NCBI GenBank assembly: GCA_031266655.1
Contig: JAISAP010000046.1
Coordinates: 1-50,068 of the forward strand
DNA length: 50,068 bases
Source of the DNA: Holosporales bacterium
GTDB taxonomy: Bacteria; Pseudomonadota; Alphaproteobacteria; UBA3830; JAIRMZ01
Direction of reading: 5' to 3'
Shown: positions 1-50,068 of the stretch, piece after piece
How the letters are laid out: every line of letters starts with the position of its first letter
Numbering within the stretch: position 1 is the first letter of the stretch
The notes under the pieces: model-generated
Told to the model about the DNA's origin: nothing
The model's input: the letters and a program-made list of their open reading frames with translations, nothing else
Database searches by the model: none
Translations under genes and position numbers: made by a program

Positions 1-682
1 GAGAAAGACAACCTGCAAAAACTTTAATGCCCGTTACTTGAAGTTTGGACCCGGGTTCAAAAGTCACAAAGTTCAGAGCTTGACACTTACTAAACGCGCA
101 GCGCCAAATGGACTCAACGCTCTTGGGAATCCAAATAGCTTGTAAGGCACACCCCTCAAAAGCTCTTGGCCCGATACACGAAAGCTGCGATCCCTTTTCG
201 AAAAACACAGATTTCAAGCAGTGGCATTCACTGAACGCGCCTTCTTTAATTTTCTCAATGCTGCGGGGAAGACGAATGCATGCTAAAAGAGAGCATGCAA
301 AAGCATCTTCCTCGATTTTCTTAAGCTCCGAACCCGCTTCAAAAGCTATCCAAGTCAAATGTGCACACCACTTGAATGTCTCTCGTCCAATCTGCTCGAT
401 ACCCCTAGAAACACAAACCTTCTGCAGCCTCTCCTCACGGATGTGGTCGTAGGCGCGTACCCATGCTACGACATATACTCTGCGACCCTCTTTTGAGACC
501 CTCGATCTTGGAAAGCATTCCCGTAACGTTGTATTCACGTGACAATGTGCGGTATTTCCCCCAAAGAGTTGATAGACATATCCATCGAGGGAGAGAGAGT
601 TCCACGGATTCAGCATTGGTACGGCACTATTCGCCACACTTAAAACAAGCCCTACCGCCGCTACACAACGAAAGGCAGTCAT
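1..682 (-). CDS. BspA-type leucine-rich-repeat protein, secreted (3' end runs off window; absent from ORF track)
   Basis: Manual minus-strand translation from ATG 682-680 gives MTAFRCVAAVGLVLSVANSAVPMLNPW..., then LRR units ...IGRETFKWCAHLTWIAFEAGSELKKIEEDAFACSLLACIRLPRSIEKIKEGAFSECHCLKSVFFEKGSQLSCIGPRAFEGCALQAIWIPKSVESIWRCAFSKCQALNFVTFEPGSKLQ... The frame stays open to base 1. GGAGGGG lies 7 nt upstream of ATG 682. Alternative in-frame ATGs at 715 and 775. Confidence 0.75.
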   Translation of the reverse strand, partial: MTAFRCVAAVGLVLSVANSAVPMLNPWNSLSLDGYVYQLFGGNTAHCHVNTTLRECFPRSRVSKEGRRVYVVAWVRAYDHIREERLQKVCVSRGIEQIGRETFKWCAHLTWIAFEAGSELKKIEEDAFACSLLACIRLPRSIEKIKEGAFSECHCLKSVFFEKGSQLSCIGPRAFEGCALQAIWIPKSVESIWRCAFSKCQALNFVTFEPGSKLQVTGIKVFAGCLS

Positions 683-778
683 CTCGACCCCTCCATGGTC
701 CCACGCAGACTCCATCCGGTGTCTCGGTACTCCTATCGAGGGCCGTTGGGCAATATTCGAGGATACCTTGCCCATGTT

Positions 779-2905
779 CTACGCTTGCGTTTCTCCCATG
801 CGCTGCCAGTCCTCTTCCGATAAGATAGGAATCCCGAGACGTTCTGCCTGGACACGCTTACTGCCGGGGCTTTTGCCAACCACCAAGTAGCTCGTGGAAC
901 GCGTCACTTCGCTTCCCACACGCGCTCCTAAACGCTCCGCCTGCGTCTTGGCCTCAGCACGACTCATCTGCGTCAATGTCCCAGTAAAAACGATAATCTT
1001 TCCAGACAACGGCGTCCTTTTCTCTTGGAGGGGAGGTTTCCAAGAGGTCACCTGGAGGAGCCCGGCTCCCGCTTCCTCCCCCACTCCCGCAAGTTGATCC
1101 AGAAGGGCAATATTCTCGGGACAGGAGAGGAAGGCGCAGAGACCTGTAACGGTTTTCAGACCCATTCCAGAAAGCGCGGTGAGGTCTTCCTGGAGAGCGA
1201 GGAGATCCCGGCTGGCTGCCCGAAAGGCCGCGTAGGTTCCGTAATGTTCTGCGAGCAAGCGCGCGGTAGTCTCTCCCACTCCTTCGATCCCTAGAGCAAA
1301 TAAAAATCGCTCAAACGGCACGTTTCTGCGGGCTTCGATGCTGGAGAACAGCGCTGGCACGGAGGCTTTTCCCCATCCTTCGCAGTACACCAGGGGATCC
1401 TGTGCATCCCGGAGTTTGAGGGTGAAAAGGTCGACAGGAGAGGTCACACGTCCCGTCGTGATCAAGGAATGAAGCGACCGACGCCCGAGTCCCTCAATGT
1501 CGAGCGCCTTTTTAGAGACAAAGTGCACCAAGCGCTCCAACCTCTGGGCAGGACAGGAAAGCCCGGAGGGACAGCGTCGAAGGCTTTCTCCTTCGAGTCG
1601 GACACTCTGTGCGCCGCAGCTAGGGCAGTGCAAAGGGAAGACGTACGGCACATGGTCAGGGGCCTTCATGGCTACCTCGACGACTTGCGGAATGACGTCT
1701 CCTGCGCGTTGCAGCACGACGGTATCTCCTATGCCCAGATCCTTCCGGGCGATCTCATCTTCGTTGTACAGGGAGGCGCGCGTCACGGTCGCTCCGTCCA
1801 GGGCAGCCGGTTCGAGAATGGCGACCGGCGTTAGAACCCCTGTGCGCCCCACCTGAATGCGGATGTCCTGGAGGCGGGTCGTCACGCGCGTAGCAGGAAA
1901 CTTGTAGGCAAGAGCATAGCGAGGAGCGCGGGAGGAGGTCCCAAGACGCTCCTGCCAATCAAAACGATTGACCTTCAGCACAATGCCATCCATCGCATAG
2001 GCCAAGGAAGCGCGCTGCGCAAAGACCGTTTGGTAGAAATCGGAGATCTCTTGCAAAGAGGAGCAAAGAGCGATGGGTCTTGCGACCAGAAACCCCCAGG
2101 ATCGAAGCTGGTCCAGTAAAGACCATTGGGTCGGAAGAGAGGGCAAGGTGTGAGATAAGGCGTAGGCAAAAAACTGCAGCGAGCGCTCTGCTGTGACGGC
2201 AGGGTCTAGTTGGCGCAGGGAGCCCGCCGCCGCGTTGCGCGCATTCGCAAAGGGAAGCTCTTCGTCCTGCACGCGCTGCGCATTCAGCGCCTCAAAGGCC
2301 TGTTTGGGCATGAAAATCTCCCCGCGCACCTCAAGCATGTCCCACACTTCAAGGCCAGGGACCTTCCTGGGAATCGTCGGAATCGTCAAAGCATTGCGTG
2401 TGATGTCCTCCCCCAGGGCCCCATTGCCTCGGGTGGCGGCGCTCACCAGGGTTCCCTTCTCGTAGCGCAAGGAGACCGATAGCCCGTCGATTTTTGGCTC
2501 TACGGAGAACTCCAACGCAAAAGCATCGGTGGTCGGCGTCAGAAACCTGTGTAAACGCTCGAGAAAGACCAGGATGTCGTCCTCGGAGAACGCGTTATCG
2601 AGCGAGAGCAGGGGAGAAAGATGGATAATCTTTCGAAAAGACTCTTCAGGATCGGCGCCAACGGTTGCAGTCACGCTCTCGTGTCGTTGCAAGCTCGGGA
2701 ACTGCTCTTCTAGCGCTAGCAGACGTTGGTATAGCTGGTCGTACGCCTCGTCGCTGACCTCAGGCGCATCCTCTTGGTAGTACTTTTGGGAGAGATGCCG
2801 CAGACGTTCGGATAACTTCTGGTGTTCCTCCTGGAGCTCGACGGACGGCTCTTCCTCCTCAAAGAGCGGGAGGATGGCGGAGGCGCCCTCTTTTCTGCCT
2901 TTCAT
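779..2905 (-). CDS. ligA: NAD-dependent DNA ligase LigA
   Basis: 708-aa ORF. Adenylation motif EPKIDGLS, Zn finger CPSCG...CPSGLSCPAQ, C-terminal BRCT-like GKIIVFTGTL. The ATG directly abuts the recN stop. Confidence 0.97.
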   Translation of the reverse strand: MKGRKEGASAILPLFEEEEPSVELQEEHQKLSERLRHLSQKYYQEDAPEVSDEAYDQLYQRLLALEEQFPSLQRHESVTATVGADPEESFRKIIHLSPLLSLDNAFSEDDILVFLERLHRFLTPTTDAFALEFSVEPKIDGLSVSLRYEKGTLVSAATRGNGALGEDITRNALTIPTIPRKVPGLEVWDMLEVRGEIFMPKQAFEALNAQRVQDEELPFANARNAAAGSLRQLDPAVTAERSLQFFAYALSHTLPSLPTQWSLLDQLRSWGFLVARPIALCSSLQEISDFYQTVFAQRASLAYAMDGIVLKVNRFDWQERLGTSSRAPRYALAYKFPATRVTTRLQDIRIQVGRTGVLTPVAILEPAALDGATVTRASLYNEDEIARKDLGIGDTVVLQRAGDVIPQVVEVAMKAPDHVPYVFPLHCPSCGAQSVRLEGESLRRCPSGLSCPAQRLERLVHFVSKKALDIEGLGRRSLHSLITTGRVTSPVDLFTLKLRDAQDPLVYCEGWGKASVPALFSSIEARRNVPFERFLFALGIEGVGETTARLLAEHYGTYAAFRAASRDLLALQEDLTALSGMGLKTVTGLCAFLSCPENIALLDQLAGVGEEAGAGLLQVTSWKPPLQEKRTPLSGKIIVFTGTLTQMSRAEAKTQAERLGARVGSEVTRSTSYLVVGKSPGSKRVQAERLGIPILSEEDWQRMGETQA

Positions 2906-4540
2906 CTATCCTTTCTCCACCAGGGTTCTTGCCACTTGCCGCGCGGCCTCCGTGATTTTCTCAGCAGAGAGCATCTGCGCCAGGGTCTCGATCTTTTTGT
3001 CCGAATTGAGCTGCTCAATCAAGGTGCGGGTTTCTTGCCCACGCGTCTCCTTGCGCACACCGATGTGGTGATGCGCCACCGCCGCCACTTGGTGGGAATG
3101 CGTGACGGTTAAGACTTGCAGATGCTTCTCCGCCAAAGAGCGCAGTTTGGATCCAATAGAGGAGGCCACCGCTCCACTCGTTCCTGTATCGATTTCATCA
3201 AAGATCAGGGTTGTAATATCGAGGGATCGCGCGAGGGCGGTGTATAGCGCGAGGGAGAAGCGTGCCAGCTCTCCTCCGGATCCTCCTCGTTCCAAAGGTC
3301 GCAAGGCACCTTGCGGGTTTGTTCTCACCAAGAACGTGATAGCGTCTTGCCCCTTTGGTCCCGGAGTTTCGCAGGGAGCAATCTCAACCCGGAATTCCGC
3401 TCCGATAAACCGCAAATCCTGCAGATGCCCGTTGACCTCGGAAGTAAGAAATCCTGCCGCTTGACGGCGTCGAACGGAGGCCTTTCCCGCAGCCGCCTCA
3501 TAAGCGGCATGCTCTCTCGAACACTGCTCTTCCAACGCCGTCGTAGAAATGGGAGCTAGGTGTTCCGCACGCGCTTTGAGCTCTGCCCACAAATCTCCCA
3601 GCATCTCGGGTACAGTGTTTTGCTGACGCGCGAAGTCGCGGAGGGTAAACAGGCGCTCCTCAATGGCCTCCGGCGATTGCTCCGCCGAAGACAAGGCCTG
3701 TGCGCGCGCCTCCAAGGGCCCCAGGATGGCTTCAACCGAGGTCCAGGCCTGTTCTAGCAAGGGCAGAAGATCGGAAAAGGAGTGCATCTCCTCTCTCATC
3801 AGGATTTTTTGCACTTGTCGAAAAGTGGCCCCTGTCTGCTCTCCTAACAGGGAACGCAGCTGCTCCAGCGCTTCCTGTGTAGCGCGTTGGTGTTTGAGAG
3901 AAGACTTTGCCTGCAGAAGACGACTTTCTTCCCCCTCTTCCGGATGAATGCGCTCAAAATCCGATAAAACGCGCGCTAGAAGGGTTCTTTCTTCTTCTTG
4001 TTGGACGGCCTTCTCCTCCAGTTTCGACAGTTGGCGTTGTGTTTCTTTCCACTGAGAGAACAACCGCGCCATTTCTGCAGCATCGATGCCTGCAAACCGA
4101 TCTAGAAGAACCTCATGGTCTGCTGCCTCCCAGAGTTGACTGAATTGGCCATGAAACTCGAGTAGGAAAGGCGCTAGCTTTCGGAGGAATCCCTGACTGA
4201 TGACCCGGTCGTTCAGGAAAGCACGCGATTTTCCTTCTCGTGTGAGCGTACGGCGGAAGAGAAGCTCTGTGTCGCCAATGCCCGCTTGCTCGATCCAGGA
4301 AGCGATGGGAGCGGATCGCTCTCCTCCAGGAGAGGAAAACTCAAGGGTCACCGAGGCTTCTTCAGCAAAGGGGCCGACGGGAGGATCCTCCAGCTTACCC
4401 CCTAAGGCAAACGCAATGGCGGAAAGGAGAAGGGACTTGCCCGATCCCGTCTCTCCCGTGACAACGGTAAATCCTGAGGAAAACGAGAGATCCGCGCGCT
4501 CTATCAAGACGAAATTCCGAATACTGAGCTGCAGCAGCAT
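2906..4540 (-). CDS. recN: DNA repair protein RecN
   Basis: 544-aa ORF. Walker A GETGSGKSLLL, coiled-coil middle, signature GGSGGELARFSLAL, Walker B LIFDEIDTG. Confidence 0.96.
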   Translation of the reverse strand: MLLQLSIRNFVLIERADLSFSSGFTVVTGETGSGKSLLLSAIAFALGGKLEDPPVGPFAEEASVTLEFSSPGGERSAPIASWIEQAGIGDTELLFRRTLTREGKSRAFLNDRVISQGFLRKLAPFLLEFHGQFSQLWEAADHEVLLDRFAGIDAAEMARLFSQWKETQRQLSKLEEKAVQQEEERTLLARVLSDFERIHPEEGEESRLLQAKSSLKHQRATQEALEQLRSLLGEQTGATFRQVQKILMREEMHSFSDLLPLLEQAWTSVEAILGPLEARAQALSSAEQSPEAIEERLFTLRDFARQQNTVPEMLGDLWAELKARAEHLAPISTTALEEQCSREHAAYEAAAGKASVRRRQAAGFLTSEVNGHLQDLRFIGAEFRVEIAPCETPGPKGQDAITFLVRTNPQGALRPLERGGSGGELARFSLALYTALARSLDITTLIFDEIDTGTSGAVASSIGSKLRSLAEKHLQVLTVTHSHQVAAVAHHHIGVRKETRGQETRTLIEQLNSDKKIETLAQMLSAEKITEAARQVARTLVEKG

Positions 4541-4706
4541 GGGTAAAAACCCCTCTTGGAATGATTCCTCTGCGCCCCCTTTGCCCCTGGGGACACCCTA
4601 TCTTTAATGGACTCTGCGCTTGCACGCCAGTCTCTCGCAGTGGGATGCTCTTGCTAAAGGGCTCCCTTCCGTATATCAAGCGGGTAGTCAATACGGAGCG
4701 CAGGCA

Positions 4707-6020
4707 ATGACGAAACAAAAGATTTTGGGTGCGATTGCTGCGTTTGTTGTGGGAGCGCTAGGGGCACTTTCCGAGACGAAGGCGATGCCTCCGTTCTGGG
4801 AGATATCCCCTGATGGGTTTGGCTTTTGCAAGAGGGTGGAAGCTCATGGGGGAATGCTTGTAGAGGCTCCGACCACTCTTAGCCGTGGAGAGAGAGTGGA
4901 TGGCCCTACCTTTGGTCCTCCATTACGGCGCTTCCACGTTCCTGCACAAGTGGGGATCATGGCTGGAAGATGTTTTGCAGGCTGCGGGCTTCTTTCTTAC
5001 GTTGCCTTCGGGGCCAATTCTCAGCTCACAGAGATAGGAGAGTACGCTTTTGAGAACTGCTCCAGCCTGCAATCTATCCGTATCCCGGCGGGCGTAGTAG
5101 TGATTGGAGCGCAATGTTTCGTGGCCTGTAGGGCCCTTGTCCACATTCACTTTGAACCTGGTTCTCAGCTCACGGAGATAGGAGCAAATGCTTTTAACCA
5201 CTGCTCTAGTCTGTTCTCCATTTGTATCCCTGCAGGTGTACGGACGCTAAAAGTTCAGTGTTTCTGCATGTGCCGTGCCTTAGCCCATGTTTCCTTTGAG
5301 AGGAATTCTCAACTCGAGGAGGTGCGAGCTGGGGCGTTTGCCTGCACAGGTCCGATCTGCGTTCGTTTGCCACATAGAGTAACCTTTGGACCGTATCCAT
5401 TTAGGGGCTGGGGCTCCGGACTTGTGGGCTCTTCCCCCAAAGTGTTCTTTGGGGATAAGAAAGCGGGCGATTGTGATGGTATTCGTGGAGGCACTGATCT
5501 AGGAATTGCTACAATCCCTAAGGACTGTGAAACGCTCCCACCTTACTGCTTTCAAGACTGCCATTTTCTTACCTTTGTCAACTTTGAAAGGGAGTCTTGC
5601 CTCACGGTGATAGGACAAAGCGCCTTTCAGCGCTGCATATTCTTGCACTCCATCTGTATCCCAGCGAGCGTACAGAAGGTGGAGGAGCGTTGTTTCTCAC
5701 TGTGCAACGGTCTCTTTTCCGTCTCCTTTGAGCTGGGTTCTCAGCTCCGAATCATTGGGTCCCGCGCTTTTTCGGGGTGCAACAGATTGCAGTCCATTTG
5801 TATCCCTAAGGGCGTTGAAGAACTGAGAGGGGAATGTTTCGCGGGGTGTATCAATCTCTTGTCCGTTTCCTTCGAACAGGGTTCTCGGCTGCGGTGCATT
5901 CTACCAGGAACTTTTGCCGAGTGCTCTCAGGCACTACGGGTCATCCTGTCTCCGGGTGGGAAGACCCTCTGTTCCTGGCAGCTTGAGCAAGGTTGGGGTA
6001 AGCCGTCTAATCCAAGCTAG
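4707..6020 (+). CDS. BspA-type LRR protein, secreted (paralogue 2)
   Basis: ORF 4620..6020. Start re-set to ATG 4707 (MTKQKILGAIAAFVVGALGALSETKA|M) by alignment with paralogues. Repeated units of the form IPAGV..IG..CF..C..L..V.FE.GSQL.EIG..AF..CSSL. C-terminus QLEQGWGKPSNPS. Confidence 0.85.
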   Translation: MTKQKILGAIAAFVVGALGALSETKAMPPFWEISPDGFGFCKRVEAHGGMLVEAPTTLSRGERVDGPTFGPPLRRFHVPAQVGIMAGRCFAGCGLLSYVAFGANSQLTEIGEYAFENCSSLQSIRIPAGVVVIGAQCFVACRALVHIHFEPGSQLTEIGANAFNHCSSLFSICIPAGVRTLKVQCFCMCRALAHVSFERNSQLEEVRAGAFACTGPICVRLPHRVTFGPYPFRGWGSGLVGSSPKVFFGDKKAGDCDGIRGGTDLGIATIPKDCETLPPYCFQDCHFLTFVNFERESCLTVIGQSAFQRCIFLHSICIPASVQKVEERCFSLCNGLFSVSFELGSQLRIIGSRAFSGCNRLQSICIPKGVEELRGECFAGCINLLSVSFEQGSRLRCILPGTFAECSQALRVILSPGGKTLCSWQLEQGWGKPSNPS

Positions 6021-6022
6021 CG

Positions 6023-6036
6023 CCCCCCCCCCCCCC
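6023..6036. repeat. poly(C)14 homopolymer tract
   Basis: 14 consecutive C, 2 nt after the stop at 6020 and about 90 nt upstream of the next paralogue's -35 box. Confidence 0.9.
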
Positions 6037-6125
6037 TGCTCAATTGAAGGGGCGCATCCCTTTGACGATAGGTGTTCTGCTCAGGAAGACCCACCTCCTC
6101 TTCTCGGCGTTTTTACTTTACTACA

Positions 6126-6154
6126 TTGGTTATTTTGAAAATCTGTTCTACGCG
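6126..6154 (+). promoter_or_regulatory. putative promoter of the 6186 paralogue (TTGGTT-17 nt-TACGCG)
   Basis: Positional homologue of the TTGACT-17-TACnnn cassette. The -35 lies exactly 60 nt before the ATG, with AAGGA 9 nt before the ATG. Confidence 0.4.
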
Positions 6155-6185
6155 CTATACGTAAACAGTAATAAGGATAACAAGA

Positions 6186-7353
6186 ATGGGAAAACAAAAG
6201 ATTTTGGGTGCGATTGCTGCGTTTGTTGTGGGAGCGCTAGGGGCACTTTCCGAGACGAAGGCGATGGAGCCGTGGCCGTTACAAGAGCTCGTTGATGGGC
6301 GTCTTTTCTTCAGGGGAGTCATTGCTTGTGGTGGGCGGTGTGTATTCATGGAACAAGATAATGTCACTTCTCGGATGGCAGGAGGAAGAGTTCTGTCATC
6401 CATCTATGATAGTCTTCATTTGCATCGAGTTTGTATTCCCAATGGCATGAAGGGGCTTGTCAGGGGCCATTTTTATGGTTGCCGTCCTCTTTCCTCTATC
6501 ACCTTTGAAAGGGGTTCCCTCCTAACGACGATAGCAAAAGGCGCTTTTGAGGGCTGCCCCAGCCTGCAATCTGTTTGTATTCCTGCAAGCGTGTTGGCGC
6601 TGGAGAATTGCTGCTTCAGAGCGTGCCGTTCTCTAGCTTCCGTTACCTTCGAAAGCGGTTCTAAGCTTAAGAAGATAGGAGGGTGCGTTTTTGAGAACTG
6701 CTCCAGCCTGCGATTCATTTGCATTCCCGCTGGTGTGGGGACGCTGGGGGATCACTGCTTTGACCTATGCTGTTTCCTAGTCGTCGTTACCTTTGAGGAG
6801 AATTCTCAACTCGAGAAGGTGCAACCCGAGGCGTTTGCCTACACAGAGTCGATCTGTGTTTATTTTCCTCGTAGAGTAACCTTGGTGCTGTGTCCATTTA
6901 AGTGCTCTTTCCCCGAGGTGTTCTTTGGGAACAAGAGAGCGGATGATTGTGATGGTATTCGTGGAGGCACTAATCTACGAATTGCTACAATCTCTGAGGA
7001 CTGTGAAATGCTCCCGCCTTTCTGCTTTGCAGGCTGCCATTCTCTTGTCTCCGTTAACTTTGAGCCCGTTTCGCGCCTCCGAATCATTGGGCCTAACGCT
7101 TTTACGGAGTGCGTTCGTTTGCGATCCATCATTATCCCCGAGAGCGTGCAAACGGTGGGGAAGAGTTGTCTTTCCGGAGCGCTGTGTTCTTCCCCTCGTT
7201 TCCTTTGAAGAGGGTTCTCAGCTCCGATGCATTCCACCAGAAACTTTTGTCGGGTGCTCTCAGAAACTACAGGTCATCCCACCTCTAGGAGGAAGAAGTC
7301 TCTCCCTTCGGCAGCTTGAGCAAGGTTGGGGTAAGCCGTCTAATCCAAGCTAG
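6186..7353 (+). pseudogene. BspA-type LRR protein, frameshifted (paralogue 3)
   Basis: ORF 6186..7208 ends ...VGKSCLSGALCSSPRFL*. The +1 frame (tail of ORF 6925..7353) continues CVLPLVSFEEGSQLRCIPPETFVGCSQKLQV...QLEQGWGKPSNPS, colinear with the C-terminus of the 4707 gene. The shift lies near 7170-7180. Confidence 0.75.
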
Positions 7354-7367
7354 ACGTTTAAGCTCTT

Positions 7368-7376
7368 CCCCCCCCC
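7368..7376. repeat. poly(C)9 homopolymer tract
   Basis: 9 consecutive C, 14 nt after the stop at 7353 and about 50 nt upstream of the next -35 box. Same relative position as the C14 tract. Confidence 0.9.
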
Positions 7377-7425
7377 TAATTTAGAAGACATCGCGCTCTC
7401 CTCCCCGACATTTTACTTTACCCTA

Positions 7426-7454
7426 TTGACTATTTTGAAAGCCTGCCCTACACA
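7426..7454 (+). promoter_or_regulatory. putative promoter (TTGACT-17 nt-TACACA)
   Basis: Conserved cassette. The -35 lies exactly 60 nt before ATG 7486. Confidence 0.45.
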
Positions 7455-7485
7455 CTGCATATGGACAATAATGAGGATAACAAGA

Positions 7486-9549
7486 ATGAAAGCACAGAAG
7501 ATTTTGGGTGCGATTATCACACTTGCTTGGGGAGTACTGGCTGTACTGCCTGAGATGGAGGCGATGGAACCACGTTCAAGCGAAACGATGCAGTGGCCGC
7601 AGGAAGAACCCTTTGGTGGGTGTCTTTTCCCCAGGGGGGTCATTGCTTGTGGGGGGCGGTGTATACCCAGAGAGCAGGGGAATATTCCCATTCAGGCAGC
7701 ACCGCGGGTAACCATAACTCTGACATCCGCGTATTATGCACCTAATGTGCGACGTGTCTGTGTTCCCGCAGGTATGAAGGTGCTTACCGAAGAGTGTTGC
7801 TCAGACTACCGTTCTCTCGTTTTCGTTGCCTTTGAATGGGGGGCTAGGCTTGAGAGGATAGAAGGGTACGCTTTTGCGCGCTGTCCCAGTTTGCAATCCA
7901 TCTGTATCCCAGAGAGCGTAGAGGTCCTTGGTAAGCAATGTTTCTCCGATTGTTCGTCTCTTTCCTTTGCCACCTCTGAGAGGGATTCTTGTCTCATGGT
8001 GATAGGAGAGAACGCTTTTGAGAACTGCCGCAACCTGCAATTTATTTACATTCCTGCGTACACAGAGGCCCTTGGGGAAAAATGTTTCTCCGCTTGCGCG
8101 TCTCTTTTCTGGGCTGCCTTTGAGGATGACTCTCAACTTGCAAGTATTGGGGAAGAGGCTTTCTTTGGCTCTGCCTTACGATCCATTGCTCTTCCCGCGA
8201 GCGTAGAGAGGGTTGGGGTGAAGTGTTTTTCGAATTGCACATCTCTTTTCTCTGTCACCTGCGAAGATGGCTCTTGCCTGACGGCGATAGAAGAAAGTGC
8301 TTTTGAGAACTGCTCCAATCTGAAGCCTGTCACTCTTCCTGCGAGCGTAGAGAGAATCGGGAAAAGATGCTTCTTTGGTTGCCGACAGCTTACCCGTGTT
8401 ACCCTTGGAGACGGCTCTCGCCTCAAGAGCATTGGGGAAGAAGCTTTCTTTGATGCTGGTTTGACGTGTTTTAGCGATATTCCCGTGAGCGTGGAGGAAA
8501 TTGGGGCGAGGTGTTTTGCTAGATGCCCTCTTTCTTCCATTGCCTTTCGGCCCCATTCTCGGATCACAAGCCTAGAAAATCACGTTTTATGGGGCACTCA
8601 CTTGCAATCCATTTGTATTCCAGCAAGCGTGGTAACATTGGGCTCTTCGTGTTTTTTCTGCTGTGCGTCTCTTGCCTGCATTACTTTTGAACCTGGCTCT
8701 CATCTCATGAAAGTAGGCCAGAGTGCTTTCATGGGTACCGACGTGCGATCTCTTCGCATTCCCGCGAGTGTACAGACATTAGAGGACTTCTGTTTTGATA
8801 GCTGCAAATCTCTTTCCGTGGTCACCTTTGAGGCCGACTCTCTCCTTCAAGCGATACCGAAATTCTGCTTCCAACGTTCCTGTATGCAGAGCATGATCAT
8901 TCCCGCAAGCGTGGAGCGGTTTGAGCTGATGTGTTTCCACCTCTGTCAATCCCTTTCCTCAGTTACCTTTGAAGGGGGTTCTCGACTCGTGAAGATAGGG
9001 GAAGAAGTTTTCAAAAATGCCAGCATACCAACCCTTACCATTCCTGCGAGCGTGGAGCGGCTCGGAAGCGCTTGTTTTGAAGGTTGCCAATCCCTTTTCT
9101 CTGTTACCTTCGAAAACGGATCTCAACTCGAGAGCATTGTAGGTAGGGTTTTCTTCGGTTCTGGTATACGGAGCATTCTCGTGCCTGCGAGTGTAAAGTG
9201 GGTTGGGGAATCTTGCTTCGAAGGTTGCCAATCCCTTGATTCAGTCACCTTTGAGAATGGGATACAACTCAAGAGCCTTGGGAAAAGGGCCTTCTTTGAT
9301 TCTAGCATACCGACCTTTACCGTTCCTGCGAGTGTAGAGTGGATCGGGGTAGAATGCTTTTCTGGGTGCCGACGTCTTTCTTCGGTTGTCATTGAGGCTC
9401 ATTCTCAACTCCAAACAATCGAAACAGGAGCCTTCTCTGAGTGTCTTTCGATACAGAAGATTGTTCTCCCGAATGGGGAGGAATGCTCCGTTTCGCAGCT
9501 TGAGCAAGGTTGGGGTAGCTGCCTATCCGAGCTGGACGTTGAGTTTTAG
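7486..9549 (+). CDS. BspA-type LRR protein, secreted (paralogue 4, about 687 aa)
   Basis: ORF 7426..9549. Start re-set to ATG 7486 (MKAQKILGAIITLAWGVLAVLPEMEA|M). About 25 consecutive LRR units (IPASVE.(I/L)G..CF..C.SL.SVTFE.GS.L..I...AF). C-terminus VSQLEQGWGS... Confidence 0.88.
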   Translation: MKAQKILGAIITLAWGVLAVLPEMEAMEPRSSETMQWPQEEPFGGCLFPRGVIACGGRCIPREQGNIPIQAAPRVTITLTSAYYAPNVRRVCVPAGMKVLTEECCSDYRSLVFVAFEWGARLERIEGYAFARCPSLQSICIPESVEVLGKQCFSDCSSLSFATSERDSCLMVIGENAFENCRNLQFIYIPAYTEALGEKCFSACASLFWAAFEDDSQLASIGEEAFFGSALRSIALPASVERVGVKCFSNCTSLFSVTCEDGSCLTAIEESAFENCSNLKPVTLPASVERIGKRCFFGCRQLTRVTLGDGSRLKSIGEEAFFDAGLTCFSDIPVSVEEIGARCFARCPLSSIAFRPHSRITSLENHVLWGTHLQSICIPASVVTLGSSCFFCCASLACITFEPGSHLMKVGQSAFMGTDVRSLRIPASVQTLEDFCFDSCKSLSVVTFEADSLLQAIPKFCFQRSCMQSMIIPASVERFELMCFHLCQSLSSVTFEGGSRLVKIGEEVFKNASIPTLTIPASVERLGSACFEGCQSLFSVTFENGSQLESIVGRVFFGSGIRSILVPASVKWVGESCFEGCQSLDSVTFENGIQLKSLGKRAFFDSSIPTFTVPASVEWIGVECFSGCRRLSSVVIEAHSQLQTIETGAFSECLSIQKIVLPNGEECSVSQLEQGWGSCLSELDVEF

Positions 9550-9588
9550 AACAGCCCTCTCTCTTTCTGGCGTTTCTATTGCACCATG

Positions 9589-9617
9589 TTGACTATTCTG
9601 GGCACCTATTCTACGGA
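9589..9617 (+). promoter_or_regulatory. putative promoter (TTGACT-17 nt-TACGGA)
   Basis: Conserved cassette, 61 nt before ATG 9650. Confidence 0.45.
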
Positions 9618-9649
9618 TCATCCGTAAATAGTAACAGGGATGGCCGACG

Positions 9650-18407: not shown

Positions 18408-20573
18408 ATGGAAAAAAGGAGGATTTTAAGCGCAATTTCTCTGCTGGTTTGGGGCATACTCACTACACCCTTCCAGGCTGAGGCAGTACAGCAAGACTCG
18501 AGGGAGTTCTTAGGTGCATCCGATATCCATTTCAGAGGAGTGATCGTTCGTGATGGAAACCCTCAAACGCTTTTGGAACTGAGAGCCAGTTCTGGCGCAC
18601 AGACGACGGAGGAGACGGACTCTTCCGCGCATCCTCGCCTTGTCGTTCCCGCAAGTGTGGAGGCGATCAGGGAAAGGTATTTCGCAGGATACCCATCCCT
18701 CTTCTATATTGCCTTCGAGGCCGGTTCTCACCTCGAGTGTGTAGAGGCAAGAGCGTTCTCAGCTTCTAAAGTGCGATCTCTTGCTCTTCCCAGGGGTGTG
18801 CCCGTGCTGAGCGCAGAATGCTTTCGAAACTGTAGATCCCTTGTCTCTGTTACCTTCGAGAAGGGTTCTCATCTCAGAGCAATGGAAGAGGATGTTTTCT
18901 ATCGTTCCACCCTACGGTCCCTTGTTATTCCTGCAAGCGTGGAGGCGCTTGGCGCTTGGTGTTGCGCGGACTGCCCGCTCACTCTTGTCGTTTTTGACCC
19001 TCATTCTCGACTAGAAAGCATAGGATCGAGAGCGTTCGCCGGGTCTAGCGTACAATCTCTCATGATCCCCGCGAGCGTGACGGTCGTTGAGGCGGAGTGT
19101 TTTGCAGACTGCCCATTGCTGACCTCCTGCGCCTTTGAGGAAGGTTCTCGACTCAGTACCTTCGGGGAGGAAGCGTTGGCCAACACAGCCCTAGAGTGCG
19201 TTGATTTCCCAGAGGGAGTAGAGTTTAGCGTTTGTATATTGAGTGGTTCTAGCGTTAGGGCAATAGACGTTGGGGGTGCACCAGTAAGCTTTTTCTGCGG
19301 TCTCTATGCGGGTACTTACATCCTACAAGAGCTCATGGTTCCTCGAACCATCGAAGGGCTTATAGATTCCTGTTTTGAGCGGTGCAGTACTCTACACTCC
19401 GTTACCTTTGAAGCTGGCTCCCAACTCCAGGGGATTGGAAAGAAGGCTTTCGCTTATTCTATCTTGCGATCTCTCGTCCTTCCCGCACCTGTGAAGGTGT
19501 TGGGAGAAGCGTGCTTCTCAAACTGTCGATGCCTTACCTCCGTTCTCTTTGAAATTGGCTCTTCGCTAGCATCTGTTGGAGACAGAGTGTTTGCCTGGAC
19601 CAGTTTAGAGAACATCTATCTCCCAGAAGGAGTAAATTATGGAATTCGTATATTCAGTAGTTCTAGCATTAGGGAAATATACGTTGGGGGTGTACCAGCA
19701 AGTCTTTTCTGCGGTCTCCATGCAGGTACGTGCATCCCGAGAGCTGTGGAGGTCCCTCAAGACGTGACAATGCTCAAGAGCTCCTGCTTCGAGTTATGTC
19801 ACATGCTCCATACCTTAACCTTCGCAGCCAATACTCAGCTCCAGAAGATAGGAATGCACGCCTGCATGTATTCTGGCATACGATCCCTGGCTATTCCCAA
19901 GAGTGTGATAGCGCTTGACACTAGGTGTTTTGCGAGTTGTCAACGCCTTCTCTGCGTCACCTTCGAAGCCCACTCTCAACTCCAAAAAATTGGGGAGGGG
20001 GCGTTTGCTGGTTCCGCCCTACGATCCATTGTTATCCCTGCAAGTGTTGGGATGCTCGACAAATATTGTTTCGGAGATTGTGGATCGTTGATGCGCGTTA
20101 CCTTTGCAGCCCACTCTCGGCTTCAAGAAATTGGGGAGGGGGCGTTTGCTGGCTCCGCCCTACGATCCATTGTTATCCCCGCAGGTGTAGGGATGCTCGG
20201 CAAACAGTGTTTCGGAGATTGTGGATCGTTGATGCGCGTCACCTTCGAAGCCCACTCTCGGCTTCAAGAAATTGGAGAGGGTGTGTTTGCTGGCTCCGGC
20301 ATACAATCCCTTGTCGTTCCTGCAGGTGTAGAGATGCTCGGCAAACAGTGTTTCGGAGATTGCGGATCGTTGATGCGCGTTACCTTCGAAGCCCACTCTC
20401 GGCTTCAAGAAATTGGGGAGGGGGCGTTTGCTGGTTCCGCCCTACGATCCATTGTTATCCCTGCAAGCGTAGAGATAGTGAGGGAACGGTGTTTTGTACG
20501 GTGCCGGTTCCTCGGTCCTATCACCCTTGAGAAAGGTTCTCGCCTTCGAAGAGCGAGAGGCCCGTGTCTCTAG
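18408..20573 (+). CDS. BspA-type LRR protein, secreted (paralogue 9, about 721 aa)
   Basis: ORF 18363..20573. Start re-set to ATG 18408 (MEKRRILSAISLLVWGILTTPFQAEA|V). LRR units throughout. Contains the 4 x 141-bp tandem block. Confidence 0.86.
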   Translation: MEKRRILSAISLLVWGILTTPFQAEAVQQDSREFLGASDIHFRGVIVRDGNPQTLLELRASSGAQTTEETDSSAHPRLVVPASVEAIRERYFAGYPSLFYIAFEAGSHLECVEARAFSASKVRSLALPRGVPVLSAECFRNCRSLVSVTFEKGSHLRAMEEDVFYRSTLRSLVIPASVEALGAWCCADCPLTLVVFDPHSRLESIGSRAFAGSSVQSLMIPASVTVVEAECFADCPLLTSCAFEEGSRLSTFGEEALANTALECVDFPEGVEFSVCILSGSSVRAIDVGGAPVSFFCGLYAGTYILQELMVPRTIEGLIDSCFERCSTLHSVTFEAGSQLQGIGKKAFAYSILRSLVLPAPVKVLGEACFSNCRCLTSVLFEIGSSLASVGDRVFAWTSLENIYLPEGVNYGIRIFSSSSIREIYVGGVPASLFCGLHAGTCIPRAVEVPQDVTMLKSSCFELCHMLHTLTFAANTQLQKIGMHACMYSGIRSLAIPKSVIALDTRCFASCQRLLCVTFEAHSQLQKIGEGAFAGSALRSIVIPASVGMLDKYCFGDCGSLMRVTFAAHSRLQEIGEGAFAGSALRSIVIPAGVGMLGKQCFGDCGSLMRVTFEAHSRLQEIGEGVFAGSGIQSLVVPAGVEMLGKQCFGDCGSLMRVTFEAHSRLQEIGEGAFAGSALRSIVIPASVEIVRERCFVRCRFLGPITLEKGSRLRRARGPCL
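19926..20489 (+). repeat. 4 x 141-bp in-frame tandem repeat (two LRR units per copy)
   Basis: TGTTTCGGAGATTGTGGATCG recurs at 20067, 20208 and 20349 (period 141). Encoded units are CFGDCGSLMRVTFEAHSRLQEIGEGAFAGSALRSIVIPAGVGMLGKQ, nearly identical between copies. The first copy (19926) is more diverged. Confidence 0.9.
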
Positions 20574-20672
20574 ACCCTCCAATGCAGGCTATTTCCTTAG
20601 GGAGGAGCGGCCCTACTGCGCAGCCTCAGGAGGGATGAACGCTCTCTCTTTACTTACTGCTGGATGCGCGTA

Positions 20673-20701
20673 TTGACTATACCAAAAATCTATTTTACAC
20701 T
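20673..20701 (+). promoter_or_regulatory. putative promoter (TTGACT-17 nt-TACACT)
   Basis: Conserved cassette, 57 nt before ATG 20730. Confidence 0.45.
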
Positions 20702-20729
20702 ACATGCACAGTTGACGGAGTCACGAACC

Positions 20730-21944
20730 ATGAAAAAACAAAAAATTTTAAGCGCAGTTTCTGCACTTGCTCTGGGAATGTTGAGCATCTTTTCCGAAAC
20801 CAATGCGATGTCTTCGAACGAGGGGCGGTTTGAAGAAGAGGAGGAAGCTCTTATAGGATCGCCCTGGTTTCTGGAATTACCCGTTAATGGGTTTCTCGCT
20901 CTCAGGTCGGCAACCGCTCATGCAGGGGTGTTTGAGCCGTCTCCGACCATCGTGGATAGAGCCTTTGTTTTATATCTGCAAGGGACAGACGTTGAGCTGC
21001 GGAGCTTCGTTATTCCCGCACACGTGGAGACTCTTGAGCAAAGATGCTTCTGGAATTACCAGCACCGGTCTCCTTTCTTCGTTGCCTTCGCAGCTAATCC
21101 ACAACTCAAGAGCATGGGGGAGGGAGTTTTTGCTGAATCTGGTTTGTTCCATATCACCATTCCGGCAGGCATAGGGGAGGTTAGCGCAGCGTGTTTTGTT
21201 GATTGCCCCTTGAGTTCCATTACCTTTGCGGCCGGTTCTCGAATCACGAGAATAAACCCAGATGCTTTTGAGGGTTCCAACTTGCAATTCTTTTTTGTTG
21301 TTTCAAGTGTGGAAGAGATCGGTGTACAGAGTTTCTACAGCTGCCAATCTCTTCGATGTGTTATGTTCGGAGAGGGGTGTCAACTTCAAGTGATACACGA
21401 GAGGACCTTTAGTTACTGCTCTGCCTTGCAATCCATCACTATTCCCGCGAGTGTGCAGGAGCTTAGAGAAAAATGTTTTGAAACTTGCTCGTCTCTTGGC
21501 TCTGTACTCTTCGAGAGTGGCTCTCAGCTTTCTGCGATTGGAAGGAAAGCCTTTAATCACTCTGCCGTGCAAGCCATCGTTATTCCCGCGAGTGTGGAGA
21601 TACTGGGAGATGGGTGTTTTGCCAATTGCAGCCATCTTTCCTCTGTTACCTTTGAGGACGGTTCTCAACTTGTGAAGGTAGGAGCAAAAGCTTTCTGTCG
21701 CTCTGCCTTGCAAGGCTTCACTGTCCCTGCAAGCGTAACGATACTGGGTGAAAGGTGTTTTGCTGATTGTACGGACCTTTCTCGGGTTATCTTTGCACAA
21801 AAGTTTCGACCCCAAGAGATTGGGAAGGATACGGTTGCTGGAAGTCCTCAGGTGCGGCTCATCGTCAAAACAGGAGCCAGCACAGGAAGGAACTGGCCCG
21901 TCGACAAGTTCAATCAAGGCCTGCGTCGCGCTCCCTCCTCTTAG
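20730..21944 (+). CDS. BspA-type LRR protein, secreted (paralogue 10)
   Basis: ORF 20664..21944. Start re-set to ATG 20730 (MKKQKILSAVSALALGMLSIFSETNA|M). LRR units IPASV.(I/E)L...CF..C..L.SV.FE.GSQL. Confidence 0.86.
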   Translation: MKKQKILSAVSALALGMLSIFSETNAMSSNEGRFEEEEEALIGSPWFLELPVNGFLALRSATAHAGVFEPSPTIVDRAFVLYLQGTDVELRSFVIPAHVETLEQRCFWNYQHRSPFFVAFAANPQLKSMGEGVFAESGLFHITIPAGIGEVSAACFVDCPLSSITFAAGSRITRINPDAFEGSNLQFFFVVSSVEEIGVQSFYSCQSLRCVMFGEGCQLQVIHERTFSYCSALQSITIPASVQELREKCFETCSSLGSVLFESGSQLSAIGRKAFNHSAVQAIVIPASVEILGDGCFANCSHLSSVTFEDGSQLVKVGAKAFCRSALQGFTVPASVTILGERCFADCTDLSRVIFAQKFRPQEIGKDTVAGSPQVRLIVKTGASTGRNWPVDKFNQGLRRAPSS

Positions 21945-22018
21945 GGGAGGTAAAGGGTGAAAGCGCCTCGTTACGATCCCTGTGGGGACCGTTTCGTTCA
22001 TGCTTCCTGCCGCCCAAA

Positions 22019-22062
22019 AAGGGTTCCATATACGGCAAAGGTCCTGCCTATCGGGAACCCTT
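22019..22062 (+). terminator. possible terminator-like hairpin downstream of the LRR array
   Basis: AAGGGTTCC (22019-22027) pairs perfectly with GGAACCCTT (22054-22062). An inner GGCA/TGCC pair is present. Followed by CTTTGCTTC, a weak U tract. Confidence 0.3.
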
Positions 22063-22661
22063 CTTTGCTTCTACCCTGAAGATGCGGCAGGTCGGCCAGT
22101 AAATTCTCCTAAGAAGGCGCAAATAAAGTGAGGAAATAGTCCCTTTAAGACTTCCTGTTAAGAAAACGCTCAACTGAAGTCCGCCTCTCTTACACGTACG
22201 TAATCTTACGGTTTAAAAAGGGCTATTGTTTCGGCAATGGGAGGGCCATTTCCAAACCGGCGCATTTCTTCAAAGCCAGAGGAAGATTTTCTGTAAATTC
22301 CTCCGTGGACAGGTGTTCCTGCATCTTGATTGGATCCTACGATGAGAAAGCCGTTATCAAAAAGAGCCGCATGCATGGAACGCAGAGCGCGTAAAAACTC
22401 TTCTTTCGTAAAATAGGAAAGGTTGAGAAGGTTCATAGCTCGAATAACATGACTCGAACGCTTGAGAGGGCGAAGGATACTTTGCTCCTCTAGGAAGAAG
22501 TGTTTGTCTTCAGAAGACAAGCGTAATGCCTCAGGACAGAAAAGAAAAATTTCTTGCGAGTCCGATAATTTACCGAGATGGTAATTCATCAAGAGGCGCT
22601 TGGCGGGAAAGTGCAGAGCATACCAGCTCATCAGTGCATTGAAGGGATACCTCTTCCTGAA

Positions 22662-23367
22662 GGCTCCGGACTAGCATCTTTTTCGTCACTTGACCAGATT
22701 AGTTAGCAAACTGAGGAGATTCTCACCCCTGTTGCTGTACCGGAACTCACACTCCTTCAAGTGCAAAAGGAAGACATCGCCTCTTAAGCCGTTGAACTTA
22801 GCACAACGCCTCTCCGTGCAGCTCCAAAAGGCCTCAACAACGTAGCTCTTGCCTCTAGCAAACTCATTCTTACCCTGAAAGGCTCGGTAAGGATCCACCC
22901 CATTCACAACAAGCCCTTCATAGGTTCCCCAGCCATCTGTGTGAACCGTAGATCCCTCTAGAATCTTCCCTTGGGTAATAGGCATTAACTCTTCTCTTGA
23001 GCAATTCGGAACCATGCCAACAAACAACTTGCCCCTCTCTCTTTAACAAGCCAAAGACCAGAGTCTTTCCTGCTGCTCCACGACCTCTCTTGCCCCGACC
23101 TCTCTTCGCTCCAAAAGACCTCTCATCCAGCTCAAAGACACCAAAATCCCGAGAATCCTCCGCAAAACTCTGCTGCACGATCAGCTCTCGAAAGTACTTG
23201 TAATGCGAGTTAATCGTGTTTCGATTTATTTCTAACAACTTGCTCGCAGAACTTGCCGACATGTCCTCACAGAAACATGCAAGAATTCCATGTTTCTTGT
23301 AAGCTCCTAACCGACTGAACTTCAACATGTCTTACCCTACCTAACATCATTTTGCTAGGAGAGAGCC
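22662..23367 (-). mobile_element. IS1595-family (ISXO2-like) insertion sequence, 706 bp, decayed
   Basis: Imperfect terminal inverted repeats GGCTCCGGACTAGCA (22662-22676) and GGCTCTCTCCTAGCA (reverse complement of 23353-23367), 11/15 matches. Encloses the transposase reading frames. No target-site duplication seen. Confidence 0.7.
22686..23328 (-). pseudogene. IS1595-family DDE transposase, frameshifted
   Basis: N-terminal part 23328..22918 (...ELDERSFGAKRGRGKRGRGAAGKTLVFGLLKREGQVV). C-terminal part 23027..22686 (VPNCSREELMPITQGKILEGSTVHTDGWGTYEGL...GKNEFARGKSYVVEAFWSCTERRCAKFNGLRGDVFLLHLKECEFRYSNR). These are typical ISXO2-like motifs. The frames switch at GTTGTTTGTTGG, about 23020-23035. 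Confidence 0.8.
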
Positions 23368-24087
23368 AAATACAAAAGACCTGTAAACCACCTCCAGCAG
23401 ACGGTCTGTTGCGGCGTTTAAGACAACCTGGATACCCCCGGACTTGACAGTTCTTAAACACACGCCGTAGTCGGATGCGCAATAAAGGATGTTCGGAAAC
23501 CGCGATCGAAGGCGCTTGAAAAAATCGCAGGACGTACGACCATCGCTTACACCAACATCTTGAATCACTAACGGATCTTCTGTCGAAAAACGTTCCTTAA
23601 GATAAGAAAGGCGTCCACTTCTTCGTCAAAAGCGTCAAAGCGTGCTGCATACGTCCGTTTAAAAGCGCCACGATCATCCGTAAAATGGAACAGAATGCGC
23701 TCGGCAAGACAATCGGCATCGGGTTCGTTGATGACCGAGGGATACAAGGAGATCGATGCAAGCTTGGATCGCCCCCAACGAGAACGAAACCCCTTGTTGC
23801 GTAGAGCCTCAACGCTTGTGATTCCCGTCTTCAGCATCCCCCTTGCACTCCCACAACAGCAGGCGTGCCGGAAACTGCGTCTGGGCCAGAATGCCGAGAA
23901 GAAGGCGCTTTCACCATCAATTCAGCACCCCATACTAAGGCTGCCTGCCTGCCGAAGAAGTGACCCATCTTGCCTCAGTTCGTACTCACGTGCTCTGAAA
24001 CCGTAAAAGCATCTCAAACCTTCCCTACGCCACAAGAACACTAGCACATGATGCTCGCGCGTCTCGGAGACCTCACCTTGCTCCAGG

Positions 24088-24408
24088 CTATCCCTCTTCC
24101 TCCTCGAAAGAGCTTTCTTTCGCGAGGACCACCTCCTCTACACTCTCATCGGACAGGTCGTCGCTCGTGTTCTCCAAGACATCCGCCTCCTCCGAGGCAG
24201 CTGCGGGCTCTCCACCATCCAAATCCAACCCCTCCTCAAAGGCCGCGGGAACTTCCACCCCCTTTTTCGTGCGTCGTTTCAGGAGAGACTCTGGATCGAA
24301 CTCTTCCCCGCATTTGGGGCAGATAATAGGGCTCCTCTGCAGGTCGTAGAAGCGCGCACCGCAGGGCGGGCACACGCGCCGCCGTCCCCATTCTAGTTTT
24401 GCTACCAT
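24088..24408 (-). CDS. FYDLN_acid (TIGR02300-like) zinc-ribbon protein with acidic tail
   Basis: 106 aa. CPPCGARFYDLQRSPIICPKCGEEF followed by a Glu/Asp-rich C-terminus. Confidence 0.8.
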   Translation of the reverse strand: MVAKLEWGRRRVCPPCGARFYDLQRSPIICPKCGEEFDPESLLKRRTKKGVEVPAAFEEGLDLDGGEPAAASEEADVLENTSDDLSDESVEEVVLAKESSFEEEEG

Positions 24409-24421
24409 TGGTTCCTCTCGA

Positions 24422-24955
24422 TTAGCATTTTCCTACTTGCGAAAACGTGAGATCAATGTTCGTCGCACGTCCAAAAATAGAGATGGAAACCTTCAATTTG
24501 GACTTGTCCGAAGAGACTTCCTCTACCGTTCCCTGGAAGGTCGCAAACGGCCCTTCCATGACACGCACCATTTCTCCCACGTGGTACAGATCTCCCTGCT
24601 GCTCAGAGAGCGTCTTGTTCACCACACTTTGCCGAATATTTTCCACTTCTCGCAGCGATATAGGGGCGGGCTTCCCCTGGGCCCCCAGAATGGTCGCCAC
24701 ACGCGGGATGGATCGGATTAAGTGCCAAAGCTCGTCGGTAAGTTGCATTTCGATGAGGATATAGCCTGGGAAATATTGCCGTTCCCGCGTCACTTTCGCC
24801 CCACGGCTTAGTTCCGTGACCTCCTCAGAAGGAATCAGGACCTCTCCTAGCTGAGACTGTAACCCCTCTTTCGCGACCTTCTCCTTGATTTGCTCCGCGA
24901 CCTTTTTCTCGAGACCCGCGTAGACGTTGAGGACATACCAATGATGCGACGCCAT
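24422..24955 (-). CDS. nusG: transcription termination/antitermination factor NusG
   Basis: 177 aa. NGN start WYVLNVYAGLEKKV. KOW motif GEMVRVMEGPFATFQGTVEEV. Confidence 0.96.
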   Translation of the reverse strand: MASHHWYVLNVYAGLEKKVAEQIKEKVAKEGLQSQLGEVLIPSEEVTELSRGAKVTRERQYFPGYILIEMQLTDELWHLIRSIPRVATILGAQGKPAPISLREVENIRQSVVNKTLSEQQGDLYHVGEMVRVMEGPFATFQGTVEEVSSDKSKLKVSISIFGRATNIDLTFSQVGKC

Positions 24956-24956
24956 G

Positions 24957-25145
24957 CTACATTCCTAGCAATTTCTGGAAGAGCTTGTAGATCAGTGTGT
25001 CCGTCAGGATGAAGTACAGAGCAGCACTGATCACGAAAACAACGACAGAGACCGTCGTCCACAGCGTCTCTTCCTTCTTCGGCCAGACCACGCGCCCCAT
25101 TTCCTGCCGCACATCGTTGAAAAACGCCCCAATCTTCATGTCCAT
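24957..25145 (-). CDS. secE: preprotein translocase subunit SecE
   Basis: ORF 24957..25202 trimmed to ATG 25145 (MDMKIGAFFNDVRQEMGRVVWPKKEETLWTTVSVVVFVISAALYFIL...), with AAAGGGGA Shine-Dalgarno. The longer ORF would run into tRNA-Trp. Confidence 0.88.
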   Translation of the reverse strand: MDMKIGAFFNDVRQEMGRVVWPKKEETLWTTVSVVVFVISAALYFILTDTLIYKLFQKLLGM

Positions 25146-25168
25146 TCCCCTTTCACTTCGCCCTGCTC

Positions 25169-25244
25169 TGGCAGGGGCGGCGGGACTCGAACCCACAACC
25201 AACGGTTTTGGAGACCGCTACTCTACCAATTGAGCTACACCCCT
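25169..25244 (-). tRNA. tRNA-Trp(CCA): tRNA-Trp (anticodon CCA)
   Basis: Reverse complement is AGGGGTGTAGCTCAATTGGTAGAGTAGCGGTCTCCAAAACCGTTGGTTGTGGGTTCGAGTCCCGCCGCCCCTGCCA. Anticodon loop CTCCAAA. Canonical position upstream of secE-nusG. Confidence 0.92.
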
Positions 25245-25410
25245 ATGCAGGCGCGCCCATTCTTGCATAACCAAGACCCAGGGTAAAAGGGCGTGCGCAG
25301 AGAATCAACCCTTTGCACTCGAGACAAGGCACCTTCTGCAAGGCTGCAAGGATTTGGTTTTTTCCTCCCTTTGTGTTATCTTGTTCTAATGTGCTGATAC
25401 AGGAGTACAA

Positions 25411-25707
25411 ATGAGACAGAAAAATTCGCGAGATTTGTACGCGGCCATGGCCCTACTGACATCGGCCAAAGAGGTGGAGGACTTCCTGACCGATCTCTGC
25501 ACGCCAGCGGAAATCAAAGCTTTTTCTGAGCGATGGAGGGTATGCCAGATTTTGGATCGTGACGATTGCTCTTACAGAGACATCCGCAAAAACACGGGAG
25601 TCAGTTTGGCGACGATCAGCCGTGTTGCGCGCTTCTTGAAACATGAAAAATACGGAGGATACAGAAAAATGTTGGAAAAAATAGCACAAATGGAGAGAAA
25701 GTCATGA
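25411..25707 (+). CDS. YerC/YecD-family TrpR-related DNA-binding protein
   Basis: 98 aa. ...EVEDFLTDLCTPAEIKAFSERWRVCQIL......SYRDIRKNTGVSLATISRVARFLKHEKYGGY matches the family signature. Overlaps the next gene by 4 nt (ATGA). Confidence 0.8.
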   Translation: MRQKNSRDLYAAMALLTSAKEVEDFLTDLCTPAEIKAFSERWRVCQILDRDDCSYRDIRKNTGVSLATISRVARFLKHEKYGGYRKMLEKIAQMERKS

Positions 25708-26642
25708 AAAAGTTCCTTGCAATGAGCCTTTGCGCCTCCCTGGCCCTTCTAGAGGCGCAGGCAAAGCCGAGCATGCGTGTGAAAATTTGCAAAGCTGTGG
25801 AACACGCAGCCCTTAACTCTTCCGCCGCCGGCGTAGCAGATTTTCTCAAGCAGAAAGGGGCCGAACAGGGGATCTCTTACGATGTGAGCGTTGACACGTG
25901 CCAAGGCAACATGGCGCTAGCCTCCCAAATCATGGAGAAGGTTGCAGGTGAGAAGGTCGATGTGGTCGTCACCATTGGCACCCTACCGTCGCAATGCGCT
26001 TACAGGCTGGCGAAAAAAGGAAAGCTGAAGGCCGTTGTCTTTGTCTCAGTCACCAATCCCGACGATGTTGCTAGGGCACTTCCTCACGCAAACGTCACGG
26101 GCGTCTCGAACTTCGTTCCTCTCGAGCCCCAGATAGAGCTCTTCAAGAAGATTCAACCCGGGATCAAGACGCTGGGCGTCCTCTACAACCCCGGAGAGCC
26201 CAATTCTGTCGCCATCGTAGAGCGATTACGCCCCGTGTGTGAGAAAATGGGTGTCGTTCTCAAGCTGCAAGCGATCCCACGTGCTTCGGACATTCCTCAG
26301 GCGACAGAGCGCTTGGCGAAAGAGGCCGATGCGCTTTTCATCAGCAACGATAATCTCGCGCTGAGCGCTATTCCCAACATCGTCGCTCTTTGCTCAAAGC
26401 GGAAGGTCCCTGTCTATGTGAGCGATACGGACCAGGTCGCTCATGGATGCCTTGCCTCTCTCGGTCCCAATCAGTACGAAATTGGGCGCCAGGCAGGGAA
26501 AATGGTGGCGCAGATCGCGGAAGGAAAAAGCCCGAACACCATTCCGGTGGAATATGCGGAGACGCGGGAGCTACACGTGAACACAAAAGGTCCTATCGGG
26601 ATTCCCGAATCGGTCCGAGCAGAAGCGCACAAGGTGCTCTGA
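25704..26642 (+). CDS. ABC transporter substrate-binding protein (ABC_sub_bind / putative Trp-Tyr uptake family)
   Basis: 312 aa. Signal peptide MKKFLAMSLCASLALLEAQA. Motifs VVVTIGTLPSQ, VVFVSVTNP, GVSNFVP, IKTLGVLYNPGEPNS. Confidence 0.8.
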   Translation: MKKFLAMSLCASLALLEAQAKPSMRVKICKAVEHAALNSSAAGVADFLKQKGAEQGISYDVSVDTCQGNMALASQIMEKVAGEKVDVVVTIGTLPSQCAYRLAKKGKLKAVVFVSVTNPDDVARALPHANVTGVSNFVPLEPQIELFKKIQPGIKTLGVLYNPGEPNSVAIVERLRPVCEKMGVVLKLQAIPRASDIPQATERLAKEADALFISNDNLALSAIPNIVALCSKRKVPVYVSDTDQVAHGCLASLGPNQYEIGRQAGKMVAQIAEGKSPNTIPVEYAETRELHVNTKGPIGIPESVRAEAHKVL

Positions 26643-26651
26643 GGAACCACC

Positions 26652-27530
26652 ATGTTGGCTTGGGAAGAACTGCTTGTCGCCTTAGAAATCGGCCTGATCT
26701 ATGGGATTTTGGCAATCGGGATCTATTTGACGTTTAGAGTCATCAATTTTCCCGACATGACCTGCGACGGAAGCTTCATTTTCGGGGCTGTCGTTTCCTC
26801 CGTCCTGATCCAATCCGGGAGCAACCCCGCGACCGCGCTGCTGCTTTCCCTGGTAGCAGGAGGCCTTGCCGGCTTCCTCACGGGAATCCTCTGCGTATGG
26901 CTGAAAATCGAGGATTTCCTCTCGGGAATCGTCATTGCCTTCATGCTGTACTCCGTCAACTTACGCGCGATGGGGTCTTGTCCCAACATCACCCTCGTTG
27001 ACCAGACCACCTGCTTCAGCGCAGGCAATACGCTCTTGAGTATCTCCCTCGTTTCCGCAGGCCTCATCTTGCTGCTCTCCCTTTTTCTGCGTACAGATTG
27101 CGGCCTGGGGCTGAGAGCCGCGGGCCAAAATCCCTCGTTCGCTTCCGCCTGCGGGATCCCTGTGCGCGTGATGATCATCGGAGGGCTGGTCCTGAGTAAC
27201 GCCCTCATCGGTCTATGTGGAGCGCTTTTTACGCAATACCAAGGATTTTGCGATATCTCGCAGGGGCCAGGAACTCTTGTCATTGGGTTGGCCTCTGTCA
27301 TGATGGGAGAGAATTTTCTCAGCCGACTGCTCCCCAAGAAGGCCGCCCATGCCTCTCGCATTCCTGTTCTCCCCGCTCTCATAGCTTGTATCGGCGGATC
27401 AGTTGCTTACAGGATTTTTATCGCTTTTGCCTTGCATAGCGATTCCTTCGGAATGAAGACGCAGGATCTTAACCTGGTCACGGGCCTTTTGATCATTCTG
27501 GTGATGAAGACCAAGAGAACTACGCCATGA
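26652..27530 (+). CDS. ABC transporter permease (partner of ABC_sub_bind systems)
   Basis: 292 aa, multi-TM. N-terminal INFPDMTCDGSF motif typical of this permease family. Confidence 0.82.
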   Translation: MLAWEELLVALEIGLIYGILAIGIYLTFRVINFPDMTCDGSFIFGAVVSSVLIQSGSNPATALLLSLVAGGLAGFLTGILCVWLKIEDFLSGIVIAFMLYSVNLRAMGSCPNITLVDQTTCFSAGNTLLSISLVSAGLILLLSLFLRTDCGLGLRAAGQNPSFASACGIPVRVMIIGGLVLSNALIGLCGALFTQYQGFCDISQGPGTLVIGLASVMMGENFLSRLLPKKAAHASRIPVLPALIACIGGSVAYRIFIAFALHSDSFGMKTQDLNLVTGLLIILVMKTKRTTP

Positions 27531-28210
27531 GGGAAGTGCTCACGCTTCAAAAAATTACCGTGAGGGATGTCCTGACAGACCTGAGCTTCACAGTGGGCGA
27601 GAGCGAGTGGGTGCTCGTCGTGGGAGACAACGGTGCCGGGAAAACGACGTTATTTAATACGATCTTGGGCAACATCCTGCCCGATAGGGGGAAGGTCCTG
27701 ATAGAGGGGAGCGACGTCACGTCTCTTCCTCCGCACAGTCGAGCATCTGTGATGGCGCATGTTTTCCAGGATCCAACCGCCGGAACGGTGGGCCATATGA
27801 CGATTCGGGAGAATCTGCGCCTGGCTTCTCGACGCGGGAAGAAGCGCTCTTACCTCCGGTTCCCCTCCCGCAAGCGCGATGAGGCTTACCGAGAGCAATT
27901 GAGTGCGTTGCGTATGAACCTGGAGGATCGCCTGGACGATTATGCGGGAGACCTTTCCGGAGGACAGCGACAAGCGCTGAGCATCGTCCTGTCTCTCTTG
28001 ACGGAGTCTAAAATCTGGCTTCTCGACGAAATTACCGCTGCCCTTGACCAAAAAACCTCCGCCACCATCTTGGAAGTCGTTCGCAACACGCTTCGTCAGA
28101 GAAAACAGACTTGCCTTATGATCACACACAATCCCCAGCACATTGGGCAGTTGGGAGATCGCGTGCTGATCTTGAAGGACGGGAGAGTACACGAGCAAGA
28201 CTTGCGGTAA
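27527..28210 (+). CDS. ABC transporter ATP-binding protein
   Basis: Walker A GDNGAGKTT, signature LSGGQRQAL, Walker B IWLLDEITAALD. 4-nt overlap with the permease gene. Confidence 0.93.
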   Translation: MREVLTLQKITVRDVLTDLSFTVGESEWVLVVGDNGAGKTTLFNTILGNILPDRGKVLIEGSDVTSLPPHSRASVMAHVFQDPTAGTVGHMTIRENLRLASRRGKKRSYLRFPSRKRDEAYREQLSALRMNLEDRLDDYAGDLSGGQRQALSIVLSLLTESKIWLLDEITAALDQKTSATILEVVRNTLRQRKQTCLMITHNPQHIGQLGDRVLILKDGRVHEQDLR

Positions 28211-28230
28211 GGCGCTCTCCCCGGGAATCT

Positions 28231-29460
28231 CTATTTATGGGGCTTCTGGTGATGGGAAGCTGCGGCAGCGGGATGAGGGTGGGGAGCCCCGGCAGCGGGA
28301 CGGAACCTGCCATGAAAGGGGTGCTCTTGGTGAATCTGTTGGGCTTTGCCCATATGCTCCATCGCTGTTTTACGGTGTTCTGCCACATTTTCTGGGTGCA
28401 TCCTATGCTGTTCTACAGCTTGACGATATCCTTCAAGTGCTGCGTGTTTGTTCTTTAAATTTTCTGCCCAGGGGTGCTTTGCTCCCTGAAGTTGACCGGT
28501 CTCTTTAGCATGAAAACTCTGCCCTGCCTTCCACTCAGACTCATCCCACGGATGGCGCGGTCCTGGATGTTTACCGCCTCCTCCAGGAGGACCGCCTGGT
28601 GGTCCGCCACGGCCTTTACCTCCTCTAGGACCCCCATGAGGCCCCCAGAGCGGCACAACCGGTTTGTCCGGAATCCTTGCCGCCGCTGCTCTTACCTCGC
28701 TGTGAAGCGTCCTCGCTTGATCCTCACATCTCTTCGCTGCATCCAGGTGGTGGAAAGATTCGTCATGTTTGCCCTGCTCATAAGCGATCGTGTGTTTTCG
28801 CATCTCTTCCTGGTATTCCCTTATTGCCCGGTAGTACTCAGATGTTTTGGTGCAGAGATCTTTTTTGGCGGGATCGCTCTCCTTCGCGGCAGCCTCCGCG
28901 TACGTTTGGGCGCGGTGTGTGTAGAAAGGCGCGTCCCATACAGCCCCCGGAGGGAGCTCAAGGTGTGTCGTGTGAGGCAACGGCTTTTTGCATTGGTGGG
29001 GACAACCTTTTCCTTTGGGAAGCGCGCCTCCGGGTGGCGGCGAAGGAGAAAGAGAACGTCGTCCCTTGCGCAGGTCAGGCCCTCCCGATACCGGAGAGGG
29101 AGAAGGAGAGCGCCGTTCCCTGTGCACGTTGGGGTTCCCCCGCGGATCTGTGGCATCCCTTCTGAACCGCCACAGATGGTGGGAAGAAGGAGCAGGACTA
29201 GCAGCGGGATTGTGTGGAGTGGGGACTGGGGACGGGACGTAAGGAGCTCTTGCTGCAGGAGAAGGAGCGCTTGCTACAGGAGGAAGAGGAGTGCTCGCAG
29301 CGGGAGAAGGAGTGCCAGAGGGGTTGCCTGCTGGAGCTGTCTGATCTAAGTTGCCGTCTTCGTAAAGAGACGTGCTGTCCGTTTGGGGAGCAGCTTGCGT
29401 TGGGCCTAAGCAAAAAGCCACACAACAGATCACAGTCCATTTTCTCCGCAGGTCCCTCAT
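28231..29460 (-). CDS. secreted Pro-rich / His-rich low-complexity protein
   Basis: 409 aa. Signal peptide MRDLRRKWTVICCVAFCLGPTQA|A. Pro/Ser-rich N-half, Gly/Pro block PPGGPPGGGGKHPGP, and a C-terminal helical His-rich part with HPENVAE/HRKTAME/HMGKAQQ heptads. Confidence 0.7.
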   Translation of the reverse strand: MRDLRRKWTVICCVAFCLGPTQAAPQTDSTSLYEDGNLDQTAPAGNPSGTPSPAASTPLPPVASAPSPAARAPYVPSPVPTPHNPAASPAPSSHHLWRFRRDATDPRGNPNVHRERRSPSPSPVSGGPDLRKGRRSLSPSPPPGGALPKGKGCPHQCKKPLPHTTHLELPPGAVWDAPFYTHRAQTYAEAAAKESDPAKKDLCTKTSEYYRAIREYQEEMRKHTIAYEQGKHDESFHHLDAAKRCEDQARTLHSEVRAAAARIPDKPVVPLWGPHGGPRGGKGRGGPPGGPPGGGGKHPGPRHPWDESEWKAGQSFHAKETGQLQGAKHPWAENLKNKHAALEGYRQAVEQHRMHPENVAEHRKTAMEHMGKAQQIHQEHPFHGRFRPAAGAPHPHPAAAASHHQKPHK

Positions 29461-29507
29461 ATCTCCCTCCTTCTCAAAGTAACCCTTCTTTCAGATATCC
29501 ACGCCCA

Positions 29508-30416
29508 TCAGTGTTTCACAGACCCATGATGCGACGCTGGAGGACTATGAGCGTGCGTACCCTGTGCCTTCTTATGGTGGGGTGCATCCGGTGGGCGCAC
29601 TGGGCTTGGGTTACGGGAGCGTACGGCTGGTGTTTTTGGACCATGGCTAGACGGCGGGTCCGGCACCTTCTCATGAGGTGGGCGCTGCGCAGAATTGGGG
29701 GTCGAGCGACGCTTTTCTGCCTCAATTTGGGGCTCCTTTGTCAGGCTCGGATTATGGGGGCGTACGGCTGGTGTTTTTGGACCATGGCTAGACGGCGGGT
29801 CCGGCACCTTCTCATGAGTGGGGCGCTGTGCGGCATTAGGGCTCGAGCGGAGCTTTTCTGCCTCGATCCGGGACTCCTGTTTTGGTTCGCTAGGTGGGCG
29901 CTGTGCAACATTAGGGCTCGAGCGACGCTTTTCTGCCTCGATCTGAGGTCCCTGTTTTCCACGACGCCACCTGAGGTGCACTTGTCCATCGCGCACTTCC
30001 ACACGAAGCGTGGGCCCAAAAATAGTCTTGGCGTGGAGGGCAATCTGATCCAGATAGGGTTTAGCTAGATCATGACGCCCACGATTCGTATACCAATAAT
30101 ACTGCGTTACAGCCACGCGAGTCCTGTTCCAGGCTGGCTGGTGGACAGGATCCTCAACGATAGGGGGAACTTTCTTCTTCTCCTTATGCCAATAATACTG
30201 CGTTACAGCCGCGCGAGTCTTGTTCCGGGCTGGCTGGTGGACAGGATCCTCAACGATAGAGGGAACTTTCTGCGCTTGCTTTTTAACAGCACCTTGTTGG
30301 TGAGTCGTGGGTGCGGCCACCGGAGCTCCCGGACGTTCCATCGCTTGTACAGGTCCAGAGAAAAAGCCCACGGCAAGGGCGATTGTGCACACAAATGGTC
30401 TATAAGAATGCGTCAT
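29508..30416 (-). CDS. secreted tandem-repeat protein (shares signal peptide with the His-heptad family)
   Basis: 302 aa. MTHSYRPFVCTIALAVGFFSGPVQA|MERPGAP. 2 x 32-aa repeat (KVP.IVEDPVHQPA.N.TR.AVTQYYW). 47-aa repeat (PQIEAEKRRS.PN.AQRP.HEKVPDPPSSHGPKTPAVR), 2 full copies plus 1 partial. Confidence 0.75.
   Translation of the reverse strand: MTHSYRPFVCTIALAVGFFSGPVQAMERPGAPVAAPTTHQQGAVKKQAQKVPSIVEDPVHQPARNKTRAAVTQYYWHKEKKKVPPIVEDPVHQPAWNRTRVAVTQYYWYTNRGRHDLAKPYLDQIALHAKTIFGPTLRVEVRDGQVHLRWRRGKQGPQIEAEKRRSSPNVAQRPPSEPKQESRIEAEKLRSSPNAAQRPTHEKVPDPPSSHGPKTPAVRPHNPSLTKEPQIEAEKRRSTPNSAQRPPHEKVPDPPSSHGPKTPAVRSRNPSPVRPPDAPHHKKAQGTHAHSPPASHHGSVKH
29580..29950 (-). repeat. 141-bp in-frame tandem repeat (2 full + 1 partial copy)
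   Basis: GTACGGCTGGTGTTTTTGGACCATGGCTAGACGGCGGGTCCGGCACCTTCTCATGAG occurs at 29621 and 29762 (period 141). Boundaries are approximate. Confidence 0.8.
30085..30280 (-). repeat. 96-bp in-frame tandem duplication
   Basis: CCAATAATACTGCGTTACAGCC.CGCGAGTC.TGTTCC.GGCTGGCTGGTGGACAGGATCCTCAACGATAG.GGGAACTTTCT occurs at 30093 and 30189. Boundaries are approximate. Confidence 0.8.
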
Positions 30417-30441
30417 TGTTAGCTCCTTTCAGGACTCCTCT

Positions 30442-31233
30442 TCAGGGATGTCGATGCCTCGCTCTCTGGTGGCGAGCCGCGGATACGCCATGATTTGGGT
30501 GTTGTCCGGCGTTAAAATGCGGATGACACCTTTCCGTATTCACTCGGACCGTATGGGCTCCACTATAGGCATGGTGTGCATGCCCCTGGTGTGCGGTCGC
30601 CTCGTTATAATGCGTTATCGCGCGGAATCCATGCCCATGAGCGTTTTCTGCGTGGTGAACGGAATGGTTGTAGAAGGCTCTTGCCTGATCATGGCGTCCG
30701 CTCCCCATATGTCCATAATGGGCTGCCATAGCACCATGATGCTCGTGCATCGCCCTATGAAAATCTGCATGAGCAAGGTTCTCTTGGTGTCTTGCGCGAA
30801 ACGCGTTCGCATAATGGCCATTTTCCTCAGCTTTCTGGCGATGGTACGTTGCTTGTTGCCGATGATACAGCTTCAGCTGCCCTTCAGTTCTTCTCACATA
30901 CCCTGTGTGGACAACCGCCTGACGGTCGTGAAACGCAGCAAGATTCCGGTGATGGTCTTCATGTATTTGATGCCTGGCAGCATTTTGCTGGTGAGACACA
31001 GCAAGTTGACGGTGCGTTTCTGCGGCAGTTGCATGGTCTGAAGCGTGGTTTCTGTGCTCATCATGAGAAATGTGCGAGAAAGGGTGCACGCCAGCTGACG
31101 GCGTCGGAGGGACGGCTATGACCGTTCTAGAGGCAGGAGCAGCAAGGCGCCTCATCGCCCACAAGGATCCGGAGCAAAAACTCACAGAAAGGGCAATTGC
31201 ACCTACAAGTAGTTTGTAGGGGTGTACCACCAT
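30442..31233 (-). CDS. secreted His-heptad protein (paralogue A, 263 aa)
   Basis: MVVHPYKLLVGAIALSVSFCSGSLWA|MRRL. GGGAG Shine-Dalgarno. His at aa 60,67,74,81,88,95,102,109. Conserved blocks H.AN.F.A...E..AHAD.H..MH and NH.V.H...A.GH. Confidence 0.8.
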   Translation of the reverse strand: MVVHPYKLLVGAIALSVSFCSGSLWAMRRLAAPASRTVIAVPPTPSAGVHPFSHISHDEHRNHASDHATAAETHRQLAVSHQQNAARHQIHEDHHRNLAAFHDRQAVVHTGYVRRTEGQLKLYHRQQATYHRQKAEENGHYANAFRARHQENLAHADFHRAMHEHHGAMAAHYGHMGSGRHDQARAFYNHSVHHAENAHGHGFRAITHYNEATAHQGHAHHAYSGAHTVRVNTERCHPHFNAGQHPNHGVSAARHQRARHRHP

Positions 31234-31348
31234 TTGCTCCCTTCAGAAAACTTCTACAAGTCCATTCAAACCAAACTTTATTAAGAAGTAGGAAAAAAGT
31301 ACTAGCGGAGTGATGAGGAGAACCTCGGCATGGTGTTGGTGCACAAGA

Positions 31349-31984
31349 TTAGTGTGCGGTAGTATGCGGACGGAATTTCACCGCCCTTTTCCCAGCCTTC
31401 TGCGCCCGTCTGAAAGCGTCACGTGCACGTCTAAAATGCACATTTCCTACCGCATGATACGTCTGTGCGCGATCCGCATGTCCCTGAGCCTTTTTTGTGT
31501 GTTGAACAGCGTGATTGACATAATGCTGATGCATTTCTACGTGATGATCTGCATGAGCACGATGCTCCTGAGCTTTTGCGAGAAATCCGTTAGCGCGATG
31601 AGTATGTTCTTGTGCCTCATGCTGGTTGCGCGCAGCCTGTTCCAGATGGTACTGCTTCTGCTGTCCGGTGGTTTTCTTCGCAAGCTCCCTATGCTTGTTT
31701 GCCTCACTGGCATGACCTTCAGCAATCACCCGATGATTGAAGGCCAGCTCTTGATTTTTACCAGCAGCTTTCCGGTGCGATCCAACAAGCCGAGCGTGTG
31801 CGGCCGCAATTTTTCCGTGGACTGCAGCTTCGGCTGCATGCCCAACATGCTTGATGCGCGCGAAAAGCTGCGCCACAGGTCTGGTTGCCGGAGCTCCCGA
31901 GCGCTTCATCGCTTGCACGGATCCGGAGAAAAAACTCACAGAAAGGGCGATTGCGCCGATAAACAGTTTGTAGGGGTGTACCAC
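31349..31984 (-). CDS. secreted His-heptad protein (paralogue B, 211 aa; GTG start)
   Basis: (M)VHPYKLFIGAIALSVSFFSGSVQA|MKRSGAP. His/Asn at aa 49,56,63,70,77(N),84,91,98. HRANGFLAKAQEHRAHADHHVEMH. The 5' leader is near-identical to that of paralogue A. Confidence 0.8.
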   Translation of the reverse strand: MVHPYKLFIGAIALSVSFFSGSVQAMKRSGAPATRPVAQLFARIKHVGHAAEAAVHGKIAAAHARLVGSHRKAAGKNQELAFNHRVIAEGHASEANKHRELAKKTTGQQKQYHLEQAARNQHEAQEHTHRANGFLAKAQEHRAHADHHVEMHQHYVNHAVQHTKKAQGHADRAQTYHAVGNVHFRRARDAFRRAQKAGKRAVKFRPHTTAH

Positions 31985-32073
31985 ACTTTGCTCCCTTCAG
32001 AAAACTTCTATAAGTCCATTCAAACCAAACTTTATTAAGAAGTAGGCAAAAAGTACTAGCGGAGTGATGAAAG

Positions 32074-32103
32074 GAAGGGGAAAGATTTTTCCCCTTCTTT
32101 TTT
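32074..32103. terminator. intrinsic-terminator-like hairpin between His-heptad genes
   Basis: GAAGGGGAAA (32074-83), loop GATT, TTTCCCCTTC (32088-97), then T6 (32098-32103) on the + strand. A short A tract precedes it, so it could act bidirectionally. It lies about 100 nt downstream of the stop of the 32200 gene (minus strand). Confidence 0.5.
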
Positions 32104-32199
32104 GTGGGAGCGGCCTAGTTTTGAGCGCCCTCTTCTTGGATACTCCCTCGGTAGGCCCTAGTGCCCCGCCTTGAAAACTCGGCGTGGGAATGGTGACCG

Positions 32200-33123
32200 T
32201 CAATGATGAGTCATACCCGGTGCGCCATGGCGCATCGCGCCTGGACCACGGTGGTGCTCACCCGGTAGGGCACCGCGGTGTATCGGGACTCCGTGGGGGG
32301 GGGTCTGTGAAAGATGGGGGTGCTGCGCAGGATTGAAGTGCGGATGGAACGCCACTGCCCTGGCTCCAGCCTCCTGTGCCCGTCTACGAGCATCATGCGC
32401 ACGTCTACGATACACGTTTCCTACCGCTTGATGCGCATGTGCACGATCCGCATGTCCCTGGGCATTCCTTGTGTGTTGAACGGCATGATTGAAGCGGTCT
32501 CTCGCATGGTCGTGACGTCTGTTCGCCATATGCTCATGATGGTCCGCCATAGCCGCATGATGGTGATGCATTTCTACGTGATGATCTGCACGAGCAAGAT
32601 GCTCGTGAGCTCTTGCGAGAAATCCGTTAGCGCGATGATGGTGCTCTTGCGCCGTATGCCGATGCTGCTCAGCCTGCGCTTGATGATGGCGCCTCATCCA
32701 TCCGGCAACTCTCCCAGCGAGCCCCTCATGCCTAATGGCGTGACGCGTGTGGTTCGCCGCAAGATCCCGATGATTGTTTGCTTGCTCCCGATTCCTAGCA
32801 GCAGCTTGCCGATGAGATGTTGCTTGCCGACCGTGTGTGGCTGCAGCACTTCTATGGTCTGTTGCATGAGCAGCGTGCTCGGCACGACTGATGTGCGGCA
32901 GAGTGACGTGCGGCAGTTGGGGCACCTTGGGAAGGTGCGCGGCAATCTGCTCTCTAAATGCAGGCTTTGGTGCCGCAGCAATCCGCGCTTTAAACGTTGA
33001 GACTGGGGTAGGCTTTGTCGCCGGGGCAGACGTAGCAGGACGCCTCATCGCCTCCGAAGACCCGGAGAGGAACCCTACGGAGAGGGCGATTGCGCAGGTA
33101 AAGGACTTGTAAGAGCGTGTCAT
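32200..33123 (-). CDS. secreted His-heptad protein (paralogue C, 307 aa)
   Basis: MTRSYKSFTCAIALSVGFLSGSSEA|MRRP. His/Asn at aa 83,90,97,104,111(N),118,125,132, with Ala at +4 in 7/7 heptads. HRANGFLARAHEHLARADHHVEMHHHH. His/Pro/Gly-rich tail. Confidence 0.8.
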   Translation of the reverse strand: MTRSYKSFTCAIALSVGFLSGSSEAMRRPATSAPATKPTPVSTFKARIAAAPKPAFREQIAAHLPKVPQLPHVTLPHISRAEHAAHATDHRSAAATHGRQATSHRQAAARNREQANNHRDLAANHTRHAIRHEGLAGRVAGWMRRHHQAQAEQHRHTAQEHHHRANGFLARAHEHLARADHHVEMHHHHAAMADHHEHMANRRHDHARDRFNHAVQHTRNAQGHADRAHAHQAVGNVYRRRAHDARRRAQEAGARAVAFHPHFNPAQHPHLSQTPPHGVPIHRGALPGEHHRGPGAMRHGAPGMTHH

Positions 33124-33244
33124 TGTTCGTTCCTTTCAGAAAATTTCTACAAGCTCATTTAAACCAAACTTTATTAAAAAAGCGTTAACAAATACCCGAT
33201 GAGAAGATTTACATTGCAGGAGGGGAATGGTATGAGGGGCCTGT

Positions 33245-34171
33245 ATGCAGAGGAAGAGTGGCGTGAGGAAGAAGAAGCGGTCTTCTCCTTTCAAGAAGGT
33301 ATTTCTGTGTCTTCTCGCTCTGTATTCTCTGCCGTTTTTCTTCTGCGATGGGGCTTTTGTGTATGAGCGGCGCCCCGTTGCGCCCCCGAAAGAGCCAGAA
33401 TCTCCAGGAGTGATCGTCTATATCATCAACATGGATCGCTCCCCACAGAGATGGGCTTCGATCCTCCCACAAGCGCAGCAACTCGGTCTTCCCATGGAGC
33501 GCATTCCTGGAGTGGACGGGCAACTTCTCTCAGAGGAAGAGCTTTCAAAGCTTGTGGATCGGGAACAACACTGCGCCTCTAAGGGGCGATATGCTGGGAA
33601 AGGAGAGGTGGGCTGCGCGCTCAGTCACACAAAAGCTTGGAAGCGTTTCCTTGACTCTCCCTACGCCTACGCCTTAGTCCTGGAGGATGATGTTTTCTTG
33701 GATCCCGGTCGCGTTCAGAGGATCGTCTCCCAGCTGCTCACAGTGCCCCACATGTGGGATACGGTGTTCTTCAATACGGATTTTCGCTCCGGAGTGCCGA
33801 TGACGATGCGCTCCTTCGGGGAGGATGGAGAACTCGTCGTGCATCTGAGAACCACATGGGGAACGCAGTGCTATCTTATCAACCGAAAGGCGGCTGCAAC
33901 TCTTTCTGCCCATGCTTTCCCTATGAAAACGGATGTTGACCTGTTCTCCAAGCGTTCCTGGGAGTTTGGACTCAAGGTTGCGGGCATACATCCAAGATTT
34001 TGTACAGCTGACAAGTTCCCGTCGGATATCGGGTACGGGTATGAAGACGTTCCCCATGGCTTTTTCCCGGTACTCAAAAGCCGGATCCAACTTCATGTAT
34101 CTTCAATGAAGACGCGTATTATGCGTTTTGTATACAACTTGAAGTTATACTTTCAGCTCCGGGAGACATGA
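33245..34171 (+). CDS. glycosyltransferase family 25 (LPS/LOS beta-1,4-galactosyltransferase-like), membrane-anchored, paralogue 1
   Basis: 308 aa. N-terminal basic stretch plus TM (FLCLLALYSLPFFF). GT25 motifs VYIINMDRSPQRW, GEVGCALSHTKAWKRF, ALVLEDDV. Confidence 0.82.
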   Translation: MQRKSGVRKKKRSSPFKKVFLCLLALYSLPFFFCDGAFVYERRPVAPPKEPESPGVIVYIINMDRSPQRWASILPQAQQLGLPMERIPGVDGQLLSEEELSKLVDREQHCASKGRYAGKGEVGCALSHTKAWKRFLDSPYAYALVLEDDVFLDPGRVQRIVSQLLTVPHMWDTVFFNTDFRSGVPMTMRSFGEDGELVVHLRTTWGTQCYLINRKAAATLSAHAFPMKTDVDLFSKRSWEFGLKVAGIHPRFCTADKFPSDIGYGYEDVPHGFFPVLKSRIQLHVSSMKTRIMRFVYNLKLYFQLRET

Positions 34172-34175
34172 GACG

Positions 34176-35087
34176 TTGAGAAGGAGAAAAAAATGCTCTC
34201 CCTTTCGAAAATTCCTGTGGCTTGCCCTTGCTCTATGCCTCCTCCCCTTTTTCCTTTTTGATGGTGCTTTTATCTGCGAACACCGTCCCATACCCTTCTC
34301 AGAGCCGGAGAATCCGCAGGGGATTGGGGTTTATGTGATCAACATGGAGTGTTCTGCAGACAGGCGCGCTTCTATTCTGCAGCAGGTGGAGCAACTCGGG
34401 TTCCCGTGGGAGAGGATGGCAGTGGATGGATCCCTTCTTTCAGAGGAGGAGATAGATCGCGTCGTGGATAAAGGTATTTTTCGGATGATCGAGACACGTT
34501 TTATCAAGAAAGGGGAGCTAGGGTGCTTTCTCAGCCATGCTCAAGTCTGGAAAGCCTTTTTACAATCTTCTTATCAATACGCGATTGTCTTTGAAGATGA
34601 TGTCCAGTTTGATGTCAACAAACTCCGAGAGATCGTTTCAGAGTTGACGCAAACACCGGCAGGTTGGGATGTCGTGAGTTTTGATACGGATAACCGTCAG
34701 GGGATGCCCTTGACGCTTCGGCGTTTGAAGACGGGGGATCGTCTGGTTGCCTACCTGGGGATGACGTTTCATATGGGAGCTTATCTCATCAGTAGAAAGG
34801 CAGCTGCTGCTCTCCTCTCTCATGCCTTTCCCATCAAAATGGCGTCTGATAACTTCTACTCGCGCGGGTGGGAGTTCGGACTTAAGTTTGCGGGAGTGGA
34901 GCCGATATTTGCGTTTCAAGTTTTCTCGCACTCTGTAAGCGAAACGATGGAACCCAGACATAGAGACAGGTCCGACCCCCTCAATCAGATGCGTTTCTGG
35001 GTTATGAAAAGGGTTTTCGAGGTAAAATCCCGTGTTATGCGTTTTGTATACAATCTAAAGTTGTACTTTCAGCTTCGAGAGGCATGA
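34176..35087 (+). CDS. glycosyltransferase family 25, membrane-anchored, paralogue 2 (TTG start)
   Basis: 303 aa. VYVINMECSADRR, GELGCFLSHAQVWKAF, AIVFEDDV. The N-terminus aligns with paralogues 1 and 3 only if TTG 34176 is the start. Confidence 0.8.
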   Translation: MRRRKKCSPFRKFLWLALALCLLPFFLFDGAFICEHRPIPFSEPENPQGIGVYVINMECSADRRASILQQVEQLGFPWERMAVDGSLLSEEEIDRVVDKGIFRMIETRFIKKGELGCFLSHAQVWKAFLQSSYQYAIVFEDDVQFDVNKLREIVSELTQTPAGWDVVSFDTDNRQGMPLTLRRLKTGDRLVAYLGMTFHMGAYLISRKAAAALLSHAFPIKMASDNFYSRGWEFGLKFAGVEPIFAFQVFSHSVSETMEPRHRDRSDPLNQMRFWVMKRVFEVKSRVMRFVYNLKLYFQLREA

Positions 35088-35088
35088 G

Positions 35089-36003
35089 GTGTCACGAGGC
35101 GGGAAGAAACGATCTCCGTTGCGGAACCTCCTGTGGTTTGTTCTTGTCCTATGCTCTCTGCCGTTTTTTCTTTTCGACGGCGCTTTTATCTGCGAACATC
35201 GTCCCATACCCTTCTCAGAGCCGGAGAATCCGCAGGGGATGGGGGTTTATGTGATCAACATGGAGCGTTCTGCAGACAGGCGCGCCTCTATTCTGCAGCA
35301 AGTGGAGCAACTCGGATTTCCGTGGGAGAGAATGGCGGTGGACGGCTCTCTTCTCTCGGCAGAAGAAATTGATCGTATCGTAGATAACGATGTTTTCCGG
35401 GTGATCCAGTGGCGCCCCATCAAAAAGGGGGAGCTTGGCTGCTTTCTCAGTCATGCTCAAGTCTGGAAAACCTTTTTACAATCTTCCTATCAATATGCCC
35501 TCGTCTTCGAAGATGATGTCCAGTTTGACGTCAAAAAACTCCGAGAAGTCCTCTTCGAGCTTATGCAGACACCGGTGGACTGGGATATCGTGAGTTTCGA
35601 AATAGACAACAATCGAGGAATGCCCTTGACGCTCCGACGTTTGAAAACAGGGGATCGATTGGTGATCTATCTGGGAGTTGCGCTCCATATGGGGGCTTAT
35701 CTCATCAGTAGAAAGGCAGCTGCCTCCTTGTTCTCGCATACTTTTCCCATCAAAATGCCTTCGGACGTCTTCTACACCCGTGGATGGGAGTTTGATCTCA
35801 AGTTTACGGGAGTGGAGCCGATCCTTGCGTCTCAAGTTTTTCCGCAATCTGAGATTGACACGATGGACCTCAGACGCAGAGACTCGCCCGATACCCTCAG
35901 TCAGATGCGTTTGTGGGTGAGGAAAAGGGTCCTCAAAATGAAATCCAATGTCATGCGTTTTTTATATAATCTGAAACTCTATTTTCAGTATCATCAATCG
36001 TAA
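35089..36003 (+). CDS. glycosyltransferase family 25, membrane-anchored, paralogue 3 (GTG start)
   Basis: 304 aa, highly similar to paralogue 2. The stop TAA overlaps the murA ATG (TAATG at 36001-36005). Confidence 0.8.
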   Translation: MSRGGKKRSPLRNLLWFVLVLCSLPFFLFDGAFICEHRPIPFSEPENPQGMGVYVINMERSADRRASILQQVEQLGFPWERMAVDGSLLSAEEIDRIVDNDVFRVIQWRPIKKGELGCFLSHAQVWKTFLQSSYQYALVFEDDVQFDVKKLREVLFELMQTPVDWDIVSFEIDNNRGMPLTLRRLKTGDRLVIYLGVALHMGAYLISRKAAASLFSHTFPIKMPSDVFYTRGWEFDLKFTGVEPILASQVFPQSEIDTMDLRRRDSPDTLSQMRLWVRKRVLKMKSNVMRFLYNLKLYFQYHQS

Positions 36004-37271
36004 TGGATCGTTTGCGCATACAGGGAGGGGTTCCTCTCAAAGGGGTGGTCCCCATCTCTGGAGCGAAAAACGCGGCACTGCCCATCATGGCAGCCTGTCT
36101 CCTAACGGATGCACCTCTGCGTTTGGAGAACGTCCCTCATCTCACCGATATTCGCGCCCTCTTGAGGCTTCTTGAAACGCTCGGAGTGACAAGCACCATG
36201 GATGGGCCAGCGCATCGCTTAACGCTCTCTGCGCATGCCCTTCAGCAGGTGCTGGCTCCTTATGACCTCGTGCGCAAGATGCGCGCCTCCATCCTAGTCC
36301 TCGGCCCCCTGGTTGCGCGCCATGGAAAGGCCAAGGTTTCGCTCCCAGGGGGATGCGCCATCGGGGTGCGCCCCGTGGATCTGCACCTGAGAGGGCTGGA
36401 AATGCTGGGTGCCTCTCTCTCCTTAGAGGATGGCTATATCTGTGCGGAAGCGCCCAAAGGCCTTGTGGGAGGAACGGTAACGTTTCCCGTGACAACCGTG
36501 ACAGGGACGGAAAACCTTCTGATGGCCGCCACTTTAGCGCGCGGAACCACGACGATCGTCAACGCTGCCCTTGAGCCCGAAGTCAGAGATCTTGCGACAT
36601 GCCTGAACGCGATGGGAGCACGGATTACGGGGCTTGGGACCCCGACCCTGACAATTGAGGGAGTGTCCGCCCTCAGTGGCGCAAAACACACGATTATTCC
36701 CGATCGGATCGAAGCGGGAACCTACGCATTAGCGGCTATGGCCACCCGAGGAGCACTCACTCTCAAAGCGCACGCGCTGGGAACGCTCTTGCCAAGCGAA
36801 CTCCCTATGCTCATCCAGATGGGGGCCCAGATCACACAGGAAGAGGAGAGCATCACCGTTTCTGCTCCCGAGACTCTTTCTGCTTGCGACATTACCACCG
36901 AGCCGTTTCCTGGGTATCCCACGGATCTCCAAGCACAAGGGATGGCGGTTTTATCTTTGGCTCAAGGATCCTCTATTATACGGGAGACGATTTGGGAGAA
37001 TCGGTTTATGCACATTGCAGAATTCGTGCGTATGGGAGCCGATATCAGTGTCCACGGGCTGACAGCGGTTGTGCGCGGCGTCCCCTGTCTCCAGGGGGCT
37101 CCCGTGATGGCCACCGACTTGCGCGCTTCCTTCGGATTGATCATCGCGGGACTCGCTGCTCAGGGAGAAACGATGCTCCACCGCCTCTATCACCTGGATC
37201 GGGGCTATGAAGCAACAGAGAAAAAGCTCTCGGCCTGCGGTGCTTGCGTGGAAAGAGTACGCGCCTCATGA
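36003..37271 (+). CDS. murA: UDP-N-acetylglucosamine 1-carboxyvinyltransferase MurA
   Basis: 422 aa. SGAKNAALPIMAA, active-site loop LPGGCAIGVRPVDLH. Confidence 0.97.
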   Translation: MDRLRIQGGVPLKGVVPISGAKNAALPIMAACLLTDAPLRLENVPHLTDIRALLRLLETLGVTSTMDGPAHRLTLSAHALQQVLAPYDLVRKMRASILVLGPLVARHGKAKVSLPGGCAIGVRPVDLHLRGLEMLGASLSLEDGYICAEAPKGLVGGTVTFPVTTVTGTENLLMAATLARGTTTIVNAALEPEVRDLATCLNAMGARITGLGTPTLTIEGVSALSGAKHTIIPDRIEAGTYALAAMATRGALTLKAHALGTLLPSELPMLIQMGAQITQEEESITVSAPETLSACDITTEPFPGYPTDLQAQGMAVLSLAQGSSIIRETIWENRFMHIAEFVRMGADISVHGLTAVVRGVPCLQGAPVMATDLRASFGLIIAGLAAQGETMLHRLYHLDRGYEATEKKLSACGACVERVRAS

Positions 37272-37711
37272 CGGCCCCTGTCCTTTTAAGAATCAAGGCG
37301 CAGAAGCCGCTGGAGATGGATATCCTTTCCGCTTTGGTGCAGGATTCCCTGCTCCCGAAAACGGCTTTTGCCTACGACAAAAAAGAGCGGCGGGCCCATC
37401 TGCTTGTCAACCGCTTTTGCTGGGAACATGCTGTGCAGCAAGAAAACACCGACTCTTCTGAGCCCTATTACCGAGTGCATGCGGGTCTGTATTTCACAGA
37501 CATTGAGCAGGTTTCGGTCAACGCCGCATTTCGGTGCTACCCAACGGAGAAGGTGTTGAATCTTCTGACGGTTCACGCTGACGGGAAGCAAGAGGTGAAT
37601 ATCCTCTTCTCGGAAGGAGCGCATATCTGCCTGAAAACACAAAAGTGCTGCGCTTACTTGAAAGATCTGCACGAAGGATGGCCAACGACCGCTAAGCCAG
37701 CGCATCCCTGA
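37268..37711 (+). CDS. DUF2948 family protein
   Basis: ORF 37244..37711 trimmed to ATG 37268, which overlaps the murA stop (ATGA). LLRIKAQKPLEMDILSALVQDSL...LLVNRFCWE matches the DUF2948 pattern usually found after murA in alphaproteobacteria. Confidence 0.75.
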   Translation: MTAPVLLRIKAQKPLEMDILSALVQDSLLPKTAFAYDKKERRAHLLVNRFCWEHAVQQENTDSSEPYYRVHAGLYFTDIEQVSVNAAFRCYPTEKVLNLLTVHADGKQEVNILFSEGAHICLKTQKCCAYLKDLHEGWPTTAKPAHP

Positions 37712-37728
37712 GGGGGTGGGGGTGTCCT

Positions 37729-38544
37729 CTACGCTTCTGGTAGAGACCCCGTCAGGATGCCGCCAACACGGATAGGAGCAATCGCGCACGCAAGGCCGGA
37801 AGCATTGATATCAACCAGCGTTCCGCAAAGAGTCGCCTCTCCTTCCGCCGGTGTCAGGGATACCGTCTTGTACGGAAAGAGGAATCGGTCGATGGCAGCT
37901 TGCGGATTCATGCCAATAACAGACTGGTAGTCCCCGCACATGCCCGTGTCCGTCTGATAAGCAGTTCCCTTGGGCAGAATCATCGTATCGCAGGAAGGGA
38001 TATGCGTGTGCGTTCCAATAACCGCCGAAACACGACCATCGAGATAGTACGCCAGCGCCATTTTCTCGGAGGTGATATCGGCGTGGAAATCCACAAAAAT
38101 GGCAGAAATGTTGGCGCCCAGGGTAAAATCCTGAATGAAGCGATCTGCAGCAATAAAAGGGTTGTCCACGGGCGCCTGCGCGGGAAAAGTCCCTAACATT
38201 TGGAAAATCAAGATCTTCCCACCATCAGGCGTTGTGTATAGAAAGGAAGCACTGCCCGGCAGAGGAATCGGGTGGTTGCAGGGCCGGACGAGGTTGGGCC
38301 ATTGCGACAAAGCCTGACGCCCTTCCTTTTTGTCCCACACATGATTGCCTCCGGTGAAGACATCGACTCCTACAGCTTGCAATTCCTCAAGGATGCTTGA
38401 GGTCACGCCCATCCCGTGCGCGGCGTTGTCAACGTTAGCGATCACGCAATCGGGACGATAGCGCTCTCTGAGCTTCGGTAAGTGCTGCGCAATACAGGTA
38501 CGCCCAGCATGCGCCATGATGTCTCCCAAAAAAAGGAGGCGCAC
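37729..38544 (-). CDS. YmdB-like (TIGR00282) metallophosphoesterase
   Basis: 271 aa. LFLGDIMAHAGR, GNHVWD, GTHTHIP metallophosphatase motifs. 3 nt downstream of lon. Confidence 0.88.
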   Translation of the reverse strand: MRLLFLGDIMAHAGRTCIAQHLPKLRERYRPDCVIANVDNAAHGMGVTSSILEELQAVGVDVFTGGNHVWDKKEGRQALSQWPNLVRPCNHPIPLPGSASFLYTTPDGGKILIFQMLGTFPAQAPVDNPFIAADRFIQDFTLGANISAIFVDFHADITSEKMALAYYLDGRVSAVIGTHTHIPSCDTMILPKGTAYQTDTGMCGDYQSVIGMNPQAAIDRFLFPYKTVSLTPAEGEATLCGTLVDINASGLACAIAPIRVGGILTGSLPEA

Positions 38545-38547
38545 TCT

Positions 38548-40950
38548 TTAGGCTCCTGCCGGAATCTCTGAGGAAAGGGGACTGCTCAGAGGACCCGGTT
38601 TTTTCTTGACCATCGGGCGACGTACCAGCGCTCGCTCAAGCACTTCGTCGACGAATTGAACGGGAATCATTTCAATCTCTTTCCGAATATTTTCGGGAAT
38701 TTCCTCGAGATCTTTAGCGTTATCTTTCGGGATGAAAACCGTTTTAATATGTCCTCGATGCGCCGCAAGCACCTTTTCCTTGAGACCTCCAATGGGAAGA
38801 ATGCGCCCACGCAGCGTGATTTCTCCCGTCATCGCAATATCCCGGCGCACAGGAACGCTCGTCAGCGCCGAAACAATGGAGGTCGCCATAGCCACGCCCG
38901 CAGAGGGTCCATCCTTCGGAGTTGCCCCTTCTGGGACATGCACATGAACGTCCCGCTTCTCAAAAATCTCTGGATTAATGTCGTACCACTCCGCCCGCGA
39001 GCGCACGAAGCTCATAGCTGCTTGGATCGACTCCTGCATGACATCACCCAGTTTGCCCGTAATGAGCATCTTGCCTTTCCCTGAAACAACAACGGCTTCT
39101 ATGGAGAGGAGCTCTCCGCCCACTTCCGTCCAGGCAAGACCCGTGGTGACGCCCACAAGGTCGCGCCCCTCCATCTCTCCAATGGAAAAACGAGGGATTC
39201 CCGCGAAGTCATGAAGATTGCGGCGCGTGATACGGATCTTTTGCACTTGCTGACCTTCTTCCGAGATCCGTCGGACCGATTTGCGAGAAAGGTTGGAAAT
39301 TTCGCGTTCCAAACTGCGCACACCGGCTTCCCGCGTATAAAAACGCACGATCTCGCGTAGCGCTTTCTCGGAAACAGAAAGCTCCGAGTCCTTCAGACCA
39401 TTCAGTTTTTTCTGCTTGGGAAGGAGATACGTCGTGGCAATCGCGATCTTCTCGTCCTCCGTGTACCCGGAGATCCGAATGACTTCCAGTCGGTCCAGAA
39501 GGGGCTGCGGAAGATGCAGGCTATTGGCCGTCGTCAAAAACATCACATCGGATAGGTCATAGTCGATTTCCAGATAGTGATCGTTGAAGGCAAAATTCTG
39601 CTCTTGATCGAGAACTTCCAAGAGGGCGGAGGAAGGGTCGCCACGGAAATCGGTTCCCAGCTTGTCGATTTCGTCCAGGAGGAAGAGTGGGTTGGTCACC
39701 CCCGACTTGCGCATTCCTTGAATGATTTTTCCGGGCATGGAGCCAATGTAGGTACGCCGATGACCCCGGATCTCTGATTCGTCATGGACGCCTCCTAGCG
39801 CGGCGCGTACAAACGTTCTGCCCGTTGCTCGCGCTATCGAGCGCGCAAGAGAGGTCTTCCCGACACCCGGAGGGCCCACGAGACACAGAACCTGCCCACT
39901 CACCTTGTCTACGCGGTTCTGAACCGCCAGATACTCCAGAATGCGGTCTTTGACCTTCGCAAGGCCATAGTGATCCGCATCCAGAATCTTTTGCGCTTGT
40001 CGGAGGCTCTTGTTGACCTTGGATTTCTTGCCCCAGGGCACCCCCAGCAAGCAATCAAGATAGTTGCGAACCACCGTTGCCTCCGCAGACATCGGCGCCA
40101 TGGACCGCAGCTTCCTCAGTTCGGAGAAAGCGCGCTCGCGGGCTTCCTTGCTCAGCTTGGTCTTCTTGATCTTCGCTTCCAGCTCTTCCAGCTCCCCACC
40201 GGCCGCTTCCTGATCGCCCAGCTCCTGCTGAATCGCCTTCATCTGCTCGTTGAGAAAATAGTCACGCTGCGACTTTTCCATCTGGCGCTTGACGCGACTC
40301 CGAATGCGGCGCTCTACCTGCATCACCCCGACTTCTGTCTCTAGATGAGAGAACACCAGCTCCAAGCGCTGGGACAGCGTCTGTGTCTCGAGAATTTTCT
40401 GTTTTTCACTAATTCGAAGCAGCAAGTGTGACGCGATAATATCGGCCAGCCTTCCAGGAACAGTCTCCTGGCGCAAAGCCGCCACCACATCCATGGGAAT
40501 ACGCCGGTTGAGCTTCACATAGGCTTCGAATTGGTCGAGCAGGGCGCGCACCAGTGCGGAGACCTCCTGCTCCTTATCGACAATATCTGGAAGCTCATCC
40601 ACTTCCGCCTCGCAATAGGTCTCCAGGTCCGTGTATTGACGAATGCGCCCGCGATACAGACCCTCTACTAGGATTTTCACCGTTCCGTCGGGTAGGCGTA
40701 AAAGTTGTAGGATGGAAGACACCGTCCCAACACTGAAGATATCGTCAGGGCTGGGAACGTCCTTCTGGGGATCCTTTTGGGTGGAGAGCAGGACCTGCTT
40801 ATCCTCTTTCTTCATCACACGCTCTAGAGAGTTAATAGAGCGCTCTCGCCCCACGAAGAGAGGAACGATCATATGAGGAAAGACAACAATGTCCCGCAAA
40901 GGGAGGACAGGAAACCGGCAGGAGCTTTCTGCAATAATGTTCTGCGGCAT
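38548..40950 (-). CDS. lon: ATP-dependent protease Lon
   Basis: 800 aa. LON N-domain, Walker A GPPGVGKTS, catalytic PKDGPSAGVAM. Confidence 0.98.
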   Translation of the reverse strand: MPQNIIAESSCRFPVLPLRDIVVFPHMIVPLFVGRERSINSLERVMKKEDKQVLLSTQKDPQKDVPSPDDIFSVGTVSSILQLLRLPDGTVKILVEGLYRGRIRQYTDLETYCEAEVDELPDIVDKEQEVSALVRALLDQFEAYVKLNRRIPMDVVAALRQETVPGRLADIIASHLLLRISEKQKILETQTLSQRLELVFSHLETEVGVMQVERRIRSRVKRQMEKSQRDYFLNEQMKAIQQELGDQEAAGGELEELEAKIKKTKLSKEARERAFSELRKLRSMAPMSAEATVVRNYLDCLLGVPWGKKSKVNKSLRQAQKILDADHYGLAKVKDRILEYLAVQNRVDKVSGQVLCLVGPPGVGKTSLARSIARATGRTFVRAALGGVHDESEIRGHRRTYIGSMPGKIIQGMRKSGVTNPLFLLDEIDKLGTDFRGDPSSALLEVLDQEQNFAFNDHYLEIDYDLSDVMFLTTANSLHLPQPLLDRLEVIRISGYTEDEKIAIATTYLLPKQKKLNGLKDSELSVSEKALREIVRFYTREAGVRSLEREISNLSRKSVRRISEEGQQVQKIRITRRNLHDFAGIPRFSIGEMEGRDLVGVTTGLAWTEVGGELLSIEAVVVSGKGKMLITGKLGDVMQESIQAAMSFVRSRAEWYDINPEIFEKRDVHVHVPEGATPKDGPSAGVAMATSIVSALTSVPVRRDIAMTGEITLRGRILPIGGLKEKVLAAHRGHIKTVFIPKDNAKDLEEIPENIRKEIEMIPVQFVDEVLERALVRRPMVKKKPGPLSSPLSSEIPAGA

Positions 40951-40968
40951 GTTCCTCTTCCCTCTCTG

Positions 40969-42222
40969 CTAGGCCGTTTCTGACGTGTTTCTGGAGGGCG
41001 ACCGAGCGTGAATTTTCAAGGGCTGCGCTCCTCCTTCGACCACGCCCTTATTGATGACCACCTCTTCCACATCGTTAAATTCTGGGAGATCGTACATCGT
41101 GTCCAGAAGCGCGGTCTCCATGATCGAACGCAGCCCTCGCGCTCCTGTTTTGCGTTCCAGCGCTCTGCGGGCAATCACGGTGAGCGCCTCATCCGTAAAG
41201 CGAAGGCCTACATCTTCCATTTCAAATAAACATTTATACTGCTTTACAAGTGCATTTTTTGGCTCTGTGAGAATGCGCACAAGGGATTTCTCATCCAAGT
41301 CCGAGAGCGTTGCCACGATGGGAAGGCGCCCTACGAACTCTGGGATCAACCCAAACTTGAGGAGATCCTCTGGCTCCACCTTCGAAAAAATGGCCCCCAC
41401 GTTTTGCTCTTCTGGAGGGGACACTTTGGCATCAAATCCAATGGACGCCTCCTGCCCTCTTTGGGAGATAATTTTTTCTAGGCCAGCAAAGGCCCCTCCA
41501 CAAATGAACAAAATATTCGTCGTATCGACTTGCAAGAACTCTTGTTGCGGATGCTTACGCCCCCCTTGGGGAGGAACGGAGGCTACGGTTCCCTCCATGA
41601 TCTTCAGAAGCGCTTGCTGTACCCCCTCTCCGGAGACGTCGCGGGTAATGGAAGGATTTTCCGATTTGCGAGAAATCTTGTCGATTTCATCAATATAAAC
41701 GATACCACGCTGTGCACGCTCGGCGTTGTAATCCGCGGCCTGTAGGAGCTTAAGAATGATGTTCTCAACGTCCTCTCCTACGTATCCCGCTTCGGTCAGC
41801 GTGGTGGCATCTGCGATGGTGAAAGGCACATCCAGCGTGCGCGCCAACGTCTGCGCAAGCAGCGTTTTCCCCGTTCCTGTCGGACCAATGAGGAGGATAT
41901 TGGACTTTGACAGCTCCACATCCTCGTTTCTTGCCTCATGTGTAATGCGCTTGTAGTGGTTGTACACCGCAACGGAAAGGATCCGTTTCGCACGCGCCTG
42001 ACCAATCACGTAGTCGTTGAGGATCTTATAAATCACCTGCGGCGTGGGGATGCCATCCTTTGTATGAAGCGGAGAGTCCTCCTGATCCTCGCGGATGATC
42101 CCAGTGCAAAGCTTGACGCATTCATCGCAAATAAAAACAGCGGGCCCTGCAATCAGCTTGCGCACATCGTGCTGGCTCTTCCCGCAAAACGAGCAATACA
42201 ACGCGTTTTTTCCGTTTTCCAT
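40969..42222 (-). CDS. clpX: ATP-dependent Clp protease ATP-binding subunit ClpX
   Basis: 417 aa. Zinc-binding CSFCGK...FICDECV, Walker [12 protein letters not shown]. Confidence 0.98.
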
Positions 42223-42336
42223 GACGGGTCCTCCCTTTGGGCTGTCCTTTGCTTGGCTAGTTCACGTTTCTCTTGTCATACTATCGCCTCAAGAGGACAA
42301 CAAACCCTTAACGGGGCCTCCTTTGCCTTCCGCCGG

Positions 42337-42412
42337 TGGTGCCGGACGTCGGATTTGAACCAACGACCTACTGATTACAAATCAGCCGCTCTACCAACTG
42401 AGCTAGTCCGGC
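42337..42412 (-). tRNA. tRNA-Thr(UGU): tRNA-Thr (anticodon UGU)
   Basis: Reverse complement is GCCGGACTAGCTCAGTTGGTAGAGCGGCTGATTTGTAATCAGTAGGTCGTTGGTTCAAATCCGACGTCCGGCACCA. Acceptor GCCGGAC/GTCCGGC. Anticodon loop TTTGTAA. Confidence 0.9.
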
Positions 42413-42476
42413 CCAGATCCCCACGTCCTTATAGCAAACTCTAAAAATGGATACTACAAACATTCCAGCGCTTCCC

Positions 42477-44129
42477 TCAGGGAGAAGCACTCTGCTCTTC
42501 GGAGGGATTGCTGTGATTTTGCTGTTTCAACAGCATTTTCTTCCGGTGAGGTGCCGTACCGGAGGGAATGAACGTGTGTAGATGCGTGCCATCCGACAGG
42601 GGGGTGTAGGTAAAATCGATCGTGGTGTTGTCTGTGAGCAACAATTGTCCCTCCTTGGGAACACGATCGGTGAGATTGCTAATAATATGCTCCTTAAAGC
42701 TTTCCCAGTCGTTCATGTAGTCAACACGAGGTTTGATATTTTCCAAGAAGCTCGAGATATGTTGCCCAGGAGTCGTGCTCTCAGGGGCGATCCCCCAGAT
42801 CTCGCAACAGGCCACATTGGAAAGTCGGAGCCGATTATCGCTAGAGAACACGGAGATGCCCTCGTGCAGGCGGTTGATCGTTTCTCTTTGGACAGAGATC
42901 AGCGTGTTGTAACGCCGCTCCAGCGTGATGCTATCGGTAACGTCCTCATAGAGGAAAAGGAGTCCCCCCAGAGGGTAAGGAGCCACCGAGACATGCAGGG
43001 TATGCGCGTTGGGCAAATGCATGAGTTCGCGCTGGACCTCCACGACGGTTTGGAAGAGAGCAAGCTGCTCCTTTTTGTAAGAGCGGAAATCCACCACCTC
43101 CGGGAGTTTTCTTTTTAGGCGCAAGGCCTCTAAAACCTCTCCAAAGGAGGGAGCGGCATGGAGCCATTTCTCATTGAGGCCCATGAGGCGCGTGTAAGCC
43201 TCGTTAAAATAGGTGAGGCGCATATTTTGATTAAAAATGGCAATAGAGGTGGACAGAAATCCAAAAACCTCCGTATGCGCATCAACATGCCGTTTGAGCT
43301 GCCGTTCAGCGTCATAATGCTCCGTATCATCCAGGGCAAAACCTAGGGTTCCCTCGTTGAAGGGGGTTTCATGAATCAAAAGATGGCAGCGTTTTCCCTG
43401 AATAACACGCGTTTGGGAAGAAACCTGGATCTGCTTCTGCTCCAAAGCTAAAGAAGCAAAAGTCTTGCCACCATCGGCATTTCCTTTGGATAAAATGGGG
43501 GTATTCTCCAGGAGAACGCGTTCCAGATTGCTTCCTACCGCTTCTGCGTACGCTTTGTTGCAATAATCCAGCCGCAGATCTCCCGATCGGCGACGCCAAA
43601 TCGGAAAGGGAAACGCTTCGAGCAATTCTCTCCAGTCCGCACGATGCTCCGCACCTTGAGAAGGCGCCGTTGTCGGTTGAAGGACCTCTTGCGCATCATC
43701 GCATAGGCGAAGACACACCAGATCTCGAGGAGAAGCAGCAACATAAAAGCCGTGAAGGCAAACAGAACGACGTGTGCGTTGGAGGATCACATCTCGATAG
43801 AAGCTTTCTTCGGAAAAGCGCAGGGCGGAAAGGCTCCTCTCCAGGTCTTCCGCCTCTTCGAAGGATGTGATGACTTCTCGCAGCGACACTTTTCCCGTAA
43901 GGGCAACTCCTAGCAAATGTCTGAAAGAGGTGGAGCACCCTTGGAACCCATCCCCCAAGTCCCACACGGCCCAGGGGGTGCCCGCTCCAACGGCCTTGTA
44001 CAAGTTCTTCTGGCATTTTAAGGAGTGGATTTTTCTCCAAGCCAAGAGTCCCCCAAGGAGGGAACAGAAGGCGCCCAGCAGGAAGATCTCCCAAAAGAAA
44101 GCTTCAACGTAATCTTCCAAAAACTCCAT
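42477..44129 (-). CDS. membrane-anchored multi-PAS sensor-like protein without a kinase domain
   Basis: 550 aa. N-terminal TM (FFWEIFLLGAFCSLLGGLLAW). Repeated PAS-like segments (...FPIWRRRSGDLRLDYCNKAYAEAVG..., ...IAIFNQNMRLTYFNEAYTRLMGL..., ...ISVFSSDNRLRLSNVACCEIWGI...). No H box or ATPase motifs. Confidence 0.65.
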   Translation of the reverse strand: MEFLEDYVEAFFWEIFLLGAFCSLLGGLLAWRKIHSLKCQKNLYKAVGAGTPWAVWDLGDGFQGCSTSFRHLLGVALTGKVSLREVITSFEEAEDLERSLSALRFSEESFYRDVILQRTRRSVCLHGFYVAASPRDLVCLRLCDDAQEVLQPTTAPSQGAEHRADWRELLEAFPFPIWRRRSGDLRLDYCNKAYAEAVGSNLERVLLENTPILSKGNADGGKTFASLALEQKQIQVSSQTRVIQGKRCHLLIHETPFNEGTLGFALDDTEHYDAERQLKRHVDAHTEVFGFLSTSIAIFNQNMRLTYFNEAYTRLMGLNEKWLHAAPSFGEVLEALRLKRKLPEVVDFRSYKKEQLALFQTVVEVQRELMHLPNAHTLHVSVAPYPLGGLLFLYEDVTDSITLERRYNTLISVQRETINRLHEGISVFSSDNRLRLSNVACCEIWGIAPESTTPGQHISSFLENIKPRVDYMNDWESFKEHIISNLTDRVPKEGQLLLTDNTTIDFTYTPLSDGTHLHTFIPSGTAPHRKKMLLKQQNHSNPSEEQSASP

Positions 44130-44186
44130 GCATCCACTCGTTCGCTTTTAGCGATTATATTCATAAAATTGAGGAGAACGATATTT

Positions 44187-50068: not shown

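Follow-up and report, generated by a model that had tools for sequence, protein, structure and literature searches.

Tandem LRR_5 protein genes with putative export signals on an alphaproteobacterial contig

The first 21,944 positions of the contig shown above, which was analysed over its whole length of 50,068 nucleotides (the window), carry a row of genes for LRR proteins set among core bacterial genes. This raises the question of what the array is, how it arose and whether its products serve in contacts with a host. To one reading we give a probability of roughly 60%: in the chromosome of an uncultured alphaproteobacterium, a multigene family specific to its lineage encodes LRR-only proteins of the TpLRR/BspA-like (LRR_5) type, which are exported by Sec and probably bind a host or partner.

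Layout of the array and its surroundings

The ten gene starts listed in a preliminary description of the sequence are all correct: 682 on the minus strand, and 4707, 6186, 7486, 9650, 10543, 11781, 13321, 18408 and 20730 on the plus strand. LRR coding amounts to 13,469 nt, which is 26.9% of the window and not the approximately 40% first estimated, or 61% of positions 1-21944; a tblastn search of the window with the family found none beyond this part. The ten loci of the supposed ten-member family do exist, but three of them (g2, g4, and g6) are degraded, while one (g0) is cut by the contig end and about six are intact.

The truncated g0 (1..682, minus strand) is the 5' part of an LRR_5 paralogue, with a signal-peptide-like N-terminus and three double LRR units. 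The intact g1 (4707..6020, 437 aa, Pfam E 1e-58) encodes a signal peptide, a low-confidence N-region, three double units, a degenerate-LRR linker, three further double units and a C-terminal cap with the motif 'LSPGG...QLEQGWG'. The other intact genes are g3 (7486..9549, 687 aa, 12 double LRR units, cap 'LPNG...QLEQGWG', Pfam E 4e-109), g5 (10543..11538, 331 aa, four double units), g7 (13321..15129, 602 aa, 11 double units, Pfam E 9e-108), g8 (18408..20573, 721 aa, 12 double units) and g9 (20730..21944, 404 aa). Within g8 there is a young internal tandem repeat at 19954-20476 (3.7 x 141 nt, 88% identity). The g9 protein is identical in an independent assembly (Logan) of run SRR14710922.

When it comes to the degraded copies, the lesions can be followed in each. 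In g2 (6186..7353), a stretch of 143 nt present in g1 is missing, which puts the rest out of frame: the ORF covers 6186-7208 and the family C-terminus runs on in another frame to 7353. The short g4 (9650..10331, ORF to 10291) is of the g5 type, and 90-97% identical to g5 over about 150-200 nt. Near its 5' end 55 nt are deleted and 1 nt is inserted, and at the 3' end the ancestral frame is lost, with homology to g5 extending out of frame beyond the stop. The g1-type g6 (11781..13193) is split in its linker by two in-frame stop codons together with small indels; of the two resulting ORFs (11781-12596 and 12723-13193), the latter is the detached C-terminal part, without a signal peptide.

As proposed earlier, the array flanks recN-ligA and a tRNA/rsmB island. 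The genes ligA (779-2905) and recN (2906-4540), both on the minus strand, lie between g0 and g1, and a block of core genes (15252..18255) divides the array between g7 and g8. This block contains a ChpT-like phosphotransferase (15252-15857, plus), tRNA-Arg(CCT) (15874-15950, plus), rsmB (15916-17229, minus), tRNA-Val(TAC) (17237-17311, minus) and a 301-aa histidine kinase (17350-18255, plus). GC3 is 0.60-0.65 in the block and 0.45-0.58 in the LRR genes. Past the right end of the array, at a distance of about 740 nt, there is a remnant of an IS1595-family transposase (22686..23328, minus), frameshifted into two overlapping ORFs.

The ChpT-like protein and the top matches of LigA and Lon, which are alphaproteobacterial, show that the backbone is alphaproteobacterial, as first suggested. 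The closest Lon proteins (77-81%) come from MAGs labelled Holosporales by their depositors. The name Holosporales, and hence any intracellular lifestyle, is the depositors' naming. No LRR_5 gene was found within 10 kb of ligA in any of 80 loci from other genomes, mostly Alphaproteobacteria. At least three further family members are found on other contigs of the same sequencing run, two of them adjacent to each other, and these share the signal peptide and the 'LP(D/N)G...QL.QGW' tail with the array copies. The family thus has at least 13 members.

Repeats, predicted fold, export signals and promoters

All ten products match Pfam PF13306 (LRR_5) significantly, with 65.7-360 bits (E 5e-18 to 4e-109) at a cut-off of 27.7 bits, and no other Pfam domain, including Big_2 and the T9SS C-terminal domain, was found in any copy. 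A family HMM detects 69 double units of 46-48 aa each, and their consensus, LrSicIPASVexLgxxCFsxCxsLxSVTFExGSrLxxIGexAFagC, matches the repeat motif read earlier from the sequence. The LRR_5 family is in itself ordinary, since its relatives occupy 289,335 protein clusters at 50% identity.

The AF2 model of g1 (mean pLDDT 78) forms an unbroken solenoid over residues 72-430, and the conserved tail is predicted to form a terminal hairpin and a short helix. The top Foldseek matches of this model are 4gt6, 4cp6 (PcpA), 4fs7, and 4h09, all LRR_5 surface proteins, followed by TpLRR (6mlx); the PDB sequence matches of the family include both 6mlx and 4cp6. Pfam, the PDB sequence matches and the predicted fold thus support the assignment to the BspA-type (TpLRR/BspA-type LRR_5) repeats. 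The products are, however, not orthologues of BspA or LrrA, as they have LRR_5 only. Variable positions are not clearly enriched on the β-strand (concave) face of the repeat, and there is accordingly no sign of an arms race at a binding surface.

A Sec-type signal peptide had been proposed for each product. Judged by a heuristic on charge, hydrophobicity and an A-x-A-like site, its features are found in ten of ten N-termini: the net charge lies between +1 and +3, the mean Kyte-Doolittle value of a hydrophobic 12-mer is 2.0 or higher, and a site resembling A-x-A occurs around residue 26. Neither Pfam nor direct reading revealed a lipobox, a C-terminal TM segment, a β-barrel or a T9SS domain, and without such an anchor or outer-membrane export element the proteins could simply remain periplasmic. 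T2SS E/F genes, which may offer a way out of the periplasm, were seen only in a relative with 77% Lon identity and not in this window.

An alignment shows that a conserved block of about 100 nt precedes g2-g7 and g9 (seven copies; repeat family D8, for example 6080..6185, plus strand), and that it is not clearly shared by the regions upstream of g1 and g8. Its promoter-like part reads TTGACT/TTGGTT and, after a spacer of 17 nt, TACnnn; the ribosome-binding site, AAGGA, lies about 8 nt ahead of the ATG. The g9 block (TTGACT-17-TACACT) was also detected by a promoter scan. Most probably, every intact gene forms a transcription unit by itself.

Origin, turnover and role of the family

Pairs of paralogues share 35-61% amino-acid identity and dS is mostly above 1, with synonymous sites mostly saturated, indicating that the copies are old and distinct; dN/dS is 0.2-0.7, that is, below 1. 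The identity is mosaic along pairs: identity between g1 and g2 is 95% in the signal peptide but about 40% in the N-region, while the g2 promoter is 93% identical to that of g6. Internal repeats of 141 nt are young, with 84-88% identity. The array represents a recombining family under birth-and-death evolution, not an assembly artefact. The source is indeed a contig from a short-read metagenome, g0 is truncated at its end, the independent Logan contigs break inside the array, and a second assembly gave no confirmation of the lesions of g2, g4, and g6. Collapsed or expanded repeats, or a chimeric MAG contig joining bacterial and eukaryotic DNA, are nevertheless extremely improbable, since copies differing by 40-65% in protein sequence cannot be confused or collapsed; the LRR genes also alternate with core bacterial genes on a single contig, and g9 and ligA-recN came out identical from the second assembler.

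A lateral origin of the LRR genes in a protist host or in gut-type bacteria, with amplification afterwards, is very doubtful. Their best identity to outside proteins is 30-37%, no higher than that between the most distant paralogues, so that no donor can be named, and their choice of codons within amino acids follows the backbone (r = 0.81). They have bacterial signal peptides, ribosome-binding sites and promoter-like blocks, and no boundary of a tRNA-linked island is visible. A foreign origin would fit their low GC3 (0.45-0.58 against 0.58-0.66 in housekeeping genes), although their unusual content of Cys, Ser, and Phe may affect composition. It would also fit the nearby IS1595 remnant, the lack of LRR_5 genes near ligA in the 80 other genomes, and some of the best-scoring outside matches, which combine LRR_5 with kinase or RING domains and appear eukaryotic.

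The family would rather have grown by tandem duplication of whole cassettes consisting of the promoter-like block, ribosome-binding site, signal peptide and LRR body. The copies have since accumulated point mutations, gained and lost 141/144-nt double repeats and swapped modules with one another, and some are decaying, as in birth-and-death evolution. Sec would export the products, with cleavage following the A-x-A site, and they are predicted to fold into curved β-solenoids of 6 to 24 repeats closed by the conserved C-terminal element. We infer that they bind proteins or other ligands beyond the cytoplasm; this could take place in the periplasm or, if a further export step follows, on the cell surface or in the surroundings. 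As repeat numbers and sequences differ among the copies, the family could offer a range of binding specificities, whose most plausible targets are the cells of a eukaryotic host or partner; interaction with a host is plausible by analogy with other members of the LRR family.

A purely bacterial role in the periplasm or envelope, for instance in interactions within the cell envelope and with no host repertoire, is rather unlikely, though several observations agree with it: the Sec signal with neither surface anchor nor outer-membrane export element, the dN/dS below 1, and the concave face without excess variability. TpLRR, a relative in both structure and sequence, is likewise LRR-only, and in Treponema it is described as mainly periplasmic. 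Housekeeping, however, does not predict at least ten diverged paralogues with turnover and pseudogenes, nor does it fit the lack of such genes near the 80 other ligA loci, and the literature ties LRR_5 expansions to host-associated organisms (PMC2843621).

The preliminary description also spoke of a surface-variation repertoire, for which no mechanism was found. A phase-variable or antigenically variable contingency system, where slipped-strand changes in poly-C tracts or gene conversion switch the copies, is improbable. There are many diverged copies of an exported protein, the modules common to several of them suggest recombination, and two of the three homopolymers of at least 8 nt in the window lie in intergenic regions of the array (C14 at 6023-6036 and C9 at 7368-7376). 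Yet C tracts are confined to two of the nine junctions and lie outside spacer and ORFs, at some 85 nt or more from the promoter-like -35 element on its upstream side, and the promoter spacers and ORFs of the array contain no simple-sequence repeats. Nearly every copy has its own promoter-like block and ribosome-binding site, so the array lacks the layout of one expression site plus silent cassettes. Inverted repeats of the kind that bound an invertible promoter are absent around the promoters, the window has no recombinase or invertase gene, and for most copies the divergence (dS saturated) is too great to allow frequent conversion.

Comparison with known LRR proteins

TpLRR of Treponema pallidum (6mlx) has the same LRR subtype (sequence E 3e-16; 26-30% identity and rmsd 2.7-2.9 Å over 147-176 residues in the fold search). 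It also has a signal peptide followed by TpLRR-type repeats alone, and the array proteins are closer to it than to BspA. It is, however, a single protein (6mlx chain of 217 residues), while here there are at least ten tandem paralogues of 331-721 aa, which contain in addition a family-specific N-region, an internal degenerate-LRR linker and the conserved C-terminal 'LP(D/N)G...QL.QGW' cap.

In BspA the repeats are accompanied by bacterial Ig-like (Big_2) domains and by a C-terminal sorting domain of the T9SS, neither of which was found by Pfam in the array copies. What BspA of Tannerella forsythia and LrrA of Treponema denticola have in common with the array is the LRR_5 repeats and an N-terminal export signal. 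By binding to proteins of the host and to other cells, the two proteins provide a functional precedent (PMC2843621).

The best structural matches (Foldseek E 9e-13 to 2e-9) are PcpA of Streptococcus pneumoniae (4cp6) and the gut-bacterial LRR_5 'cell surface proteins' 4gt6, 4fs7, and 4h09, all four of which are matched by sequence as well. The adhesin HupY/LrrG of Streptococcus agalactiae is matched at 26-111 bits against an NCBIfam cut-off of 1250 bits, a likeness at the domain level only. Gram-positive proteins of the PcpA/HupY type carry choline-binding or cell-wall anchors, whereas Pfam showed neither in the array proteins.

Multi-copy BspA-like families have already been described in many host-associated bacteria (PMC2843621). 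Trichomonas vaginalis has 911 BspA-like genes, with 98 TvBspA being pseudogenes, Entamoeba has an expanded BspA-like family, and multi-copy sets are found in Epulopiscium (19) and 'Ca. Mycoplasma girerdii' (PMC2843621; PMC4206474). These organisms, which are host-associated, share with the present array the many TpLRR paralogues, the variable repeat number and the frequent pseudogenes. Many TvBspA proteins (193 entries) have a transmembrane domain and a cytoplasmic tail, and an inferred signal peptide is singled out for individual entries only (PMC2843621). In contrast to those of Trichomonas and Entamoeba, the family described here is alphaproteobacterial, far smaller (at least 13 members), tandem and uniformly signal-peptide-bearing, and a promoter-like block is common among its genes. 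While the LRR_5 domain and multi-copy BspA-like sets are known, what this locus adds is a tandem alphaproteobacterial family of LRR-only proteins.

The LRR_5 paralogues and their predicted products

The ten paralogues, here termed g0 to g9 in their order on the contig, comprise nine ORFs on the plus strand and one partial ORF on the minus strand, and Cys-containing repeats of about 23 amino acids are found throughout their translations. The partial g0 (1-682, minus strand) is followed by g1 (4707-6020), g2 (6186-7353), g3 (7486-9549), g4 (9650-10331), g5 (10543-11538), g6 (11781-13193), g7 (13321-15129), g8 (18408-20573), and g9 (20730-21944). The starts proposed in the preliminary description (682 for g0, and the first position of each of the others) agree with the ORF translations, and at each of these ten ATG codons the product opens with a conserved leader, M(K/G)KQKILGAI...A-x-A. 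As the same description had predicted, all ten products match the Pfam model LRR_5 (PF13306, "BspA type leucine rich repeat region"), with scores of 65.7-360 bits against a gathering cut-off of 27.7 bits and E-values from 5e-18 to 4e-109. The g0 fragment aligns with the rest of the family. A tblastn search of the family against the whole window showed that LRR coding is confined to positions 1-21944. It sums to 13,469 nt, which is 61% of this region and 26.9% of the window, and the earlier estimate of about 40% of the window is therefore too high.

An HMM of the family detected 69 double units of 46-48 amino acids, in which the halves IPASV..LG..CF..C and SVTFE.GS.L..IG..AF..C alternate. The double-unit consensus, LrSicIPASVexLgxxCFsxCxsLxSVTFExGSrLxxIGexAFagC, recovers the repeat motif that had first been noted. 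LRRs of the TpLRR/BspA-like subtype are units of about 23 amino acids with the pattern L..I.IP..V..IG..AF..C.. (Pfam and PROSITE descriptions), and the 69 double units conform to this pattern.

Each gene encodes a leader, an N-region, a number of double LRR units and, in some copies, a tail. The leader of about 26 residues has the features of a signal peptide, with a positively charged n-region, a hydrophobic core, and a small-x-Ala sequence before Met or Val. Among the ten N-termini the net charge is +1 to +3 and the best 12-residue Kyte-Doolittle mean 2.0-2.8; in g1-g9 the sequence (T/V/A/M)xA lies just before a Met or Val, at about residue 26, and g0 is similar. By this heuristic of charge, hydrophobicity and an A-x-A-like site, the Sec-type signal peptides that had been ascribed to every copy are borne out. 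g4 and g5 were also considered as lipoproteins. However, reading of the sequence shows that the I(I/T)AC at residues 9-12 would leave too short a leader, and that the hydrophobic core follows the Cys. The N-region is specific to the family, has about 45 residues and contains F.RGV.A..G. It is followed by three to 12 double units, which in some copies are interrupted by a linker of degenerate LRRs, FFG.K.A....G..GGT.L...TIP. The tail, V.LP(D/N)G......QL.QGW, is conserved in g1, g2, g3, g6, and g7. The variable positions of the units mostly lie in the loop and convex parts, and not specifically on the β-strand face.

The AF2 model of g1, for which the family alignment was used, reaches a mean pLDDT of 78. 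It displays a single unbroken solenoid from residue 72 to about residue 430, including the linker at lower confidence, with regular strands every 22-25 residues between residues 75 and 413. Residues 3-21 are modelled as a lone helix, residues 22-71 are of low confidence, and the tail forms a terminal hairpin and a short helix, so modelled looking like a cap and not like a sorting signal. A Foldseek search with this model found 4gt6, PcpA (4cp6), 4fs7, and 4h09 first, then the Bacteroides LRR proteins 4fd0 and 4fdw, and then TpLRR (6mlx); the probability was 1.00 for 4gt6, 4cp6, 4fs7, 4h09, and 6mlx. g3 matches the same PDB entries by sequence. The model of g1 thus predicts the curved β-solenoid of the solved LRR_5 proteins. 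The Pfam search of every copy found only LRR_5 and sub-threshold LRR_8, with neither Big_2 nor Por_Secre_tail, and a combination of Pfam and reading of the sequences revealed no T9SS tail, β-barrel, C-terminal transmembrane segment or convincing lipobox in any copy.

Duplication, mosaicism and decay within the array

The paralogues are 35-61% identical in amino acids, with a median of 43%; most dS values exceed 1, and those of dN/dS range from 0.2 to 0.7. To judge from these values the copies are old and distinct, and such divergence excludes a repeat collapse, which had been named as an assembly artefact that could account for the array. Seven of the genes (g2-g7 and g9) have an upstream block of about 100 nt in common, with a TTGACT-like element, a 17-nt spacer, TACnnn, and AAGGA about 8 nt ahead of the ATG; the g9 copy was also found in a promoter scan. 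The shared block implies duplication of whole expression cassettes, and a separate promoter for each gene is probable.

The identity between copies is mosaic. For g1 and g2 it is 95% in the signal peptide, about 40% in the N-region, and 85-93% in the linker, the promoter of g2 is 93% identical to that of g6, and the N-region of g2 resembles that of g3. A 90-97% identical stretch of roughly 150-200 nt is found in both g4 and g5. Such a mosaic suggests that copies have exchanged sequence with one another. Internal 141-nt repeats in g8 and g6 are young (84-88% identical), and the number of repeats is therefore still changing. Although the paralogues are old, their GC3 (0.45-0.58) is below that of the housekeeping genes (0.58-0.66), while synonymous codon choice in the two sets correlates with r = 0.81. 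Foreign origin, weak codon selection, and composition effects are all candidate explanations for the low GC3.

The family had been described as having ten members. Ten loci are indeed found, but g2, g4, and g6 are degraded and g0 is cut by the contig end, for which reason the array may extend beyond the contig. In g2, 143 nt are missing relative to g1, equal to one double unit minus one base; the frame is shifted by this deletion, and the family C-terminus runs on in another frame to position 7353. g6 carries two in-frame stops and indels of 1 and 2 nt in its linker, and the ORF at 12723-13193 is its detached C-terminal part, lacking a leader. g4, short and derived from the g5 type, has lost 55 nt and gained a compensating 1 nt, and at its 3' end an out-of-frame match to g5 persists past the stop. 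These lesions in g2, g4, and g6 were read from one assembly, and look-ups of the exact products matched no record.

Two poly-C tracts are found in the array, C14 at 6023-6036, 3 nt past the g1 stop, and C9 at 7368-7376, after the frameshifted end of g2. They make up two of the three homopolymers of at least 8 nt in the window. Both are intergenic, each upstream of the promoter-like block of the next gene, and either hypermutation or sequencing error may affect them. A phase-variable locus would have a simple-sequence repeat in a promoter spacer or an ORF, or an invertible promoter between inverted repeats with a recombinase nearby. The tracts lie outside promoter spacers and ORFs, an invertible promoter or shufflon was rejected as the promoters have no suitable inverted repeats on their flanks, and a gene for a recombinase was not found in the window. 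The surface-variation repertoire suggested in the preliminary description is thus left with no mechanism. The family matches none of the PADLOC models for anti-phage defence.

Genomic setting, lineage and family members elsewhere

The window is one complete contig of 50,068 nt, present in both NCBI and JGI. Its core genes include ligA and recN, found between g0 and g1, a ChpT-like phosphotransferase, rsmB, a histidine kinase, and nusG, as well as a tryptophan-type ABC transporter, three GT25 glycosyltransferases, murA, ymdB, lon, clpX, and tsaD. ChpT is a hallmark of Alphaproteobacteria, and the ChpT-like protein matches the NCBIfam ChpT models with scores below their cut-offs. Among GTDB species representatives, the LigA proteins that match best are about 50% identical and come mostly from alphaproteobacterial MAGs, with a few discordant labels. 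The closest Lon proteins (77-81%) belong to three MAGs labelled "Holosporales bacterium", a label that follows the depositors' naming, after which the identity drops to about 67% in Rhodospirillales-like taxa. The alphaproteobacterial backbone first proposed is supported by the ChpT-like gene and by the LigA and Lon matches.

The core block that splits the array at 15252-18255, between g7 and g8, encodes the ChpT-like histidine phosphotransferase together with a short histidine kinase of 301 amino acids in which no sensor domain is obvious. About 35 nt at the 3' end of the rsmB ORF are shared with the tRNA-Arg(CCT) gene, which lies on the opposite strand. A tRNA-linked genomic island was considered and rejected, since each of the two tRNA genes within the array has its 3' end directed into rsmB and not toward LRR genes. 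No LRR_5 gene was found within 10 kb of ligA at any of 80 loci from other genomes. On the minus strand, two overlapping ORFs (22686-23328), about 740 nt beyond the right end of the last LRR gene, encode a frameshifted IS1595/ISXO2-family transposase, a decayed mobile element close to where the array ends. Four consecutive candidate ORFs of 263-409 amino acids are found at 28231-33123 on the minus strand, with long ORFs overlapping on the opposite strand. They have no Pfam or NCBIfam match and display an unusual GC1 > GC2 > GC3 (GC1 0.67-0.73, GC3 about 0.5); the last of them contains a G9 run (32295-32303). Three tandem family-25 glycosyltransferase genes of the LPS/LOS biosynthesis type (33245-36003, plus strand) lie directly upstream of murA. 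They make up a second small tandem family, which may affect surface structure. The order clpX-lon-ymdB is kept in two related MAGs (JGI 3300042596 and 3300042618; Lon 77-81%). T2SS E/F genes adjoin clpX in one of these MAGs, and 2-oxoacid:ferredoxin oxidoreductase genes in the other hint at an anaerobic lifestyle of the clade.

Three proteins labelled "Holosporales bacterium" (MDR1267660, MDR1267661, and MDR1267122) share the leader, linker and C-terminal tail of the family. MDR1267661 and MDR1267122 are found on contigs from run SRR14710922, as are the LigA and g9 of the window. On one Logan contig from this run, the gene adjacent upstream of MDR1267661 is an LRR paralogue 42% identical to g8. 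It appears to be MDR1267660, which shares a 19,564-nt NCBI contig with MDR1267661. This second tandem pair, which adjoins a pyridine-nucleotide-disulfide oxidoreductase gene, implies that the family occupies several loci. The three proteins and the ten copies of the window bring the family to at least 13 members, which very probably belong to a single genome.

The best outside matches to g3, these three proteins among them, are only 24-37% identical and include bacterial as well as apparently eukaryotic architectures, with LRR_5 fused to a kinase or RING domain. A RecN scan of metagenome contigs revealed no syntenic array in relatives, and a scan of metagenomes with the family alignment found generic LRR_5 genes of 25-33% identity at most loci, from gut and other sources, and none closer. 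A profile of the signal peptide and N-region found nothing at E <= 1e-3 among 5.8 billion proteins, where the known members were likewise not recovered. At the same threshold g1 matches 289,335 clusters (50% identity), dominated by giant multi-repeat proteins. LRR_5 is by this count a very large family and a very common domain, and the search bears on the domain and not on close relatives.

Interpretation and comparison with known systems

The array is best read as a lineage-specific birth-and-death family of binding proteins, putatively Sec-exported, that consist of LRRs only and belong to the TpLRR/BspA-like type. The analysis establishes the sequence family and its predicted fold, the features of an export signal, the duplication of cassettes, and the mosaicism and decay of the copies; the final location of the products, their ligands and any host we infer. 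A T2SS, whose E/F genes are present in a relative and absent from the window, might provide a route out of the periplasm. A more far-reaching reading would take the array for the section in view of a wider repertoire of secreted LRR binders that recombines. Its bearers would be symbionts of a Holosporales-labelled clade, little known and possibly anaerobic, which use it to attach to or manipulate a protist host. This reading would add common ancestry with the BspA-like families of anaerobic protists through inter-domain transfer, and variation at the population level by poly-C tracts and module shuffling; taken as a whole it is improbable. On the reading as a lineage-specific family of exported binding proteins, the array probably marks the lineage as partner-associated. 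Attachment, in mucosal bacteria as well as in parasitic protists, has repeatedly been tied to a few repeat families, of which the BspA-like (LRR_5) proteins are one. The array supplies candidate binding proteins, and reveals neither a new mechanism nor a new protein family.

BspA proper, from Tannerella forsythia, has an LRR region followed by Big_2 domains and a T9SS C-terminal sorting domain. According to Pfam the window copies lack both, and they are therefore LRR_5 members and not BspA orthologues. The NCBIfam matches of the family to the HupY adhesin are at the domain level only. In the consulted part of a 2010 survey, the gamma-proteobacteria are the only Proteobacteria listed with BspA-like proteins (PMC2843621), and a full-text literature search found no paper connecting such proteins with Alphaproteobacteria. 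The taxonomic setting thus appears to be new, while the kind of system is already known: the taxonomic range of such expansions now takes in an uncultured lineage of Alphaproteobacteria, with a tandem family of at least 13 members that recombines and decays. TpLRR is the closest relative by architecture, BspA, LrrA, and PcpA are the closest precedents for function, and in evolutionary behaviour the closest are the BspA-like families that have expanded in Trichomonas, Entamoeba, and some host-associated bacteria (PMC2843621, PMC4206474).

Follow-up and report, generated by a model that had tools for sequence, protein, structure and literature searches.

Here we analyzed a 50,068-nt stretch of DNA (the window) from a member of the Holosporales, alphaproteobacteria of the intracellular type, that is uncultured, carrying three tandem paralogs that encode very His-rich proteins, genes A, B, and C. 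Genes D and E follow on the same strand, the latter closing the cluster. Neighbors of the cluster are three GT25 genes, MurA, and an ABC transporter, with the cluster divergent from the three GT25 lipo-oligosaccharide glycosyltransferase genes. The genes and their upstream elements are as follows:

32200-33123, minus strand: gene C, the longest paralog, 307 aa with 49 His
31349-31984, minus strand: gene B, 211 aa with 26 His, GTG start
30442-31233, minus strand: gene A, 263 aa with 45 His, 8/8 His in its first array
29508-30416, minus strand: gene D, 302 aa, with the signal-peptide module of A-C
28231-29460, minus strand: gene E, 409 aa, a basic exported Pro/Gly-rich protein
33124-33209, minus strand: conserved 5' leader of C (TTAATAAAGTTTGGTTT.AATG..CTT.TAGAA.TTTTCTGAA.GGA), ending in a ribosome-binding site
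31985-32070 (B) and 31234-31316 (A), minus strand: copies of this leader, from alignments
32078-32094, minus strand: terminator-like hairpin between genes C and B

The ORFs of A, B, and C are intact, each with a ribosome-binding site 5' of its start, and a recount of their His residues returned the hand-counted totals of the initial annotation. An identical copy of gene C is found in a Logan contig from SRR14710922. The leaders fall in repeat family D1 (196 nt, three copies), and a sigma-70 promoter scan of the leaders gave nothing convincing. The minus strand had been taken as coding, with plus-strand coding named as the case against it. Among A, B, and C, dN/dS in the minus frame is 0.22-0.39 (0.22-0.37 for gene C vs A and B) and third-codon-position differences predominate, whereas the antisense open frame is neutral at ~1.13. 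A, B, and C are therefore genuine minus-strand genes under purifying selection. It is highly improbable that they are not functional, with either the plus-strand ORFs being real or the region being decaying low-complexity sequence: long antisense ORFs are open at 30448-31041, 31310-32038, and 32314-33000, and in public protein collections A and C are represented by fragments alone and B is missing, but the constraint lies on the minus frame, and signal peptide, ribosome-binding site, and leader are all conserved. Two features keep the antisense frame open: reversed His codons (CAY) become RTG, and TTA, CTA, and TCA, which become stops when reversed, are rare as sense codons in A-C. Since His-rich genes keep this frame open and public sets hold fragments of A and C, relatives may be under-called in metagenomes.

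The three paralogs share a signal peptide, as had been proposed:

33049-33123, minus strand: signal peptide of C (MTRSYKSFTCAIALSVGFLSGSSEA followed by Met), read from sequence
31910-31984 (B) and 31156-31233 (A), minus strand: the equivalent signal peptides

Each has a basic n-region, a 12-14-residue hydrophobic core, and small residues at -3/-1, with neither a lipobox Cys nor a twin-Arg; judged from these features, they are Sec-type. The signal peptide is conserved across A-D plus the outside homolog P0011, described below. Gene D has its first 36 residues in common with A-C (hhalign 96.9%), followed by a different mature part that is basic, rich in Pro, and built with tandem repeats of 47 aa and 32 aa. 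No homology of gene E to A-C could be demonstrated. The mature A-C proteins are 186-282 aa in length and strongly basic, with a pI of 10.3-11.9 and a net charge of +12 to +25 at pH 7, rising to +40 to +59 at pH 5.5. They contain 13-19% His, 17-20% Ala, 0-1 Cys per protein, and few acidic residues as co-ligands. Hydrophobicity is low (LIVFMW 13-15%, GRAVY -1.1). The C-termini of the three paralogs read ...RARHRHP, ...RPHTTAH, and ...APGMTHH, and the tails of A and C are His/Pro-rich.

Most of each mature protein is occupied by a His/Ala heptad region, our candidate His-zipper domain:

32350-32886, minus strand: His-zipper helical domain of C, aa 80-258
32710-32877, 32518-32685, and 32350-32496, minus strand: heptad arrays of C (aa 83-138, 147-202, and 210-258), from heptad tables
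30529-31065, minus strand: His-zipper helical domain of A, aa 57-235, with arrays at aa 60-115, 124-179, and 187-235, from alignment to C
31376-31876, minus strand: His-zipper helical domain of B, aa 37-203, with arrays at aa 49-104, 113-156, and 157-203
32527-32580, minus strand: His/Met cluster HHVEMHHHHAAMADHHEHM of C, HxxMxxH at heptad spacing
30718-30759 (A) and 31523-31543 (B), minus strand: its equivalents, from a motif search

The initial annotation described eight heptad-spaced positions per protein, and we recovered all of them: 8/8 His in A60-109 (nt 30907-31056), 7 His plus Asn77 in B49-98 (nt 31691-31840), and 7 His plus Asn111 in C83-132 (nt 32728-32877). Ala occupies the +4 position in 6/7 (A), 6/7 (B), and 7/7 (C) heptads, or 6/8, 7/8, and 8/8, respectively, when the eighth heptad is included. 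The conserved blocks HRANGFLA..ADHHVEMH and NHAVQHT..AQGHADRA are also present; they stand out best in B and C, whereas those of A have diverged. The pattern is longer than first noted, covering ~23 heptads and three long helices. In gene C the same heptad runs on through helices C147-202 and C210-258, with His at 17/23 a positions and Ala at 21/23 e positions. Pooled over A-C (67 heptad instances), position a is His in 70% and position e is Ala in 82%, and charged residues account for 0-1% at these two positions. At the solvent-facing positions (b, c, d, and g), 19-28% of residues are Arg or Lys. Near the turn between helices 2 and 3, gene B is missing exactly 21 aa, equal to 3 heptads.

Against composition-preserving shuffles, His in the eight heptad-spaced positions has P = 1.5e-4 (A), 3e-4 (B), and 4e-3 (C), values that come from paralogs and hence are not independent samples. 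In each of these related proteins, the H(i)-A(i+4), H(i)-H(i+7), and A(i)-A(i+7) pair counts lie ~4 sd over shuffles. The HxxMxxH motif occurs twice in C, with one additional HxxM (residues 182, 189, and 196), twice in A (159 and 166), and once in B (148). These motifs are enriched vs shuffles (P = 0.006-0.018), and the cluster sits distally, at the tip of helix 2. We rejected an internal triplication of an eight-heptad unit, since the helices share nothing beyond positions a and e. The low-complexity His-repeat class of HRPII and Hpn was also rejected: within A-C, TRF found tandem DNA repeats only in C, where two short two-copy ones have units of 21 nt (x2) and 15 nt (x2.4).

AF2 predicts helices over the heptad arrays, in keeping with the ~50-residue helical His/Ala stripe envisaged in the initial annotation. 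The models were built from a three-sequence alignment and have pTM values of 0.61-0.64. Model C has helices at mature residues 55-111, 116-175, and 179-233 with pLDDT >90, and model B has two helices at mature residues 12-79 and 82-178 with a mean pLDDT of 87; helix lengths across both models are 56-97 residues, with pLDDT >90 in these helices. The topologies differ: C is predicted as a bundle of three helices, whereas B is a hairpin, one of whose helices spans 97 residues. The predicted fold is thus a long antiparallel hairpin or a three-helix bundle. This disagreement between B and C, the three-sequence alignment, and the lack of homology to known zippers all count against a zipper reading. 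Foldseek with models B and C returned no match at E <1e-3. Its lists contain generic long bundles (BAR domains, trypanosome receptors, chemoreceptors, and colicins) and Dld1 (5LOS), which has the top identity of the model B list at 26% with a non-significant E of 0.12.

Pfam and NCBIfam scans of A-E (E up to 1) gave sub-threshold noise only, and PDB sequence searches with gene C, a profile, and a helical fragment gave nothing relevant. CpxP/Spy/ZraP and CnrX-type periplasmic proteins were rejected as relatives, with no LTXXQ or Metal_resist match in Pfam at E up to 1. When 1.84 billion representative proteins were searched with the profile, a single outside homolog emerged, P0011, a truncated Holosporales MAG protein in which the a-His and e-Ala columns are invariant. 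The other matches were the window's own fragments, the gene D signal peptide, and TPR/tandem-repeat noise. A word-indexed protein search found nothing with gene C and only P0011 itself when P0011 was the query, and neither the paralog alignment nor P0011 turned up relatives when scanned at the DNA level against GTDB genomes and JGI metagenomes. By these searches, the A-C family is lineage-restricted. The closest genome by MurA is a Holosporales MAG with 76% identity, and there the cluster is absent next to murA. The P0011 gene adjoins an RND pump of the multidrug rather than the heavy-metal type, so its context offers no metal link.

The initial annotation knew of no described family with this architecture. 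This holds for homologs in Pfam, NCBIfam, and PDB sequences, but the architecture itself has been described in histidine-zipper coiled coils, both fungal (Dld1/DELD, PDB 5LOS) and bacterial, which space His and Ala just as regularly. A-C appear to match this type without sequence homology. The bacterial histidine zippers are CASP14 targets T1083 (Nitrosococcus oceani Q3JAX3), T1084 (Meiothermus silvanus D7BIZ4), and T1087 (Methylobacter tundripaludum G3J1N2), as described by Hartmann & Lupas (PMC8616854). Their discoverers suspect them of being metal scavengers (PMC8616854), and what the known zippers do is itself mostly a matter of speculation. Like A-C, they have repetitive His in heptad register, are all-alpha, and belong to no Pfam family. 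They form antiparallel hairpins with His between the helices and are often oligomeric, and antiparallel helices are also predicted for B and C. An approximate T1084 sequence, which matched no PDB entry and no database protein identically, retrieved seven small bacterial His/Ala hairpins (P0015-P0021); in these, as in A-C, His is spaced by the H(i)-A(i+4) and H(i)-H(i+7) rule.

The differences lie in scale, export, and composition. The known bacterial zippers are ~75-100 aa hairpins, whereas A-C are 2-3 times longer, with ~23 heptads and 56-97-residue helices. The retrieved hairpins have no signal peptide and usually carry two His and two Ala per heptad (xHHxxAA), while A-C are exported and carry one His (H[R/A]xxA[A]x). 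Unlike the known bacterial zippers, A-C are very basic and have disordered Pro- or His-rich ends. Comparison of A-C with the small hairpins by hhalign gave 11% probability, and known histidine zippers were found neither in the profile search of the 1.84 billion representatives nor as PDB sequence matches. A-C look like an unusually long, exported version of the bacterial histidine zipper.

The DELD protein Dld1 (PIIN_05872, 5LOS) of the root endophyte Serendipita (Piriformospora) indica belongs to a family described in PMC3192844. DELD proteins share with A-C a signal peptide, His and Ala placed at regular intervals, and a lack of Cys (0-1 in A-C), and both are paralogous families expanded in a symbiont, with DELD forming two antiparallel helices (PMC3192844). 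Dld1/DELD is reported to influence metal homeostasis and ROS (PMC9610748, PMC13655452). However, DELD proteins are eukaryotic, span 101-135 aa compared with 186-282 aa for mature A-C, and have two helices around a conserved central Gly. Their defining C-terminal RSIDELD motif is missing from A-C, and the profile search of 1.84 billion proteins showed no sequence homology to DELD.

Taken together, our leading reading, to which we assign a probability of roughly 45%, is that A-C form a histidine-zipper family that is extra-long, exported, and restricted to its lineage, and whose members take up transition metals and/or protons reversibly; we infer the function and the zipper packing from sequence, predicted models, and analogy. 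In a Holosporales-type symbiont, these proteins would leave the cytoplasm by the Sec route as strongly basic, all-alpha proteins. Once the signal peptide is cleaved off, a short linker of Pro and Ala would lead into a ~180-residue core of ~23 heptads, predicted to fold into two or three very long antiparallel helices. Imidazoles would line the helix-helix seam, with the i+4 alanines giving them room, and the bundle may oligomerize further. The stacked His ladder, the HxxMxxH cluster at the tip of helix 2, and the His/Pro-rich tails of A and C would together offer many sites for reversible transition-metal binding, and ~25-50 groups per chain could titrate near pH 6. These metal sites and titratable groups make a metal scavenger or buffer the most likely role, acting in the periplasm or after release, with fold and charge following metal load and pH. 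Against the metal reading, the window contains no metal transporter, chaperone, metalloregulator, or other metal-homeostasis gene.

A cationic polyanion binder is an unlikely alternative to this metal- or proton-binding zipper. Here, A-C would coat or bridge anionic polymers, for example lipo-oligosaccharide or peptidoglycan of the cell itself, host nucleic acids, or glycans, with Arg/Lys supplying constant charge, His supplying pH- or metal-tunable charge as in histidine-rich glycoprotein and HRPII, and the zipper serving as a mere scaffold. The pI, the charge at pH 7 and 5.5, and the Arg/Lys content of the solvent-facing positions all fit, as do the likewise basic, exported neighbors D and E. 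According to titles cited in PMC11909080, Holospora periplasmic proteins are released in infection, and one weakly binds host DNA. The divergent GT25 genes would also suit this role, although their adjacency may be coincidence. In turn, polyanion binding leaves the strict His-a/Ala-e placement on a charge-free face and the His/Met motifs unexplained, and the Pfam and NCBIfam scans found no nucleic-acid- or glycan-binding domain. With respect to metal binding, the strong cationic charge and few acidic co-ligands are points against, and polyanion binding fits them at least as well.

Somewhat less probable still is a pH switch or proton sponge for an acidifying host vacuole. The His ladder would hold the bundle at neutral pH and unzip on protonation near pH 6, either buffering the compartment or triggering activation, release, or escape. 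The 26-49 His per chain, the large jump in charge from pH 7 to 5.5, and the placement of His in the predicted seam favor it. Dld1 reportedly unfolds with pH and metals (Nostadt et al., 2020), which we counted for the pH switch. The designed pH-responsive bundle 8GL3 is among the Foldseek matches, although none of these are significant. Holospora infectious forms, with their abundant periplasmic proteins, are activated by digestive-vacuole acidification (PMC11909080). However, a vacuolar lifestyle is presumed for this organism, whose MurA shares just 76% identity with that of a Holosporales MAG. The large hydrophobics are also few, so membrane lysis after unfolding is unlikely.

Heme binding or sequestration is improbable. 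In this scheme, a-His pairs on antiparallel helices would act as bis-His ligands, as in b-type cytochromes and designed maquettes, with the i+4 Ala forming the cavity. Heme-binding maquettes and designed bundles are among the non-significant Foldseek matches, and HRPII, also His/Ala-rich, is implicated in heme detoxification (summarized in PMC3192844). An Irr-box-like repeat lies in all three leaders:

33135-33151, with copies at 31996-32012 and 31242-31258, no strand: imperfect inverted repeat, 12/14 vs TTTAGAA-N3-TTCTAAA

This is the consensus of the Irr box (ICE), and Irr is heme-responsive (PMC1698941). These are the sole matches in the 50-kb window with <=2 mismatches. Yet the three boxes are one duplicated event, the box is not conserved upstream of P0011, and, at 9-10 nt 5' of the start codon, it overlaps the ribosome-binding site. 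Irr/ICE control of A-C is a weak lead from sequence. A-C also lack the usual hydrophobic pocket residues, and the window has no heme transport genes nearby.

A more specific form of the histidine-zipper reading appears unlikely at present: that A-C are the first exported multi-helix histidine zippers, using ~17-19 seam His per chain as a high-capacity, pH-gated metal (or heme) store or scavenger of a Holosporales symbiont associated with protists or the gut, either in its periplasm or in the host compartment. If true, this would assign a physiological function to a histidine-zipper class that still has none and set a His-lined analog beside the Csp copper stores, whose lining is Cys. The coiled-coil type itself was recognized only recently, and what histidine zippers do biologically is still guesswork. 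To this type, A-C would add a far longer three-helix form, Sec export, and a lineage-restricted expansion in an uncultured symbiont, pointing to the cell envelope or host interface as a site of action. Their natural 56-97-residue His/Ala helices could also serve as a test case for seam capacity for metal ions or protons.

Three other systems share individual features with A-C. SilE/PcoE are small periplasmic metal "sponge" proteins that, like A-C, are Sec-exported and have HxxM/MxxH motifs on helices; SilE is disordered without metal. There is no Pfam/NCBIfam or sequence match to them, and sil, pco, and cus genes are absent nearby. In A-C the His/Met cluster is only ~18 residues and the His/Ala heptad dominates the domain, unlike in SilE/PcoE. 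The copper storage proteins Csp1 and Csp3 are Cys-lined four-helix bundles, of which Csp1 is exported. They share with the predicted A-C fold the concept of a helical-bundle seam lined regularly by one kind of metal-ligating residue, but the Csp ligand is Cys and the helices number four, whereas A-C have 0-1 Cys and two or three predicted helices, with no homology. Alacoil-type tight antiparallel coiled coils place an Ala at the same position of each heptad. The 82% Ala at position e of A-C recalls this arrangement, which is a packing motif rather than a family and is silent on His.

Three tandem paralogues, A, B and C, encode His-rich proteins whose His and Ala residues recur in a heptad register:

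30442-31233, minus strand, gene A, 263 aa with 45 His (ORF list and residue count)
31349-31984, minus strand, gene B, 211 aa with 26 His, GTG start
32200-33123, minus strand, gene C, 307 aa with 49 His

The His counts claimed in the initial annotation (45/263, 26/211 and 49/307) were exact on recount. Labeling the heptad a to g, with His at a and Ala at e (a+4) of the H-x3-A-x2 unit, all eight heptad-spaced positions from A60 are His, and the corresponding positions from B49 and C83 hold seven His plus Asn77 and Asn111, respectively. These eight-heptad arrays, the Ala at +4 and the nucleotide ranges had all been placed correctly. Shuffled mature sequences matched the observed heptad-spaced His count at P = 1.5e-4 (A), 3e-4 (B) and 4e-3 (C), although the paralogues are not independent samples since they share 47-57% pairwise identity (paralogue alignment). 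The pattern is also larger than first noted. With the aligned paralogues set in rows of seven, the unit recurs in two further blocks, which share one phase, offset by +1 from that of the first:

C147-202, second heptad block, His at 147, 154, 161, 175, 182, 189 and 196, Phe at 168
C210-258, third heptad block, His at 217, 224 and 231, His or Tyr at 238

Across the 67 heptad instances in A/B/C, position a is His in 70%, with aromatic residues or Asn making up the remainder, and Ala occupies position e in 82%. Charged residues occupy a or e in only 0-1%; Arg and Lys are found at b, c, d and g. In all three paralogues, the counts of H(i)-A(i+4), H(i)-H(i+7) and A(i)-A(i+7) pairs each exceed those in shuffles by about 4 sd. 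In distal helix 2, Met appears at heptad spacing with flanking His (HxxMxxH occurs two times in C, alongside one HxxM, two times in A and one time in B; P ~0.006-0.018). Positions a and e apart, we found no residual similarity among the helices, so an internal triplication is not demonstrable.

The signal peptide proposed for all three proteins is borne out by classical Sec features in the sequence: a basic n-region, the hydrophobic core AIALSV.F.SG and small residues at -3 and -1, with the predicted cleavage site directly before Met. Neither a lipobox Cys nor a twin-Arg is present in these N-termini. The mature proteins have a pI of 10.3-11.9, a GRAVY of about -1.1, 13-15% large hydrophobic residues and 0-1 Cys each. 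From an alignment of the three paralogues, AlphaFold2 predicted three helices in mature C (mature residues 55-111, 116-175 and 179-233), mostly at pLDDT >90, with disordered ends and a pTM of 0.61. The model of B has two helices, 12-79 and 82-178 (mean pLDDT 87), and B lacks exactly 21 residues, or three heptads, found near the helix 2/3 turn of C. These models are robust for secondary structure but not for tertiary or quaternary arrangement; oligomers are possible.

We found no match to A-C in Pfam, NCBIfam or PDB sequences, and Foldseek with the AlphaFold2 models returned no significant match, listing generic long bundles. For model B, the listed match of highest identity (26%, not significant) was 5LOS, the Dld1 protein of Serendipita indica. 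Dld1 belongs to the fungal DELD family, and roles in metal homeostasis and ROS have been attributed to it (PMC9610748, PMC13655452). Dld1 is a histidine zipper, a coiled-coil class that also includes the bacterial CASP14 targets T1083/84/87. Using an approximate T1084-like sequence as query (best database match 63% identity), we retrieved seven small bacterial His/Ala hairpins with the heptad xHHxxAA. Like A-C, they obey the H(i)-A(i+4) and H(i)-H(i+7) spacing; unlike the exported A-C proteins, they are 75-120 aa long and have no signal peptide, and hhalign gave only 11% probability between them and the A-C family. By analogy, the A-C proteins appear to look and work like histidine zippers, but we found no homology to the known members. 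The initial annotation knew of no described family with this architecture, which holds for a homologous description but not for the architecture itself. We therefore regard A-C, on this analogy, as a variant form of the histidine zipper with new features: they are exported, 2-3 times longer than known members, strongly basic and restricted to Holosporales, with one His per heptad.

The features in hand are an export signal, long predicted helices, an uncharged His/Ala seam, a His/Met cluster, His/Pro tails and high positive charge. In the mechanism we propose, His residues of antiparallel helices would interdigitate, with the Ala at i+4 permitting close helix approach, and the resulting His ladder would bind transition-metal ions and titrate near neutral pH. 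On this scheme, the A-C proteins could scavenge or buffer metal, their fold and charge changing in response to metal and pH; we place this tentative reading at a probability of about 0.45. There is no metal-handling gene in the window, so the genomic context is no help on a metal role. Their positive charge could instead make A-C cationic polyanion binders, with the His residues tuning that charge, which we consider unlikely. Somewhat less likely still is a role in an acidifying host vacuole, as a pH switch or proton sponge, and haem binding by these His-rich proteins is improbable. That A-C are not real genes is effectively refuted by the codon comparisons between the minus and antisense frames.

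The initial annotation itself named plus-strand coding as evidence that would count against it. Pairwise codon comparisons of A/B/C gave a dN/dS of 0.22-0.39 in the minus frame, where third codon positions hold most of the differences, versus about 1.13 in the open antisense frame, so the minus strand is the coding one. The antisense frame includes long ORFs:

30448-31041, 31310-32038 and 32314-33000, plus strand, antisense ORFs in exact codon register with A, B and C, evolving neutrally

This frame stays open because CAY His codons read RTG in reverse and sense codons that create antisense stops are rare. The region is evidently troublesome for gene callers. For C and A, public protein collections contain nothing but C-terminal fragments (P0005 and P0006), and gene B has no entry, so metagenome gene calls may be wrong for His-rich genes.

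The A-C family is real but extremely narrow. A profile of A/B/C searched against 1.84 billion representative proteins found a single relative beyond the family itself, P0011, a truncated 111-aa "hypothetical protein [Holosporales bacterium]" with a signal peptide. It aligns ungapped over 64 residues at 36% identity, with the a-His and e-Ala columns invariant.

L082 5237-6221, P0011 locus on a 6.2-kb Holosporales contig, cut by the contig end, with a TrcR-like gene adjoining

P0011 is divergent from a neighboring RND pump of the multidrug type. The A-C cluster is absent beside murA in the nearest MAG, scanning GTDB genomes and JGI metagenomes at the DNA level turned up no relatives, and the sole other copies are identical contigs from one run, SRR14710922.

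The surrounding genes include the following:

4620-15129 and 18363-21944, ten BspA-type LRR protein genes (Pfam LRR_5) in two arrays
25411-28210, Trp-repressor-like gene, then an ABC transporter (PF04392 binding protein, permease, ATPase), convergent end beside gene E
33245-36003, three tandem paralogous GT25 glycosyltransferase genes (LPS/LOS type), divergent from C across a 121-nt spacer and followed by murA

A large BspA-type LRR expansion is typical of host-associated bacteria. MurA (36003-37271) shares 76% identity with its counterpart in a Holosporales MAG and at most 60% with those of other alphaproteobacteria; LigA, RecN, Lon, ClpX, NusG and a ChpT-like phosphotransferase are also encoded. 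Together, MurA identity and gene content fit a host-associated member of the Alphaproteobacteria, in or close to Holosporales. This group consists of obligate associates of eukaryotes, with one clade known solely from animal and termite guts (PMC11909080). The ABC transporter may be an aromatic amino-acid uptake system. A decayed insertion sequence probably accounts for the 22200-23900 region, which has a strongly negative GC skew and no long ORF; by eye, its broken ORFs resemble fragments of an IS1595-type transposase.

A, B and C each have their own conserved 5' module, a leader of ~55-85 nt plus the signal-peptide coding region, present as a 196-nt repeat family (D1) in three copies. Since a terminator-like hairpin also lies 3' of C, the three genes are probably transcribed separately. 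Their leaders carry an element resembling the ICE, the alphaproteobacterial Irr box (consensus from PMC1698941):

31242-31258, 31996-32012 and 33135-33151, leaders of A, B and C, imperfect inverted repeat matching the ICE at 12/14 positions

These are the only ICE matches with two or fewer mismatches across the window. As a putative Irr box they are a weak lead only: the three sites count as a single duplicated event, they overlap the ribosome-binding site, and the region upstream of P0011 does not conserve the box.

Two further basic exported proteins are encoded beside A-C:

29508-30416, minus strand, gene D, next downstream of A
28231-29460, minus strand, gene E

The first 36 residues of D are common to A-C (hhalign 96.9%), and D has the ribosome-binding site of the A-C leader. 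Mature D is unrelated to A-C; it is basic and Pro-rich and contains a 141-nt tandem repeat (x2) and a 96-nt one (x1.9). D looks like a reused export module. No homology of E to A-C is demonstrable. Within the C-terminal tail of gene C lies a plus-strand G9 tract (C9 as read in the coding strand; 32295-32303), and C14 (6023-6036) and C9 (7368-7376) tracts lie between or upstream of BspA genes. These homopolymers are possible slipped-strand, phase-variable sites.
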